Source: Chromatiaceae bacterium
Lineage (GTDB): Bacteria; Pseudomonadota; Gammaproteobacteria; Chromatiales; Chromatiaceae
Direction: 5' to 3'
DNA: 64,000 bases
Assembly (NCBI GenBank): GCA_024235255.1
Contig: JACKMT010000005.1
Coordinates: 39,836-103,835, forward strand
Shown here: piece after piece, positions 1-64,000 of the stretch
Layout: every line of letters begins with the position of its first letter
How positions within the stretch are numbered: position 1 is the stretch's first letter
Made by a program: the position numbers and the translations under genes
Notes under the pieces: generated by a model
The model's database searches: none
What the model saw: only the letters and a program-made list of their open reading frames with translations
Told to the model about the DNA's origin: nothing

Positions 1-745
1 CTTTGCCATGCTTACTGAGGTTGTTTAACAGCGCTTTGTGATGCTTACGCAGCTGAGCGATTTTTATTTTGGCCTCTTCCGGATCGGGGCCGCTATCGAC
101 CACCTCATCGGCTGACTCATCATCGTCATCATCATCGTCATCGTTATCGTCATCAGATGCCTGAGAGTTACTCTCCGCGGCAGAGGGGGCTTTGATCTGT
201 ACGGGTTTGGCAATCTCATCCGGTTCGTTGGGGTCGCTGAAACCCGCGATTACATCGGTCAGCCGAATCTCTTCGACTTCGACTTTGTCGAATAACTCCA
301 GCACCCTTGCTACGGTGTCCGGGTAGGTTGCCAGTGCCGCCAGCACCTGATTGAGGCCCTCTTCGATGCGTTTGGCAATCGTCAGTTCGCCTTCTCTGGT
401 CAACAATTCGACAGTGCCCATTTCACGCATATACATGCGAACCGGGTCAGTGGTTCTACCGAACTCACTGTCAACGCTGGCCAACGCTGCTGCTGCAGCT
501 TCTGCTGCATCGTCATCTGTGGAGACCGCATTATCGGTAATCGACTGGTCGTCTATATCCGGGGCTTCCTCGTAAACCTGGATACCCATATCGTTGATCA
601 TGCGGATGATATCTTCGATCTGTTCCGGCTCGACGATACCGTCAGGCAGGTGGTCGTTAACCTCGCCGTAGGTCAGGAATCCCTGTTCCTTGCCTTTTGC
701 GATCAGTTGCTTTAGCTGGGATTGCTGTTGCTGCTGCTGGTCCAT
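1..745 (-). CDS. rpoD: RNA polymerase sigma-70 factor RpoD, N-terminal ~248 codons (rest of gene lies beyond the left window edge)
   Basis: Own minus-strand translation from the ATG at complement(743-745): MDQQQQQQSQLKQLIAKGKEQGFLTYGEVNDHLPDGIVEPEQIEDIIRMINDMGIQVYEEAPD, then EFGRTTDPVRMYMREMGTVELL (region 1.2) and a poly-Asp acidic spacer. Absent from the ORF track because there is no stop in the window. Lies downstream of dnaG as in the classic operon. Confidence 0.93.
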   Translation of the reverse strand, partial: MDQQQQQQSQLKQLIAKGKEQGFLTYGEVNDHLPDGIVEPEQIEDIIRMINDMGIQVYEEAPDIDDQSITDNAVSTDDDAAEAAAAALASVDSEFGRTTDPVRMYMREMGTVELLTREGELTIAKRIEEGLNQVLAALATYPDTVARVLELFDKVEVEEIRLTDVIAGFSDPNEPDEIAKPVQIKAPSAAESNSQASDDDNDDDDDDDDESADEVVDSGPDPEEAKIKIAQLRKHHKALLNNLSKHGK

Positions 746-815
746 TTCCTACCTATATAAATAATGAGGAATTGAAAAATTTATCAAATTCGAACGGGAC
801 ATATTAGCTCAACCG

Positions 816-2576
816 CTAAAATTTTTCCATATTAGTGATTGCTGTGCTCAGTTCTGCCTTCTCCTTTGCAAGCTCGCTCAAACGCCGCTTTTCCTGCTCG
901 TCGAGGCCTTGTCCAGCGGCTTTGGTCACGAGTGCCTCCCACTCGAGTTGCCCGGCTTGTGAAGAGAGGTATGCAAGGGTATCCCTGAACTCCACCTCCT
1001 GCCCTTCGCCGGGTAGTTCGGATCCGCTGTTAATCAGTTTCTTTAGGTGTTTTTCCTCGGAACGATCGCGCCAGCGTTCCAGCAATGCACCTGTGGTAAT
1101 GTTAGGTTCTGATCGCAGTATTTCAAGTAACTCCCGTAGCAGCGGAATTCCTGGAAGGTCGAGATACTCCCATCCTTTTGCCAGGTTATCGGCCTGTGCA
1201 AAGGCTGGGTTGTTGACCAGCAGCGCGATTGCCCGGCGCACCGGTGGCATGGTGCTGAGCGACGAATGCAATCTGAACGCTGTTCTTTTACCGGAAGCGC
1301 CGGCGCTTGCTCCAGAGATCAGCTCGCCAACCCGCTCTGAAAGCTTGCGGTACATCATTTTCCGAAACAGCCCGTCCGGAAGTTGATTCAACAGTGGCTT
1401 GGCAAGCTCTGCCAGCTTGACTCGTCCTTCCGCCGCATCGGTTTGCGACAGGCTTTCAAGGTGATCAAACAGAAAGCGAGACAAGGGCGCCCCTCTGTTT
1501 ATGCGCTGCTGGAAGACTTCCGCCCCCTCCCTTCTGATCAGGCTGTCGGGGTCTTCACCCTGAGGTAGAAACAGAAAACGCACTTCATGGCCATCACGCA
1601 TCAGTGGCAGGCTGGTTTGCAGCGCCTTCCAGCCGGCATCACGCCCGGCCTGATCGCCGTCGAAGCAGAAAACCACCTCATGCACCGTCCGGAACAGGCG
1701 TTGCAGATGATCTGCGGTGGTTGCCGTTCCCAGGGTTGCCACAACGTTTCTGATACCAAACTGGGCCAGAGCCACCACGTCCATGTAGCCTTCAACCACC
1801 AGCAGGCGCTCCAGCGGCCGAACCGATTTACGTGCCTCATACAGCCCGTAGAGCTCCCTGCCTTTATGGAAAACCGGGGTCTCAGGCGAGTTCAGATACT
1901 TTGGTTTGCCATCGCCGATCAGACGGCCGCCGAAACCGATGGTCTCCCCGCGAAAATTGCGGATCGGGAACATGATCCGGTCTCTGAAGCGATCGTAGCG
2001 CCGCCCCTCTTCCGACTCGCTGGCCATACCGGCGATCCACAGGCGTTTGAGCTCTTCGGCGTCACCCTTCGCCTGGTCCATCAGGTTATGGAAGCCGGGT
2101 GGTGCGAATCCGATCGAAAAATCAGCGGCAATCGCACCGCTCAGTCCGCGTTGTTTGATGTAGTCAATTGCGCGCTGAGCATCAGGATGGGTACGCAGCT
2201 GGTGTTGATAGTACTTCGCGGCTTTGGCCAGCGTGGCGTAAAGTGGACGGTAATCGGGGCCCTGATCCGGTCCGACCTCGCGTGGCACCTGCAGCCCTTC
2301 GCGGGCTGCAAGCTCCTCAATCGCTTCGAAAAACTCCATTCGGTCGTATTCCATCAGGAAACCGATCGCACTGCCGTGGGCACCGCAGCCGAAGCAGTGA
2401 TAGAACTGTTTCTCCCGACTGACAGTGAAAGAGGGGGTTTTTTCGTCGTGAAACGGACAACAGGCTTGATAATCCTTGCCCCCTTTTTTCAGAGGTACGC
2501 GGCTGTTGATCAGATCGACGATATCGACCCGGTGCAGTAAATCATCGATGAATGAGGCTGGTATTCTTCCGGCCAT
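816..2576 (-). CDS. dnaG: DNA primase
   Basis: 586-aa ORF. N-terminal zinc-ribbon CCPFHDEKTPSFTVSREKQFYHCFGCGAHG, TOPRIM region (VVEGYMDVVAL, FDGDQAGR). Sits between rpsU/yqeY and rpoD. Confidence 0.97.
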   Translation of the reverse strand: MAGRIPASFIDDLLHRVDIVDLINSRVPLKKGGKDYQACCPFHDEKTPSFTVSREKQFYHCFGCGAHGSAIGFLMEYDRMEFFEAIEELAAREGLQVPREVGPDQGPDYRPLYATLAKAAKYYQHQLRTHPDAQRAIDYIKQRGLSGAIAADFSIGFAPPGFHNLMDQAKGDAEELKRLWIAGMASESEEGRRYDRFRDRIMFPIRNFRGETIGFGGRLIGDGKPKYLNSPETPVFHKGRELYGLYEARKSVRPLERLLVVEGYMDVVALAQFGIRNVVATLGTATTADHLQRLFRTVHEVVFCFDGDQAGRDAGWKALQTSLPLMRDGHEVRFLFLPQGEDPDSLIRREGAEVFQQRINRGAPLSRFLFDHLESLSQTDAAEGRVKLAELAKPLLNQLPDGLFRKMMYRKLSERVGELISGASAGASGKRTAFRLHSSLSTMPPVRRAIALLVNNPAFAQADNLAKGWEYLDLPGIPLLRELLEILRSEPNITTGALLERWRDRSEEKHLKKLINSGSELPGEGQEVEFRDTLAYLSSQAGQLEWEALVTKAAGQGLDEQEKRRLSELAKEKAELSTAITNMEKF

Positions 2577-2780
2577 TACAGGCTATGCGATTTCGTCTGG
2601 GATATTCAGCGCCCTGGAGCAGGGGAAGCACTGAAGCAGACAGGCTTCGATCTCGAGGGCAGTCCTGGTAACAAGTTTTGACCCCCGGTGGTAACTGTCG
2701 AGGAGCGCAGGGTCGCCTTATAATTGAGAGTATAGACTGTTGCCGACAGCATCAGTTCGGCATGCGTGGTGGTGTGCGGT

Positions 2781-3224
2781 CTAGCTGGTGAGCCGCGCCC
2801 TGATTTTGGCGCTGATCTTTCCCATATCTGCACGGCCCTGGGCTTTGGGTTTTATCTCGCCCATCACTTTGCCCATCTCTTTAATCGACGTGGCACCGGT
2901 ATTGGAGATAGTCTCATCGATCAGGGTATCTATTTCGTCATCACTCAGTGCTGCCGGCAGGTACTCCTGGAGGACGGAGATTTCAAATGACTCCTGCTCT
3001 GCCAGATCGGTTCGGCCCGCTTTCTCGTACTGCTCGATGGAGTCCTTGCGCTGTTTCACCATTTTATCGAGAACCACCAGCACCTGCGTGTCGTCCAGTT
3101 CGATCCGCTCGTCCACTTCACGTTGCTTGATGGCGGCAAGCAGCAGCCGGATCGTGCCCAAGCGGCGTTTGTCGCCCGCTTTCATCGCGGCTACCATCTC
3201 ATCCTTTATGCGTGTCTTCAGCAT
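2781..3224 (-). CDS. yqeY: GatB/YqeY domain-containing protein
   Basis: 147-aa ORF MLKTRIKDEMVAAMKAGDKRRLGTIRLLLAAIKQREVDE... typical of the YqeY family. Located between rpsU and dnaG. Confidence 0.85.
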   Translation of the reverse strand: MLKTRIKDEMVAAMKAGDKRRLGTIRLLLAAIKQREVDERIELDDTQVLVVLDKMVKQRKDSIEQYEKAGRTDLAEQESFEISVLQEYLPAALSDDEIDTLIDETISNTGATSIKEMGKVMGEIKPKAQGRADMGKISAKIRARLTS

Positions 3225-3264
3225 CTGCAGGTATTCCGGAATTAGGGGCCGATATGCTGGTGCT

Positions 3265-3480
3265 TTAGTACTGGCGTTCCCAGCGGCGATTGTCCCGCGA
3301 AACCTTTTTCAGATGACGTTTGACGGCAGCAGCAGCTTTTCGCTTACGTTCTGCGGTTGGTTTCTCATAGAATTCACGTTTGCGGACTTCGGCCAGGATA
3401 CCGGCTTTTTCACAGGAGCGCTTAAAACGACGCAGAGCGATTTCGAAGGGCTCGTTGTCTTTGACACGTACGTTCGGCAT
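3265..3480 (-). CDS. rpsU: 30S ribosomal protein S21
   Basis: [48 protein letters not shown]... Start moved to the fifth codon (MPNV) of the 3265-3492 ORF. Confidence 0.96.
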
Positions 3481-3644
3481 TAGCAACCTCAAAAAAATTA
3501 AGATAAATGGTACTTTCGTAAAGCTAAAGAGGTGGAATTCTAATAGTAGTTGCGTTGGTTTGCAAAGTTCTTTAGCGTGGTTGATTGATACTGGCCAGTC
3601 GCATGAATGTAACCCCCGGAAAGCGGGCTGATTTGATGTAGATA

Positions 3645-4682
3645 ATGATGCATATTTTGGGAATAGAGACCTCCTGCGACGAGACCGGGATAGCCGTCTA
3701 CAGCGGTGGAAAGGGGTTGCTGGCGCACCGGGTTTACAGTCAGGTCAAACTACATGCGGAATATGGTGGTGTGGTACCCGAACTGGCGTCCCGTGATCAT
3801 GTGCGCAAAACTTTACCGCTGATCCGTAGTGTACTGTCCGAGGCGGGCCTTAGAGGAGCGGATATTGACGGTGTCGCCTACACCCGCGGCCCGGGATTGG
3901 TGGGCGCCCTGTTGGTTGGCGCCGCGATAGGGCGGGCACTGGCCTGGGCCTGGCAGGTTCCCTCAGTCGGTGTTCACCATATGGAGGGGCATCTGTTGGC
4001 GCCCCTGCTGGAGGAGCAGGTGCCCGAGTTTCCGTTCGTCGCACTGCTGGTGTCCGGCGGGCATACCCAGCTGGTGGGAGTGGAGGGCGTCGGCCGCTAC
4101 CAACTGTTGGGCGAGTCGTTGGACGATGCTGCGGGCGAGGCGTTCGATAAGACCGCAAAACTAATGGGGTTGCCTTATCCCGGCGGCCCCGAATTGGCCA
4201 AACTTGCCGAAAATGGCGATCCTAAGCGCTTCAAATTTCCGCGTCCGATGACGGACCGGCCAGGTCTCGACTTCAGTTTCAGCGGCTTGAAGACGTTCGC
4301 GCTCAATACGTTGAAGCAAGCGCTGACGGAAGAGCTGGACGTGGAAGCGGTGCGGCGGCTGAAAGCCGATATTGCCAGATCTTTCGAAGATGCCGTAGTC
4401 GATACGCTGATAATCAAGTGCCGCCGCGCGGTACATGAAACAGGGTATAAGCGGCTGATACTCGCGGGTGGCGTCAGCGCCAACCGGCGGCTGCGCGAAC
4501 GGATAAAAGCGGTGATGGAGCAGGAGGGTGGGCACGCCTATTATCCCCGCCCCGCGTTGTGCACCGATAATGGCGCCATGATCGCCTATGCCGGCTGGCA
4601 GCGGCTCAAGGCTGGTCAGTCTGAACCCATGCAGTTTGGTGTCCGGCCGCGCTGGCCGATGGAGGAGCTACCTGCACTTTAG
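3645..4682 (+). CDS. tsaD: tRNA N6-adenosine threonylcarbamoyltransferase TsaD (Gcp/Kae1 family)
   Basis: 345-aa [31 protein letters not shown] metal motif, GGVSAN. Divergent from rpsU as in E. coli. Confidence 0.95.
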
Positions 4683-4703
4683 CGGTAGTGAGGATAAACA
4701 GGA

Positions 4704-5288
4704 TCAACCGCTTATCTTGCCTTCCGAACCGGAGAGTAGGTTGCGAATATTGCTGCGGTGCCGCCAGAAAAGCATGATGCTGATCAGAATCTGGGCGGCG
4801 ATCAGTTCCGGCACAGGCTGGAAATACCAGACAATCAATGGTGCCAGCGCCATGCTGACCAGCGCGGCCAGGGAAGAGATATTGAGCACTTTGGCGACGA
4901 ACAGCCAGATCAACGCGACACTGCCGCCGATTTGCCACGCCAGACCAAACTGGACGCCTAGCGCGGTCGCGACCCCCTTGCCGCCCTTGAAACCAAAGAA
5001 TACCGGGTAGAGATGCCCTAGAAATGCAGCCATCGCCGTGGCTGCCAGCACGCCGGTACCAACACCGGCAAGCTGTGCGAGCAGTACCGGAATCACCCCC
5101 TTCAGCATGTCACCGAAAAGCGTCAGTGCCGCTGCTTTTTTGCCGCCGATACGCAGTACGTTGGTGGCGCCGGGATTGTTCGAGCCTTCGCTGCGCGGGT
5201 CGGGCAACCCCATCACTTTGCATACGATGATGGCGTTGGAGATAGATCCAAGCAGGTAGGCAAACGGGATAAACAGATACTCGATCAT
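4704..5288 (-). CDS. plsY: glycerol-3-phosphate acyltransferase PlsY
   Basis: 194-aa membrane ORF. LLGSISNAIIV, SNNPGATNVLR, FKGGKGVAT motifs. Confidence 0.93.
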   Translation of the reverse strand: MIEYLFIPFAYLLGSISNAIIVCKVMGLPDPRSEGSNNPGATNVLRIGGKKAAALTLFGDMLKGVIPVLLAQLAGVGTGVLAATAMAAFLGHLYPVFFGFKGGKGVATALGVQFGLAWQIGGSVALIWLFVAKVLNISSLAALVSMALAPLIVWYFQPVPELIAAQILISIMLFWRHRSNIRNLLSGSEGKISG

Positions 5289-5301
5289 TGGTCAGGGGCC
5301 A

Positions 5302-5535
5302 TCAGCAGCAGGCTGAACCAGAATACAGCGGTTTTGGGGCGCAGGGTAGGGTGCCGAATGAATAGAAAACGCAACAGTCGCCCGTCTTTGGCCGCAGCAA
5401 TTCGCCACAACCAGTGCATTGGTAATACCACCGGCAGGCATCGATTGGCATCCGCTCGTCGCGGCTGACACCACAATGTGGGCAGGGCATGCGCGATGTC
5501 AGTTTTGCTTTCATTGTTTTCGCTGTTGGGTGCAA
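5302..5535 (-). CDS. small Cys-rich GDCCVxC-family metal-binding protein (variant motif GDCCVFY)
   Basis: 77-aa ORF with CPHCG, DAC..YYQCTGCG and GDCCVFYSFGTLPC. Start could also be the internal MKAKL. Confidence 0.6.
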   Translation of the reverse strand: MHPTAKTMKAKLTSRMPCPHCGVSRDERMPIDACRWYYQCTGCGELLRPKTGDCCVFYSFGTLPCAPKPLYSGSACC

Positions 5536-5655
5536 ACGCCGTTACTATGGAATTGTCCAGGTTCGACAGGGTAGGGGTCAAGAGAGTTTGTTATCCCAGT
5601 CAGCTGCATTAACATGTCTTTTTTCCAAAATATAAATAGCGCAGTGCAGGTTACG

Positions 5656-6009
5656 ATGGATATAGTTTTTATACGCAATCTGAAAATCGACACCGTCATC
5701 GGTATCTACGACTGGGAGCGCAACATCCGGCAGACGGTGATTATCGATCTGGAGATGAGTGCCGATATCCGCCGTGCTGCGGCCAGCGAGCGCATCGAAG
5801 ACGCGCTGGATTACAAAGCAGTGGCCAAGCGACTGATCGCCTTCGTGGAGCAGAGCGAATTTCAGCTGGTGGAAACGCTCGCCGAGCGTTGTGCGGCCAT
5901 CGTGCGGGAGGAGTTCGGTGTGCACTGGCTGCGTTTGAGCCTCAACAAGATAGGCGCAGTCAGCGGCGCCCAGGATGTCGGCGTGATCATCGAGCGTGGA
6001 GAGCGATGA
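5656..6009 (+). CDS. folB: dihydroneopterin aldolase
   Basis: MDIVFIRNLKIDTVIGIYDWERNIRQTVIIDLEM... typical FolB. Start taken at ATG 5656 inside ORF 5614-6009. Confidence 0.9.
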   Translation: MDIVFIRNLKIDTVIGIYDWERNIRQTVIIDLEMSADIRRAAASERIEDALDYKAVAKRLIAFVEQSEFQLVETLAERCAAIVREEFGVHWLRLSLNKIGAVSGAQDVGVIIERGER

Positions 6010-6554
6010 CCGTCCGGGCGTGGCTTAGCCTCGGCAGCAATATAGATCGGGAGCGAAATATCCGCTCGGCCCTGATCGCGTTGGAAAATTCATTCGGTCA
6101 GCTCATTGTCTCTCCCGTATATGAGAGCGAAGCAGTGGGATTCGAAGGTGATCCATTCCTCAATCTAGTGGTTGGTGTGGATACCGACTGCCCATCGAAC
6201 GAGGTTGCAGAGACGCTCCGGTTGATCGAGCAGGCGCATGGCCGACGCAGGGAGGGAGAAAAATTCAGCTCCCGAACGCTGGATATAGATCTGCTGACTT
6301 ATGGTCAACATATTATTCAGGCACCCGGTGTCTCCGTGCCGCGGGATGAGATTACCCGCTACGCATTTGTGTTGCTGCCGTTGTCACTCGTTGCCGGTGA
6401 CGAACTGCATCCGATCGAAGGTGTTAGTTATAAGGCACTCTGGGACGCTTTCGACAAAACGCAACAGCGGCTTCGGGCAGTCGAGATCGGGCTAGATCGC
6501 GGCGAGATGGAGATGGCCCCCACCTCAATTGGGGGTAGCCAGCGGGAAGCGTAA
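6006..6554 (+). CDS. folK: 2-amino-4-hydroxy-6-hydroxymethyldihydropteridine diphosphokinase
   Basis: MTVRAWLSLGSNIDRERNIRSALIALE...PVYESEAVG...RTLDIDLL. The ATG at 6006 overlaps the folB stop (ATGA). Confidence 0.9.
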   Translation: MTVRAWLSLGSNIDRERNIRSALIALENSFGQLIVSPVYESEAVGFEGDPFLNLVVGVDTDCPSNEVAETLRLIEQAHGRRREGEKFSSRTLDIDLLTYGQHIIQAPGVSVPRDEITRYAFVLLPLSLVAGDELHPIEGVSYKALWDAFDKTQQRLRAVEIGLDRGEMEMAPTSIGGSQREA

Positions 6555-6596
6555 ACTGAGTGCACCGCGCCAGTAGCCAATTGTGACACTAGACAT

Positions 6597-6610
6597 TATG
6601 GATTGACCTG
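6597..6610. repeat. left (sub)terminal inverted repeat of the IS
   Basis: tatggattgacctg, the exact reverse complement of 8096-8109. Confidence 0.8.
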
Positions 6611-6686
6611 CCCTGACCTCGAGCACGTGGGTTATGGTTCGGGGTTAGTACCTTGAATCACAGAGCCACATCGAGGAGGGCAGATC

Positions 6687-7820
6687 ATGAAGCAGTTTAG
6701 CGCATATGTAGGACTGGACGTACACAAAGAGAGCATTGCGGTGGCAGTCGCGCTTCCGGGCAGAGAACCTGCGGAGTATTTGGGTAAGATCAAGCCGAGC
6801 CGGGGCTCGCTGCAGAGATTGATTCGACGGCTCAGTCAGAACGGCGAGAGACTGAGTTTTTGCTACGAGGCGGGTCCGTGTGGTTATGGATTGTATCGGG
6901 AGATTGAGGAGTTGGGCCATCATTGTGAGGTGGTGGCGCCGGGCCTGATCCCGCGCAAATCGGGTGATCGGATCAAGACGGATCGTCGGGATGCGGTGTC
7001 ATTGGCGAGACAGCATCGAGCAGGAGAACTGACGGCGGTGTGGGTGCCGGGATCGGAGCAGGAAGCGATGCGTGATCTGACGCGGGCACGCGAGGACATG
7101 AAGGGGATCGAGCTGAAGGCACGCCAGCGGCTGGGAGCATTTCTGTTGCGTCACGGTCGGGTATACCGGGAAGGCAGAAATCGCTGGACGCAGCACTATT
7201 TTCGCTGGCTGGAGACACAGAAGTTTGCGCATGCTGCTCAGCAGGTGGTGTTTCAGGAGTATGTCGATACCGTCCGGGAGGCGCAGGCACGGGTAGCGGG
7301 AATCGAGGATCAGATGCGCCGGGCGCTGGAGGGGTGGTCGCTACGACCGGTGGTAGAGGCGCTGATTGCGCTGCGGGGAGTTGACTTGATCACGGCGATG
7401 ACGACGCTGGCGGAGCTGGGTGATCTGACACGGTTTGAGTCACCGCGGCAGTTGATGAGTTTTCTGGGTTTGGTGCCGAGTGAGCAGAGTTCGGGGCAAC
7501 GGCGGCGGCAAGGAGGTATTACCAAGACGGGCAACGGTCACGTTCGTCGTGTGCTGGTGGAAGCGGCTTGGAGCTATCGGTTTCCCGCCCGCAAAACAGC
7601 GCACCTGCGACATAAGGCCGCTGGGGCATCGGCACCGGTTCAAGCGATTGCCTGGGCAGCGCAGAAACGGCTGTGTGGTCGCTATTGGTCACTGTACCAG
7701 GCGGGTAAAGCGAAGGCACTGGTTTGTACGGCGATTGCACGCGAGCTGGTGGGCTTCATTTGGGCGATTGCCTACGAGGTCGCTGGCAAACCCCATGGCA
7801 CGCGTGCGTTGGCAAGCTGA
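6687..7820 (+). CDS. IS110-family transposase/recombinase (DEDD RuvC-like N-domain plus C-terminal Ser domain)
   Basis: 377-aa ORF. YVGLDVHKESIAV, CYEAGPCGY, IKTDRRDA, and C-terminal SGQRRRQGGITKTGNGHVRRVLVEAAW. Confidence 0.93.
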   Translation: MKQFSAYVGLDVHKESIAVAVALPGREPAEYLGKIKPSRGSLQRLIRRLSQNGERLSFCYEAGPCGYGLYREIEELGHHCEVVAPGLIPRKSGDRIKTDRRDAVSLARQHRAGELTAVWVPGSEQEAMRDLTRAREDMKGIELKARQRLGAFLLRHGRVYREGRNRWTQHYFRWLETQKFAHAAQQVVFQEYVDTVREAQARVAGIEDQMRRALEGWSLRPVVEALIALRGVDLITAMTTLAELGDLTRFESPRQLMSFLGLVPSEQSSGQRRRQGGITKTGNGHVRRVLVEAAWSYRFPARKTAHLRHKAAGASAPVQAIAWAAQKRLCGRYWSLYQAGKAKALVCTAIARELVGFIWAIAYEVAGKPHGTRALAS

Positions 7821-8095
7821 ACGGAGCGTTGGTATTGGGATCTTAACAGGCGGACGATGATTCGATTTAGGAAGCGGGAGGCCGGTGAGGAGAAACCTCG
7901 AAGGTTTTAAGAGAGATCTGCCTAGCCGGCAGATCGACCCACGCAACTAGAGCGAGGCAGCTCCGCGACGAAGTGAAGTCAGGTGGTAACCAACCCACGG
8001 ATATCAGAGTGATCCACCGTCGCAACACGCCTTTCGCTTCTTGAAACGAACATGTTGAAGATAAACGAATGAACAGAACACAGCGAATAACTTGA
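7821..8095 (+). ncRNA. candidate guide (bridge/seek) RNA region in the IS right end
   Basis: Long non-coding right end downstream of the recombinase. In the IS1111 subgroup the guide RNA is reported to be encoded there. No structure or promoter verified here. Confidence 0.3.
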
Positions 8096-8109
8096 CAGGT
8101 CAATCCATA
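8096..8109. repeat. right (sub)terminal inverted repeat of the IS
   Basis: caggtcaatccata, the reverse complement of 6597-6610. Confidence 0.8.
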
Positions 8110-8111
8110 TC

Positions 8112-8185
8112 AGAACCTATCTCATAATCCCCCGCGAACCAAAATCGCCACGGTCGCGGCCGCGCGGGATGATGAGATAGGTTCT
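8112..8185. repeat. 74-bp REP-like imperfect palindrome, probable bidirectional terminator between folK and the FolM-like gene
   Basis: Outer arms agaacctatctcat (8112-8125) and atgagataggttct (8172-8185) are perfectly complementary. Inner GC-rich arms (atcccccgcg / cgcgggat) add pairing. Starts 2 nt from the IS end and ends 2 nt from the stop at 8188. Confidence 0.6.
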
Positions 8186-8187
8186 AG

Positions 8188-8943
8188 TCACTGTTGCACG
8201 CTGCGGCCCCCGTCCACTGCGATGATCTGCCCGCTGATGTAATTGTTGCCCTGTGCCAGGAAGAGCACAGTGCGAGCGATATCAGCAGGAGTGCCGGCCC
8301 GTTTCAGCGCAGTGCGCGAGATGATCTCTGCTTTCGCTTTCTCCGGCATCTCTTGGTTTGGCCAGAGTATCGCGCCGGGGGCGACCCCGTTTACTCTCAC
8401 CTCCGGCCCTAACTCCCAGGCCAGCGTTTTAACCATCATGGCGTTGCCGGCCTTGGCGATGTTATAGATCGGATGATCTGCCAACGGCCGCTCGGCGTGG
8501 ATATCCACCAGATTGACAATGCACCCCTGGCTTGCCCGCAGCAGTGGTGCCGCGGCTTTCGCCAGAAAAAACGGCGCCTTCAGGTTGGTGCCCATCAATT
8601 CCTCCCATTCGGCTTCACCGGCGCTGGCCAGTGGTGTGGCATAGAAGCTTGATGCGTTGTTTACCAGCAGATCGAGGCGCCCTCGCCATGCTTTCGCCTG
8701 GTGCACCAGATTATCGAGCGCTTGCCTGTTTAGCAGATCCGCCTCAATCAGCCTGACCGAATCCTGACGCCGGGCAGTCAATTCAATTGCAAGCTGTTTG
8801 GCGCTTTCCCGGGCGCTGCGGTAATGCAGCAGAATATCCATGCCCTCACGATGCAGCAGGCGAACGATCTCGGCACCGATGCGTCGGGCAGCGCCGGTGA
8901 CCAGTGCCACTTTTCCAGAGAGAGGGTCATCGATTGCTGTCAA
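8188..8943 (-). CDS. SDR-family pteridine/dihydromonapterin reductase (FolM/PTR1-like)
   Basis: 251-aa ORF. VALVTGAARRIG Rossmann motif, NNAS, YNIAK catalytic Tyr-x3-Lys. Convergent with folB-folK. Confidence 0.75.
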   Translation of the reverse strand: MTAIDDPLSGKVALVTGAARRIGAEIVRLLHREGMDILLHYRSARESAKQLAIELTARRQDSVRLIEADLLNRQALDNLVHQAKAWRGRLDLLVNNASSFYATPLASAGEAEWEELMGTNLKAPFFLAKAAAPLLRASQGCIVNLVDIHAERPLADHPIYNIAKAGNAMMVKTLAWELGPEVRVNGVAPGAILWPNQEMPEKAKAEIISRTALKRAGTPADIARTVLFLAQGNNYISGQIIAVDGGRSVQQ

Positions 8944-9102
8944 CTGCTGCCTCCAGAATATAGGGTTCGGGTAGAATCCTGATCAGCCGGCGAAAAAACA
9001 GATTTTCGGTCTTGCATAATCGCCCCGGCAACATCGGCGAGAAGGTTGGTGTCGGGTGCGGGTCGGATTAATGTAACCAAAAACAGGGGTATATAGATAG
9101 CT

Positions 9103-10317
9103 ATGCCAATCGACCCATCCCTGCAGCATGGCCGGCGCGCCCGGTTGGATGTGCTGCCGTCGCCCGATCCGGACTCCCGCAGGCAGAGTGAGCACATGGT
9201 CAAACTGCTTACAGATCAGATTGTTAAGTTCGGCGGACGTCTTTCTTTCGATCGCTTTATGGAACTTGCACTGTATGCGCCCGGCCTGGGTTACTACAGT
9301 GCGGGATCGCGTAAGTTTGGAGACTCCGGCGATTTTATTACCGCACCGGAGACCTCAAATCTGTTCGCGCGCTGCCTGGCCCGGCAATGCCGCCAGGTGC
9401 TGGATGAAATAGGCGGCGGAGATGTGCTGGAATTTGGTGCCGGCTCCGGTGTGCTGGCAGCCGATCTTTTATTGGAGTTGCAGACACTCGGCAGCTTGCC
9501 CGATCGCTATCTGATCGTCGAGGTGAGTCCGGATCTAAAGGCGCGCCAGCAAGCACTGCTCAAGCAGCGACTGCCGGAACTGACGGATCGGATAGTCTGG
9601 CTCGAAGGATTCCCCAGGGCGGGCTTCCGCGGTCTGGTTGTCGCCAATGAGGTGCTGGATGCGATGCCGGTGCACCGTTTTCGAGTCGAACAGGAGCGGG
9701 TGCGGGAGCAGTACGTGGAGCTTGCTGAAGATCGGTTGCGCCTTACCTGGGGCGAAGCTTCGCCGGCACTGCTGAACGCGGTGCAACAGCTGCAGGAGAT
9801 GACCCGCGGTCTCCCGGCCGACTTCGAGTCCGAGCTTAACCTGAGAGCGGCGCCCTGGCTGCGGGCGCTCTCGGAAAAGCTGACGGCAGGCTTGATTCTG
9901 TTGATAGATTACGGGTACAGCAGGGCCGAATACTTTCACCCGCAGCGCAATCGGGGCACCTTGATGTGCCATTATCGCCACCGCGCCCATGCGGATCCGC
10001 TGTTCTTTCCGGGTCTGCAGGACATTACCGCAAATGTGGATTTTACCAGCCTGGCGGAGGCGGCGCTCGAGGTTGGGCTTAAGGTGGTTGGTTATACCAC
10101 CCAGGCTTTTTTTCTGCTGGGTTGCGGACTGGAACGGCTGTTGTCAGAGTCCAACCCGGAAGATGTTCAACGGCACTTCCTGCTCATGCAGGGCGTGAAG
10201 CGCTTGACACTGCCGTCGGAAATGGGCGAGCGCTTCAAAGTGCTGGGCCTGAGTCGCGGATTGAGTGCTGCAGTGCCGATCGGTTTTTCGCTGCAGGATA
10301 TGCGGGGCAGACTGTAA
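9103..10317 (+). CDS. class I SAM-dependent methyltransferase, DUF185 / MidA (NDUFAF7-like) family
   Basis: 404-aa ORF. YYSAGSRKFGDSGDFITAPETSNLFARCLA, LEFGAGSG, ANEVLDAMPVHRF. Confidence 0.75.
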   Translation: MPIDPSLQHGRRARLDVLPSPDPDSRRQSEHMVKLLTDQIVKFGGRLSFDRFMELALYAPGLGYYSAGSRKFGDSGDFITAPETSNLFARCLARQCRQVLDEIGGGDVLEFGAGSGVLAADLLLELQTLGSLPDRYLIVEVSPDLKARQQALLKQRLPELTDRIVWLEGFPRAGFRGLVVANEVLDAMPVHRFRVEQERVREQYVELAEDRLRLTWGEASPALLNAVQQLQEMTRGLPADFESELNLRAAPWLRALSEKLTAGLILLIDYGYSRAEYFHPQRNRGTLMCHYRHRAHADPLFFPGLQDITANVDFTSLAEAALEVGLKVVGYTTQAFFLLGCGLERLLSESNPEDVQRHFLLMQGVKRLTLPSEMGERFKVLGLSRGLSAAVPIGFSLQDMRGRL

Positions 10318-10357
10318 GGTGAGCTAACGGAAAAGCGATATACCGCCGCACCGCTTG

Positions 10358-11560
10358 TTACATTCGTGCTATCCATTCGCGCCTGATCACATCGATGCGC
10401 TGGATTCGGGCACGATCGATTCTAGCTCCGGTCTCCCTTCCGTCTTCCTCCGGTCTGGCAATGTCGCTGCCGTCTATTTGCCTGGCAGCCTGCAGTACCA
10501 GACGAAAGAAATCCGCCTGCGTGTAGCGCAGCTGTTCGTACCCTGGGCGCCCTCTCAGGTCCGCCGTGCAGGCAAGCAACAACTGCTCCATTCGTTCGGG
10601 GCGGCGCAGTGCATCCAGCTGCTTCAGCTTTTTCAGCAGCGTGGCAGGTTTGAGTTGCCAGGCACGATGGCAGTCGGTATGGAGGCGCGCGGTGGCAACG
10701 GCAAGTTCAAGGTAGTGATTGGGTGTCCGCAGCCGCCGGCACAGGGCTGCAGCCAAGCGGGCGCCCCGTAGTTCGTGACCGATGTGTCTTGGCCACTCTT
10801 CTCTGGGTGTGGTGCCTTTACCGACATCGTGCAGCAGCGCGGCCAGACGCACCTGGGGCTCCTCACTCAACTCACAGGCACGCTCCAGTGCCAGCAGGCT
10901 GTGTATTCCGGTGTCAATTTCGGGGTGGTGCGCTTCGGGCTGCGGAACGCCGAACAGGCAATCCAGCTCTGGCAGTATCTCCTTCAGTGCGCCGAGCGTT
11001 CTGAGTGAATCGAAAAAGAGCCAAGGCCGGGATTCGGCCAATGCTTTCACTATTTCACTCCAGACTCTTTCCGGTCGAATCCCGGCAAGTGCTTGACTTG
11101 CCGTCATCTCCTGCACCAGAGCGATGGTTTCAGGAGCAATTCGAAAGCCCATATCAGCCAGTCGGGCAGCCAATCGAGCCAGTCGCAAAATGCGGACCGG
11201 ATCCTGGCTGAAGCCGGGCGTGTGGCGCAGTACGCGCGCCTCGATGTCCCGCAGACCGGAGAGCGGATCGATGATCTCCCCGTCAGCCGCGATGGCGATG
11301 GCGTTCACGGTGAGGTCGCGCAGTAGCAGATCCTGCTTCACAATATCCCGCGTATTGCCCAGGTTTGTTGTACCGCGAGGCAGGGCGTATTCCTCTTTGG
11401 ATACTGGATGCAGGAATACTCTGAAATCCTTTCCAACCGGCTTGAAGCCGAGTTCGGCGAGCGTATCGCCGGTGGTGCCGGTGACCAGCCAATCCCGTTC
11501 AGTGACAGGTTGCCCCAATAGCATGTCTCGAACAGCGCCGCCAACAAGATAAGTATTCAT
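10358..11560 (-). CDS. cca: multifunctional CCA-adding tRNA nucleotidyltransferase with HD domain
   Basis: MNTYLVGGAVRDMLLG...RDLTVNAIA...LLHDVGKG. Start at codon 53 (MNTY) of ORF 10358-11716. Confidence 0.92.
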   Translation of the reverse strand: MNTYLVGGAVRDMLLGQPVTERDWLVTGTTGDTLAELGFKPVGKDFRVFLHPVSKEEYALPRGTTNLGNTRDIVKQDLLLRDLTVNAIAIAADGEIIDPLSGLRDIEARVLRHTPGFSQDPVRILRLARLAARLADMGFRIAPETIALVQEMTASQALAGIRPERVWSEIVKALAESRPWLFFDSLRTLGALKEILPELDCLFGVPQPEAHHPEIDTGIHSLLALERACELSEEPQVRLAALLHDVGKGTTPREEWPRHIGHELRGARLAAALCRRLRTPNHYLELAVATARLHTDCHRAWQLKPATLLKKLKQLDALRRPERMEQLLLACTADLRGRPGYEQLRYTQADFFRLVLQAARQIDGSDIARPEEDGRETGARIDRARIQRIDVIRREWIARM

Positions 11561-11811
11561 CGACCAGATGGTAGAATGCGACGGAGCATGCCGCAAGCGA
11601 GAGGCGCGCATTGAGTAAACGCATCTGAGTGCGGTCTTAAATAGTGTAGAGTGGTTAAATTGTAGAGCGTCAGGATTTTTTACAATGAACCCGTGAAAAC
11701 CCTGAAGAAAGGGCAAGAAAGTACAATCAAGTAATTGTATCTATTAGATAAATATGTTAATGGTGTGATACTTGCATTCATTAATGTGGTGATAAATGCA
11801 ATACCGGTTTT

Positions 11812-12456
11812 ATGCGGTTTCGGAGTATCGATTTGAATCTGTTAGGGAAATTGACGGCGGTACTTTTGCTCACCCTTGTATCGGGTATGGCGTCGGCTAA
11901 GATAACCGGAAGTCTGCTCATGGCTTCGCTTGCAGAACCCCGCGATGTCGGTGGACTGACTGGTTTCGATCTGATTATAAGGACGGGGACCCTCGGCGCT
12001 CCACCCGGCATCACCAGTCCACTCTGGTCTGGGGGCATAACCATTGCCTTTGATCCGAACGTACTCTCGTTTCATTCGTTTGAATTTGCTTTCACCGGTC
12101 CTAACACCAGCAGCTATTTGCCGATGCTGAACTCTGGGTGTGCCACTGTCGCTCTTACTGCCTGTTACTCCGGGATCCAATTTAAACCGGGCGATCCACC
12201 CTCCCCTTATGATACTGAGGTGATTGGAGGCCTCAGATTGGGCACTTTCCTCTTCAACTACCTGGGAGGGGAGAGTCTGCTCGAACTTGGAGAAGATCCC
12301 GGTGCACCGTTTAAGTTTTATTTAAATAGCAGTGAGCGGACCTACGAAGAGACGCAGTTTTCCAATGCATCTATTGTTCCTTTGCCGCTCGCTGCCTGGT
12401 TGATGCTGAGCGGCCTTACTGTATTGGGCGCTTTTGGTTTCAGAAAATCTCGCTAG
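11812..12456 (+). CDS. secreted protein with PEP-CTERM-like (VPLPA-CTERM type) C-terminal sorting signal
   Basis: 214-aa ORF. N-terminal signal peptide (LLLTLVSGMASA). C-terminus IVPLPLAAWLMLSGLTVLGAFGFRKSR, i.e. motif plus TM helix plus basic tail. AT-richer surroundings. Confidence 0.6.
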   Translation: MRFRSIDLNLLGKLTAVLLLTLVSGMASAKITGSLLMASLAEPRDVGGLTGFDLIIRTGTLGAPPGITSPLWSGGITIAFDPNVLSFHSFEFAFTGPNTSSYLPMLNSGCATVALTACYSGIQFKPGDPPSPYDTEVIGGLRLGTFLFNYLGGESLLELGEDPGAPFKFYLNSSERTYEETQFSNASIVPLPLAAWLMLSGLTVLGAFGFRKSR

Positions 12457-12564
12457 CAACCGTTTCTTGTAACGAAAATAGGCTGCCGCCAACCAAGCGG
12501 TGGCTTTTTTCGTTTATCCTGGTTGAAATAATAAGTCGGTTTCCTCTCTGCTAGGATCGCTTAT

Positions 12565-13632
12565 TTGGTGAAGTACATGCCCAAAGTATTCCCAGCGCTA
12601 CTCTTGTTGGTGCCTCTTTTGAGCGGTTGCGGTTCAGTCTCTTACTACAGTCAGGCGATTTCGGGTCATCTCTCTCTAATGGCCAAGCGTCAACCCATTC
12701 GGCAGCTGCTGGAACAGAGTACAACTGATGGCGTGCTGAAGGAGCGACTGCTGCTGGCGCAGTCGATACGCGATTTCGCTTCCGACACCCTTAAGCTTCC
12801 AGACAACGGCAGTTACCGAAGTTTCGTCCCGGTGGAGGGGGAGGCTGTGGTCTGGAGTCTGGTTGCGACCGGAAAGTTTTCCGTCGAACCGAAACAGTGG
12901 TGCTACCTGGTGATCGGTTGTGCCAGTTATCGGGGATACTTCGACCTCGGCGACGCCCAGAGGTACAAGTCAAAACTCGAGGCGGAGGGGTTGGATGTTG
13001 CATTGGATCCCGTGCCGGCTTATTCAACCCTTGGCTGGTTCGATGATCCCCTCCCCGGAACGGTTATCCGATGGCGTGATTGGCAGCTCGCCGGACTGAT
13101 TTTTCATGAACTGGCACACCAACGACTCTATGTCACCGATAACAGTGCCTTTAACGAAGCATTCGCCAATCAAGTTCAGCAGGCCGGAGTCGCCAGATGG
13201 CTGGAGTCAGCGCGATCCCCTCAGGAGCGCGAGGCCTGGCAGCTTTCGCAGCAGCGGCAACGAGCGTTTGTTCAGCTTTTGATGGAGACGCGCAACCGTT
13301 TGAAGGTACTTTATGGATCGTCTGCAAGCGAGTTGGAGAAGACGCGTGGCAAGGAGGCTGAATTCAATCGCCTTACTGCAGATTATCAGAGATTGAAACA
13401 GCGCTGGGACGGATATAGCGGTTACGACGTCTGGTTCCAGCGCCGGCTCAACAACGCAAGGCTGGCGTCGATTGCAACCTATGAGGAGTGGACGCCGGTT
13501 TTCGAGCTGCTGCTAAAACGCGCCAACGGAAAATTGGAGGATTTTTATGCGGCCAGCGAAAGGCTGGGTGAATTACCGCCCGCTCAACGTTTGGTGCAGA
13601 TACAAGCACTGCGGCGTGCTGCCGAATATTGA
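12565..13632 (+). CDS. putative zinc aminopeptidase lipoprotein (DUF2265/PF10023-like)
   Basis: 355-aa ORF. Lipobox LLSGC after the signal peptide, FHELAHQ zinc motif. Start may be MPKV at 12577. Confidence 0.7.
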   Translation: MVKYMPKVFPALLLLVPLLSGCGSVSYYSQAISGHLSLMAKRQPIRQLLEQSTTDGVLKERLLLAQSIRDFASDTLKLPDNGSYRSFVPVEGEAVVWSLVATGKFSVEPKQWCYLVIGCASYRGYFDLGDAQRYKSKLEAEGLDVALDPVPAYSTLGWFDDPLPGTVIRWRDWQLAGLIFHELAHQRLYVTDNSAFNEAFANQVQQAGVARWLESARSPQEREAWQLSQQRQRAFVQLLMETRNRLKVLYGSSASELEKTRGKEAEFNRLTADYQRLKQRWDGYSGYDVWFQRRLNNARLASIATYEEWTPVFELLLKRANGKLEDFYAASERLGELPPAQRLVQIQALRRAAEY

Positions 13633-13649
13633 CAAAGCGGCAGGCAGGT

Positions 13650-14603
13650 TCAGATTTGCCGACGCAATTGCTGATAAAGGCGCCGAGCTGATTTATCCGC
13701 CAGCATGTAGGGCACGACACTGTCGATGCTGGTAGGAAAAATACCCAGTTCGTTCAGTCCGTCTTTGCTGCACAGGCTATTTACCTGCAGCGAAAGGTAG
13801 TTGTCGTAACTGAACGGCTTTCCCGGCAGCTTGCCGAGAATCCTGGCCTGCAGCTGAGATGCCCGGTCGCCCAGTCCGATAATCCGTTTGTTTAAGCCAG
13901 ACTGCACGGCGGTGTACTCTACCAGCTCCTGCAGTGTGAAGGATTCCGGACCGCATAGTTCATAGTGTTTCCCCCAGGTCTCTTTGTTGGCCAAAGCCCG
14001 CACGAAGGCTTCCGCCACGTCGCCGACGAAGACAGGCGCGAAACGCGTGTCCGGACACGCCAGGGGAAACGGTCCGGGCAGAGATGCGAGCAGGCCGGCA
14101 AAGCGGTTGAAAAAACTATCACCCGGACCGAAGATGACAGATGGTCGAAAACTGGTTACTTTGAGTTGAGGCTTGCCCAGTGTGTGGGTACGGTTCTCCG
14201 CCTCACCCTTGGTTTTCAGGTATAGCGATGGCCCGCTGGATTCATTGGCATTAAGCGCGCTCATATGCAGAAGCCGGGTAATGCCCGATGTCTTGCAGGC
14301 CTCTACCACCCGGTCCGCGAGCTCAACATGAATGTGGTGGAAATCTTTGCCCACGCGGTTTTCGTTGAGTATGCCAACCAGATTGATAGCGGCTTCGCAT
14401 CCTTCCATTGCGCCGCCAAGCTGCTGCCGGTCGAATAGGTCCAGGCTGATCAACTCAACCTCCCCTCCCGCCTTTATTTCCCGGTGTCGCTGCGGGTGGC
14501 GGGTGGGGATTCTGACCTTAATGCCACAACTATTCAGGCGGCTGGTCAAATAGGAACCCACAAAACCGCAGCCCCCCAGCATGCATACTCTATTTATTCT
14601 CAT
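13650..14603 (-). CDS. NAD(P)H-binding epimerase/SDR, complex I NDUFA9 subunit family protein
   Basis: 317-aa ORF. GGCGFVGSYL Rossmann motif. Overall resemblance to NDUFA9-like bacterial proteins. Confidence 0.72.
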   Translation of the reverse strand: MRINRVCMLGGCGFVGSYLTSRLNSCGIKVRIPTRHPQRHREIKAGGEVELISLDLFDRQQLGGAMEGCEAAINLVGILNENRVGKDFHHIHVELADRVVEACKTSGITRLLHMSALNANESSGPSLYLKTKGEAENRTHTLGKPQLKVTSFRPSVIFGPGDSFFNRFAGLLASLPGPFPLACPDTRFAPVFVGDVAEAFVRALANKETWGKHYELCGPESFTLQELVEYTAVQSGLNKRIIGLGDRASQLQARILGKLPGKPFSYDNYLSLQVNSLCSKDGLNELGIFPTSIDSVVPYMLADKSARRLYQQLRRQI

Positions 14604-14688
14604 GGCTTACTGTGTCCGTGATTAAGGGTTTCATCAAAGTCGAATGGCAGCTTTCGAACAAGTTGATGTGACACCCTCTCTTCGGTTC

Positions 14689-15321
14689 TCAACGGTTGAT
14701 TCGGCGGAAAAGCAGTAAATTTCCGGAATTGTCACGTAGCACCAGCTTGTCGTTATGCAGCGCAAATTCATAGTAACGTTTATAGCGGCTCTCCCGCGCC
14801 TGCATAGAGAGTATGTTATCTGACTCTGTAAGCAAATATCCCTCGCTGTAACGGTCCGAACTCTGGGATATTCTGAAGCGGTTATTGACAACGGATAATA
14901 TGTTACCCACAGCATCTTCCCACTCCCCGTCGAGCGGGGTGGCTCTGGACCAGTCAGGGCGCCAGTTATAGTAAGGCGTATTGATTGGCGGAGAAAAGTT
15001 TCTGAAATCCGGTAAAAAACTCATGCCCCCAGGACCCCAGGGCGACAGCATGGGTGACAGGGGCACTCCATTCATGTTCATTGGTGGGCCGCTACCCCAG
15101 GAGGGTGTACCTGCTAACCAGGAAGAGTGGTTCGGTTCCCTGCGGATCCAATCATTATCGCGCTCCTTGGTGCGTTTCTGGAAGGTTGACGAAAAGGCGT
15201 CCATCATATCGAACATGGATTCCGCCAACGGCAGATAGCGGTTTGATTGGTCGGAGAGAGCATTGGCCGAATAGATCAGTGCGACCAAGATAAAACGGGA
15301 GAATAGAATTCGTTTATTCAT
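14689..15321 (-). CDS. hypothetical secreted protein, Trp/Pro/Gly/Asn-rich centre
   Basis: 210-aa ORF with signal peptide MNKRILFSRFILVALIYSANALS. No family recognised. Confidence 0.5.
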   Translation of the reverse strand: MNKRILFSRFILVALIYSANALSDQSNRYLPLAESMFDMMDAFSSTFQKRTKERDNDWIRREPNHSSWLAGTPSWGSGPPMNMNGVPLSPMLSPWGPGGMSFLPDFRNFSPPINTPYYNWRPDWSRATPLDGEWEDAVGNILSVVNNRFRISQSSDRYSEGYLLTESDNILSMQARESRYKRYYEFALHNDKLVLRDNSGNLLLFRRINR

Positions 15322-15628
15322 CCTTTTGCGGCGGCAGTTGCTTTATAGTCCATGCTCTCCATTCAGAATTAGCTCCAAGTTTACTCTGGTGCACGGTTAA
15401 AGTGTATTGAACCGCTTTGTCGGCAGGTCTGGTTTCGGTGGGAATTAATCTTGACAGATTGATATCTCAGTCGCTCTGACAAGCGGCCGGTGCCGGGAAC
15501 ATATTGTTGGATTGAGTTCCGCTTGCTTGTACACGGCAAGCATGTTGCTTCTATTGAAGTGCCGGAGCTGTGTTAGAATCGGTCTTAATTAGCGCCAATC
15601 AATCGATTAAATCAAAGAGTCAGATATC

Positions 15629-16078
15629 ATGTCGACGCAACAAGATAACGATGGAACCGAGCGACGGATACGCACCCGTGTAATGGTCGATAAATGGCTC
15701 GCGGAGCGGCAAGAGATGCTGGTGTTATATTGCCAGTTGGCAGGCTTGGAACCCTACACACCTGAGCGGTCGAGCAAGGATCTGTTGCGCAGGTTCTGCC
15801 AGGTACTGGTGGACTATATCGCCTTCGGGCATTTCGAGGTTTATAACCGGATTAGCCAGGGTGACGAGCGCCGTACGCGGGTATTGCAGGTCGCTGAAGA
15901 GGTTTATCCGAAAATCGCCGAAGTAGCGGAGATATCTGTCGCATTTAACGATAAATACGATACGGAGAATCATGAGCAGGCGATGGATCAGCTGGATGAG
16001 GATCTTTCCATGCTCGGGGTTCAACTTGCCAGTCGAATAGAGCTGGAAGACCGGGTGGTGAAGGCGCTGCTGCGTTGA
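15629..16078 (+). CDS. rsd: sigma-70 regulator Rsd/AlgQ family
   Basis: 149-aa ORF. VDKWLAERQEMLVLYCQLAG and FCQVLVDYIAFGHFEVY are hallmark Rsd/AlgQ segments. Confidence 0.85.
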   Translation: MSTQQDNDGTERRIRTRVMVDKWLAERQEMLVLYCQLAGLEPYTPERSSKDLLRRFCQVLVDYIAFGHFEVYNRISQGDERRTRVLQVAEEVYPKIAEVAEISVAFNDKYDTENHEQAMDQLDEDLSMLGVQLASRIELEDRVVKALLR

Positions 16079-16144
16079 TTCGCTACGATAGGTTTGGCGC
16101 GGATTTAGTAGCTTACAGGATGAGTCTGATGCACTCCCCTGTTC

Positions 16145-18631
16145 ATGCCGGATGTCGTCTGTCTGTCTGCCGCCGATGTCATGTTTGAACAGCTGAAGAA
16201 GCGCCTGTTCTGGCAGCCGGAATTGAATGAGTTCCTGGCTCCTATGCGTGTGACCAACGCTTTCGATCTTGGTTTCGAGCGCTTCTCCAAGGGCATCGAC
16301 AACACGCGAATTGATGTTGTTCTCAGTCCCAAGTTCATGCATCACACCCATCTGTGGATTCGTCAGGAGCTTTCCGAATACACCGCTGGTCGTCCGGCTG
16401 ATGCGCGCCCCCGCAGTGACGGATCAGCGCTGATGCGCCTCAAAGAGGCGTATGCGGGTATGATGGCGGTGGCCGTCGACCTGGCGAAAAAGAGATCACG
16501 CCCCGGCCTGATACCCTTGCTTCAATTTGGTGTCGTGAAGTTCCTGTTGCAAGTGACGGCTGAAGAGATTGAACGCCTGCAGGCGCAACTCCAGCAGTCA
16601 CGGGAGGCGAATAAATCGCATGCCAGTGGACGGGCGGTGATGATTCACGAACGTTTAGTGGCTCTTTCCAAGGATGATTCCGCGTTTCGCTACCGGATAT
16701 ATCGCAAGCTGTTCCGGGAAATTCTGAAACTGGAGGAGATCAGTCTCTGTAAAATCAGAAAATCGGTGCTTGAAATCGACTGGCCGGTGCCGAAGGGAAT
16801 CCTGTTCAATCCGCTGCTGCAAATTCCCTCGGTGTGGGCGGACGAACAGTGGATGAACCACTATCCACTGGCTTTCAATGACCGGCAGGACCCGCAGGTA
16901 TTTGATCAGGTCAACAGGCTTGTCGTCGGAATTTTCAGAGACTATCTGCCGAGCTATGTTTGGCCGGCGGAGGTTTCTTACTTTTTTGACGGGAAGGATG
17001 CCTGGAAAAAACGGGTAGCGGCCTCAAAACGGCACCAGGACAAAGAGGTCCTGAGCGGGTTGTATGAGATCAGCGATCTACTTGAGTACGGGCTGCAGGC
17101 GGATGAATATGAACAAGATCACATCTCCTGGCTTGATACACCGGAGAATATGATCTCCCTGCTAAATTCTGCGGAACCTCAAAGATGGCTGCGCATCGAT
17201 CCCGCTGATAACAAGATTACCCCATTGTGGAGCCATGAACATTGGCCGCAATTTCATAACCGCGTGTTGCGGCGGATCTTCCGAGAACTGCGTAAGCACG
17301 GGCTTGGACACAAGATTATCGCCAGTTATACCGCTCCTCCGCTGTATCAGGAGCTGGAAGGACGGCTACCGGTGCGCCTGATCTATTACTATCTTGCCAA
17401 TATGCTTCCCAGGCGGGCTCTGGTGCGTCGGCTGCGTGGTATGCAGCCGGCGATGGATGTGGAAGGGACCATGCGGCTGCTGGACAGCGCCACGTTGAAT
17501 GGGACGCGCATCTCCACCGCGTACCGGCACCGGCAGATGATTAGATTTCTGGTTGACTTCACGGTGCTTCGGCGCGATTTGAAGCAGGCTTATCGTGCGC
17601 ATCAGGTCATGAACGGGATTAGAGTGCTTGCCCGGTCTGCCGATATAGAGCTTTCCAGGGACAACGCGACACTCAATGAGTTCGTGTTGTCGGAGGAGCA
17701 AAAACCGGAGCAGAACAGAATTCGCAGTCATGTTGTGTTGAAGGCGGATGTGCGCGGGTCTACCGAGATGATCCACGAATTGCGCAAACGGAAGCTCAAT
17801 CCTGCATCCCATTTCAGCCGCAATTTTTTTGAGCCGATCAACCGGCTGCTCGCCATCTATGGGGCAAAGAAGACCTTCGTCGAGGGCGATGCGGTTATTC
17901 TCAGTCTGTTTGAGTATGAGGACAGCAAATATCAGTGGTTGTGCGTCTCCCTTGCCTGCGGGCTTGCCAGCAAAATTCTCAAAGTGGTGGATACCCGTAA
18001 CATCGAAAGCCGTGAAAACGGGCTGCCTGAACTGGAGCTCGGGCTCGGCATCGCCTTTCTCAACGAAGCCCCGACTTTTCTCTCGGATGAGGAGCGGGAA
18101 ATCATGATTTCACCGGCGATAAACCGCGCTGACGAACTGTCATCCTGCTCGGCTCTATTGCGCAAGAGCGATTTCGCGAACGGTCTGGGTCGGGGTGTTG
18201 AGGTGGTTGCCGCGAGTGGTCTGCCGATTATTGAAAAGGACAGCAGCGACCGTATGATGCGCTATAACGTCAACGGAATCGAACTGGATACGCCGGCTTT
18301 CGTTAAGTTGCAATCGGAGCTGGCGCTGAAAGTGGTTCGGCTGGAAGATGGGATCTACCCTGGTGGGGCGCGTTTTTATGTGGGTAAATATGCCGATCTG
18401 CAGGGCAAAAGCCATTGGCTGGTGGTAAGGGAGGCGCCGGTTCGTGTGTGGAAAGGCGGCAGACCCGGCGAGGGTGAACAGTACGGACACAGATTTTATC
18501 AGGTGGTCACAGATGCCGATGTGATTGCCAGGATTCTGGCGCAGCTGAACGAATCACAGGAGGAGACTGAAAAGTCTGAGCCTGCGGCGAAGGAGACGCC
18601 ACCACCTAAAGAGATGCATTACGAATTTTGA
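16145..18631 (+). CDS. large cytoplasmic protein of unknown function with a C-terminal class III nucleotidyl-cyclase-like region
   Basis: 828-aa ORF with no TM segments. LKADVRGST...(47 aa)...VEGDAVILSLF...GLGIAF...SPAINRADELSS resembles a cyclase homology domain. The 3' end overlaps the convergent slt by 26 nt. Start may be the internal MFEQL. Confidence 0.6.
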   Translation: MPDVVCLSAADVMFEQLKKRLFWQPELNEFLAPMRVTNAFDLGFERFSKGIDNTRIDVVLSPKFMHHTHLWIRQELSEYTAGRPADARPRSDGSALMRLKEAYAGMMAVAVDLAKKRSRPGLIPLLQFGVVKFLLQVTAEEIERLQAQLQQSREANKSHASGRAVMIHERLVALSKDDSAFRYRIYRKLFREILKLEEISLCKIRKSVLEIDWPVPKGILFNPLLQIPSVWADEQWMNHYPLAFNDRQDPQVFDQVNRLVVGIFRDYLPSYVWPAEVSYFFDGKDAWKKRVAASKRHQDKEVLSGLYEISDLLEYGLQADEYEQDHISWLDTPENMISLLNSAEPQRWLRIDPADNKITPLWSHEHWPQFHNRVLRRIFRELRKHGLGHKIIASYTAPPLYQELEGRLPVRLIYYYLANMLPRRALVRRLRGMQPAMDVEGTMRLLDSATLNGTRISTAYRHRQMIRFLVDFTVLRRDLKQAYRAHQVMNGIRVLARSADIELSRDNATLNEFVLSEEQKPEQNRIRSHVVLKADVRGSTEMIHELRKRKLNPASHFSRNFFEPINRLLAIYGAKKTFVEGDAVILSLFEYEDSKYQWLCVSLACGLASKILKVVDTRNIESRENGLPELELGLGIAFLNEAPTFLSDEEREIMISPAINRADELSSCSALLRKSDFANGLGRGVEVVAASGLPIIEKDSSDRMMRYNVNGIELDTPAFVKLQSELALKVVRLEDGIYPGGARFYVGKYADLQGKSHWLVVREAPVRVWKGGRPGEGEQYGHRFYQVVTDADVIARILAQLNESQEETEKSEPAAKETPPPKEMHYEF

Positions 18632-20591
18632 AATTGTCGGGCAGAATCATTGGCATGCGTTCTTTAATCTGTGTCACTCTGTTGCCGAGCCGCTCATCGT
18701 ATATCACAGAATATTCGAGTACTCGCTCGGTGTAGCGGCGGGTTTCGCTAAAAGGTATTGTCTCAACCCACAGGTCCGCTTCCAGCGCTTTTTCCGGCAA
18801 CCACTTGAGTACGCGGTGCGGCCCTGCATTATAGGCTGAAATCGCCAGCACCGGATTATCATTGAGGCGTTCGTATACTTTTTTCAGATAGCTGGTACCG
18901 ATATCGATATTGGTAGCGGGAGTTAGCAGATCATCCCGTTTGGGGACTTTTCGGTTCATGGCTTTTGCCGTGCCGCGGGCGGTGGCGGGCATGAGTTGCA
19001 TCAACCCCAACGCGCCGGCGTGCGATTCTGCGTCAACGGAAAAGGCACTCTCCTGCCGGATTACCGCCAATACCCAGGCTTTGTCCAGATGCTTTGCAGA
19101 GGAGGCTGCATCCACGTGCTGTTCATGCTCCAGTGGAAAGCGCAGTTCCAAATCATCCCAATAGCCGGTTCGAGCCTGCGTGAAAATAGCCTGCGGGTGC
19201 CAGCCCCATCGTTGCGCCAGTTTCGCGGCGGCGTGTAATTCGGGTACGCTGAGATTTTTTATTTCCGCATACCACTCCCTTCTGGCATCGATAAGTCGAC
19301 CCAGCGCAAGCAGTTCTCCGGAACGTTGAAAGGCGCTCCGGGAGGCAACGGCTTCAATCTGTGCTGCAGGAACAGTAAGCGGTGTATTATCCAGATTATA
19401 CGGGCTGCCGATCCGGTCCGCGGCGAGAAATCCATGGTAGCTGCGCTCCTTGGCCAGGGATTGAAACAAGGCGTTGGCCTGAACAGTGTTACCCGTTTCC
19501 AACAAGGTTCTGGCTCTCCAGTAGCGCCAGTTCTCCTTTGACTTTAGCGCTGGTGGGAGTGCATCAATCCAAACCAACGCCTGTTGCCAGGCCCGGTTGG
19601 CGAGCGCCTCCCGGATGCGTGCTTCATGTATTCTGTGGTCATCCGGTCTGACCGAAAAGGCATCGATTTTTTCTAATGCACCCGGAGTGTCACGGTGCAT
19701 CCAGGCCAATACCAGTGCCCGCTCGGCCTGATAAGCCTGGTCTTCGGTGAATCCGTACGTTTTGGTCAGCACTCTCCAGGTGGCCTCCGCCCTGTCGGGA
19801 CTCAGCCGGGCCAGCCGCTTGAAACCATGCAGCAAAATATCGTTACGCTTACCGTGCTTGGCCAAAAATGTTTGGCGACCTTCAATTCGCGTTGGCTCAC
19901 CGTCGACCTCCAGCCAGAGATCGAGCCAGGATCTATCTGCTTCCGAGAGGAAGCGCCCCAGATATTTTGCCAGTCCGGTGTTTCGTTGTTCCATTGCAAG
20001 ATCGATGCGCTGCCAGACCAGTGATTGGGTAAGTCTTCCCGCCTTACGCCAGGCATCAAATACCGGATCGCACTCACCGGGCATGGACTTGGCGTTCAGC
20101 CAGAGGGGCGCCACTGCATCGAATGCAATTTTGGTTTTTCCGGTCTGAATCAATGCCTGCAGCTCGAAGCAGTGCAATTGATCGCTATCGGTGGGTTGAT
20201 AAAACGTGAGAAATTGGTTCCATTTGTGCTGCTCGCCAAGTGTCAGCAGATAAATTCGCAGAAATTTGTCTGCGACTGGGGTGCCTTGGTGCCGCAGTAG
20301 AAAATGCTTAGCCTCTGATTGATCCAACTGACGCAACTTTTTCAGCAGTTCCTGGTACTCAAGGTAGGGAAGCAATGGATAACCGGCAAGGCGAGCCTTC
20401 AGCTCTTCGAACTGCGTCATATCGCCTCTGTTCAGGGCTTGCTCTGCCTCAAGGAAATCCGACCGCTGGCTGGTAGGAGTGGCGCTAACCGATAAAGGAA
20501 CGCCGGCAAGTAACAGGAGTGCAATTACCGCCAAGGCATTTCGCGCTACTGCAAACAACAACATGGTGCTAAATATCCTCTTAATTATCAA
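18606..20591 (-). CDS. slt: soluble lytic murein transglycosylase (Slt70-like)
   Basis: 661-aa ORF with signal peptide, superhelical repeat region and SLT catalytic motif RQESAFSVDAESHAGALGLMQLMPATA. Confidence 0.92.
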   Translation of the reverse strand: MIIKRIFSTMLLFAVARNALAVIALLLLAGVPLSVSATPTSQRSDFLEAEQALNRGDMTQFEELKARLAGYPLLPYLEYQELLKKLRQLDQSEAKHFLLRHQGTPVADKFLRIYLLTLGEQHKWNQFLTFYQPTDSDQLHCFELQALIQTGKTKIAFDAVAPLWLNAKSMPGECDPVFDAWRKAGRLTQSLVWQRIDLAMEQRNTGLAKYLGRFLSEADRSWLDLWLEVDGEPTRIEGRQTFLAKHGKRNDILLHGFKRLARLSPDRAEATWRVLTKTYGFTEDQAYQAERALVLAWMHRDTPGALEKIDAFSVRPDDHRIHEARIREALANRAWQQALVWIDALPPALKSKENWRYWRARTLLETGNTVQANALFQSLAKERSYHGFLAADRIGSPYNLDNTPLTVPAAQIEAVASRSAFQRSGELLALGRLIDARREWYAEIKNLSVPELHAAAKLAQRWGWHPQAIFTQARTGYWDDLELRFPLEHEQHVDAASSAKHLDKAWVLAVIRQESAFSVDAESHAGALGLMQLMPATARGTAKAMNRKVPKRDDLLTPATNIDIGTSYLKKVYERLNDNPVLAISAYNAGPHRVLKWLPEKALEADLWVETIPFSETRRYTERVLEYSVIYDERLGNRVTQIKERMPMILPDNFKIRNASL

Positions 20592-20834
20592 AGTGTTTAA
20601 GTCTGAAGCTTAGATGCTATCAAAACTTTAGACAAGGAGGAAAAACCCTAGGTTGCAATAGCTGCTTATGTTGGCTGCGATGTAATGTGACTTCGGTAAA
20701 ACCATTTAATAAGTGCGGTCAACTCTTGGCTGCTCCGTGTAAAATAGGTTTGGTCACAGTAAATACAAACACAGATCTGAACTTCTCGTTTCGGATTACA
20801 TGCAGTACCGGTCAATGCCGTTGGAGGTGAAAAT

Positions 20835-21269
20835 ATGAGTGCCGGCGATCAGCTGAATATGGAACTGAGTAGTGGTATAGCTGCCTTCGAGGGTAAGCAT
20901 TTTGCGATTGCCTCGCAAACCTTGTCGCCGTTGGCGGAACAGGGCAATCCGGATGCCCAGTACCGCATGGCGATCATGGCTCAGAATGGATTGGGCATGA
21001 CGGTTAATGCATTGATGGCATACAAGTATATGAAGGCGGCTGCCGAGGCTGGGTTGTCGCTTGCCCAGCATGGCCTGGGTTTTATGTATCTCGAAGGGGA
21101 GTGCGTCGAACAGAACGGTCAACGTGCGGTCGAGTGGTTCACGCGCGCAGCCGAACAAGGCTTGGTGGGTTCGCAAACGACCCTCGCCATGATGTACGAG
21201 CAGGGGCAGGGGGTTGAGAAGGATTTGGAGGAGGCGAAGCGCTGGTACCAATTGGCTGGGTTCGAGTAG
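20835..21269 (+). CDS. Sel1-repeat (TPR-like) protein
   Basis: 144-aa ORF with repeated AEQGNPDAQY / AAEAGLSLAQHGLGFMY / AAEQGLVGSQTTLAMMY units. Confidence 0.8.
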   Translation: MSAGDQLNMELSSGIAAFEGKHFAIASQTLSPLAEQGNPDAQYRMAIMAQNGLGMTVNALMAYKYMKAAAEAGLSLAQHGLGFMYLEGECVEQNGQRAVEWFTRAAEQGLVGSQTTLAMMYEQGQGVEKDLEEAKRWYQLAGFE

Positions 21270-21436
21270 CCAGTGGCGGGGCGCCCACGTCCTTTTTTCC
21301 GTAGTGCCGACAAAAGCGGAGTCGGTGCCGAGTAAACAGCGTCTCAGCCCACGGTACACCCATGCTGATGGGAGTACCGAGTGCGAGACCGCTTTACCCA
21401 ATTATTAACAGACGAGTCGTTGTTTTTCCTGATCCA

Positions 21437-22327
21437 TTAAAATTTCTTGCTCATCATTTTTTCTGTCTGCTCCGGAGATGAGTAGTATTCCGGCACAAAG
21501 GTCTGTTCCTGGATCGGAGGACGCACGTAACCGGTGTCTTTTTTGAGCTCCGGAAGTTTAATGTTTTCGGGCGTGACATCCTCATACGGAATAAGGCTCA
21601 GCAAATGGCGTATGCAGTTTAGCCGGGCATGCTTTTTGACATCAGCATTGACCACGTACCAGGGAGCCTGTTTTATGTCGGTGTAGGCGAACATTGCATC
21701 CTTTGCTTTAGAGTACTCTATCCAGCGTGAACGCGACTGCAGATCCATTGGGCTCAGCTTCCAGCGCTTGAGCGGGTCTGTCAAGCGGCTCTTGAAACGC
21801 CGCTCCTGCTCCTCGTCGCTCACCGAGAACCAATACTTGATCAGTATAATGCCGGAGCGCACCAGCATACGTTCGAACTCGGGGCAGGAGCGCATGAACT
21901 CGCGATACTCTTCATCGGTGCAGAATCCCATCACGCGTTCCACTCCGGCCCGGTTATACCAGCTGCGGTCGAACAGCACCATTTCACCGGCGGCAGGGAG
22001 ATGCGGAACGTAGCGCTGAAAGTACCATTGGGTCTTCTCTCTCTCTGTGGGTGTATAGAGCGCGACGGTGGGGCAGACGCGGGGGCTTAGGTACTGCGTG
22101 ATGCGTTTAATCACACCGCCCTTGCCGGCAGCATCGCGCCCCTCGAATACCACAACAACCTTGAGTTTCTTGTATTTTATCCACTCCTGCAGCTGAACCA
22201 ACTCCTCCTGCAGTCGTAACAGCTCCTTTTCGTATAAGCTATTGGGGATCTTGTACGGCTTCGCTTTCTTCTTTTTGCCTTTAGTCGGCACGCTTTCAAT
22301 TTCGGCTAATTCGTCTTGAATATCCAT
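21437..22327 (-). CDS. ppk2: polyphosphate kinase 2 (PPK2) family protein
   Basis: 296-aa ORF. VVVFEGRDAAGKGG Walker A, FDRSWYNR, and lid motifs typical of PPK2. Confidence 0.9.
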   Translation of the reverse strand: MDIQDELAEIESVPTKGKKKKAKPYKIPNSLYEKELLRLQEELVQLQEWIKYKKLKVVVVFEGRDAAGKGGVIKRITQYLSPRVCPTVALYTPTEREKTQWYFQRYVPHLPAAGEMVLFDRSWYNRAGVERVMGFCTDEEYREFMRSCPEFERMLVRSGIILIKYWFSVSDEEQERRFKSRLTDPLKRWKLSPMDLQSRSRWIEYSKAKDAMFAYTDIKQAPWYVVNADVKKHARLNCIRHLLSLIPYEDVTPENIKLPELKKDTGYVRPPIQEQTFVPEYYSSPEQTEKMMSKKF

Positions 22328-22614
22328 CGGGTCCTCTCTCTAGTGATTTATTGCAAATTTGTGACAAACTAAAATCCTAACCTTGACTGTAGCTGATGAC
22401 AAATTTAAGGAACTTCTGATTCATTCTGGCCGAGCGGCTATGTGAATAAAATTCACTAAATGCAAGGCGCAAATCGCCGGAAACAGCCAGACTATTCGCA
22501 AGATTTGCACTGCCGCAGTCAGTGATTTTGGGCTCATCGACACCGACCAAGAACCGATCAGAGGCTCCTCAAGTGTGTATTCAGTAGCATATATTTTCCA
22601 GCAGCTCAGATAGA

Positions 22615-23676
22615 TCAACTCCCGAAGGCATGTCTGCTGCGTACTGCACCGGCCAGATCGCGCAGGAGCGGCTCGGTCTCTTCCCAACTGATGCACGCAT
22701 CGGTGATGCTCTGGCCGTAGTTGAGCTTCCGGTCGCTGCGCCAATCCTGGCGCCCGGAGAGTAGGAAGCTTTCGATCATAACGCCGATGATACGCGGATC
22801 GCCGCGGGCGATCTGACCGGCGACATCGCGCCCCACGTCGAGCTGTTTTTGCGGCTGTTTGCGCGAATTGGCGTGGCTGAAATCGACCATCATGCGTGGT
22901 TTGAAGCCAGCCGCCTCCATCTCTTCCGCGGAGATGTTGATACTTTCAATGTCGTAGTTGGGACGGGTTCCGCCGCGCAGAATGACATGGCAGTCCCGGT
23001 TTCCGCTGGTAGCGAATATGGCGGAAAAACCCTCTTTGGTGACAGAGAGAAAGTGGTGCGGCTGGGAAGCGGAGCGAATTGCATCCAGGGCTATCTTCAG
23101 CGTGCCGTTGGTTCCGTTTTTAAATCCCACCGGACAGGAGAGCCCGGAAGCCAGCTCCCGATGGCCCTGACTTTCGGTGGTACGGGCGCCGATAGCACCC
23201 CAGCTGATCAGGTCCGCGATATACTGGGGGCTGATCAGGTCCAGAAACTCGGTACCCGCCGGCAACCCCATGTTATTGACATCCAGCAACAGGCGGCGCG
23301 CCAGATGCAGACCCTTGTTGATACGGAAGGTGCCATCCAGGTCGGGATCGTTGATCAGACCTTTCCAGCCGACCGTGGTGCGCGGTTTCTCGAAATAGAC
23401 CCGCATGACGATCAATAAATCCTCCAGCAGCTCTTGTCGCAGCGCATTGAGTTTGCCGGCGTATTCCAAGGCTGCGGCGGGATCATGCACGGAGCAGGGT
23501 CCTACAACGACAATCAGGCGCCGGTCGCTCTCTTGTAATATGCGATGGATCGCCTGCCGGGTTTGATACACCGTCTCCGCAGCGCTGTCTGTTATCGGCA
23601 GATCCGCAAGCAGCTGGGCAGGCGAAATGAGTTCACCCATGCCTTGGATGCGAAGATCGTCTGTTTCGTGGCGCAT
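22615..23676 (-). CDS. 3-deoxy-7-phosphoheptulonate (DAHP) synthase, class I (AroF/G/H type)
   Basis: 353-aa ORF. VVVGPCSVHD, KPRTTVGWKGLINDP, IGARTTESQ, HRELASGLS. Confidence 0.95.
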   Translation of the reverse strand: MRHETDDLRIQGMGELISPAQLLADLPITDSAAETVYQTRQAIHRILQESDRRLIVVVGPCSVHDPAAALEYAGKLNALRQELLEDLLIVMRVYFEKPRTTVGWKGLINDPDLDGTFRINKGLHLARRLLLDVNNMGLPAGTEFLDLISPQYIADLISWGAIGARTTESQGHRELASGLSCPVGFKNGTNGTLKIALDAIRSASQPHHFLSVTKEGFSAIFATSGNRDCHVILRGGTRPNYDIESINISAEEMEAAGFKPRMMVDFSHANSRKQPQKQLDVGRDVAGQIARGDPRIIGVMIESFLLSGRQDWRSDRKLNYGQSITDACISWEETEPLLRDLAGAVRSRHAFGS

Positions 23677-23785
23677 TTTTTTATGATCTGTAATAATCTT
23701 TTAATGTTGGTAAGGCAGGGATTATAGAAGCAATACAGGGCGTGTGATAGGACCTGACATAAATCAAAAGGGAACAGAGGCTGTG

Positions 23786-23998
23786 ATGCCAAACCTCAGA
23801 TTTATCATTGGTAACTACAACTACTCCTCCTGATCTCTTGGCCCCTGGTTGTTACTGCAGCATCATTACATCCCATTTGAAACCACCAGGGTTTCACTTT
23901 TTAGCGACACTATGGAGCGGGAGTTAAGTGCCTATTTTCCCGGAGAAAAGGTGTCGGTGCTGGACCATGGCGAGCTGGTAGTGTGGGATTCACTGTGA
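23786..23998 (+). pseudogene. remnant of a glutathione S-transferase gene (N-terminal thioredoxin-fold part only) with an in-frame TGA
   Basis: Own translation: MPNLRFIIGNYNYSS*SLGPWLLLQHHYIPFETTRVSLFSDTMERELSAYFPGEKVSVLDHGELVVWDSL*. TGA at 23831-23833 sits where this GST family has the Trp of NYSSWSLRPW. The reading frame ends right after VWDSL, so the C-terminal domain is missing. Confidence 0.7.
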
Positions 23999-24127
23999 TG
24001 GGTGAGCCGGCAGCTCCCTTTGCGTCGAGTTTTGCCTGCGGCCTATATCCTTCGTCGAATAATGGAATTCCAACTGGCCGGTTGCGATATGAAGGCGGAT
24101 AACGAAGTTGTCGGGCGCTGTTGAAAA

Positions 24128-25267
24128 TTGAAGGTCAGAGTACACAACGCAATCAGTGAAATACCGCAAGCCCAGTGGAACCGGCTGGTGCAGGACAACC
24201 ATCCGTTTCTGCGGCATGAGTTTCTGCACGCTATGGAAGAGCACCTTTGTGTTGGGGAAACATTTGGCTGGTTGCCGAGGCATCTGGGGGTTTATGACGA
24301 CAACGATGCGTTGTTGGGTGCCATGCCGCTCTATGAAAAGCACAACTCCTATGGGGAGTTTGTCTTTGACCATGCCTGGGCAGATGCCTACCTGCGCAAT
24401 GGCCTTTCCTATTATCCCAAGCTGGTTTCCGCTATCCCGTATACACCGGCCCAGGGGCAGCGTCTGTTGGTCCGGCCGGAGCTGCAGGCGGCGATTTATC
24501 CTCTGTTGCTCGACCGGGCAATCCAATTGACGCGGCAGCTGGGTTGCAGCGGTTTTCATTGCCTGTTTCCACTGCCCGAAGAGCACCGGTTTCTCGGTCA
24601 GCAGTTGTTAAGCCGCCATGACTGCCAGTTCCACTGGCGCAATCATCACTATCGCGATTTCGAGTCGTTTCTCAGTCGACTGAACGCGAAGAAGCGAAAA
24701 AATATCCGCCAGGAACGGCGTCGTGCAGCCAGCTCCGGTGTAGTGATCCGGCGTCTCGACGGCCACAGTGCGACAGCGCAGGATTGGCGGGATTTCACCC
24801 GCTTCTACGAGCAGACATTCCGGGAAAAATGGGGTATGGCGACTTTCAATTATGAATTTTTCAGCACCGTGGCCAGGCAGATGCCAGATCAGATCGTACT
24901 GGTTCTGGCGGATATTGAAGGCCGGTGTATCGCCGGCGCTTTGATGTACCGCAGCGATCGCACCCTCTATGGCAGGCACTGGGGCTGTGTGCTACAGATA
25001 GACGCCCTTCATTTCGAGGTCTGTTACTATCAGGGAATAGAGTATTGCATCGAGCAGGGGCTGGAGCTGTTTGAGCCGGGCGCCCAGGGAGAGCATAAAA
25101 TGGCCAGAGGTTTTTTACCTGTTCGAACCAAGTCCAGCCATTGGATCGACGACGAGCGGTTTCGCGAACCAATTGCGCGCTATGTCCAACATGAGTGCGC
25201 AGCAGTCAGCGATTACATAGCGACGCTTGCGGCATCTTCTCCTTACCGTCAGGAGCCGTCGTCTTGA
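24128..25267 (+). CDS. FemAB-like GNAT family N-acetyltransferase (PF04339/DUF482-like)
   Basis: 379-aa ORF. ISEIPQAQWNRLV, HPFLRHEFLHAME, YEKHNSYGEFVFDHAWADAY. Non-ATG (TTG) start in the ORF track. Confidence 0.75.
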   Translation: MKVRVHNAISEIPQAQWNRLVQDNHPFLRHEFLHAMEEHLCVGETFGWLPRHLGVYDDNDALLGAMPLYEKHNSYGEFVFDHAWADAYLRNGLSYYPKLVSAIPYTPAQGQRLLVRPELQAAIYPLLLDRAIQLTRQLGCSGFHCLFPLPEEHRFLGQQLLSRHDCQFHWRNHHYRDFESFLSRLNAKKRKNIRQERRRAASSGVVIRRLDGHSATAQDWRDFTRFYEQTFREKWGMATFNYEFFSTVARQMPDQIVLVLADIEGRCIAGALMYRSDRTLYGRHWGCVLQIDALHFEVCYYQGIEYCIEQGLELFEPGAQGEHKMARGFLPVRTKSSHWIDDERFREPIARYVQHECAAVSDYIATLAASSPYRQEPSS

Positions 25268-25869
25268 AACCGTACGCGGAGTCCTGCGACCAGAACCGGG
25301 ATCCGATTCTGGAGGTGATATCGCAGCTGTTTGCACAGCGTTCAAAGGTGCTGGAAATCGGCAGCGGTACCGGACAGCATGCGGTCTATTTCGCGCATAA
25401 ATTGCCGCATCTCACTTGGCTGACCAGCGACAAGGCTGAGCAACATGCCGGTATCCGGATGTGGCTGCAGGAGTCCGGCCTGTCCAACGTGGCGGCGCCG
25501 TTGCTGCTGGACGTATCTCAGGCAGAGTGGCCGGTATGTAGCGTGGATGCGGTGTTTTCCGCCAATACCGTCCACATTATGCATTGGGAGGAAGTGGAGG
25601 CGATGATTCGGGGAGTGGGCAGGGTGTTGGCCGTGCATGGCTTATTCGCACTGTATGGACCGTTCAACTACCAGCACCGCTACACCAGCGAGAGCAATGC
25701 CCGGTTTGACCAATGGCTTAAATCGCGCGACCCGGCGAGCGGTATCAGGGACTTCGGAGAATTGAACCGGCTGGCCGAGGCGGCGGGTATGTCGCTGTTC
25801 GAAGATTTTGCCATGCCGGCAAATAATCGCCTGCTTGCCTGGCGCAAGCATGGGCAGGGGCGCCCTTGA
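25264..25869 (+). CDS. DUF938 class I SAM-dependent methyltransferase
   Basis: KPYAESCDQNRDPIL...VLEIGSGTGQH...NTVHIMHW...YGPF. Probable TTG start at 25264 overlapping the upstream stop (TTGA). The longer ORF start at 25195 overlaps the upstream gene. Confidence 0.75.
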   Translation: MKPYAESCDQNRDPILEVISQLFAQRSKVLEIGSGTGQHAVYFAHKLPHLTWLTSDKAEQHAGIRMWLQESGLSNVAAPLLLDVSQAEWPVCSVDAVFSANTVHIMHWEEVEAMIRGVGRVLAVHGLFALYGPFNYQHRYTSESNARFDQWLKSRDPASGIRDFGELNRLAEAAGMSLFEDFAMPANNRLLAWRKHGQGRP

Positions 25870-26100
25870 CTACCCGGCGTGACGATTGCGGTGGAATCCT
25901 AGCGTGTAGCAGGCAATCATATCATTGTACGCGTTCAATTTTATTCACTACAGATTCCGCGTTTTTTCTGCTGCTGCAATCTGACAGAGTAAAGAAAATC
26001 TAAACCAGCTCGGTGGGATGCGCTACAATCCGCGCCTGGTGACAGCGTAAACCTCAGCCGGAGTTCCCTCACCGGCTGACAACCATACCAGAGATTGACC

Positions 26101-28020
26101 ATGTCAAAATCCAACGGCAAAGGCAGTATCGGCAAGATGCGCCGCCATCCTTTGCTCGAAGCGGTGGATTCACCTCAGGATCTGAAGCGTCTGCCAAGCG
26201 GCGATCTGCCGCGTCTGGCAGATGAGCTGAGAGATTTTTTGATCGAAACGGTTTCCCGGACCGGCGGCCATCTGGCCGCGGGGCTCGGCGTTGTCGAGCT
26301 GACCATCGCCCTGCACTATGTCTTCGATACACCCGATGACCGATTGGTATGGGATGTGGGGCACCAGGCTTACCCGCACAAAATACTCACCGGACGCCGT
26401 GGACGGATGGGTACGCTGCGTCAAAAGGGCGGTTTGTCCGGTTTTCCCCGGCGCGAAGAGAGCGAATACGATACCTTCGGCACCGGTCATTCCAGCACAT
26501 CGATCGGCGCTGCGCTGGGGATGGCTGCAGCGGCCAAACAGCAGCGGGTGCGGCGGCATGTGGTGGCGGTGATCGGGGATGCCGCGATGAGCGCGGGCAT
26601 GGCATTTGAAGCACTCAACCATGCCGGTGCACTGGACCTTGATATCCTGGTGGTTTTGAACGACAACGATATGTCCATCTCACCGCCGGTCGGGGCCTTC
26701 AGCAACCACCTGGCGAGAGTGTTGTCCGGTAAGCTCTACACGACGATGCGCGAAGGCGGCAAGAGTGCTCTGAGCCGGCTGCCGAATCTGAGCGAACTGG
26801 TCGGGCGCTGGGAAGAACACATGAAGGGTATGGTGATGCCCGGCACACTGTTCGAGGAGTTGGGCTTCAACTATATCGGTCCGGTTGACGGGCACGATCT
26901 GGAGACGCTGGTCACCACCCTTGACAACATGAAAACCATGCGCGGTCCGCGCCTGCTGCATGTGGTCACCAAAAAGGGAAAAGGATACCGCCATGCGGAA
27001 ACGGATCCCTGCTTTTATCACGGGGTGACACCATTCGATCCAGCCACCGGAAAAATGGAGAAGAAGGCGGCCGGCAGCCCCACCTATACGCAGATTTTCA
27101 GCGACTGGCTGTGCGATGCAGCGCGCAGTGACGAACGATTGGTGGGCATTACCCCGGCAATGCGCGAAGGCTCGGGACTGGTGCGTTTCTCGCAAGAGTT
27201 TCCGGAGCGCTATTTTGATGTTTCCATTGCCGAGCAGCACGCGGTCACTTTTGCTGCGGGAGTCGCCTGCGAAGGGGGCAAGCCGGTGGTGGCGATCTAC
27301 TCCAGCTTTTTACAGCGGGCCTACGATCAGTTGATCCACGATGTGGCACTGCAAAATCTGGATGTCACTTTTGCCGTGGACAGGGCAGGTCAGGTGGGCG
27401 CCGATGGCGCCACGCACGCCGGCAGTTTCGATTTGAGTTATGCTCGCGCGTTGCCGAATATGGTGATCATGGCGCCGGCCGATGAGGATGAGTGCCGAAA
27501 GATGCTGCAGACCGCCTTCGAGTACCCAGGGCCTGCACTGGTCCGCTATCCGCGGGGCAGCGGTCCCGGTGTCAAGGTCAGCAGTGCGCTGGATACGCTG
27601 CCAATCGGCAAGGGGGATTTGATTCGCGCTGGCAGCGGCGTCGCACTGCTGGCATTTGGCAGCCTTGTCTCCAGAGCGTTGGAAGTGGGCGACAGGGTGA
27701 ATGCAACCGTGGCCAATATGCGCTTCGTCAAACCGCTGGACAGGGAGCTGATACTGCAGCTGGCCGACAGTCATGATCTGTTGGTGACGCTGGAGGAGAA
27801 CGTGGTGCAGGGAGGAGCGGGGTCGGCGGTCAATGAATATCTCGTCAGCCTGATGCACCCGGTCAAGCTGCTCAATCTCGGGTTGCCGGATCACTTTATA
27901 GAACACGCGAGTTGTGACGAGCAGTTGCGCGAAGCCGGGCTGGATGTAGAGGCGATTGTTCGATCCGTAACCGCAGCGCAATATAATAAGACCCAGCTGA
28001 AATCGGGAAATCAGGGTTGA
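26101..28020 (+). CDS. dxs: 1-deoxy-D-xylulose-5-phosphate synthase
   Basis: [55 protein letters not shown] (ThDP motif). ATG at 26101. Confidence 0.97.
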
Positions 28021-28079
28021 TTCTGCCTTAGCTTCAGGGTGCTGGTTAATTCCTTGGGTAAAAATTTTCCACTGGTGTT

Positions 28080-29468
28080 ATGAAAAAGTTCTCACTATTG
28101 ACGTTGCTGGTGCTGGCTGCGGTATTCGGAACTCCGGCAGTTATCGGCATTAAAGCCGAAGCACGCTACCAGTTGGCAGTGGAACGGATACAGCAGAGTG
28201 GCCTTAAGGTCATATCGCACAGTTTTAGTCGCGGTTGGTTTGGTTCCACGGCGGAAACCTCCTTTCTCCTTGTCAGTACAGACTATTCATCGGCAGTGAG
28301 TGATTCCGATCGCCGGCATCTTTCTCTGAGGAGCACTATTTCCCACGGCCCGCTCGTCTCCACCGGTCTTGGCCTGGCGGAAATCGACAGTGAGATAAAG
28401 CTCGGGAAGAGAGCGATTTTCCCGCCGGAATATCCAGCGGAAGTTCACACACTGGTGGATCTCAATGGCAGCGGGGCTACTCGGGTCAACCTGCCTCCGG
28501 CTGATGTTGCCGGGTCGGCAGAGATGCCCGACCTCTCTTTTGGCGGAATGACCGGTGAGATGACGTTCGGCGAAGGCAGCGGGGATATAGGGCTGCAATT
28601 TGTACTGCAGCACTTGCGCATCGGCAGCAGCGGTCAAAAACTGGCAGAATTGGGTGAAACACGGCTGGAATCCAACTCCAGAACCAGCTTAAGCGGACTT
28701 ATGCTGGGGAGCGGTGAATTCAAGGTGCAGCGTCTGATGCTGCATGATGCTGAGCGTAGTGAACAGCTTATCGTGGATGAACTGGCAGTCAGTGTGGATA
28801 GTGCGGAGGAGACGGAACTGGTTTCGGCTGTCGCCAGCTATCGCATGCAGCGTATTGAGGTGGGCGGCGAGGTCTATGGACCGGGTGAGTTGAGGGTCGA
28901 ATTGAAGCAGCTCTCCGGCCCGGCGCTGGGGCGGCTGCAGCAGAATATTGCGCAACTCAAAAACCAGACGATGTCGGATGCCCAACGGAGTATGGCGTTG
29001 CTGAGCCTGATGCTGGAATTGGGCTCGGAGCTGCTGAAGAACAACCCCTCCATTACCATAAAACCGCTGCACCTGGTGACACCTGATGGAACGGTGGCGG
29101 GCGAGTTTTCGCTGCGCGGCGACGGTTTGACCATGGCGGACATCTCCAACATTCCGGCGCTCGCCGGAAAACTGGTGGCTGATCTGTCGTTGCGCGTGCC
29201 GGAAAAGCTGCTCCGGTCGATGTTGGTACAGCAGGTTGGCAAGGAGTTGGAGCGGCAGATCGCAGCGCTGGTTGCGCAGGGCGCAGACGCTCCTGAGCTT
29301 GACCAGGATCAGTTGCATCTATTGGCTGAGCAGCAGGTAGACCAGCAGTTGAACCACTGGCTGTCACAACAAGTCATCGAGCGTGACGGAGCAGACCTTG
29401 CCACCGTGGCGTCCTTATCATCCGGATTGCTCACAGTTAACGGAAAAACGGTACCACTGCCACAATAG
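28080..29468 (+). CDS. YdgA/DUF945 family periplasmic protein
   Basis: 462-aa ORF. Signal-anchor N-terminus, SRGWFGSTAETSF, ISHGPL, C-terminal LLTVNGKTVPLPQ resembling E. coli YdgA. Confidence 0.7.
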   Translation: MKKFSLLTLLVLAAVFGTPAVIGIKAEARYQLAVERIQQSGLKVISHSFSRGWFGSTAETSFLLVSTDYSSAVSDSDRRHLSLRSTISHGPLVSTGLGLAEIDSEIKLGKRAIFPPEYPAEVHTLVDLNGSGATRVNLPPADVAGSAEMPDLSFGGMTGEMTFGEGSGDIGLQFVLQHLRIGSSGQKLAELGETRLESNSRTSLSGLMLGSGEFKVQRLMLHDAERSEQLIVDELAVSVDSAEETELVSAVASYRMQRIEVGGEVYGPGELRVELKQLSGPALGRLQQNIAQLKNQTMSDAQRSMALLSLMLELGSELLKNNPSITIKPLHLVTPDGTVAGEFSLRGDGLTMADISNIPALAGKLVADLSLRVPEKLLRSMLVQQVGKELERQIAALVAQGADAPELDQDQLHLLAEQQVDQQLNHWLSQQVIERDGADLATVASLSSGLLTVNGKTVPLPQ

Positions 29469-29504
29469 CCGGCACTCTGCGCCGTGTTGCTGAAAGAGGG
29501 CAGT

Positions 29505-29545
29505 AAAAAAGCGCCGTTCGGGGGTTGGTCCGACGGCGCTTTTTA
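29505..29545. terminator. bidirectional intrinsic terminator between the convergent ydgA-like gene and prk
   Basis: aaaaaa-gcgccgttcg-(loop)-cgacggcgc-ttttt: GC-rich stem flanked by an A-run and a T-run. Confidence 0.7.
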
Positions 29546-29569
29546 GACCCGTTCCCGATTTTTGTTCTG

Positions 29570-30442
29570 TTAGTGTCCTGCCTTCTCCATCATACGTTCG
29601 ATGATAGGTTGCAGTATTATCTCCATTGCAAAGCCCATTTTACCGCCGGGAACCACAAGCGAATTACGCCGCGACATAAATGATCCTTCAAGCATGGATA
29701 GCAGGAAAGGAAAGTCCGTATTCAGTTTTTTCGGATCGCGAAAACGGATGACAACGAAACTTTCGTCCGGCGTTGGAATGTCGCGCGCGATAAACGGGTT
29801 GGAGGTATCCACTGTCGGCACCCGCTGAAAGTTGATATCAGTGCGGGAGAACTGAGGCGTAATGTGGTTGATATAGTCGGGCATGCGCCGCAGGATGGTA
29901 TCGACGATTGCCTCCTCACTGTAGCCACGTTCTGCATTGTCGCGAAAAATTTTCTGAATCCACTCCAGATTGACGATCGGCACCACGCCCACGCCCAGAT
30001 CGACGTGCTGGGCGATATTGTATTGTTCGGTTACCGCGAGGCCGTGCAGTCCCTCATAGAAGAGCAGGTCGGTGCTGCTCTCCAACTCCTCCCAAGGGGT
30101 GAACTCACCGGCTTTTTTTTCGGTACCGAGACGCGCATTGTGCTCCTCGGCCTCTTCCTGGCTGTGCAGATAGTAGCGCTTCATCCCGGTACCGGTTTCG
30201 CCGTATGTCCGAAATAACTCTTCGAGTTTGTCGAAGCAGTTTGCGTCCGGGCCGAAGTGGCTTAAACCCTCAGTGATCTTCTGGCGCATCGCTGCCCGAT
30301 CGAAACAGTGGAAGCTGTCCCCTTCGACAACGGCAGGATTGAAGCCGTCACGGTAGAAAATATGCTCGAAAGCGCGCTTTACTGTGGTTGTTCCAGCGCC
30401 TGATGAGCCGGTAACCGCAATGACAGGATGCTGTGTGGACAT
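29570..30442 (-). CDS. prk: phosphoribulokinase
   Basis: MSTQHPVIAVTGSSGAGTTTVKRAFEHIF... P-loop and full-length similarity to bacterial PrkB/CbbP. Start at codon 10 of ORF 29570-30469. Confidence 0.93.
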   Translation of the reverse strand: MSTQHPVIAVTGSSGAGTTTVKRAFEHIFYRDGFNPAVVEGDSFHCFDRAAMRQKITEGLSHFGPDANCFDKLEELFRTYGETGTGMKRYYLHSQEEAEEHNARLGTEKKAGEFTPWEELESSTDLLFYEGLHGLAVTEQYNIAQHVDLGVGVVPIVNLEWIQKIFRDNAERGYSEEAIVDTILRRMPDYINHITPQFSRTDINFQRVPTVDTSNPFIARDIPTPDESFVVIRFRDPKKLNTDFPFLLSMLEGSFMSRRNSLVVPGGKMGFAMEIILQPIIERMMEKAGH

Positions 30443-30828
30443 GTTCATCTCCCTAAAGTGTTGCACCATGCTATCCAGCGATAACTGTATGATTAAACTG
30501 GAATAGTACCGATTCAGTCAGCCATGAAAACGCAACATACAAGTTCAAGGCATGGCAATCGAATTGCGGAATATATCACGAACCCAAAAAATCCTGACGA
30601 TCCCTGTGCTGATGATTGGCTAAGATAATTCTATGAAAAAAACTTTGGGAGGTTCCGGATAGAGCGCCGGGTTGCAGGCGAATTGGCGCCGTTGGTGGAG
30701 GAGCGACTGCACGGTATATCCGAAGCCAACTGTCGGTGTCCGGCAAAAGGGCGCGAACCGAGGTGTGATAACTAAAGGGAGTAGTGGCGTGCTGCTACCA
30801 ATAACCCGCAAATGCTGCTGAGCGGTTG

Positions 30829-30862
30829 GAGTTTCGCTGCTCTGGGGGGAGCAGCGAAACTC
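30829..30862. terminator. perfect 14-bp stem / 6-nt loop hairpin downstream of nhaD (no U-tract)
   Basis: gagtttcgctgctc tggggg gagcagcgaaactc, 47 nt beyond the nhaD stop. Confidence 0.4.
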
Positions 30863-30908
30863 GGACTAATAAAGGTGTATCCGGTTTGGTTTTCCGGCGA
30901 AATGCCTA

Positions 30909-32366
30909 TCAGAACATGCGCGAGTTGATCCAGAGGTGACTCAATATGCTCGCCGCATAGCCTAATGCGATCACCGGGGTCCATTTCAGATGGCCGAAGA
31001 AGGTGTATTTACCGCGTGCCTGGCCCATCAGCGCGACGCCCGCAGCCGACCCGATCGAGAGCAGGGAGCCGCCGACGCCGGCGGTGAGGGTTACCAGCAA
31101 CCACTGGCCCATGGCCATATCGGGCATCATGGTGAGCACCGCAAACATCACCGGAATGTTGTCGACGATGGCGGAGAGGAGGCCGACGATCACGTTGGCG
31201 TAGGTAGCGCCGAGGCCAACGTACATCAATTCAGACACCAGGGCCAGATAGCCGATGAAACCGAGACCGCCGACGCAGAGTACTACACCATAGAAGAAGA
31301 ACAGGGTGTCCCACTCCGCACGGGCAACTTTTCTGAACACGTCAAACGCGACCGGATCGCCCATTTGGGCGTCATGCTCCATTTCGGTCTCATCATCCAG
31401 CGAAAAGGGACGGTCCATGTGAAAGGTTTTCTTCAGGTAAAAGCCGAAGAACTGCAGGTATGCCAGGCCGGTGAGCATGCCGATGACCGGTGGCATGTGC
31501 AGGAAGTTGTGAAAGCTGACCGCGGTGGTGATGATCATCAGGAACAGGAAGATGATCCGTTTTGCGCCGCGCTTCATCGGAACCGCTTTACCCCCACCGG
31601 TGGGTTTCTCATTGGGCACCGCCATGATCATGAACGCTGCCGGCACGAACCAGTTGATCAGCGAAGGTATGAACAGGGCGAAGAAGGCCCAGAAATCGAC
31701 CACGCCCTGAGCCGTTGTCACGCCCTTTTGCCATACCATCAGCGTGGTGATATCGCCGAACGGACTGAATGCGCCGCCGGCATTTGCCGCCACCACGATA
31801 TTGATGCAGGCAAGCAGCACAAACTTGGTATTGTCGCCGCCCACTGCCATCACCACCGCGCACATCAGTAGCGCTGTAGTGAGGTTGTCGGCCACCGGCG
31901 AGATGAAGAAGGCCAAGATGCCGGTGATCCAGAACAGCGAGCGGAAGCCGAATCCTTTGCGCACCAGCCAGGAGCGCAGCGCCTCGAATACATTGCGTTC
32001 ATCCATTGCGTTGATATAGGTCATCGCCACCAGCAGGAACAACATCAGCTCGGCGTATTCGAGCAGATTGTGCCGAACTGCCTGTTCTGTGACATGGACA
32101 CCCAGCTCCGGATGGCTCTGATACACCATGGCGATGATTGCCCAGATGATGCCGGCGGCAAGGATGACCGGTTTCGATTTGCGCAGGTGGGTGAATTCTT
32201 CCGCCATGACCAGCCCGTAGGCCACCACAAATATGGCTATTGCGGTGTAACCCGCCCAGTGGTGGGTGAGATCCAGCCGGCTTCCGTCGCCGCCCGATGC
32301 CAGCGCAATGCCAGGGAGTGCAACTGAGAGAAACAGCAGGAGTAGCTTTTGAAGTGAATTGGTCAC
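30909..32366 (-). CDS. nhaD: Na+/H+ antiporter NhaD family
   Basis: 485-aa polytopic membrane ORF with signal-like N-terminus. HLRKSKPVILAAGIIW, DNLTTALL and AGGAFSPFGDITT segments typical of NhaD. Confidence 0.82.
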   Translation of the reverse strand: MTNSLQKLLLLFLSVALPGIALASGGDGSRLDLTHHWAGYTAIAIFVVAYGLVMAEEFTHLRKSKPVILAAGIIWAIIAMVYQSHPELGVHVTEQAVRHNLLEYAELMLFLLVAMTYINAMDERNVFEALRSWLVRKGFGFRSLFWITGILAFFISPVADNLTTALLMCAVVMAVGGDNTKFVLLACINIVVAANAGGAFSPFGDITTLMVWQKGVTTAQGVVDFWAFFALFIPSLINWFVPAAFMIMAVPNEKPTGGGKAVPMKRGAKRIIFLFLMIITTAVSFHNFLHMPPVIGMLTGLAYLQFFGFYLKKTFHMDRPFSLDDETEMEHDAQMGDPVAFDVFRKVARAEWDTLFFFYGVVLCVGGLGFIGYLALVSELMYVGLGATYANVIVGLLSAIVDNIPVMFAVLTMMPDMAMGQWLLVTLTAGVGGSLLSIGSAAGVALMGQARGKYTFFGHLKWTPVIALGYAASILSHLWINSRMF

Positions 32367-32601
32367 ATTAGGATCCTGAAATTATGATTTATTGTTGAAC
32401 GAATTTATAACAACAAACAACAGGCGGCTGCTCACCGCGTTTTTCATTGAAACAAAATTGTAATCAATATCAAAGCAACAGTGGTGTATTGATCCTTAAA
32501 TTAATCTGGGGCGGGCCACACTATACCCTTTAATCGGGTTAAGTGATTTATTAAATCCTAAAATTTATTTAAGCTGATCCATTTGTTGGGCGCTGGACCA
32601 G

Positions 32602-34077
32602 ATGGATTTTCCGGATATGGGCATTCTAACGCTGCTTTTGATGCTACCTTTATTCGGCGCTGCGCTGGTCGCTGCAATGCCGTCTGACTCGGAACGCGCA
32701 ATCCGGAGCATAGCACTTGTCACGGGGTTGCTGACACTGGCAATCGCCTGGGGCCTGCTGCTTAGTTTTGACGTCCAGCTGCACGGCATGCAGTTCGCTG
32801 AGATACATCGCTGGAACCCGCGCATGGGGACCTCTTTCGCCCTCGGGGTTGACGGCTTCTCCTTGCCGATGGTGCTGCTGGCCACGCTATTGAGCTTTGT
32901 CGCAATACTGGCGTCGGGCAATATCCGGCAGTCAACCAAGATCTATTATCTGCTGATGCTGGTGCTGGAAGCCGCCATGCTGGGCGTTTTCCTGGCGCAG
33001 GATTGGGCCCTTTTTTACGTCTTTTGGGAGCTGACGCTGATCCCGCTGTTTTTTCTCATCGATCGCTGGGGCGGTGCCAACCGCCACGGTGCGGCGCTCA
33101 ATTTCTTTCTCTATACAATGGGTGGGTCGGTTTTTTTACTCATCAGCCTGTTGGTGCTGTTTGATATCGTACCCGGCCACTCGTTTTCGATGGCCGAGAT
33201 TGCCAAAGTTGCTGCAGCGTTGCCCGAACAGACCCAGGTCCTGATTTTTCTCGGTTTTCTGCTTGGATTCGGTGTCAAGATGCCGATTTTTCCGATTCAC
33301 GGTTGGCTGCCGCTGGCTCATGTGGAGGCACCCAGCCCGGTCAGTATTCTGCTTTCCGGCATTCTGCTGAAGATGGGATCCTATGGTTTGATCCGGGCCA
33401 CCGGCACGCTGCCTGACGGGGTATCGGCGCTGCAGGGCGTGTTGATCGCGCTGGCGCTCGTCAGCCTGATCTACGGTGGATTGCTGGCCTGGCGGCAGAG
33501 TGACCTGAAGGCGATGATCGCCTACTCGTCGGTCAGCCATATGGGTGTAGTGCTGGTCGGGATCGCAGCGTTGAACGTGGCCGGCCTCACCGGCGCGGTC
33601 ATGCAGATGGTGGCCCACGGACTGGTAGCGGGTGCGCTGTTTCTGCTGATCGGCCTAATGTATGAACGGACCCACACCCGCAATATCGACGACTACAGCT
33701 CGCTGGTTCGGGTAACGCCCCGCTTTGCAGTGCTTACCACGCTGGCTTTTGTGGCTGCGGTGAGCCTGCCCGGAACCGTAGGCTTTATCGCTGAACTGCA
33801 CGCGCTGATCGGTGGGTTTCAGCGGTGGGGCTGGCTGGTGCTGCTGCTCAGCCTCGGTGTTATGATCAGCGCCGCTTACGCGATCCGTACAGTCGGCCGG
33901 CTGTTTACCGGACCGGTAAGCGCGCGTATGCGCCACATTCCGGATTTGCGCGGGGTGGAAATGGTCGCCGCCTCTGTGCTGACCGCCGGCATAGTGCTGT
34001 TGGGTCTCTTTCCCGCTCCGGCGTTGCGCCTGGTATCCGCTTCGGTCTCTCATTTCAGCTCGGTGTTCGGCGTCTGA
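32602..34077 (+). CDS. complex I subunit 4 (NuoM/MrpD/NdhD)-like antiporter-type membrane protein, first gene of the DabA operon
   Basis: 491-aa ORF. GVDGFSLPMVLL, FYVFWELTLIPLFFLI (TM5 Glu), GFGVKMPIFPIHGWLPLAHVEAP (TM7 Lys), LLKMGSYG, SVSHMG. The stop overlaps the dabA ATG (TGATG). Confidence 0.88.
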   Translation: MDFPDMGILTLLLMLPLFGAALVAAMPSDSERAIRSIALVTGLLTLAIAWGLLLSFDVQLHGMQFAEIHRWNPRMGTSFALGVDGFSLPMVLLATLLSFVAILASGNIRQSTKIYYLLMLVLEAAMLGVFLAQDWALFYVFWELTLIPLFFLIDRWGGANRHGAALNFFLYTMGGSVFLLISLLVLFDIVPGHSFSMAEIAKVAAALPEQTQVLIFLGFLLGFGVKMPIFPIHGWLPLAHVEAPSPVSILLSGILLKMGSYGLIRATGTLPDGVSALQGVLIALALVSLIYGGLLAWRQSDLKAMIAYSSVSHMGVVLVGIAALNVAGLTGAVMQMVAHGLVAGALFLLIGLMYERTHTRNIDDYSSLVRVTPRFAVLTTLAFVAAVSLPGTVGFIAELHALIGGFQRWGWLVLLLSLGVMISAAYAIRTVGRLFTGPVSARMRHIPDLRGVEMVAASVLTAGIVLLGLFPAPALRLVSASVSHFSSVFGV

Positions 34078-37000
34078 TGTCTGCGCCATCGCCTAAAGCA
34101 AAGGATATTCGCGACCAACTGAGGGAGGCGATCGGTCATTTCGAACACACGCTTCCAGGCCAGGCACCGATCCGGGACTTCGTCCATCACAATACACTTC
34201 ATGGCTTCCAGCACCTGCATTTTGCCGAGGCACTGGCTGCTGCGGAACGGCTTACCGGTGCGCGTGGATTTCTTGCACCTGATCAGTTCCGGGCGCTCTA
34301 CGCCGCAGGGCGTATAACGCAGGCGGATCTGCTGAAAGTGCTGCAAACGGATCCGGACTTGAATGCAGCGGAAGTCATCGCGTCCGCCGGGCAGCGCGAG
34401 TTGCGCCGACTGGATCTCTATCTGATTGCGTTGTTACATCCGCTGAAAGCGGTTACCGCCGGTCAGCTGAATTGGCAAATCGAGGAGCTGCAGGCGTTGC
34501 GCCGTTTCCAGTCCGATGTCGGGAAAGCTGATCGCAGCCGCTTGCTTGCTGCGGCTTGTAAAACCGGCACCGACGGCGAGGAGCCGGCGATAGCGGAGCT
34601 TTGGCATGCCTGCCTGGAGGGATTGGGACTTACCCACTACCTCTTGCATCCTGAAGATCTGGTCGATCTGTCGGCGGAGCAGGCGCAGAAGATGTTGCTG
34701 GATCTCATCGGTGAGGAGGAGAGCGCAGCACAGCCGGCCATGGATCGGCTGATCCGCAAGGAGTCGGAGCATCTGTTGAGCCAGTTGCTCGAACGCGTCG
34801 GCAGGGATCTGACCCTGGCCGGGTTTCTGCATGCTATTACCGGACACGACGTGCGGGAGGATCTACACCAGGATTTGCTGCGCCAGGTTGCGGGATATCT
34901 CGACCAGGGGGTCGCCTTCTGGCACAGCGCAACGGTTGCTGAAGGCTTCTATCAGGTATGGCGCCGTAACGCTTTCCAGGACCTCAACTGGGTATTTGAG
35001 GAGATGTCCGACTGGCGCAGCCACCTGGAGTCGCTGCCTGATGATCCCATAGAGACGATCGTAATGGAGCTGCGTCGGCTCGGTCTGCGGCAGGAGAAGT
35101 GGGCCGATTATCTGCAGCAGCTGGCGCTGGAGCTGCCGGGTTGGTCGGGTATGTTTCTTTGGCGCCACCAGCATCCCGGTGCTCCGGGAACAGAGTCCGT
35201 ACGGGTTGAGATGGTTGATTACCTGGCGGTGCGAATAGTGCTTGAGCATATGTATTGCCAGCGCCTGTGCAGTCAATTCTGGCAGCTGGAAGCGAATCTG
35301 GATCTGATCCGCTGGCGTTTTCGGCATTACAGCGCCGAATTTTTAGTCCGTTATTCCCTCTATAGCGCACGCCTGCCGGAGTATCTCGCGGACCTCGCGC
35401 AGCATTTGACCGAGCACAGTGCGCAGCATGGACCGGGTGAGGATGCCTGGTGGCATCTGGCGCATATGGTCAGTACCTGGCGCCAGAGCCCTGCCGCCGA
35501 TCGCCCCCTTGGACACAGTGTTTACCGCAGTGCCTGGCGTCTGTTCCGGCTGTCCCAACATCTCGGATTATGCGGCGCGGATATCCGTGCTCTGGAGCAG
35601 CCGCAACTGGAGGAGATGCTGGCGACAATTGAGCGTCTGGCTGCGCAGCAGCAGGGATTCATCTGGCTCCAGGCTTACGAACTTCAGTACCGCGACCGGC
35701 TGTTCAGCGCGCTGCTGGCCAACCGCGGGCGTGCGCCCGGGCGCGTTGTCGGTGCATTGGCACAACTGGTCTTCTGCATGGACGACCGGGAGGAGGGTTT
35801 CCGCCGTCACCTGGAAGAGATCGAACCCGGTGTGGAGACTTATGGCGGTGCTGCACATTTCAATGTTCCCAACATCTGGCGCGATCTGGATGGTGCGATA
35901 TCCAAACTGACTCCCGTGGTGGTGAAGCCGGTGCATGAGATCCGCGAAGTTCCCAGATCCGGCAGCGAGGCGTTACTGCGGCGGCGGATTGTCAGGCGCG
36001 CCCGCCGCTTCCGGCTCGGGCGTCTGCTGCACCAGGAGATGCGGCGCAATCTGTTCAGTTCAGTGCCGCTGATCGCGCTGGCGGCGCCGGGTGCGCTGCT
36101 CGCACTGCTGGGAAAACTGCTCTTCCCGTTGGGGTTCGGTATCCGGTCGTCGCGTCTGCGCCGTCGCTACGATCTGGAGGTGCCGACCAGGCTGGCGCTG
36201 ACCGCCGAAGATGGCGCTGCCGAGCCGACGCCCGAGCATCCGCGAAGCGGATTTACTGAAGTCGAGCAGTTGGACCGGATCGAGACGCTGCTGCGCAATA
36301 TCGGGTTGATCGATCGGTTTTCCCGGCTGGTGGTGATCATGGCGCACGGCTCCAGCAGCCAGAATAATCCGCATCTCGCCGCGTATGACTGCGGCGCCTG
36401 CAGCGGCCGCCACAGCGGGCCCAACGCGAGAATCGCCGCTGCCATCGCGAACCGGCCGGAGATTCGCCGGCGTCTCTCATCCGAGCGGGGTATTTCCATT
36501 CCTGCCACAACCTGGTTCATCGGAGCCGAACACAATACCTGTAGTGAGGCGATCGAATGGTACGACCTGCAGGATCTGCCAACCGGCCTGGTGGACGAGT
36601 TCACCCAGCTGCAGCGTTCATTGAACGAGGCGGGGCGCCGTCACGCGCACGAGCGCTGCCGGCGTCTGGCTTCGGCGCCTAAGTCGGCTAGCCTGGATCA
36701 GGCTTTGCGGCATGTGCAGAGGCGCGCCCTCGATTTCAGTCAGGCGCGTCCGGAGTTGGGGCATGCCACCAACGCGGCGGCTTTCGTCGGCCGCCGCTGT
36801 ATCAGCCGCGGCGTATTCTTCGACCGCCGGGTGTTTCTTATCTCCTATGACTACGCCACTGACCCGGATGGCAAGGTGCTCGAGCGCCTGCTGCTGGCCA
36901 ATGCGCCGGTCGGCGCGGGCATCAATCTGGAGTACTACTTCTCCACGGTGGACAACCGGCGCTACGGTTCCGGTTCCAAGGTGACGCATAACATAACCGG

Positions 37001-37370
37001 CCTGTTTGGCGTGATGGATGGCACTGCATCCGATTTACGCACCGGATTGCCGCTGCAGATGGTCGAGATACATGAGGCAATGCGGCTGCAGGTCGTGGTG
37101 GAGGCCAGTAGCGAGACGCTCAGTGTAATTTACCGCCGCCAGCCAGAGTTGCAGGAGCTGATCGGCAACGGCTGGATCCTGCTTTCGGTGCTGGATCCCG
37201 ACTCCGGCACGATCGCCGAGTTTAAACCCGATCAGGGTTTTGTTCCGTGGATTGGAGAGGCGGCCGCGACGCGCCGGGCGGCCAGCTCTGCCGACTGTTA
37301 CCGCGGTCAGAGCGGCCCGGTGGCGCCGGTTCTGGTAACCGCCGAATTGGCAGCGACCGATGTTGCATAG
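34077..37370 (+). CDS. dabA: DabA (DUF2309/PF10070) probable inorganic-carbon transporter subunit, 1097 aa
   Basis: MSAPSPKAKDIRDQLREAIGHFEHTLPGQAPIRDFVHHNTLHGF (family N-terminus). FCMDDREEGFRRHLE and MAHGSSSQNNPHLAAYDCGACSG give the Cys-x-Asp...His-x14-Cys beta-CA-like ligand set. Start chosen at the ATG overlapping the upstream stop, not at 33825. Confidence 0.9.
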   Translation: MSAPSPKAKDIRDQLREAIGHFEHTLPGQAPIRDFVHHNTLHGFQHLHFAEALAAAERLTGARGFLAPDQFRALYAAGRITQADLLKVLQTDPDLNAAEVIASAGQRELRRLDLYLIALLHPLKAVTAGQLNWQIEELQALRRFQSDVGKADRSRLLAAACKTGTDGEEPAIAELWHACLEGLGLTHYLLHPEDLVDLSAEQAQKMLLDLIGEEESAAQPAMDRLIRKESEHLLSQLLERVGRDLTLAGFLHAITGHDVREDLHQDLLRQVAGYLDQGVAFWHSATVAEGFYQVWRRNAFQDLNWVFEEMSDWRSHLESLPDDPIETIVMELRRLGLRQEKWADYLQQLALELPGWSGMFLWRHQHPGAPGTESVRVEMVDYLAVRIVLEHMYCQRLCSQFWQLEANLDLIRWRFRHYSAEFLVRYSLYSARLPEYLADLAQHLTEHSAQHGPGEDAWWHLAHMVSTWRQSPAADRPLGHSVYRSAWRLFRLSQHLGLCGADIRALEQPQLEEMLATIERLAAQQQGFIWLQAYELQYRDRLFSALLANRGRAPGRVVGALAQLVFCMDDREEGFRRHLEEIEPGVETYGGAAHFNVPNIWRDLDGAISKLTPVVVKPVHEIREVPRSGSEALLRRRIVRRARRFRLGRLLHQEMRRNLFSSVPLIALAAPGALLALLGKLLFPLGFGIRSSRLRRRYDLEVPTRLALTAEDGAAEPTPEHPRSGFTEVEQLDRIETLLRNIGLIDRFSRLVVIMAHGSSSQNNPHLAAYDCGACSGRHSGPNARIAAAIANRPEIRRRLSSERGISIPATTWFIGAEHNTCSEAIEWYDLQDLPTGLVDEFTQLQRSLNEAGRRHAHERCRRLASAPKSASLDQALRHVQRRALDFSQARPELGHATNAAAFVGRRCISRGVFFDRRVFLISYDYATDPDGKVLERLLLANAPVGAGINLEYYFSTVDNRRYGSGSKVTHNITGLFGVMDGTASDLRTGLPLQMVEIHEAMRLQVVVEASSETLSVIYRRQPELQELIGNGWILLSVLDPDSGTIAEFKPDQGFVPWIGEAAATRRAASSADCYRGQSGPVAPVLVTAELAATDVA

Positions 37371-38913
37371 TCTGGTTTGGCTGATCCCGCTGCTGCCGCT
37401 GCTGGCCGCCGGCTGGATCGGGCTGAGTATGGTCGTTGGTTGGCAGGCCGGTGAGCCCGGAGAGCGGGCGACCGCGCGGGTGGCGATGGTGGCGGTGCTG
37501 ATGCCGTTGCTGCTGCTGCTGCTGCTGGATATCAGCGCGTTGTTCCGGGCGGCGCCGGGACAGCTGGTGTTTGGGAGTTGGCTGGCCAGCGGGGATTACC
37601 GGATTCTGATCAGCTTCACGCTGGATGCGTTCGGGCTGTCAATGGCTACTCTGGTTGCGCTGATCTGTCTGCTGACGCTCGCCTTTTCTGTCGACTACAT
37701 GCACCGGGAGGCAGGATTTCAGCGCTTTTTCATGATCCTCAGCCTGTTTAGCGCGGCCATGTTGTTGCTGGTAACGGCGGGCAACGCGGTGCTCGCCTTT
37801 ATCGGCTGGGAGTTGGCCGGTGTCAGTTCTTATCTGCTGATCGGGTACGTTTATGAGCGAAAAACCGCTGGGGCAAATGCCACCCGTGCATTCGTCACCA
37901 ATAAAATCGGTGACACCGGATTCATTCTGGGCATTGCGCTCGGTTTTCTCTGGTTGGGAGGTGTCGAGTGGCCGCAAATGGCGACCGGCAGTGGCGAGGT
38001 GGAACCGCTGTTCAATGGGCTTATCGGTCTTGGGTTCCTGCTGGCGGCTTTGGTCAAATCCGCTCAGGTTCCGTTCACTCCTTGGATCAGCCGTGCGCTG
38101 GAAGGTCCGACACCCTCGAGTGCTGTGTTCTACGGATCGCTGATGGTGCATGCCGGGGTCTTCCTGGTAATTCGGCTGGAACCCCTCTTTGCTCAGGTAC
38201 AGGCGCTGCTGATCCTGGCTGGTCTGCTGGGCCTGATGACCGCGCTCTACGGCTGGCTCGTCGGTTTGGTCCAGACCGATATCAAGAGCGCGCTCATCTT
38301 TGCCACCATCGCCCAGGTGGGTTTGATGTTTCTGGAATGCGGTCTGGGCTGGTTCGAATTGGCCGCCTGGCACCTGGCACTGCATGCAGCATGGCGTAGT
38401 TATCAGTTTCTGCACGCACCCGCGCTACTGCAGCTGTTAAGCGGCCCCGGACCGTGCGCTCCCGCCTGGCTGCGTCGTCGGACACGCCTTCATGCAGCGG
38501 CGGTACAGCGTTTCTGGCTGGACGCCATGGCCGACTGGCTGCTGCTGCGGCCGACCCATGCACTGGCACAGGATCTACAGGATTTTGACCAACGGGTAGT
38601 GACACGGATGGTCGGGCTTCCCGACCAGGCAGGAAACCTGAACTCGCTGGCCCGCTGGGAAGCGCTGCGGCAGGGGCGTGGCGATGTCGACACCGCCGTC
38701 GGCCATGGTCGCGGCATGGCGGGCAGGCTGATGGAGTGGCTCGCCAAGGTTTTGTACTGGTTCGAAGAGCACCTGGTGCTGCAGGGTGCGGGCGAGGGCC
38801 TGAAGCGCGCCATCGATCTGCTCGGCGGTTATCTCAAGCGGATTGAAGAGCTGCTCGGTCAGCCGCGTTATCTGCTGCTGCTGATCATGGCCACCTTTGC
38901 GGTGATCATATGA
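37360..38913 (+). CDS. dabB: DabB-type NuoL/MrpA-like proton-conducting membrane subunit
   Basis: 517-aa ORF. SVDYMHREAGFQRFF, FIGWELAGVSSYLLIGY, AFVTNKIGDTGF, LVKSAQVPFTPWISRALEGPTP. NuoL-like N-terminal core without the long C-terminal lateral helix region. Overlaps dabA by 11 nt. Confidence 0.85.
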   Translation: MLHSLVWLIPLLPLLAAGWIGLSMVVGWQAGEPGERATARVAMVAVLMPLLLLLLLDISALFRAAPGQLVFGSWLASGDYRILISFTLDAFGLSMATLVALICLLTLAFSVDYMHREAGFQRFFMILSLFSAAMLLLVTAGNAVLAFIGWELAGVSSYLLIGYVYERKTAGANATRAFVTNKIGDTGFILGIALGFLWLGGVEWPQMATGSGEVEPLFNGLIGLGFLLAALVKSAQVPFTPWISRALEGPTPSSAVFYGSLMVHAGVFLVIRLEPLFAQVQALLILAGLLGLMTALYGWLVGLVQTDIKSALIFATIAQVGLMFLECGLGWFELAAWHLALHAAWRSYQFLHAPALLQLLSGPGPCAPAWLRRRTRLHAAAVQRFWLDAMADWLLLRPTHALAQDLQDFDQRVVTRMVGLPDQAGNLNSLARWEALRQGRGDVDTAVGHGRGMAGRLMEWLAKVLYWFEEHLVLQGAGEGLKRAIDLLGGYLKRIEELLGQPRYLLLLIMATFAVII

Positions 38914-40427
38914 CCTTTACCGAACTGCCCTGGGCCGTCCAGATAAACTATCCGATATTGGCGACGCTGCAGCTGCTGCCGCTGCTTGCGATGGCCGTGG
39001 CACTGGCATGGAACGGACGCCGGCATCTGCTCTGGGTGGGACTGTCTGCAGCTGCGCTGGAGCTGTTGCTGGCACTGGATCTTTACCTCACTTACGATCC
39101 CGGTACCGGGGCAATGCAGTTTGCGGAACGCCTGTCGTTGCTGGGACCGCTTGAATACCATGCCGCAGCCGATGGCATCACTGTGCTGTTCGTGTTGTTG
39201 AACGCACTGTTGACGCTGATGGTCGTGATCTATTCCGAGGCACGCCGGCTGCAGCCGCTCTCCCTTGTGCTGGCTGTTGTTTTTCTGGTTGAAGCGACAT
39301 TGATGAGTCTGCTGGTTTCGCTCAATCTGTTCTGGTTTCTGTTCATGTCCGCGGCTCAGTTTTTTCCCGTCGGTTATCTGATTTGGCGCTGGGCCAGCGC
39401 ACCGGAAAAAGACCTGGCGCTTACCCGTTTTCTGCAATTCATGGGGGTCGGCCTGGTGCTGCTGCTTGCCGGAACCCTAATGCTGGGACTCAATCATGCC
39501 GATGCCACAGGTCGCTGGAGCTTCGATCTCTTCGATCTGGCGGCAGTCGAGGTGCCGGCCGGAATGCTATCGGTTGTTTTTTTCCTGCTGTTTTACGGGC
39601 TTGGCCTGCGCACGCCGATATTCCCATTTCATGGATGGCTGCCGATTATTGCCGAACACGGCAGCATTGCTGTGGCACCGGTATTCCTGCTCGGATTAAA
39701 GACCGGGGTATACGGCATGCTGCGTTTCGTGTTTCCGCTGCTGCCGGAGGCGGTGCTGCAGTGGCACAGGTACATCGTTGCTTTTGCCCTGGCCGGCGTC
39801 TTCTATGCTGCTGTGATGGCGCTGTTGCAGGTCAACTTGCGCCGGCTGCTCGCGTTCGCGGTGGTCAGTCATACCAGCTTAATGGTCATCGGCCTGTTTA
39901 CGCTGGGTGAGTACTCGTTTGCCGGGAGCATCGTGCAGTCGGTCAATTTCGGGCTGGCTATTACCGGGCTGGTGTTCATGATCGGATTGATTCACCGGCG
40001 TACGCAGAGTGTGCTGCTCTCCCGACTGGGAGGGCTGTTCGATCTGCTGCCCCTGCTCGGCATCACCTTTCTGGTGGCGGGCCTGTCGATTATCGGTATG
40101 CCGGGGACCCCCGGGTTCGATGCCGTGCATCTGGTAATGGAGGATTCCATTCGCCGATTCGGGGCATTGGTTACCATTGCCGCGGCGCTGGGTAATGTGA
40201 TTGCGGCAGGTTTTCTGTTGCTGGCGTTCCAGCGGGCATTCCTCTCCCCGGCGTCGCCTGCCGAGGATATGCCCGAAATCGAACGCGCCAGCACTTTGGA
40301 GAAACTGGTATCGGCGTTGGTAATTCTGCTGCTTCTCGGCGGCGGATTCTATCTTGAACCCTGGTTGGCGCTGGTGGACGGTCCGGCGCAGCGCCTCAGT
40401 CTACTGTTTAATCCCGGGAGCGGTTGA
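38910..40427 (+). CDS. divergent NuoM/N-like antiporter-type membrane protein lacking the canonical TM5 Glu and TM7 Lys
   Basis: 505-aa ORF. PIFPFHGWLPIIAEHGS, LLGLKTGVYGMLRF and VVSHTSL identify the PF00361 fold. The TM5 motif reads LFWFLFMSAAQFF and the TM7 motif reads GLGLRTP. ATGA overlap with dabB. Confidence 0.8.
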   Translation: MTFTELPWAVQINYPILATLQLLPLLAMAVALAWNGRRHLLWVGLSAAALELLLALDLYLTYDPGTGAMQFAERLSLLGPLEYHAAADGITVLFVLLNALLTLMVVIYSEARRLQPLSLVLAVVFLVEATLMSLLVSLNLFWFLFMSAAQFFPVGYLIWRWASAPEKDLALTRFLQFMGVGLVLLLAGTLMLGLNHADATGRWSFDLFDLAAVEVPAGMLSVVFFLLFYGLGLRTPIFPFHGWLPIIAEHGSIAVAPVFLLGLKTGVYGMLRFVFPLLPEAVLQWHRYIVAFALAGVFYAAVMALLQVNLRRLLAFAVVSHTSLMVIGLFTLGEYSFAGSIVQSVNFGLAITGLVFMIGLIHRRTQSVLLSRLGGLFDLLPLLGITFLVAGLSIIGMPGTPGFDAVHLVMEDSIRRFGALVTIAAALGNVIAAGFLLLAFQRAFLSPASPAEDMPEIERASTLEKLVSALVILLLLGGGFYLEPWLALVDGPAQRLSLLFNPGSG

Positions 40428-41932
40428 AGGTGCAGGCGAACGTCAGCGGTTTCCCTTTTCTCAGCGCCATGCTGCTGGTGCTGCTGGCAGCGGCTGTGTT
40501 GATTTGGCTGTTTCGGGATGCGCGTCAGGCCAGGTGGGTGGCATTGGGCGCCACTGCGCTGGATCTGCTGGTAACGCTGGCAATGTTATGGCGCTTCGAC
40601 TCCGCAAACCAGGGTTTTCAGTTCGTCGAACGGATGCAGTGGATTCCCACGCTACACATCAGTTATCTGGTCGGAGTGGACGGCATATCGATATTGTTTC
40701 TGCCAATGACTCAGCTGCTGTTTCTCGGGGTGATCGTCGCCTCCTGGAGCAGTGTGCGCGCCATGGTACAGCTCTACTTCAGTCTGCTGTTGCTGCTGGA
40801 AACAGTAACCCTGGGTATTTTTTGTGCGCTGGATACTATCCTGTTCTTCCTGTTCTGGGAGATGACGCTGCTGCCGCTCTACTTTCTGATCAGTCTCTGG
40901 GGAATTGGGCCCAACCGTCGTTATGCAGCACTTAATTACACGCTGTTCATGTTGGCTGGCGGGGTGCCGCTGCTGTTCGGCATCCTGTTATTGGCTTTTA
41001 ACCATGCAGCGGTTACCGGCACCGGCATTCCGGAGGGATTGGCCTTCGGTTATCTGCAACTCTTCCAGATAGCGGTACCCGAGGGTACCCAGACCCTGAT
41101 CTTTCTGCTGTTGCTGGCAGGGTTTGCAGTTAAGACACCCCTGATCCCGTTGCATACTTGGCTACCGGTAGTGGCACAGGAGGGGCCGGTGGCGATAGCG
41201 GCGTTGCTCACCGGTTTGAAACTGGGCGCCTACGGCCTACTCAGATTTGTTGTTCCACTGGCGCCGCAGGCAGCTTTGGAATTTCACTGGCTGCTCTCCG
41301 GTCTGGGTGTGGCAGGCATACTTTACGGTGCAGTGCTTGCCATCCGTCAGACCAATCTCAGACGTATGCTCGCCTTTTCCAGTATCAGTCATGTTGGGCT
41401 GGTTATATTGGGTATTGCCTCTTTTACGCTGCAGGGTATTCAGGGTGCGTTGTTCCAACTGCTCAATTTTACTGTAGTCGCCGGGGGCGTTTACCTGCTG
41501 GCCGGATTTCTGCATCACCGGATCGGTTCCACTGATCTTCTGCATCTGGGAGGAGTGGCCCGGAGCATGCCCTTACTGGCAAGTTTCTTTCTGTTCTTTG
41601 GCCTGACCGGTATGGGCGTACCCGGCACCTCCGGATTCCCGGCTGAGTTCCTGATCCTTGTGAGCGCCATTACTACCCATACCGGTGCCGGTCTTGCCGC
41701 GCTATTCGGGGTGGTGCTTGGCGCCGGTTATTTTCTCAGCATCTACCGGCAGGCGTTTCTGGGGCCGGTTACCAGCGATGCGGTCGTTGATGCACCGGAC
41801 CTGCGAATGCGCGAACTGCTGCTGGTTTGTGCCTATGCGCTACTGATATTGCTCGGGGGTTTATATCCATCCGGGGTATTGGATCTAACCAGAGCAGCCA
41901 GTGAAACATGGTTGGCCAGATTGATATCCTGA
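40424..41932 (+). CDS. NuoM/MrpD-like antiporter-type membrane protein, last gene of the DabA operon
   Basis: 502-aa ORF. GVDGISILFLPMT, LFFLFWEMTLLPLYFLI, GFAVKTPLIPLHTWLPVVAQEGP, GLKLGAYG, SISHVG. TTG start (or GTG at 40430) overlapping the upstream stop. Confidence 0.87.
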   Translation: MKVQANVSGFPFLSAMLLVLLAAAVLIWLFRDARQARWVALGATALDLLVTLAMLWRFDSANQGFQFVERMQWIPTLHISYLVGVDGISILFLPMTQLLFLGVIVASWSSVRAMVQLYFSLLLLLETVTLGIFCALDTILFFLFWEMTLLPLYFLISLWGIGPNRRYAALNYTLFMLAGGVPLLFGILLLAFNHAAVTGTGIPEGLAFGYLQLFQIAVPEGTQTLIFLLLLAGFAVKTPLIPLHTWLPVVAQEGPVAIAALLTGLKLGAYGLLRFVVPLAPQAALEFHWLLSGLGVAGILYGAVLAIRQTNLRRMLAFSSISHVGLVILGIASFTLQGIQGALFQLLNFTVVAGGVYLLAGFLHHRIGSTDLLHLGGVARSMPLLASFFLFFGLTGMGVPGTSGFPAEFLILVSAITTHTGAGLAALFGVVLGAGYFLSIYRQAFLGPVTSDAVVDAPDLRMRELLLVCAYALLILLGGLYPSGVLDLTRAASETWLARLIS

Positions 41933-42121
41933 TTAAAACGATCGATTCGACATGAGCATCGGTTCGGCGGTTAAGAATTAGTAAATCAGCAAACAATCAT
42001 GCACGACGTTGATCTGGCTCAAGCTTCGCCATACCTATCTGTTTTATGCTTTTAATAAACAAGTTGATTACTGTCTTATGTATGGATGGGGGCTTTAATA
42101 ACCTGAAACGGAGGTATCGAG

Positions 42122-42439
42122 ATGTTCAAGACTAAACGTTTTTTCGCAGCTGCTCTGATCGCTTCCGCTGCCTTGGCGCCGTTGGCAGCCGATGCATGGT
42201 GGGGCTTTCCGTTCGGGGGAGGACCCTGGAGCGATGGCTGGGGCGGGCCTTGGGGTGGAGGACCTTGGGGTGGAGGACCTTGGGGTGGAGGACCTTGGGG
42301 TTATCCAGGTTACGGCTACGGTTATCCCGGCTATGGGTACGGCTATCCCGCTTACGGCTACGGCTACCCGGCTTATGGCTACCAGCCGTTCGGCTACCCC
42401 TACTATGCGCCTGCCGCGACGACTAGCGAGAAAAAGTAG
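42122..42439 (+). CDS. sulfur globule protein-like secreted Gly/Trp/Tyr/Pro repeat protein
   Basis: 105-aa ORF. Signal peptide ending ADA, then WWGFPFGGGPW, (GGGPW)x3-4 and (GYGYP)n repeats. RBS ggagg upstream. Resembles the Sgp/CV proteins of purple sulfur bacteria. Confidence 0.78.
   Translation: MFKTKRFFAAALIASAALAPLAADAWWGFPFGGGPWSDGWGGPWGGGPWGGGPWGGGPWGYPGYGYGYPGYGYGYPAYGYGYPAYGYQPFGYPYYAPAATTSEKK
42248..42301 (+). repeat. perfect 15-bp tandem repeat (ccttggggtggagga, about 3.6 copies) inside the sgp-like CDS
   Basis: Direct reading of 42241-42301. In frame, encodes the GGGPW units. Followed by imperfect ~21-bp GYGYGYP-coding repeats to ~42385. Confidence 0.9.
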
Positions 42440-42711
42440 CCTAGCTGACTGAATGAATACCTGCCCGCCTGTGAACTGAGTGCTTCCGGCGGGTGGGTAT
42501 GGAGCGGCCTTTCCAGCGTTTATGAGTACGTGCTATGGCCGTTGCACCGGTACCAGATAATTCCACTGCATGGTTATGAGTGAGTATCGCTGCCGGTTGC
42601 ATATCCCTCTAAACAAAAGATAATCATAATATTCTGTTTCGATTTTCCTGCCGCACCAGGATCTCTCTGCTTTCCGGTAGGCTTCACTGGGTAGTATTTT
42701 AGGATAAGTTC

Positions 42712-44460
42712 TTGAACTGGATTTTAGAAATACTCAGGTCAGTACCCGGACGCTTCACGCCTTTCTTCGCTTGGATCGGTCAACTGCGAAACAGCGATAC
42801 GCTGAGGGCTGATTTGATAGCCGGTATCACCGTTGCGTTGGTGCTCATCCCGCAGTCCATGGCCTATGCGCAGTTGGCCGGATTACCGGCTTATTATGGG
42901 CTCTATGCCTCCTTCCTGCCGCCGATTGTTGCCGCCCTGTTCGGCTCCTCGTATCAGCTCGCGACCGGGCCGGTGGCAGTAGTGTCACTGCTCACCGCTG
43001 CTTCTTTGCACCCACTTGCGGCAACCGGAACGGCAGGATTTGTTGCATATGCAATCCTGCTGGCAGTAATGGTCGGTATTTTTCAGATGACACTCGGTTT
43101 TCTAAGGCTCGGCGTGGTAGTGGATCTGCTTTCCCACCCGGTGGTGGTCGGCTTTACCAATGCCGGAGCGTTGATCATTGCGACCTCCCAGCTGGGCAAG
43201 CTTTTCGGAGTCACTGCGGCAAAAGCCGAACACCACTATGAGACGGTTCACAATACGCTGCTGGCGGCGATGGATCAAACCCACTGGCCCACGTTTTGGA
43301 TGGCAGTGCTGGCACTTACCCTGATGCTCGGAATGAAGCGCTATTTCCCCAAACTTCCCAACGTGCTGGTGGCAGTGGCGCTGACAACACTGCTCTCATG
43401 GGTCACGCGATTCGAGCTGGCAGGCGGCAGCGTAGTGGGGAGAATTCCCGAGGGACTGCCTGGGTTCTCCCTGCCCCATTTCGACTTCAGCATTATGGGG
43501 CAGTTGGTTACCAGCGCGGTAGTGATTGCGTTGATCGGATTCATGGAGGCGATCGCCATTGCTAAGGCTATGGCGGCGAAAACCAGACAGCGTCTGGATA
43601 CCAACCAGGAGTTGGTCGGACAGGGGCTGAGCAATGTCGTCTCCGGCCTGTTTTCCGGCTACCCCGTCTCAGGTTCTTTTTCGCGCTCGGCAGTGAATAT
43701 CGATGCCGGCGCAAGAACCGGTTTTTCCTCCGTCGTTACCGGTATTGTCGTTGCTGTCGCACTGTTGTTTCTTACGCCGCTGCTTTACCATCTGCCCAAC
43801 GCTACGCTGGGAGCGGTGATCATCCTGGCGGTAGTCAATCTGGTAAAAGTTCAACCGGTGATTCACGCCTGGAAAGCGGAACACCAGGATGGCGTTATTT
43901 CGGTCATTACCTTCGTGCTCACGCTTATTCTGGCACCGCACCTGGAGTGGGGCATAGTTACCGGGGTGGGCCTTTCGATACTGCTGTTCTTTATCCGCTC
44001 CATGCGCCCGCGGGTTGCGGAACTCTCCCGTTACAGTGACGGGACAATGCGCGATATCTCGGTGCACCGGCTGCCGACCAGCGAGAAAATCGCCGTGGTA
44101 CGCTTCGACGGTTCGCTCTATTTTGGCAATGCCGGTTATTTTGAAGACAAGATACTCGAAGTGGTTGCGTCAAAGCCGGCGTTGAAATACATCATCATAG
44201 ACGGTGAAGGGATCAATCAGCTGGATTCGACGGGTGAGGAGGTGCTGCATCACCTGGCCGAGCGTCTGCAGAGCAACGGCATTCATATTCTGGTGGCGCG
44301 TATGAAGAAGCAGTTTATGGATACCATCCGCGCGACCGGACTTATTGAGAAAATGGGTGAGCGGCACTTCTTCGCCCGGATACAGAATGCGCTGGACTAT
44401 GCCTGGGATTCGCTTGGTGAATCCTATGACCGGAGAGCCTGTCCATTGCGCCGTCAGTAG
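42712..44460 (+). CDS. SulP-family anion transporter with C-terminal STAS domain
   Basis: 582-aa ORF. DLIAGITVALVLIPQSMAYAQLAGLPAYYGLYASFLPPIV, sulfate-transporter core, C-terminal STAS (VVRFDGSLYFGNAGYF...IIIDGEGINQLDSTG). TTG start. Confidence 0.9.
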   Translation: MNWILEILRSVPGRFTPFFAWIGQLRNSDTLRADLIAGITVALVLIPQSMAYAQLAGLPAYYGLYASFLPPIVAALFGSSYQLATGPVAVVSLLTAASLHPLAATGTAGFVAYAILLAVMVGIFQMTLGFLRLGVVVDLLSHPVVVGFTNAGALIIATSQLGKLFGVTAAKAEHHYETVHNTLLAAMDQTHWPTFWMAVLALTLMLGMKRYFPKLPNVLVAVALTTLLSWVTRFELAGGSVVGRIPEGLPGFSLPHFDFSIMGQLVTSAVVIALIGFMEAIAIAKAMAAKTRQRLDTNQELVGQGLSNVVSGLFSGYPVSGSFSRSAVNIDAGARTGFSSVVTGIVVAVALLFLTPLLYHLPNATLGAVIILAVVNLVKVQPVIHAWKAEHQDGVISVITFVLTLILAPHLEWGIVTGVGLSILLFFIRSMRPRVAELSRYSDGTMRDISVHRLPTSEKIAVVRFDGSLYFGNAGYFEDKILEVVASKPALKYIIIDGEGINQLDSTGEEVLHHLAERLQSNGIHILVARMKKQFMDTIRATGLIEKMGERHFFARIQNALDYAWDSLGESYDRRACPLRRQ

Positions 44461-44487
44461 CGGTTTCAGAATCTCTTTGTTATCCGG

Positions 44488-45924
44488 CTAATCGCCGAGT
44501 TCGGAGCTGACCGTTGCCGCCGGCAGCAATTTACCCGGATTGAGAATATTGTTCGGGTCGAAGTGGGATTTGATTCCGCGCATCAGTTCAAGTGTCACCG
44601 GATCAACTTCACGGCTGATGAAGTCTCGCTTCTCAAGGCCGACACCGTGCTCTCCGGATAAGGTACCCTCCAGTTTCAAAACCAGATCGAAGGTGGCATC
44701 GAGGCAGGCCATGGCTCGTTCCATCTCCGCCTTGTTTTCCGGATTGGCGAGCAGATTGACATGGATATTGCCGTTGCCTGCGTGGCCGAAATTGACGATA
44801 CGGATATCGTACTCACTGGAGAGTTGTTCCAGTCCGTCGATCAGATCCGGAATGCGCGACACAGGGACCACCACATCCTCGTTTATTTTTTTGGGTGCCA
44901 CGTTGCGCAGTGCCGGAGAGAGAGATTTGCGGGTATTCCAGAGCAGCTTGATCTCCTCCGGGCTGCTGGCGCCGCGGACCGAGATCAGCCCATCCACCGT
45001 GGCTGCAGATTTTATCGCCTCCACAGCGTTTTCCAGGGAGTGGGTCGGGCCATCAACTTCGATCATCAGCAAGGCACCCGCTGCGGGTTCCAGATCCAGC
45101 CCGGAAAAACTCCGCACCATCTCGATTGCGGCGCGGTCCATGAACTCCAGCGCGCAGGGCGTTACCGGTTGTGCCATGATCGCCGACACGGCGGCGGCTG
45201 CGGAATGAATGCTGCGGTAACTGGCCTGCAGGGTCGTTTTTGCCTCGGCCAGCGGAGTCAGTTTGAGTACCGCTTCAGTGATGATTGCCAAGGTTCCTTC
45301 GGAGCCGATGATCAGCCGGGTGAGATCATAACCCACCACACCTTTGGTAGTGACTACACCGGTACGGAATTCCCGGCCGCTGCCGGTCACGGCGCGCAGG
45401 CCGAGGGTATTTTCCCTGGGTGTGCCATATTTGACCGCTCTCGGTCCCGCCGAGTTATAGGCCAGATTGCCGCCCAGCGTACAGACTGCGGCGCTGGTTG
45501 GGTCCGGCGGCCAGAAAAAACCGTACTTGGAGAGCGCGTCCTGCAGTTCCTGGTTGGTCACCCCCGGTTCCACCCGGGCGGTGCGGTTGTCCGGATCGAT
45601 GTGCAGTATACGGTTCATATGCTCCAGGCTCAGCACGACGCCGCCATGGTCGGGTACCGTGGCTCCGGTAGTGCCGGTGCCGGCGCCTCTGGGGGTTAAC
45701 GCGACCGAGTACCGGTTGCACAACGCGACAATCCGGACCACTTGCGGGTGGCTGGCCGCGAATACCACCGCCTGCGGGAGCGCATGCCGGCGGCTGTTGT
45801 CATAGCCGTAGGCCCAGCAGTCCCCCGGGTCTGTGAGCAGCGCTTTTTCACCGACAATAGAGACCAGTTCGCTTAGAAATTCAGCGGAAAGCCTGCCGGC
45901 TGGTGCAAGGTCAGATGTATTCAA
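44488..45924 (-). CDS. FAD-linked oxidase (GlcD / D-lactate dehydrogenase family)
   Basis: 478-aa ORF. PQAVVFAASHPQVVRIV, TPRGAGTGTTGATVP, GTLSGEHGVGLEKR. The start overlaps the dolP 3' end by 14 nt. Confidence 0.85.
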   Translation of the reverse strand: MNTSDLAPAGRLSAEFLSELVSIVGEKALLTDPGDCWAYGYDNSRRHALPQAVVFAASHPQVVRIVALCNRYSVALTPRGAGTGTTGATVPDHGGVVLSLEHMNRILHIDPDNRTARVEPGVTNQELQDALSKYGFFWPPDPTSAAVCTLGGNLAYNSAGPRAVKYGTPRENTLGLRAVTGSGREFRTGVVTTKGVVGYDLTRLIIGSEGTLAIITEAVLKLTPLAEAKTTLQASYRSIHSAAAAVSAIMAQPVTPCALEFMDRAAIEMVRSFSGLDLEPAAGALLMIEVDGPTHSLENAVEAIKSAATVDGLISVRGASSPEEIKLLWNTRKSLSPALRNVAPKKINEDVVVPVSRIPDLIDGLEQLSSEYDIRIVNFGHAGNGNIHVNLLANPENKAEMERAMACLDATFDLVLKLEGTLSGEHGVGLEKRDFISREVDPVTLELMRGIKSHFDPNNILNPGKLLPAATVSSELGD

Positions 45925-46483
45925 ATATTTTGACCACCCGCTCTACGCCGTTAATGTAGCGTACTTTTTCGACCACCGCTGCAGCCTCCTCCTGGGTAAC
46001 CAAGCCCATCAGAAAAACCACGCTTTTCTCGGTAACCACCTTTACCCTGGTGGGATCGAAACTGGGTATGCCTATATTCAAAAGCTCCAGTTTCACTTTA
46101 CCGGTCAGGTAGGTGTCATGGGTATCTTGAGCGATGGTCGTTGGGAATCCGATTTCAAGCTGATCGATTACGCGCTTTACCATCGGTGTGTTGCGCGCCA
46201 ATTCAATCAGGCGTTCCCTGTAACTCTCATTTTCGGCCTGGCCGGTGAGCAGCACCGCATAGTTGTAACTGGTGGCGGAAAGGCTGCTGTGTTCATTTAG
46301 ATCCGCGTCACCGGCTACCCCGGACATGATTTTGAACTGTATGTTTTTGTCATCAAGGACGGTGCCGGCAGAGCGGCGGTCATGGATAACCGCAGCACCG
46401 GTGGCAGCACCGCTGACCAGCACTGCCCCACACCCTTGCAGAAAAACTGCCAGCAGTAAGATGAGTAATAAGGCTTTTTTCAT
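45911..46483 (-). CDS. dolP: BON-domain outer-membrane lipoprotein DolP (YraP)
   Basis: 190-aa ORF. Lipobox FLQGC and two BON domains. Conserved position after diaA. Confidence 0.85.
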   Translation of the reverse strand: MKKALLLILLLAVFLQGCGAVLVSGAATGAAVIHDRRSAGTVLDDKNIQFKIMSGVAGDADLNEHSSLSATSYNYAVLLTGQAENESYRERLIELARNTPMVKRVIDQLEIGFPTTIAQDTHDTYLTGKVKLELLNIGIPSFDPTRVKVVTEKSVVFLMGLVTQEEAAAVVEKVRYINGVERVVKIFEYI

Positions 46484-46549
46484 AACACTTTCCCCGCGTT
46501 GAATTGTGGTTGGTTGCCGATCAAGTGACCTCCGTTTGCCAATTTCCGG

Positions 46550-47170
<621 letters not shown>

Positions 47171-47191
47171 CTACAATAGCGCTAACGGACG

Positions 47192-47554
47192 TTAGGTTGA
47201 TTGGAAGGCATTTTCTATCCAGTCGATCGCTCTGTTCGACCTGCCGGTGATGGCGACGACATCGAAACGGCAGGGTGTGTTTGCCCACTCTTTTCTGACC
47301 TGCAGAAAGTGCCGCGCCGTCTGAATCACCCGCAGCTGCTTTGCTCGGGTAACGCTTTCAGCCGCAGAACCGAAGATTCCATTGTTGCGTGAGCGAACTT
47401 CGACGAAAACCAGCGTCCCGGCATCAAGCAGCACGAGATCGATCTCCCCGCGGCGGCTGTGAAAATTCCGCTCCACCAGCTTCATTCCCTGAGCAAGCAG
47501 GTGCCTCAGGGCCTGCTCTTCCGCTTGACTTCCCTGATCCCTGGGGTGAGGCAT
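47192..47554 (-). CDS. yraN: YraN family (UPF0102) endonuclease-like protein
   Basis: 120-aa ORF. GEIDLVLLDAGTLVFVEVRSR, RFDVVAI. Confidence 0.85.
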   Translation of the reverse strand: MPHPRDQGSQAEEQALRHLLAQGMKLVERNFHSRRGEIDLVLLDAGTLVFVEVRSRNNGIFGSAAESVTRAKQLRVIQTARHFLQVRKEWANTPCRFDVVAITGRSNRAIDWIENAFQST

Positions 47555-47560
47555 GGTGCT

Positions 47561-49552
47561 TCAAGTTTCGCTTTTGCGAACTGTGTTGTTGCCGGCCGGT
47601 GCGGGTATCTGTTCCAGCGGTTCAGGCAGCGCATCCGGAGCTTGCGGCGGTACTTCGGGGAAGGCGCCAATACCGGAGTCCAATCTGGGTGAAAAGCCGG
47701 TGACCTGAGGAACCCCTCTTACCATCTCTGCCCAGAGCATCTGTCTACGCAGGTGATGTGCCCGGTCCATGAAAATGTTGCCGGTTTTGCCTTCCAGAAT
47801 TTCCCGGGGGCTGCTCTGCAGACGCGCAAGGTGGGGTATCAGATGCAAACTGTCTATACCCATGGCAAGCAAGGGAAGATAGCTGGGAGGGGTGCTGGGG
47901 AATAGCTGGCGCAAATGTTCCAATGAGAGCTGGTCGGATTCATCTGCGGCAACCAGCAACCACGGCGTCACCGGAAATTTTATGCCGTTCAGATCCTGAT
48001 CTTCATCCGGCGATACAACGCCCGAATAGGCATGCGAAGTGGTGTAAATCGGCAGATCTGCCGCATGATGAAACTGTAATTGCGGGCGGATCTGGCGCGC
48101 CTTCTGGGACTTTGCCGCCAAGAAAAGGAAACCCGCATCGCGGCGTCTCCGGGGTTGGAACTCCAGATTCCTGCCAAGCAGTTGTTGCAGGCTCTTATGG
48201 CGCTGGTAACTCTCGTCAATATTGAGCAACGCCTGGATAGGCTTGGAAAAGTCGTGCGCTTCGTCGTCGTAGCTCTGCTGCTCGGCCAGCACGCCTCCCA
48301 ACTCCTCCCAGCGCGCACGAAACGCGGCTGCGATACGATCACCCCAGTCGCCTGCCGGGGTCAGTGACACTGCGACGGTATATCCGTCAGTCCAGGCCCG
48401 GTCGGCTACCTGGATAGCCTCATCTTCCGGTAACAGGCCAAATTGGTAGAGGTCGGGTGAGGGCAGACTTTCGGATGCAATCTGATTCAGCGCGAGTACC
48501 GGCACCTGCAGCTCCATGGCGCGGTTGAGCTGCGCCACGCTCTCCTTGTCCAGAGGGCCGATCACCATATCGGCACCCGACTCCACGGCTTCCTGATACA
48601 GCGGCCATGTGGCTTCCGGGTTGCTGTTGTCGTAAAAATAGAGCCGCGGCCGTGCCGTTGACTCCGCTGCGAAGTAAGCTGCAAGCAGGCCGTCCCTCAG
48701 CAGTGAGGCTACCCGTGCGTAGGGTCCGGACTCCGGCAACAGTACCGCGATGTTGCGGGGTTTAAGAAACTGGCTTTGCAGTTGCAGGAAATAACCATCG
48801 AGCAGTTCAGGCAGGGCTGGATGTGCGGGATGCGTTTTGCGCCACTCCCTGAATTTCAGCCTTATCAGCGCTTCATCGCTGGCAAACTCCTTTAGGATTC
48901 GCACCATTGCCAGCCAGCCGCGCTGCGTGTCGGCTGGCGGTGGTGACTGTTGGATTACCATGTCGCTTAGTGCGCCATAGGTGCGGATGATGTCCAGCTG
49001 GTTTTCCAGTTTGTCAGTCTGATCGTCAAGCAGCTGGTCAAGACTCTCCAGTTCGCGGCCACTCTCCATTGGGTTGCCGGAGAGGCGAAATGCCTCACTC
49101 CGGTCTTTTGTGTAGCGCCGACGCAGATCGATGCTGACCGCTTCGGGTGGGGCTGCCGAGAGGAGCGTCAGCGCTTCGTCCGGACGATTGCGCGCGATCG
49201 CCATCTCTGCGGTGAGCAGGCGGCGTTGGAAATCGAGGATAGGCAGTTCGGCCGTGTTGATACGCTCCAGCAGTGCTGCAGCGCTGTTTGGGTCGGCAGC
49301 CAGAAAGCGGTTCTCGGCGGCACGCAGCAGCAGTCGTTGGTTCTCCGCGAAAGGTTTTTCCGCTGCAATCTGTTCGAACAGTTCGGCCGCTGCCACATAA
49401 TCACCGCTGCTGGCGTAGCCTTCGGCTTGCTCGACCAGGGGATCGCGGGTGGCCCGCTGCAGGTCGGGCCGCAATTGCGGCGAAGGGACACAGCCCGCCA
49501 GCAGTACGATCAGCAACAGACAACGCAGGGTATTCCATTTTTTTGGTTGCAT
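47561..49552 (-). CDS. lpoA: penicillin-binding protein activator LpoA
   Basis: 663-aa ORF. Lipoprotein signal LLAGC, N-terminal TPR-like domain and C-terminal periplasmic-binding-protein-like domain. Divergent from rsmI as in E. coli. Confidence 0.85.
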   Translation of the reverse strand: MQPKKWNTLRCLLLIVLLAGCVPSPQLRPDLQRATRDPLVEQAEGYASSGDYVAAAELFEQIAAEKPFAENQRLLLRAAENRFLAADPNSAAALLERINTAELPILDFQRRLLTAEMAIARNRPDEALTLLSAAPPEAVSIDLRRRYTKDRSEAFRLSGNPMESGRELESLDQLLDDQTDKLENQLDIIRTYGALSDMVIQQSPPPADTQRGWLAMVRILKEFASDEALIRLKFREWRKTHPAHPALPELLDGYFLQLQSQFLKPRNIAVLLPESGPYARVASLLRDGLLAAYFAAESTARPRLYFYDNSNPEATWPLYQEAVESGADMVIGPLDKESVAQLNRAMELQVPVLALNQIASESLPSPDLYQFGLLPEDEAIQVADRAWTDGYTVAVSLTPAGDWGDRIAAAFRARWEELGGVLAEQQSYDDEAHDFSKPIQALLNIDESYQRHKSLQQLLGRNLEFQPRRRRDAGFLFLAAKSQKARQIRPQLQFHHAADLPIYTTSHAYSGVVSPDEDQDLNGIKFPVTPWLLVAADESDQLSLEHLRQLFPSTPPSYLPLLAMGIDSLHLIPHLARLQSSPREILEGKTGNIFMDRAHHLRRQMLWAEMVRGVPQVTGFSPRLDSGIGAFPEVPPQAPDALPEPLEQIPAPAGNNTVRKSET

Positions 49553-49709
49553 AGCGGATAGGTCTAGTGTTTTATGCCGGTCGGGTATATTAATGTTCGA
49601 GGTGCGATGTGGCGATGTTCAATGATTGCATGGATGCAGAAGCAAGCGCAAACAGCTCAGGCGTACCCACAGCGCTTCCGGTTCTTGCGCTATTCTACCC
49701 CAACCGAGG

Positions 49710-50570
49710 ATGGTGAGGTTAGTGGGCAGCATCGACAAAGGGGTGCTCTATGTCGTCGCAACTCCGATCGGAAATCTGGGTGACATTTCGGCGCGCAGCA
49801 TAGCCGTTTTGCAACAGGTTGACCTGATCGCAGCCGAGGATACCCGCCACACCAAACCGCTGCTGCACCACATGGGTATTGCCACGCCGCTCTTTGCGAT
49901 GCATGAGCATAACGAACAGGCGCAGCTGGACGGACTGATCGAGCGCCTTGGCGCGGGCCAGTCGATCGCTTTGGTGTCGGATGCAGGCACACCGCTGATC
50001 AGCGACCCGGGATTTCTGCTGGTCAGGGAGTGCCATCGCAGCGGGATTCGGGTTTCGCCTGTGCCGGGTGCCTGTGCCGCAGTCGCCGCGTTGTCGGTGT
50101 CGGGACTCCCCCCAGACCGGTTTCGCTTCGAAGGATTTCCGCCGCGCACTGCCAGTGCCAGGCAGCAGTTTTTCCGCGGCCTGCTTGCGGAAGATGCGAC
50201 GCTTCTCTTTTACGAATCCAGCCATCGGATAGTGGCGTCACTGGCGGATATGAGCATGGTATTCGGCGGCGATCGCCGTGCGGTGCTGGTGCGCGAACTG
50301 ACTAAGATTCACGAGACTATTCTGTCAGCCCAACTAAGTGAACTTAGCGCAATTGTCGAGCGGGACTCCAATCAGAGCAAAGGGGAGATTGTCGTTTTGG
50401 TGGCTGGTGCCCGAAAAGATTGCGATTCTGTTTCGGCAGAGGCAGAGCGGGTACTCGATATACTTCGGGAAACCCTGCCCCTGAAACAGGCGGTATCCCT
50501 TGCTGCACGCATCTCGGGCGAGAAGAAGAACCGGCTTTACCAGCTGGCCCTGAAAAACGAGCGGCAGTAA
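49710..50570 (+). CDS. rsmI: 16S rRNA (cytidine1402-2'-O)-methyltransferase
   Basis: GVLYVVATPIGNLGDISARS, DLIAAEDTRHT, VSDAGTPLISDPG, FYESSHR, RELTKIHE. Start at codon 29 (MVRLV) of ORF 49626-50570. Confidence 0.93.
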   Translation: MVRLVGSIDKGVLYVVATPIGNLGDISARSIAVLQQVDLIAAEDTRHTKPLLHHMGIATPLFAMHEHNEQAQLDGLIERLGAGQSIALVSDAGTPLISDPGFLLVRECHRSGIRVSPVPGACAAVAALSVSGLPPDRFRFEGFPPRTASARQQFFRGLLAEDATLLFYESSHRIVASLADMSMVFGGDRRAVLVRELTKIHETILSAQLSELSAIVERDSNQSKGEIVVLVAGARKDCDSVSAEAERVLDILRETLPLKQAVSLAARISGEKKNRLYQLALKNERQ

Positions 50571-50605
50571 GCGGGAACGGCGTATGCTACCGCCCCGATA
50601 AGTTC

Positions 50606-50956
50606 CTATGAAGGTTTTGCAATTATGCTGTGCTGGCCGGTAGCGGGTTGTCTGATGCTACCGGGTGGCTGGGTCACTGTGCGGAAGAGTAACGGCTGTC
50701 GTTCGTTGAACATGACTCCGATACAGTTGGTATTACAGTGAGTTACGGTTGCGGGTATGGTCCAGCTGCAATCGGCCCAGCTGACCTGCAATTCAATCTT
50801 GGAGCCGATACTCAACAGACCGGATCCGTTTTCGAGCAGCATCCCTTCAGGTGCAATATTGTGCACTCTGCAGCGCATGCTCATCTTTCCGGATTGGCAT
50901 AGTTCGACCGATAATAGAACCGGATGCCGTCGGCCTGAGCGTCGTTCGTGTTGCAT
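50606..50956 (-). CDS. PilZ domain-containing protein
   Basis: 116-aa ORF. ERRSGRRH (RxxxR-like) followed by HNIAPEGMLL (D/NxSxxG-like). Confidence 0.6.
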   Translation of the reverse strand: MQHERRSGRRHPVLLSVELCQSGKMSMRCRVHNIAPEGMLLENGSGLLSIGSKIELQVSWADCSWTIPATVTHCNTNCIGVMFNERQPLLFRTVTQPPGSIRQPATGQHSIIAKPS

Positions 50957-51133
50957 TTTTGCGCCCCCTCTCCTCTTTGTACTCTCTCATTGTTCGCGGC
51001 GGGAACAAAACCTTGGGGTTTCTAACCTTAATTTTTATCGGCACATTTACCAAAGCCTTTAGTCGGTATATCGCAGCGGAATCCGGTGTTTGAGTTCCCG
51101 TTATCCCTCATCCATCCGGATTCATTCACGCGC

Positions 51134-52246
51134 TCAGGAACCGGTTTCTTTCAGTGCCTTCTCAATTGCTTCGCTTAGCTCATTTTCCAAATTTGTCGCG
51201 GCATTCAATCTGATGCCGTTAACAAAGAAAGTCGGGGTGCTGTCCAGCCCGAGCCGCAACGCTTCCGCTTTTGATTTTGCTACTTTTGCAGCTGCTTCGG
51301 TTCCCGTCAGGCAGTCGTTAAATCGTGCGGTGTCCAGTCCGATCTTAGTGGCCAGATCAAGTGGTGAGCTGGCTGACAAGGAGGACTGCAGCTCGAAGGC
51401 GCCATAATGGTAGACCCAGAACTTGCCTTGCTGGTCAGCGCAGACGGCGCCTTCGGCAACTTTAAGGGAGATGCCGGAGCGGTTGATCGGGAAGTCCATG
51501 AAAACCACCCGGATCTTTTCACCATACTGTGTCTCCAGTCGCTGCATGATTTCGGATGCAGTCTTGCAGTGGGGGCACTGATAATCAGCAAATTCAACCA
51601 CCTCCACCGGCGCGAGCATTGGACCTTTACTGGGGAACCCTGCCGTATCGATAGTGGCAACCGGCGGTTGTGGCTTGTCGATCAGAAATGCGTATTCCCC
51701 CTCTTTTTTTATCGACTCGACCAGCTTGGAGCGCTCTTCCAATGCCTGCTGTTGCATCAGAAACTGAGAAATCTGTCGCTTGACCTGATCGTATGGCGCG
51801 GAAATTTTCTCTTTGTTGGCCTCGTAGAAGCTGGTCATTGCCTCTTCTGTCGGCTGGACCAGATTGATCATCTCCATAGCCACCTGTTCCGGCTCTTTTT
51901 GCTGGCGTTCCGCCTCCCTGGTTAAATAGATTTGCCATACGGCGCTGTCCATCAGCAAGCGACGCTCTTGGTAATATTTGCTGGCAAGTTGGTGCAGTCG
52001 CTCGCGAACTTGTATGTTGAGATCGCTTTCGTGGAACTCCTTCCCCGAAAACCGAAACAAGGCGCCGCCATTGCCGCTGTCTTCAGTGCATCCTGAGACG
52101 GCCTCGGCCGAGGTGCAACCAGTGCCCGCGGCAATATTGGGCAGAATTATCGTTGCCAGGATCAAGGGGCACAGCCATCGTTTTACCATTTGGATTCGCT
52201 CCATTGTTGAGTTCGGTGAGGCTTGTAAGAGGGCAACTCCTCTCAC
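51134..52246 (-). CDS. DsbA-family thiol:disulfide oxidoreductase with N-terminal chaperone-like extension
   Basis: 370-aa ORF. FADYQCPHCK thioredoxin-fold active site, PTFFVNG. A start at MVKRW (52189) would give a signal peptide. Confidence 0.75.
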   Translation of the reverse strand: MRGVALLQASPNSTMERIQMVKRWLCPLILATIILPNIAAGTGCTSAEAVSGCTEDSGNGGALFRFSGKEFHESDLNIQVRERLHQLASKYYQERRLLMDSAVWQIYLTREAERQQKEPEQVAMEMINLVQPTEEAMTSFYEANKEKISAPYDQVKRQISQFLMQQQALEERSKLVESIKKEGEYAFLIDKPQPPVATIDTAGFPSKGPMLAPVEVVEFADYQCPHCKTASEIMQRLETQYGEKIRVVFMDFPINRSGISLKVAEGAVCADQQGKFWVYHYGAFELQSSLSASSPLDLATKIGLDTARFNDCLTGTEAAAKVAKSKAEALRLGLDSTPTFFVNGIRLNAATNLENELSEAIEKALKETGS

Positions 52247-52334
52247 GGCCGGGTATAGCCACTATCAACCAGAGATAGCGACAGGTTGTCAGCGCCAATT
52301 TTGACGCATGCAACAGGGTTTAACCATCGGCAAT

Positions 52335-52369
52335 AAAAAAACCGCGCCGGATACGGACCGGAGCGGTTT
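52335..52369 (-). terminator. intrinsic terminator of sodB
   Basis: On the minus strand: aaaccgc-tccgg-(loop)-ccgg-c-gcggttt followed by TTTTTTT (plus strand aaaaaaaccgcgccggatacggaccggagcggttt). Confidence 0.65.
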
Positions 52370-52414
52370 GTAATTGCCGGAAGGGAAAAAGCTTCCGCTC
52401 AAAGTCTCGTGGTA

Positions 52415-52996
52415 TCAGGCTGCCAGGTTGGCGGCTACGTAATCCCAGTTAACCAGTTTCCAGATCTCTTCCAGATATTTCGGGCGCGCGTTGCGGTAGT
52501 CGATGTAGTAAGCGTGCTCCCATACATCGATCGTCAGCAGGGGGGTCTTGCCGTCGGTCATCGGATTGCCCGCATTCGAGGTGTTCACAATCTCGACCGC
52601 GCCACTGCTGTTCTTTACCAGCCAGGTCCAGCCTGAACCGAAGTTGGTGGCGGCGGAAGTTGAGAACGCTTTCTTGAAATCGTCGAAGGAGCCAAATGCC
52701 TTGTCGATCGCCGCGCCTAGCTCTCCGGAAGGGGCTCCTCCCCCGTTGGGTGAGAGGCAGTTCCAGTAGAAGGTGTGGTTCCACACCTGTGCGGCGTTGT
52801 TGAAGATGCCGCCGGAGGATCGCTTGACGATCTCCTCCAGAGAGGCGTTTTCAAATTCGGTGCCGGGAATCAGGTTGTTCAGGTTGGTGACGTAGGTTTG
52901 ATGGTGTTTGTCGTGATGAAACTCCAGGGTCTCCTGGGAGATGGTGGGTTCCAGCGCGTTCTTGGGGTAGGGCAGATCGGGAAGTTCGTGTGCCAT
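52415..52996 (-). CDS. sodB: superoxide dismutase [Fe]
   Basis: [48 protein letters not shown]. Confidence 0.96.
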
Positions 52997-53484
52997 TTTT
53001 TTAAAATCTCCTGAAATTATGAATAAAAACCGCTAAATAACCTACCAGAATACTTGGTAAATATTGGGGGCATTCTAATTCGCAAAGCGGGCTATTGCAA
53101 CAAGCGCCAGTAACTTACAACCTCAACAGATCTGCTATGGACTACTTTGATAAGCATGGATGAAACTGTCCGCGATGGCGCTGTCTCTTGCAACGGTAGT
53201 GGTGGTGACTTTAAGAAAAATCAGCACCTTGGTAAAGGAAGTATAAGTATCTGCAGTCGCAGGTCAAAACGGTACATGAGTGAGAAACTCCAGATTTTTT
53301 TCGAGTTTGATTTTGGTCATCGACCGGTGGCTTGGGGTTGCTTACCAGATTGCTGCGTCGGTCTCCGGCAGTTAACGCGATGGCAGAGGAATTAAACTTT
53401 TCAGGTTTCTGCCGATGTAACTTATCAGTTGCTCTTATTTTGAACCGTTTCAGCCCACACTTGAACCCAGGGCAGGAGAACAAG

Positions 53485-54348
53485 ATGTCTACAATTTGGG
53501 AACAGGTGACTGCCGGCGCCAAGCTGATTTCATTGCCGGATATCTATCTTCGTCTGCGCGCTGTGTTGGATGACCCGGACTTTTCCATGTCCGATGTCTC
53601 TGATGTGATCTGCCGCGATCCGGGAATGACCGCCCGCTTGCTGCGACTGGTTAACAGCGCGTTTTTCGGCTTGGCTGCCAAAATCGAAACCGTTACCCGG
53701 GCCACGAGCCTGCTCGGCACGCAACAGGTACATGACCTGATCTTGGCCACATCGGTCGCCGAAACCTTTGACGGCATGTCATCAGAGGTGATGGACATGC
53801 ACCGTTTTTGGCGGCGTAGTATCCATTGCGGCGTGCTTTCCAGGTTGCTGGCCAATAAGTGCAATGTACTGGACAGCGAGCGGCTGTTCGTGGCGGGATT
53901 GCTGCGCGATATCGGCCATCTCGTGATGTACCAGACGATTCCGGATTTATCGCGTCAGGCGATGGAGCAGTCCGCGGCTACAGGCCAACCGCTGTTCAAG
54001 ATTGAGCGGGAGATAATAGGGCTCGATTACGCACGCGTGGGCGGTGCGCTGATGCGGCAGTGGGATCTGCCCAAGAGCCTGACCCAGGCAGCCGAGTTTC
54101 ACGTCGAGCCCGGGCGGGCCGTAGAGAACGCGTTAGAAACAGCGATTGTGCACCTGGCCGCTCTGGTGGCGGAGAGCTGCGACGCCGGTGAAGCGCCCGA
54201 CTCCTGGCAGGCCCGAATCAACGAAGCAGCCTGGCAGCTGGCAGGGTTGTCGCTGGCGCAGTGCAGCGAATGCCAAATCGAAGCGGATGGCCAGATCGAG
54301 CAGGTAATGCAACTCATATTTCCTGAGCAGAAAAGAGCAGTGGGGTAG
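53485..54348 (+). CDS. HDOD domain-containing signalling protein
   Basis: LISLPDIYLRLRAVLDDPDFSMSDVSDVICRDPGMTARLLRLVNSAFFG...LLRDIGHLV. ATG 53485 preceded by the aggaga RBS. Start moved inside ORF 53332-54348. Confidence 0.8.
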   Translation: MSTIWEQVTAGAKLISLPDIYLRLRAVLDDPDFSMSDVSDVICRDPGMTARLLRLVNSAFFGLAAKIETVTRATSLLGTQQVHDLILATSVAETFDGMSSEVMDMHRFWRRSIHCGVLSRLLANKCNVLDSERLFVAGLLRDIGHLVMYQTIPDLSRQAMEQSAATGQPLFKIEREIIGLDYARVGGALMRQWDLPKSLTQAAEFHVEPGRAVENALETAIVHLAALVAESCDAGEAPDSWQARINEAAWQLAGLSLAQCSECQIEADGQIEQVMQLIFPEQKRAVG

Positions 54349-54448
54349 ACCTCCTCGACCGGCCAGGAAACGGCATGCGCCGGGTCAGCGGCGAAACGGA
54401 TCCGGTATGTGAGCCTGCGCAGGCGGGTTTTCCGGCCTGGGGGAGAGC

Positions 54449-54898
54449 TTACTCGGCTGCCGCGTCGGTAATTTTTTCTAAAGCCCCCTGCGCCTGCTTG
54501 ACCGCGGCATTGCCCTGCAGCTGATAGTGACTCTCAAGTGCGCCTGGGTCATGGTAGCTGATCCAGGTCTTTCCAGTGTTGTCCTGATAGATCAACACCC
54601 GCAACGGAAGATCCAAGCCTGCTGCCGGGTCCTGCTGCATGATGGCAGTACCCAGTTTAGGACTGCCAAAGATCAGAACCTGTGCCGCTCCCATCTTCAG
54701 TTCCGCTTGGGCCGCATTGGCCTGGTGGTCGATCCGGTTGAATACGGTGAGTCCCTTGCCACGGACGATTTGCTCCAGTTTGTCCATGGTCTCTTGCACC
54801 CCGGTGCGGCTCTCTTTGGTTACCAGATCACCGGCAGCGTTAGCCAACAGACTCATGCCCAGCAGTGCACCCGCCAGGAATAATTTATCGGTTATCAT
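54449..54898 (-). CDS. DUF302 domain-containing periplasmic protein
   Basis: 149-aa ORF with signal peptide. VLIFGSPKLGTAIM, LDLPLRVLIY. Confidence 0.7.
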   Translation of the reverse strand: MITDKLFLAGALLGMSLLANAAGDLVTKESRTGVQETMDKLEQIVRGKGLTVFNRIDHQANAAQAELKMGAAQVLIFGSPKLGTAIMQQDPAAGLDLPLRVLIYQDNTGKTWISYHDPGALESHYQLQGNAAVKQAQGALEKITDAAAE

Positions 54899-55002
54899 CT
54901 AAATCCTCCTTGGTTTTTCACAGCAGTTCTGCTCACTCACATCGCGTCTACCTATTGAAAGACCTGTGTGGATACAAATTTCTTTCAATTAGCTGGCCAC
55001 CA

Positions 55003-55683
55003 TTACAAGCGGCGTTCTCCCCACGCAGACCGATCGATCAGTACCTCCGGCGTAGCCTGCGAGCGGACCGCAGCAGCCGGCAAAGGATCGCCCCGGCGCC
55101 AGCTCGCTACCGCCGATTTTTTACTTTCTCCTGCAACCAGAAACAGTATCTGTCTGCTGTTGGAGAGTGTCGAAAAATTGAGGCTTACACGCTCAGAAGG
55201 GGGCTTTGGCGCCTGGTATACGGGAACCACGATCGCTGCTTCCGGATGCGTATGGCCCGGAAACAGGCTGGCGGTATGTCCATCCTCCCCCAGCCCGAGT
55301 AGCACCAGATCGAACGGTGTTGCACCGGTGATGGTAGCCGTATAGCTGCGTGCGGCAGGTGCGGCTCCGAGTTCTGCGGGAATCGGGTGAACCTGATCTG
55401 CCGGGATCGCTACCCGGTCGAGCAGCGCGGCTGCCGCCTGCATGCTGTTGCGCTGCGAATCGGATGGGGGCAGGCAGCGCTCGTCCCCAAAGTAAACGTG
55501 CCATTTACCCCAGTCGCTGGCGGCTGCAGAGAGCAGCCGGTAGCAGAGCAGCGGGGTTGTGCCGCCTGCCAGCACTATTTTGAAGCTGCCCCGGTCGGAG
55601 ATGGCAAGTTGTGCGGCGTGTAATATGCGCGCACAGGCGGCCTGTGCCACAGCGTCGGCATTAGCGCACAAAGTCCAGCTCAC
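55003..55683 (-). CDS. pgl: 6-phosphogluconolactonase
   Basis: 226-aa ORF. LAGGTTP, HVYFGDERCLP, LLGLGEDGHTASLFPG. 4-nt overlap with zwf. Confidence 0.88.
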   Translation of the reverse strand: MSWTLCANADAVAQAACARILHAAQLAISDRGSFKIVLAGGTTPLLCYRLLSAAASDWGKWHVYFGDERCLPPSDSQRNSMQAAAALLDRVAIPADQVHPIPAELGAAPAARSYTATITGATPFDLVLLGLGEDGHTASLFPGHTHPEAAIVVPVYQAPKPPSERVSLNFSTLSNSRQILFLVAGESKKSAVASWRRGDPLPAAAVRSQATPEVLIDRSAWGERRL

Positions 55684-57173
55684 ACTGTTTCCGGGTCCAG
55701 GCTGTGGCGCCAGCGATGCGCCTCCTTTTCGAACAGCCGCCGGCTCTCTTCCGGGCCCCAGGAACCGGCCGGGTAGGTGTGAATTTGCCGGCGCTCTCCA
55801 GCCCAGCTGCGCAGCACCGGGTCGACCACTCCCCAGGCCCGTTCCACTTCGTCGTAGCGCAGAAACAGCGAGCGATCTCCGTCGATGACGTCCAGCAGCA
55901 GCTCCTCGTAGGCGTCGTTCGGGCGGTCGCCATCTTGGTTAAGGCTGGCATCGAGGCTGGTCTGTCGGGTGCGCATCTCCAATCCGGGCTCTTTGACCGT
56001 GATCTCCATGCGCAGGCATTCGCAGGGCTGGATGCCCAGCAGTATCCAATTCTGCCTGATCTGCCCGGCCTGGGTGCCGCGGAAAAACTGTTGCGGCGGA
56101 TGACGGAAGCAGATCGATACCAGGGAGTGCTGCGCTGCCATGCGCTTGCCGGTCCTTAGATAGAAGGGCACGTCCCGCCAGCGCCAGTTGTCCACGAAGA
56201 GTTTCAGCGCCGCGTAGGTCTCGGTTGAACTCTCCGGTGCTACGCCCGTTTCCTGCAGATAGCCCGGCACTGGTCTACCGCCGACAATGCCCTCGCTGTA
56301 CTGGGCGCGGAAGGCATGGCTCTCAACATCGTCCGGTGCTATCGGGCGGATCGATCTAAGTACCTTCACTTTCTCATCGCGCAGCGCCTCCGCCTCCATT
56401 GAGACGGGCGGTTCCATCGCCACCAGCGTCAGCAGCTGCAGCAGATGACTCTGGATCATATCGCGCAAGGCGCCCGTCCCCTCGTAAAACGGGGCACGGC
56501 TGCCCACTCCGAGTGTCTCCGAGTGGGTGATCTGGATGTGGTCAATGTAGTTACGGTTCCACAGGGGTTCCATCAGGGTGTTGGCGAAACGGAACACCAG
56601 CACATTCTGTACGGTGCCTTTTCCCAGGTAATGGTCGATCCGATAGATCTGCTGCTCGCGCAAATGGTTGCCAATCGCCTGCTGCAACGCGCGGGCGCTC
56701 TTCAGGTCGTAGCCGAAAGGTTTCTCGACCACCACCCGGCGCCAACCGTCGGTCTCGCTCAGCAGGCGGGCATTGCTCAGGCGTTCCACCACCTGACTGA
56801 ACCCGTCGGGGCTGATCGCCATGTAGTAGATGGTGTTGGCCGGGTAGCTGTTATCGCCGCGCAGCGTTTCGCGCAGCCGGTCGTACATGGCCGGGTCATC
56901 GAGATCGCACTGAAAATAGTCGAGCCGCCGCGCGAAGGCGTCCAGCACCTTCGGGTTCTGGCCGTCGGCTGGTTTTTCGGCGATCCATCCCTGCACTACA
57001 TCAATGCATTTCTGCCGGCTCCACGGACGCCGGCCAAGCGCCAGGATGCGGCTGCCGGGAGGGAGTTTGCCGGCGGCTTCCAACTGGTATAGGGCGGGCA
57101 TCAGCTTGACCCGGGAGAGGTTGCCAGTGGCACCGAAAATGACATAGGTGCAGGCAGTGGAGTGGGTTGCCAT
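55680..57173 (-). CDS. zwf: glucose-6-phosphate dehydrogenase
   Basis: 497-aa ORF. IFGATGNLSRVKLMPALY, RIDHYLGKGTVQN, EKPFG. Confidence 0.96.
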   Translation of the reverse strand: MATHSTACTYVIFGATGNLSRVKLMPALYQLEAAGKLPPGSRILALGRRPWSRQKCIDVVQGWIAEKPADGQNPKVLDAFARRLDYFQCDLDDPAMYDRLRETLRGDNSYPANTIYYMAISPDGFSQVVERLSNARLLSETDGWRRVVVEKPFGYDLKSARALQQAIGNHLREQQIYRIDHYLGKGTVQNVLVFRFANTLMEPLWNRNYIDHIQITHSETLGVGSRAPFYEGTGALRDMIQSHLLQLLTLVAMEPPVSMEAEALRDEKVKVLRSIRPIAPDDVESHAFRAQYSEGIVGGRPVPGYLQETGVAPESSTETYAALKLFVDNWRWRDVPFYLRTGKRMAAQHSLVSICFRHPPQQFFRGTQAGQIRQNWILLGIQPCECLRMEITVKEPGLEMRTRQTSLDASLNQDGDRPNDAYEELLLDVIDGDRSLFLRYDEVERAWGVVDPVLRSWAGERRQIHTYPAGSWGPEESRRLFEKEAHRWRHSLDPETV

Positions 57174-57413
57174 GAATTCAATGCTCCATTTTGTCAGGCG
57201 TTATAGCTGGTTCTGTAGCCGTGACGGTCAATATTAAGCGCCAGTTTTTGACCCATGACGGCGAGGCTGCTCAATCCAATATCCGCTTGGAGTATGCTGA
57301 CTCCTGGTCTGTTGCAGTCATTTCAGGGTTAAGAGTATGGCATAATTCGAATGGCGTTTTTTTTACCCCAGCTAAAGCTGGACAACTGCCAAAGGGAAAG
57401 GGGGCCTCCCGAG

Positions 57414-59195
57414 ATGTGCGGTGTGTGTGGTGAGTTGCGGTTTGACGGCCGCCCGGCTGATCTGGGTGCGATTCAACGCATGACTGCCCGGCTGGAACGG
57501 CGCGGGCCGGATCACGGCGGCAGTTACAGCGACGGTCCGTTGGGTTTTGGGCACAGACGGCTGGCGATCATCGATCTGTCGGCACATGCCAACCAGCCGA
57601 TGGTGGACCAGGAGTTGGGATTGAGCCTGGTCTTCAACGGGACGATCTATAACTTTCCGGAGCTGCGCCGTGAACTGCAGCAGGCGGGGTATCATTTCTT
57701 TTCGAGCGGCGACAGCGAAGTCATTATCAAAGCGTTTCACGCCTGGGGCGAGGCCTGCGTTGAACGGTTTCACGGTATGTTCGCCTTCGCCCTTTGGGAT
57801 CAGCAGCAGAAGCGGCTGTTCCTGGCGCGGGACCGGCTCGGCATCAAGCCGCTCTATTACACTGTTGACCGCAATCGTTTCCGTTTTGCCTCCAACACGC
57901 AGGCGTTGCTGTCGGGAGGGGGCGTAGATACGGATATAGATCCGGTCAGTCTGCATTATCAGTTTACGCTGCACGCGGTCGTGCCGGCGCCAAATACAAT
58001 ACTCAAGGGAGTCCGCAAACTGGCGCCGGGACACTCCTTGACTGTGGACATGCAGGGCGGCCAGATCGAGCGCAGTTACTGGTATTTTCCGGCCACCCGC
58101 CCGGAGCAACCGATCAGCGACGGTGAGTGGCTGGAGCTGATTCATGACGCGCTGCGCTCGGCGGTGCGGGCCAGAAATAAGATCGCCGATGTACCGGTCG
58201 GCGTGCTGCTGTCGGGCGGGCTCGATTCCAGCCTGCTGGTGGCACTGTTGGCCGAAGTCGGGGTATCCGATCTGCGCACCTTTTCGGTCGGATTCGAGGA
58301 TCATCCCGATGAGAAGGGGAGCGAGTTCGAGTACTCGGATCCGGTAGCGCAGCGCTATCAGACCCGGCACCGGAAATTTCTGGTGCCGAATTCCGAGGTA
58401 TTGCAGCGTCTGCCGGAGGCGGTGGATGCGATGGCGGAGCCGATGTTCGGGCAGGACGCAGTCGCCTTCTATCTGCTGAGCGAGCAGGTTTCCAAAGAGG
58501 TGAAGGTGGTGCAGTCGGGGCAGGGTGCCGATGAGGTGTTCGGCGGCTATTTCTGGTACCCGCGCATGTTGGCCGAAACCGAAGGAACGCCGTTGCAGCG
58601 CTTTGCCAAACACTATTTCGACCGGGATCACGAAGAGTTTCTGCACACGGTTTCCGTGCCTTACCGGGGCGAAGACTACACCAGCGGCAAAATTGCCGAG
58701 CTGCTGGCGCAGCCGGACGCGGAGAGCTTCATGGATGCGGTGCTGCGGCTGGATGTCACCACGCTGATCGTGGATGATCCGGTCAAGCGGGTTGACAATA
58801 TGACCATGGCCTGGGGGCTGGAGGCGCGGGTGCCGTTTCTGGATCACAAGCTGGTGGAGCTCGCGGCGCGTTGTCCGCCCGAACTGAAGCTGAGAGAAGG
58901 TGGCAAATACCCGCTCAAGGTGATGGCGCGGGGGTTGCTGCCCGACGCGGTGATCGATCGGCCGAAAGGCTATTTTCCGATGCCGGCGTTGAAGTACGTG
59001 CGCGGCGACTTTCTCACGTTCATGCGAGAGATACTGGAATCCCGGGCATGCCGTGAACGGGATCTGTACAGCCGCGCTTACGTGGATATGCTGTTGGCGG
59101 CACCTGAGATGCACCATACCCGGCTGCAGGGGAGCAAGCTGTGGCATTTGGCGCTGCTGGAGTTGTGGCTGCAGCGCACCGTTGATGCATACTAA
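57414..59195 (+). CDS. glutamine-hydrolysing asparagine-synthase-family amidotransferase (N-acetylglutaminylglutamine amidotransferase-like)
   Basis: MCGVCGELRFDG (Ntn Cys2), GHRRLAIIDLS, SGDSEVI, LLSGGLDSS PP-loop. Start at ATG 57414 inside ORF 57351-59195. Confidence 0.85.
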   Translation: MCGVCGELRFDGRPADLGAIQRMTARLERRGPDHGGSYSDGPLGFGHRRLAIIDLSAHANQPMVDQELGLSLVFNGTIYNFPELRRELQQAGYHFFSSGDSEVIIKAFHAWGEACVERFHGMFAFALWDQQQKRLFLARDRLGIKPLYYTVDRNRFRFASNTQALLSGGGVDTDIDPVSLHYQFTLHAVVPAPNTILKGVRKLAPGHSLTVDMQGGQIERSYWYFPATRPEQPISDGEWLELIHDALRSAVRARNKIADVPVGVLLSGGLDSSLLVALLAEVGVSDLRTFSVGFEDHPDEKGSEFEYSDPVAQRYQTRHRKFLVPNSEVLQRLPEAVDAMAEPMFGQDAVAFYLLSEQVSKEVKVVQSGQGADEVFGGYFWYPRMLAETEGTPLQRFAKHYFDRDHEEFLHTVSVPYRGEDYTSGKIAELLAQPDAESFMDAVLRLDVTTLIVDDPVKRVDNMTMAWGLEARVPFLDHKLVELAARCPPELKLREGGKYPLKVMARGLLPDAVIDRPKGYFPMPALKYVRGDFLTFMREILESRACRERDLYSRAYVDMLLAAPEMHHTRLQGSKLWHLALLELWLQRTVDAY

Positions 59196-59228
59196 GGTTA
59201 TTTTAATAAGGTTATCAGGATCCAAGTT

Positions 59229-59681
59229 ATGTCAGTCGCGCTCGCCCTTCACCTGCTTGGGGTAATCGTCTGGGTCGGCGGGATGTTTTTCGCCCATATG
59301 GCGTTGCGTCCCACTGCGGCTAAACTATTGCAGCCGCCTCAGCGTTTGCCGCTACTCAAGGGGGTGCTCGATCGTTTTTTTCGTTGGGTATGGGTCTCTA
59401 TAGCCGCGATCCTTGCCAGCGGCTACTGGATTTTTCTGGGGCTATGGAACGGGCTTGCCGGCGTGCATGTGCACCTGATGCAGGGCACCGGCCTGTTGAT
59501 GGTCGGTATCTTCCTGTTCATCTATTTTCGACCCTACCGGCGTATGGGGGATGCCCTGGCAGCTGCCGATCTGCCCGTGGCTGCGGCCGAGATGGTGTTG
59601 ATACGAAGGTTGATCGGAATCAACCTGATACTTGGCTTGCTGACCTCGCTGCTGGCTAAAATCGGGCCTTATATGACCTGA
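59229..59681 (+). CDS. CopD-like small integral membrane protein
   Basis: 150-aa ORF with four predicted TM helices. LHLLGVIVWVGGMFF N-terminus resembles the CopD/DUF2214-type families. Assignment is tentative. Confidence 0.45.
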   Translation: MSVALALHLLGVIVWVGGMFFAHMALRPTAAKLLQPPQRLPLLKGVLDRFFRWVWVSIAAILASGYWIFLGLWNGLAGVHVHLMQGTGLLMVGIFLFIYFRPYRRMGDALAAADLPVAAAEMVLIRRLIGINLILGLLTSLLAKIGPYMT

Positions 59682-59819
59682 CGGAGAGCAGGTGTTTCGT
59701 TTTCAGCAGATGCCGTATCATCCAAAACCTTGAACGGGCAAAACTCCATACTTGAAAACCGGGAGGTAAAGCCCAATTAAGAGCAGACTCGGATAAAATT
59801 TTTCAATTGAGGTGAATCG

Positions 59820-60155
59820 ATGGATGTGCTGGATAGAATCAGGGAACAGGTGGAGGGTAATCCCATCGTTCTTTATATGAAGGGGACGCCACAGTTTCCC
59901 CAGTGTGGTTTCTCTTCCCGGGCTGCAGCCGCGCTCCAGGATTGTGGTCAGAAATTTGCTTATGTGAATGTGCTGGCCGATGCGGAAATATTCGAGAACC
60001 TGCCCCGTTACGCGGACTGGCCGACGTTTCCCCAGCTCTATATCAACGGTGAACTGGTGGGAGGCTGCGACATTACGCTGGAGATGCACGCCAGCGGTGA
60101 ATTGCAGAAAATGACAGCCGAGGCAGCCAAGAACTGGCCGGCGGAGCAGGATTGA
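59820..60155 (+). CDS. grxD: Grx4-family monothiol glutaredoxin
   Basis: 111-aa ORF. VLYMKGTPQFPQCGFS, WPTFPQLYINGELVGGCDI. Confidence 0.94.
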   Translation: MDVLDRIREQVEGNPIVLYMKGTPQFPQCGFSSRAAAALQDCGQKFAYVNVLADAEIFENLPRYADWPTFPQLYINGELVGGCDITLEMHASGELQKMTAEAAKNWPAEQD

Positions 60156-60335
60156 CGGCGACAACAGCTTCCGGTCGGCCGATTGGAAACCCGGTATCGC
60201 GAAGGCCAGCCGGGTTATTCAGAACTACCCTGCCCGCTTGCGGCGGTAAACCAACCGTCCGATTGCAAAGGGGAGAGGTGTAGCCCTCTAGTCGTTAGCG
60301 AGGAGTTGTATCGCGTTGACGAACTGGCCTTATTT

Positions 60336-60986
60336 TTATCGCAATTTCATCATCTCCCAGGGCTTCTCCAGCATCGACATTTGCCAACGGTTGACGATAG
60401 TGCAGAACAGCTCGGCAGTTTTTTGCGCATCGTAAATTGCCGAATGCGCCTGGTTGCCATCCCAGCCAAGCCCGGCGGCTTCAACGGATCGCGCGAGCAC
60501 CGTTTGTCCCAACGCCAACCCCGCCAGGGAGACCGTGTCGAAAGTGCTGAAGGGATGGAACGGATTGCGCTTGAAACCGGTTCTTTCCACTGCGGCATTG
60601 ATAAAACCCAGATCAAAAAAGGCGTTGTGTCCAACCAGGATGGATCGGTTGCAACCTGCCGCTTTTATGGCTTTATGAATCGGCGTGAAAATGTGTTTTA
60701 GCGCCGCTTTTTCCGGCAGCGCCATACGAAACGGATGGTCCGGGTCGATGCCGTTGAACTCCAACGCCTTGGGATCAAGATGTGCTCCCGGAAAAGGGGC
60801 GACGTGACATGAGTGTGTCTCGGCCGGACGCAGCAAGCCGTCTGTATCCATGCAGATTAGAACTATCGCGATTTCCAGCAACGCATCTGATTTGGCATCG
60901 AAACCGGCGGTCTCCACATCCACCACTACCGGCAGAAAACCGCGAAATCGTGCTGCAATGGCGTTGGCTTGTTGGGGTGTACTCAT
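60336..60986 (-). CDS. rnt: ribonuclease T
   Basis: [34 protein letters not shown] (DEDDh). Start at codon 21 (MSTPQQ) of ORF 60336-61046. Confidence 0.9.
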
Positions 60987-61234
60987 CCGACACAGCTTAT
61001 TCCATTTCAGGCGCAAGCCGAAGGGCCGAGGCGTTTTTTTTCCCATAACGGCGCTATCGATGGTTTATCCGGGACAGGCAGATTGCTCAACTGCTGCGTT
61101 ATTTATCGAAAAATAGCTCCGCCGGCAGCGACTATTGGGTTAGTGTTTACAGACCCTAAAAAGGGGAGATGAATCCTACACGCTAAGATGGGCATCTAAG
61201 GCGTCATACGACGGAGCAGACTATACAACTGGCA

Positions 61235-62128
61235 GTGCGGACAATGCGACAGAATCAACGATATTTTGGGGCGGTTTCACTCTTTCTCAGCCTGTGTTTG
61301 ATGGCTATTTCGGCTGCCGCTGAAATTCCTTTTTCCAACGGGCTGTTGTTCAAGGTGCAGCTTGGCGAACAGGCCCCGAACTACTTTTTCGGCACTATGC
61401 ACTCGGATGACCCCCAGGTCAGGAAATTGGCAGCTCAAGTCGAGTGGGCGCTCAATAAGAGCCGGATCCTTGCGGTTGAGGTTGAACCCGATGCCCTCAG
61501 CGAGATCTCAGCGGTTTCAATGATGGTCAATCCGGAAGGTACCGGTCTGCACCACATGCTTGGTGATGAACTTTATCGGCGGGCACTGGCAGAGGCGGAG
61601 CGGTTGGGGCTGCCCCAGATCACAATAGACTATTATAAACCCTGGGCGCTGGCGGTGCTGTTTTCGCTGCCGCCAATGAAGGGCAGTCAAGTTCCCGACC
61701 TGTTGCTTGCCGATCGAGCACGGCAGCAGGGAAAGCCGGTATTCGGGCTGGAAACGGTTGAGGAGCAGTTGGCGGTATTCGACAGACTGCCGCTAGCGGA
61801 CCAAAAGGCGATGCTTATACAGGCATTAAACAATCTGGATCAGGTGCCGATGATTTACCGAGAACTGCTCAAAAGCTATCTGGCGCGTGACTTGGGAGAG
61901 CTTCTCAGAATCGGCCGGGATACCTTCGCGACAGCGGACCAAGCGCAGATCGAACGCTTTCAGGAGGCGCTGGTTTACCAGCGTAATCGGCGTATGGTTG
62001 AGCGCCTCTCAGACCGGTTGACTGCCGGCGGGGTTTTCGTGGCGGTAGGGGCGCTGCATCTTCCGGGAGAAAGAGGGCTGCTCAATATGCTGCGAAACCG
62101 TGGCTTCCGCGTCGAAGCGGTATATTAA
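61235..62128 (+). CDS. TraB/GumN family protein
   Basis: 297-aa ORF with signal peptide. LLFKV...NYFFGTMHSDD, VAVGALHLPGERGLL. Confidence 0.72.
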   Translation: MRTMRQNQRYFGAVSLFLSLCLMAISAAAEIPFSNGLLFKVQLGEQAPNYFFGTMHSDDPQVRKLAAQVEWALNKSRILAVEVEPDALSEISAVSMMVNPEGTGLHHMLGDELYRRALAEAERLGLPQITIDYYKPWALAVLFSLPPMKGSQVPDLLLADRARQQGKPVFGLETVEEQLAVFDRLPLADQKAMLIQALNNLDQVPMIYRELLKSYLARDLGELLRIGRDTFATADQAQIERFQEALVYQRNRRMVERLSDRLTAGGVFVAVGALHLPGERGLLNMLRNRGFRVEAVY

Positions 62129-62292
62129 ATGGGTTGATTGATTGCATTGCTTAAAACAGCCGGGATACGGTCATCATTTTTTTAGATGAGGTCATTGCCA
62201 GGTTGTGCTAGATTCCACCCACGGCGTTCTCAAGGGAATGAATCTCCTGTTACCGACGTGAAAAAAAAGGTCTATCGAGAGGAAAAAACAAA

Positions 62293-63030
62293 ATGACCAG
62301 AGTACAGCTGTTGAGCCGCGTGCGGATCAGTGTGACAGCATTGATGTTTCTGTTTTTGACTGGCTGCGCCAGCACCAGTGAATTTACTGATCCCCGCGAT
62401 CCCTGGGAGGGGTTCAACCGGGCAATGTACAGCTTCAACGAAACGGTTGACGAAATTTTGTTAAAGCCACTGGCCAAGGGATACAAGGCGATAGTGCCGG
62501 TGCCGGTAGACAGAGGTATTACCAACTTCTTCTCCAATCTCGGAGATATAGGTTCGGCCATCAACAATATCCTGCAGTTCAAGCTGAGCCGTGCAGGTTC
62601 CGATCTGGGACGTGTGGCTTTCAACAGCACACTTGGCTTGCTCGGTTTTTTCGATGTGGCGACCAATATGAATCTGCCGCGCTATGGTGAGGACTTTGGT
62701 CAGACCCTAGGCGTCTGGGGCAGTTCTCCCGGTCCCTATATCGTACTGCCGCTGTTGGGTCCGAGCTCAGGACGTGATGCTGTTGGTCTGGTGTTCGATT
62801 GGTTTACTGATCCGGTGAATTATATTGAAGACGATAGCGTAAGGATTGCGGTGAAATCCCTGTGGTTTATCGATAAGCGTGCAGATCTGCTTAGCGCCAG
62901 CAATCTTGTCGAGCAAGCGGCGCTGGATCCCTATGAATTTGTCCGCAATGCATATTTACAGAAACGACGCCACGATGTGTATGACGGGAATCCGCCGCCG
63001 GAACCGCTCGAAGAGCTGCAGGAAAAGTAG
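62293..63030 (+). CDS. mlaA: outer-membrane lipid asymmetry lipoprotein MlaA (VacJ)
   Basis: 245-aa ORF. Lipobox LTGC, DPWEGFNRAMYSFNE, NFFSNLGD, LGLLGFFDVA, GQTLGVWG. Confidence 0.9.
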   Translation: MTRVQLLSRVRISVTALMFLFLTGCASTSEFTDPRDPWEGFNRAMYSFNETVDEILLKPLAKGYKAIVPVPVDRGITNFFSNLGDIGSAINNILQFKLSRAGSDLGRVAFNSTLGLLGFFDVATNMNLPRYGEDFGQTLGVWGSSPGPYIVLPLLGPSSGRDAVGLVFDWFTDPVNYIEDDSVRIAVKSLWFIDKRADLLSASNLVEQAALDPYEFVRNAYLQKRRHDVYDGNPPPEPLEELQEK

Positions 63031-63095
63031 TATCGGCAACTCTTCCTGCCGGTAAGTCGCAGGAGTGCCGATTTCACGGTGGTGGGGAATCGGCC

Positions 63096-63141
63096 GTCTA
63101 ATAAATAATACTAATATAGTAATCAACAATCATTATTAGAC
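63096..63141. repeat. 9-bp perfect inverted repeat (gtctaataa ... ttattagac) in the AT-rich region upstream of the second sgp-like gene
   Basis: Direct reading. Arms at 63096-63104 and 63133-63141, 28-nt AT-rich spacer. Confidence 0.5.
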
Positions 63142-63254
63142 AATTTTAGAAAATGCTAATATTATTTTTCACATGAAGGCGCAGAAGTGAAAGGCTTTCT
63201 ACTGATTAGCAGCACTTATTTAAACCTTAATATATTGGTTCTGGAGAATTGGAT

Positions 63255-63617
63255 ATGAAAACTATCTTCAAAGTTGCAGCTGCTGCTGCGTTGATTGCCG
63301 CTTCTGCTTCCGCATCTGCTTGGTGGGGCGGTCCCTGGGGTGGTAATCGCGGTTATGGTGACGGCTGGGGCGACGGCTGGGGCGACATGTTTGGCGACAT
63401 GGACTTCAACATGAGTTCCCGCGCTTCCGGCAGCGGATATGGCCGTGGTTACGGTTACGGCCGCGGCTACGGTTACGGTTACGGCCACCCCTACTACGGA
63501 GGTTACGGTCCTTACGGCTATGGTGCTCCTTATGGCTACGGCGCGCCTTATGGTGTTGCACCTTATGGCTATGCTCCGGTTGCACCGCAGGCCGCTCCTG
63601 CCGCACCGGCTAAGTAA
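63255..63617 (+). CDS. sulfur globule protein-like secreted Gly/Tyr-rich protein (SgpA/SgpB-like)
   Basis: [22 protein letters not shown] signal, then [63 protein letters not shown] 63255 with ggaga RBS. ORF-track start 63249 is an upstream TTG. Confidence 0.8.
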
Positions 63618-63698
63618 TTCGGTCTTGGGTTAGCAACATTATCCCCTCCATGGAGCGCGGAGGCATGGTACAGGGATCGTGCGGTGAGAAATAGTGAG

Positions 63699-63717
63699 CA
63701 GGCCCGTGCAGGGCCTG
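63699..63717 (+). terminator. short GC hairpin after the sgp-like gene (weak T-tract)
   Basis: caggccc gtgca gggcctg followed by ttccc. Confidence 0.3.
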
Positions 63718-63741
63718 TTCCCGTCAGTGAGGATAGTTGAA

Positions 63742-64000
63742 ATGAAAAAGTTGTCTGCAGTCTTTACAGTGGCGGCACTTGCCACTGTTTCGATGGCCAC
63801 CAGCGCTTGGTGGGGCGGTCCCTATGGAAATAATGGTTACGATTACGGCTATCCCTACTACGGCTACCCGTATGCTGCGCCGATCGTCGCTCCGCTGAGC
63901 GAAGAGCAGCAGCAGGCGATGGCCGAACAGCAGGCCAAAGCGTTCCAGGAGGCGCTGGAAGCGCAGCGTAAGTATTCCGAACAGTTTGCTAACGGCAATC
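63742..64000 (+). CDS. third sulfur globule protein-like gene, 5' part (runs off the right window edge)
   Basis: Own translation: MKKLSAVFTVAALATVSMATSAWWGGPYGNNGYDYGYPYYGYPYAAPIVAPLSEEQQQAMAEQQAKAFQEALEAQRKYSEQFANGN... Same signal peptide plus WWGGP start as the other two. Not in the ORF track (no stop in the window). Confidence 0.7.
   Translation, partial: MKKLSAVFTVAALATVSMATSAWWGGPYGNNGYDYGYPYYGYPYAAPIVAPLSEEQQQAMAEQQAKAFQEALEAQRKYSEQFANGN

Follow-up and report, generated by a model that had tools for sequence, protein, structure and literature searches.

The DAB systems described in the literature have one to three subunits only. In DAB2 of Halothiobacillus neapolitanus (also Tcr_0853/0854 and MpsAB), the gene for DabA, a PF10070 protein with Zn-site motifs and a hairpin, lies beside the gene for a NuoL-derived subunit with PF00361 and PF00662 domains. 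DAB2 functions as DabA and DabB alone, so that the basic activity, gradient-driven CO2 hydration, is obtained without extra subunits (Desmarais preprint). DAB1 (DabA-DabB-DabC; Thermocrinis albus and H. neapolitanus) has a third protein, and cryo-EM of DAB1 placed the essential DabC where NuoM stands beside NuoL. The hairpin of DabA2 and DabA1 inserts into DabB (DAB structure papers). In the cyanobacterial NDH-1MS and NDH-1MS' complexes, which also perform vectorial CO2 hydration, a carbonic anhydrase (CA)-like protein (CupA/B) sits on the L-type subunit (NdhF3/4) that ends an L/M chain with NdhD3/4; that chain is one part of an NDH-1 powered by redox reactions, which also has N, H, A, J and K subunits.

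The locus described here is a real, uncharacterised variant of the DAB pump, in which DabA is accompanied by four complex-I-type membrane subunits, the usual number being one. It shares with DAB2 the PF10070 DabA with its Zn-site motifs, a hairpin (predicted here), the adjoining NuoL-derived subunit and presumably the function. No experimental study of the five-gene version was found in the literature. The first-pass annotation of this DNA had not recognised the architecture as a characterised system; it has indeed never been characterised or tied to DAB function, but it was noticed in 2017, before the function of DabA was known, when neighbourhood analysis with COGNAT yielded "clade C" ybcC operons (Klimchuk et al., PMC5700660). 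As in our locus, ybcC (dabA) lies upstream of a nuoL homolog in these operons, with COG1008 (NuoM) and COG0659 (SulP) nearby. That account takes up one paragraph, assumes the opposite direction (ion export) and does not distinguish M1, M2 and M3, their residues or the putative DabB clamp discussed below.

Gene order and the DabA subunit

As shown in Table 1, positions 32602-41932 of the window (the whole 64-kb stretch of DNA analysed) encode M1 (NuoM-type), DabA, DabB (shortened NuoL-type), M2 and M3 (both NuoM-type), in that order. An ORF check of the window returned for all five genes the coordinates and lengths of the first-pass annotation. PF00361 was found in four of the five proteins, the fifth being the PF10070 protein DabA, so the M-A-L-M-M layout with four antiporter-like subunits proposed earlier was borne out by both ORFs and Pfam. 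The length of DabA is counted from an ATG; the longest dabA ORF begins at a GTG farther upstream. Overlaps had been claimed at every junction and were seen at the first three: TGATG at 34075-34079 (M1/dabA), 11 nt at 37360-37370 (dabA/dabB) and ATGA at 38910-38913 (dabB/M2). M3 may start at TTG 40424, which gives a 4-nt overlap, or at GTG 40430, which leaves a 2-nt gap, and the M2/M3 junction is tight with both.

Table 1. Features of the five-gene dabA operon and of its neighbours (positions in the window).
Feature	Position	Strand	Profile matches
Phosphoribulokinase (PRK), Calvin-cycle context	29570..30469	-	PF00485 215 bits
NhaD-type Na+/H+ antiporter, divergent	30909..32366	-	NF038006 NhaD_1 634 bits
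M1, NuoM-type antiporter-like subunit, 491 aa	32602..34077	+	PF00361 233 bits; TIGR01972 497 bits
DabA, beta-carbonic-anhydrase-like catalytic subunit, 1097 aa	34077..37370	+	PF10070 770 bits
dabA segment with predicted Zn-site codons and predicted membrane-inserting helical hairpin	35775..36392	+	
DabB-like subunit, 517 aa, NuoL/NdhF-type TM1-11	37360..38913	+	PF00662 + PF00361
DabB C-terminal part, residues ~372-517, HL-like amphipathic helices and TM anchor (499-517)	38473..38910	+	
M2, degenerate NuoM-type subunit, 505 aa	38910..40427	+	PF00361 114 bits; TIGR01972 277 bits
M3, NuoM-type subunit, 502 aa	40424..41932 (or from GTG 40430)	+	PF00361 208 bits; TIGR01972 450 bits
SulP/STAS anion transporter, 582 aa, candidate bicarbonate transporter	42712..44460	+	PF00916 + PF01740

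Small Nuo or Mrp subunits were not found within the operon, in which no space is left between the ORFs, and a Pfam scan of the larger ORFs of the window detected no Nuo or Mrp genes, in agreement with what had been noted before. The operon likewise contains no N-type subunit and no small ORF of the DabC type (about half of NuoM, with no Pfam match).

By family identity, DabA is predicted to be the cytoplasmic, CO2-hydrating enzyme of the locus. The PF10070 match (769.8 bits) covers profile positions 3-747 of 747, and the single sequence match in the PDB was DabA2 (9rd0_A, E 6.6e-72). The AF2 model (pLDDT 80) had the beta-CA CsoSCA (2fgy_A) as its sole significant fold match. DabA of this locus is about 270 aa longer than that of DAB2; a long DabA is shared with DAB1 (1,046 aa in H. 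neapolitanus), and among the 1,399 homologs found, the best 120 were all ~1,090-1,140 aa. The predicted Zn-site residues C567 (codon 35775-35777), D569 (35781-35783), H757 (36345-36347) and C772 (36390-36392) align with the DabA2 motifs FCIDVRSE and HGSS..NNPH..DCGAC and were invariant across an alignment of 75 sequences. The lid motif GFAGFFG of DabA2 corresponds to GGAAHFN here. A hairpin is predicted at residues ~631-698 (nt 35967-36170), aligned to the finger region of DabA2, with helices at 631-657, 663-682 and 684-698 and the one strongly hydrophobic segment of the protein at 665-683. The locus combines three marks of DAB/DAC systems, namely a PF10070 DabA, a beta-CA-type Zn site and an adjoining NuoL-like PF00361 subunit.

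The four antiporter-like subunits

M1, M2 and M3 all passed the NCBIfam NDH_I_M subfamily cut-off (264 bits; TIGR01972 scores in Table 1), and neither the NuoM nor the NuoL equivalog cut-off was reached by any of M1, M2, M3 and DabB. The four scored as NuoM or NuoL types (250-500 bits), compared to at most ~166 bits with the MrpD/MrpA models. M1 carries a complete set of proton-pathway charges (E143, K226, K257, H313, H339 and E398); these residues were invariant in 71 orthologs, and the best PDB matches of M1 were NuoM, ND4, NdhD1 and NdhD3. M3, for which the best PDB matches were NuoM, is one His short of the full set, having E146, K237, K266, H323 and E408 (invariant in 60 orthologs) and Phe in place of the TM11 His.

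M2 is of a different kind. Its gene lies invariably directly 3' of dabB, and the TM5 Glu is replaced by Ala, the TM7 Lys by Arg234 and the TM12 Glu by Val406, while Arg234, K264 and H321 are retained invariantly. Distant five-gene loci share this signature, as do 62 orthologs. M2 matched E. coli NuoM with only 144 bits, and its closest paralog is M3 (35% identity). The protein had been described as NuoM/N-like; it is a degenerate NuoM type and not an N type. The absence of key proton-pathway Glu residues is a feature that M2 shares with DabC of DAB1. However, DabC is half-size, hydrophobic and belongs to no Pfam family, whereas the DabB partner here is a full-length PF00361 protein joined by two modules with intact charges. 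Direct profile comparison of DabC-like tails with M2 (hhalign) was not significant, and the tails link to NuoM-type subunits only transitively. Because the full charge set is present only in M1, with M3 lacking one His and M2 degenerate, the four energising modules proposed earlier probably comprise two or three that conduct ions and one connector. The degeneracy of M2 might also break the coupling instead of passing it on.

DabB was assigned to the L type because it carries PF00662 beside PF00361, as the first-pass annotation had it, although it is nearer to NdhF1 and NuoL than to DabB2. In the PDB it scored 197 bits with NdhF1, 159 with E. coli NuoL, 105 with DabB2 and 86 with NdhF3 (6tjv_F). 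DabB2 has 15 TM helices, whereas DabB of this locus lacks TM12-14; NuoL models (NCBIfam) match over positions ~3-350 only, and TM1-11 of the AF2 model fit onto NuoL/NdhF at ~2 A across ~360 columns. E151, D185, K233, H264 and R346 are invariant, and the His/His/Arg motif of TM11 is kept (H338, H342 and R346). With the TM12 half-channel absent, DabB itself may or may not conduct ions.

After TM11, DabB continues with a segment alignable to the HL of NuoL, an amphipathic extension of ~70 aa and the anchor TM; the C-terminal part aligns to the start of the E. coli NuoL HL and to TM16. This part is predicted to be helical at low pLDDT (AF2) and has a mean hydrophobic moment of 0.32, compared to 0.25 for the NuoL HL and 0.16 for TM regions. 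In three-gene A-B-M systems, DabB ends before the ~70-aa extension and the anchor is also missing. In 2M-type complex I, an HL insertion of ~26 aa accompanies each extra pumping subunit (PMC9040806); a lateral helix and anchor of the L subunit, with a length that rises with the number of modules, is common to complex I (including the 2M and five-pump variants) and to this locus, as are the linear L/M array and its Glu/Lys/Lys/His/Glu pathway. From these alignments we infer that the C-terminal part of DabB may act as a clamp across the M subunits. The presence of this extension and anchor, and their absence from single-M relatives, supports the stand-alone membrane arm suggested in the first-pass annotation.

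Membership in several known subtypes and families was considered and rejected. The DAB2 subtype has two genes, with dabB upstream of dabA and a 15-TM DabB2, in contrast to the five genes here, with dabA before dabB, three extra NuoM-type subunits, and a DabB that lacks TM12-14 and matches DabB2 poorly. The DAB1 subtype does not fit a locus without a small DabC ORF and with the gene for a full-length PF00361 protein after dabB. For the CUP/NDH-1MS group, no match to the Cup family (CupA/CupB, ChpY/ChpX) was found, the NdhF3 family model reached 132 bits, its cut-off being 589, and the 6tjv_F score was low. An Mrp (Mnh/Pha) system likewise joins several PF00361 proteins and does not depend on redox reactions, but the MrpD/MrpA models fell well short of their cut-offs and scored lower than the NuoM/L models, and MrpB/C/E/F/G are absent. 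Respiratory complex I was rejected because the equivalog cut-offs were missed and no genes for NuoA/H/J/K/N or for the Q or N modules were found in the operon, in the larger ORFs of the window (Pfam) or among the nearest neighbours in 80 loci; the arm encoded here, with its shortened L-type subunit, would drive, or be driven by, hydration and not quinone reduction.

Conservation and gene neighbourhood

A neighbourhood survey, as the first-pass annotation had recommended, showed that the layout recurs. Among the 65 loci that could be assessed, which come from different species, 62 have the M1-A-B-M2-M3 order; it was also seen at 35-47% DabA identity (metagenomic contigs), and tight junctions were found in 57 of the related loci measured. 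Purifying selection acts on each of the five genes (dN/dS 0.07-0.16; about 0.08-0.10 for M1 and 0.07-0.13 for M2). The adjacency of the five genes is beyond chance. Judging from record titles, sulfur-oxidising Gammaproteobacteria and chemosynthetic symbionts make up the overwhelming majority of the carriers; the five-gene version is widespread among sulfur-oxidising bacteria and animal symbionts.

In a tree of the subunits, the M1 and M2 types formed position-specific clades (bootstrap 96% and 89%, respectively), while the M3 type was not recovered as a clade. These clades of their own and the missed NuoM equivalogs argue against the possibility, raised earlier, that the extra M subunits belong to a Nuo or Mrp complex whose genes lie elsewhere. 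They also bear on the idea of a plug-in for respiratory NDH-1, in which DabA, DabB and the M proteins would replace NuoL and NuoM on a Nuo core encoded elsewhere and CO2 hydration would be powered by redox-coupled proton pumping and not by the membrane potential alone. The DabB scores, nearer to NdhF1/NuoL than to DabB2, would suit such a plug-in, as would those of M1, which are almost equal for NdhD1/NdhD3 and NuoM, and there is a precedent in cyanobacterial CupA, which sits on NdhF3/NdhD3 inside NDH-1 (literature). Yet M1 and M2 belong to dedicated clades that are inherited together with DabA, four antiporter-like subunits exceed the entire arm of complex I, the N type and TM12-14 of DabB are missing, CupA and DabA are unrelated, and no nuo genes were seen close to the operon in the window or the 80 loci (a survey based on homology with window genes). 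In addition, DAB1 and DAB2 work heterologously in CA-free E. coli and are CCCP-sensitive, with no redox role reported (literature). We consider the plug-in improbable.

A few loci depart from the common order. Two have M1-A-B without M2 and M3, one has lost B, M2 and M3, and a Thiothrix locus contains two A-B pairs and a single set of M genes. The M1-A-B loci and the Thiothrix locus, together with the sufficiency of DabAB2 by itself for activity, would agree with mere co-regulation, with DabA-DabB forming the usual heterodimer and M1, M2 and M3 acting as a separate transporter or as assembly or regulatory factors. This is unlikely, given that the genes have stayed in this order, with tight junctions, over very deep divergence, that the length of the HL-like extension of DabB and the presence of its anchor track the additional M subunits, that the NuoM-like DabC of DAB1 is bound to DabB and essential, and that the charge loss of M2 is more in line with a connector in a chain than with a transporter on its own. 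PF00361 antiporter-like subunits are not known to work alone.

The commonest neighbour of the operon across the loci surveyed is the SulP gene, which in the window is associated with the core operon but lies outside it. SulP (TIGR00815, 467 bits; BicA equivalog cut-off missed) is encoded within 150 nt upstream of M1 on the same strand in 11 loci, and in four it adjoins the operon directly or overlaps with it. CA-like genes are also recurrent neighbours, and PRK occurs at most 10 kb from the operon in 8 loci. A point against the reading favoured below is that the Pfam scan of the window's larger ORFs turned up neither carboxysome nor RuBisCO genes.

NhaD homologs adjoin the operon in about 15 of the 80 loci. 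A recurrent Na+/H+ antiporter would be in keeping with an ion- or pH-homeostasis pump, in which an Mrp-like chain exports cations or generates a membrane potential and CO2 hydration or HCO3- dehydration by DabA serves as proton source or sink. MpsAB of S. aureus was first described as membrane-potential-generating or Na+-linked (literature), and the COGNAT authors proposed that an exergonic YbcC (DabA) reaction drives outward ion translocation, with more subunits moving more ions (PMC5700660). The chain here is made of NuoM-type subunits, not of MrpD/MrpA, and the Mrp small subunits are all missing. The hydration of CO2 runs close to equilibrium and releases little free energy. The characterised DABs consume a gradient to accumulate dissolved inorganic carbon (DIC) (literature); with carriers that are mostly sulfur oxidisers and chemosynthetic symbionts, and with PRK in the window, we hold a role as an ion pump to be quite unlikely.

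A proposed clamped arm

We favour, as reasonably probable, the reading of the locus as a stand-alone, five-subunit vectorial carbonic anhydrase of the DAB family with a complex-I-like clamped membrane arm. The physical assembly, the order of the subunits, the ion, its stoichiometry and its direction are set out here as we infer them. DabA, with its Zn-dependent beta-CA-like site and hairpin, would dock on the NuoL-derived DabB in the way seen in the DAB1 and DAB2 structures, and the three NuoM-type subunits would extend DabB sideways into a complex-I-like arm. M2 would be the direct partner of DabB and a degenerate connector, M3 and M1 the modules with intact charge pathways, and the arm would be clamped by the HL-like amphipathic helices and terminal TM anchor of DabB. 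Ions (most likely H+) may flow inward via M1, M3 and a channel formed by DabB and the DabA hairpin, and the chain of buried charges would link this flow to the gating of the DabA active site, where CO2 that diffuses in would be irreversibly hydrated to HCO3-. Several ions are probably spent per CO2. Two or three conducting channels in place of one would supply more free energy per CO2, which could allow bicarbonate to accumulate when external CO2 is low, when the pH is near-neutral to alkaline or when the membrane potential is low. The operon may be part of a DIC toolkit with the SulP transporter, NhaD serving the attendant Na+/H+ balance.

More tentatively, and with somewhat less than even confidence, we suggest that the truncated L subunit, degenerate connector, two intact M subunits and HL-like clamp make up a free-standing arm with a carbonic anhydrase as its sole "head". 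In that case it would be a minimal natural system with long-range coupling between an antiporter-like chain and a simple reaction that involves no redox step, at 2-3 ions per CO2. The A-B, A-B-M2-type and M1-A-B-M2-M3 systems, with DabC as a vestigial M, would then record the gain and loss of complex-I-like modules.

Composition of the operon and its surroundings

The operon consists of five genes on the forward strand, whose coordinates and lengths exactly match those of the first-pass annotation. The TGATG, 11-nt and ATGA junctions described there are all present in the sequence. The TTGA overlap proposed for M3 is possible with a TTG start at 40424, but an alternative GTG at 40430 would leave a 2-nt gap. 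PF00361 matches M1, B, M2 and M3, and B additionally matches PF00662, while DabA scores 770 bits across the entire PF10070 profile (Pfam). Among NCBIfam models, M1, M2 and M3 passed the broad NDH_I_M subfamily model (497, 277 and 450 bits, respectively; cut-off 264), which was their sole pass, as all three failed every NuoM equivalog model. B matched NuoL models over the first ~350 positions only and scored under the cut-off; Mrp, Hyf and NdhF3 models gave far lower scores for the operon proteins.

Comparison with solved structures placed M1 and M3 nearest to NuoM/ND4/NdhD; for B, NdhF1/NuoL (160-197 bits) outscored DabB2 (105 bits). The 505-aa M2, earlier thought possibly N-like, proved to be a divergent NuoM, and the same comparison revealed no N-type or MrpD-type subunit among the antiporter-like proteins of the operon.

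Coordinates of the operon genes, other ORFs of the window and related loci
Feature	Location	Strand	Remarks
M1	32602-34077	+	491 aa
DabA	34077-37370	+	1097 aa counted from ATG
DabB-like B	37360-38913	+	517 aa
M2	38910-40427	+	505 aa
M3	40424-41932	+	502 aa
orf105	42122-42439	+	105 aa
IS110-family transposase	6687-7820	+	PF01548 and PF02371
Putative ORF	16145-18631	+	828 aa; no Pfam match at E<=1e-5
CsoSCA/LCIB-like gene	L046:18017-19135	-	
CsoSCA/LCIB-like gene	L056:18276-19337	-	
CsoSCA/LCIB-like gene	L050:17850-18911	-	
CsoSCA/LCIB-like gene	L055:18032-19096	-	
CsoSCA/LCIB-like gene	L054:12657-13772	-	
Tandem DabA-DabB locus	L074:8505-23102		Thiothrix sp. STA_22; M1-A-B-A'-B'-M2-M3
Apparently decaying locus	L048:3626-10916		
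A-B-M locus	L087:6207-13972		
A-B-M locus	L091:8001-15711		
A-B-M locus	L092:4630-13710		additional half-length (580 aa) PF10070 gene upstream
B-B-M-A locus	L171:1074-9173		
Long-DabA locus	L086:7407-11720		P0272; DabA of 1,437 aa
MpsC - DabA - PII - DabB locus	L090:7403-13459		P0344; DabB of 594 aa

Elsewhere in the window, the larger Pfam-scanned ORFs are chromosomal genes of ordinary kinds (dnaG, tsaD, folK, the IS110 transposase, dxs, PRK, NhaD, SulP, glcD-like, zwf, pgl and asnB). No Nuo or Mrp genes occur among them, in keeping with the reported absence of small subunits of these complexes, and neither RuBisCO nor carboxysome genes were found in the same scan. An Rfam search of 29000-46000 gave no match, nor did the NhaD-M1 intergenic region show inverted repeats. 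The transposase lies amid housekeeping genes, and the putative 828-aa ORF overlaps the ends of two minus-strand ORFs.

The small gene downstream of M3, orf105, was considered as a missing small subunit and ruled out: it encodes a secreted Gly/Trp/Tyr-repeat protein, has its own Shine-Dalgarno sequence and is confined to the closest relatives. The Shine-Dalgarno is good, a signal peptide precedes repeats of the form GPWGGGPWGGG...GYGYGYPGYGYGYP, and a GC hairpin follows the gene. The protein had no Pfam or NCBIfam match; 70-73% DNA conservation is seen at the equivalent position in L001, L002 and L005, three of the fetched loci with DabA relatives. The protein resembles the sulfur-globule envelope proteins (Sgp) of Chromatiaceae.

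Conservation of the five-gene order and other DAB layouts

DabA has at least 1,399 homologs, the best 120 of which are all ~1,090-1,140 aa long. When one genome per GTDB species was scanned, at least 582 relatives came up; the 80 closest loci (47-77% DabA identity) were fetched and classified by comparing all of their ORFs with the window proteins. According to record titles, these 80 come from Chromatiaceae, Sedimenticolaceae, Candidatus Thiodiazotropha, Solemya and lucinid symbionts, Thiohalomonas, Thiohalophilus, Thiogranum, Acidiferrobacterales, Thiothrix and other Thiotrichales, Candidatus Venteria, Sulfuricella and Sulfurimicrobium. Fifteen were cut by contig ends or gaps, leaving 65 assessable species-level loci. 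The order M1-A-B-M2-M3 was present in 62 of these, namely 60 loci together with L074 and L022, a complete five-gene locus in which B is frameshifted. The real exceptions were L043 and L044, in which M1-A-B is followed by a NupC-like gene, and L048, in which M1 is frameshifted, A is present and B, M2 and M3 are absent. Junctions in 57 loci were mostly overlaps or gaps of <=20 nt, with A and B overlapping in 46. Relative to the two closest relatives, dN/dS was 0.07-0.16 across all five genes, with dS near saturation. Inherited together as one tight operon are a DAB-type catalytic subunit, its L-type partner and three dedicated subunits of the M type.

Several of these loci have features of their own. 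L074 carries tandem, divergent DabA-DabB pairs whose DabA proteins are 51% (A) and only 43% (A') identical to the window DabA, which suggests alternative catalytic modules with one common M set. L043 (contig JAIVTC010000400.1) is binned as "Candidatus Bathyarchaeota archaeon"; against the window proteins it gives matches almost indistinguishable in extent and per cent identity from those of L044, a gammaproteobacterial MAG (Sva-25), and the archaeal label is probably a binning error. In L048 the frameshift splits M1, tblastn shows an unbroken DabA and SulP is encoded on the other strand; this locus is apparently decaying.

An exhaustive search of 1.84 billion representatives gave 4,148 DabA clusters at 50% identity, and neighbourhoods of sampled representatives of the distant clusters were examined. 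The five-gene layout appeared again in P0302 (35% identity), P0261, P0275 and P0259, so that the recurrence which a gene-neighbourhood survey was to establish extends from the close loci to distant metagenomic ones. Other representatives had an A-B-M layout, in most cases with an intra-operonic SulP gene (P0283, P0300 and P0312), or MpsC-A-PII-B (P0344), and a motif scan of metagenomes found B-B-M-A and B-M-A layouts. Multi-antiporter DAB operons are therefore common and take several forms.

The three-gene A-B-M layout is found in a large sister group of DabA clusters. The B-B-M-A loci (L171, also L107, L116, L122 and L151) and B-M-A loci (L094, L153 and L155) belong to a different DabA lineage; the former encode, in order, a pair of ~568-aa L-type subunits, a protein of 437-439 aa with a weak PF00361 match (34 bits) and DabA. 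The DabA of L086 has a ~600-aa N-terminal extension and adjoins an MpsC (PF10057) gene, and L090 is a related locus; both add to the uncharacterised variants of the DAB operon.

Bipartition support in a distance tree (200 bootstrap replicates) was 96% for a group of all position-1 subunits, 89% for one of all after-B subunits from five-gene loci and 90% for the split of all DAB M subunits together with E. coli NuoM (EcNuoM) from NuoN/NuoL; M3-type subunits formed no resolved group. The first-pass annotation had allowed that the M-like proteins might belong with a Nuo or Mrp complex encoded elsewhere and sit here by chance, and the tree does not place them so. Fortuitous adjacency, or recent recruitment of Nuo paralogs, is ruled out because near and distant clades keep the order, M1-type and M2-type subunits group by position and the NuoM equivalog cut-offs are not reached.

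Residues of the M subunits, DabA and B

Between 60 and 71 orthologs per paralog were aligned with E. coli NuoL/M/N, with reference numbering verified, and read at NuoM E144/K234/K265/H322/H348/E407. M1 has the complete NuoM set, all invariant (E143, K226, K257, H313, H339 and E398). In M3 the residues are invariant or nearly so (E146, K237, K266, H323, F349 and E408), with the TM11 His replaced by Phe. M2 has Ala148, Arg234, K264, H321, F347 and Val406; the TM5 position varies (A/T/F/G) and the TM12 position is Val or Ala followed by an invariant H407. Decay of M2 into a pseudogene is rejected because its dN/dS is 0.07-0.13 and Arg234, K264, H321 and H407 are invariant. Distant five-gene loci keep this positional pattern, and the single M of A-B-M systems has the M2 hallmark of a non-acidic TM5 residue plus Arg on TM7. 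M1, M3 and EcNuoM are about equidistant (pairwise identity 34-36%), and the nearest paralog of M2 is M3 (35%).

The three-subunit DAB1 contains DabC, which is essential, lacks polar pathway residues, occupies NuoM's place beside NuoL and in T. albus is fused to DabB (DAB1 preprint; fusion in Supplementary Table 6). DAB1 loci were sought with a back-translated DabA motif, which is not DAB1-specific, and fused DabB-DabC type proteins were recovered from L113 and L125 (760 aa) and L172 (858 aa). The tail of the L172 protein shows clear homology to NuoM-type subunits over their C-terminal ~260 residues (E about 1e-19 with M1 and M3 profiles) and matches the 437-aa M found in B-B-M-A loci very closely (E about 1e-60). 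The shorter Aquificae-type tails matched the 437-aa family with 73% hhalign probability over 196 columns and gave no significant direct match to M1, M2 or M3 profiles; this comparison lends no support to DabC as a truncated M2. The 437-aa family itself matched M1, M2 and M3 at 96-99%, and so bridges NuoM-type subunits and DabC-like tails in profile comparisons. DabC may be a vestigial M-type module, for which the support is only transitive, because the tails match the 437-aa family and that family matches M1, M2 and M3.

In DabA, the Zn-ligand positions C567, D569, H757 and C772 align with DabA2 motifs and are all invariant, while the lid motif differs (GGAAHFN, compared with GFAGFFG in DabA2). 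The AF2 model (pLDDT 80, pTM 0.76) had carboxysomal beta-CA CsoSCA as its sole significant fold match, in a fold library without DabA2 (9rd0). A helical hairpin is predicted at 631-698, around the sole strongly hydrophobic segment and at the position aligned with the DabA2 finger.

B keeps E151, D185, K233, H264 and R346 in the ortholog alignment, and its TM11 motif is NuoL-like (H338/H342/R346). The equivalent His and Arg touch the DabA active-site motif in the DAB1 structure (DAB1 preprint). By hydropathy, B has ~11 TM segments as far as residue ~325, then ~160 aa that are amphipathic or hydrophilic, and a terminal TM at 499-517. An AF2 model from a 74-sequence alignment was confident for residues 1-400 and superposed on NuoL/NdhF/ND5 at ~2 A over ~360 columns; C-terminal helices were predicted with low confidence at 387-418, 428-437, 453-472, 480-498 and 502-516.

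When B proteins of five-gene and three-gene loci were aligned with E. coli NuoL, the five-gene proteins lacked the TM12-15 region. After the NuoL-like TM part they run straight into a segment that can be aligned with the start of the NuoL lateral helix, HL (QRFWLDAMADWLLLRP vs NAWGFDWLYDKVFVKPF), followed by ~70 more residues and a TM aligned to NuoL TM16. One five-gene B (L089, 678 aa) retains TM12-15 alongside the extension. Three-gene B proteins (440-467 aa) end after the first HL segment and have no terminal anchor. The mean helical moment was 0.32 in the C-terminal region of B, compared with 0.25 in NuoL HL and 0.16 in TM regions, and reached 0.49 and 0.61 in the last two helices. The HL-like extension in B correlates with additional M subunits; complex I variants with extra pumping subunits have a ~26-aa HL insertion per added subunit (PMC9040806, citing Chadwick et al. 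2018). From these alignments we infer that the C-terminus of B may be a clamp spanning the M subunits.

A candidate five-subunit DIC pump

The commonest nearest flankers in the 80 loci were SulP/STAS (14 of 116 scanned) and NhaD (13 of 116). In 11 loci SulP immediately preceded the operon in the same orientation, and in distant loci it adjoins or overlaps the operon; 8 loci had PRK no more than 10 kb away. Several lineages (Thiodiazotropha, Sulfuricella and others) have, shortly after M3, a convergent gene of ~355-370 aa, absent from the window, that matches CsoSCA_cat (about 26 bits, over the Pfam cut-off) or LCIB_C_CA; its product is a possible carbonic-anhydrase-like, non-carboxysomal partner for the pump. 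Such neighbours (SulP, NhaD, CA-like and PRK) fit a role in DIC acquisition. Many carriers among the 80 are sulfur oxidisers of sediments, wastewater and groundwater, and they include lucinid and solemyid clam symbionts (Candidatus Thiodiazotropha, Sedimenticola and Solemya symbionts). No link between DABs and DIC acquisition of the carriers was found in the searchable literature.

We consider it fairly likely that the operon encodes a stand-alone five-subunit DIC pump. All five proteins would form a single complex in which ion influx via M1, M3 and a B/DabA-hairpin channel would be coupled through a chain of charges to the gating of DabA, making CO2 hydration irreversible, as proposed for DAB1 and DAB2. 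M2 would serve as the connector at the DabC/NuoM position, and the gene order B-M2-M3 may be the physical order, because it parallels nuoL-M-N. Additional channels would supply greater free energy per CO2, which would be an advantage where CO2 or membrane potential is low or the pH is higher. At 150-180 mV, one H+ corresponds to ~15-17 kJ/mol, roughly RT ln(1000).

The earlier statement that described DAB systems are two-component holds for the two-subunit form, but the literature, and with it the view of the field, also includes fused one-subunit and three-subunit machines. That the architecture is not a characterised system stands insofar as no experimental, structural or expression work on this operon type was found, including in the symbiont and sulfur-oxidiser literature, in a search that had Desmarais 2019 and Schmid 2021 outside its scope. 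The neighbourhood had been noticed bioinformatically, however: that of ybcC upstream of a nuoL homolog "frequently contains" COG1008 (NuoM) and COG0659 (SulP), with the speculation that more membrane subunits move more ions (COGNAT 2017, PMC5700660). That study predates DabA function, and its proposed direction is opposite to ours. The five-gene type is real, widespread and uncharacterised, with a partial bioinformatic precedent; its architecture is not wholly unknown and its presumed function is the one expected for the DAB family.

Neither the mode of coupling between ion flow and the buried active site nor the role of DabC was settled by two cryo-EM studies of 2026. In the five-gene clade, recognisable NuoM modules of full length would occupy the DabC position and extend past it, and residue roles can therefore be read directly from complex I. 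For long-range coupling and lateral helix function, an antiporter chain free of redox chemistry that either drives CO2 hydration or is driven by it would make a simple model system. DABs are candidates for CO2-concentrating mechanisms in crops and industrial microbes, and a variant with higher driving force could act differently at low CO2. Four features are noteworthy: the conserved division of labour among M1, M2 and M3, the truncated L with its retained putative clamp, the graded architectures and the prevalence in chemosynthetic symbionts. Together they provide a good entry point to coupling in DABs and to long-range coupling of the complex I type.
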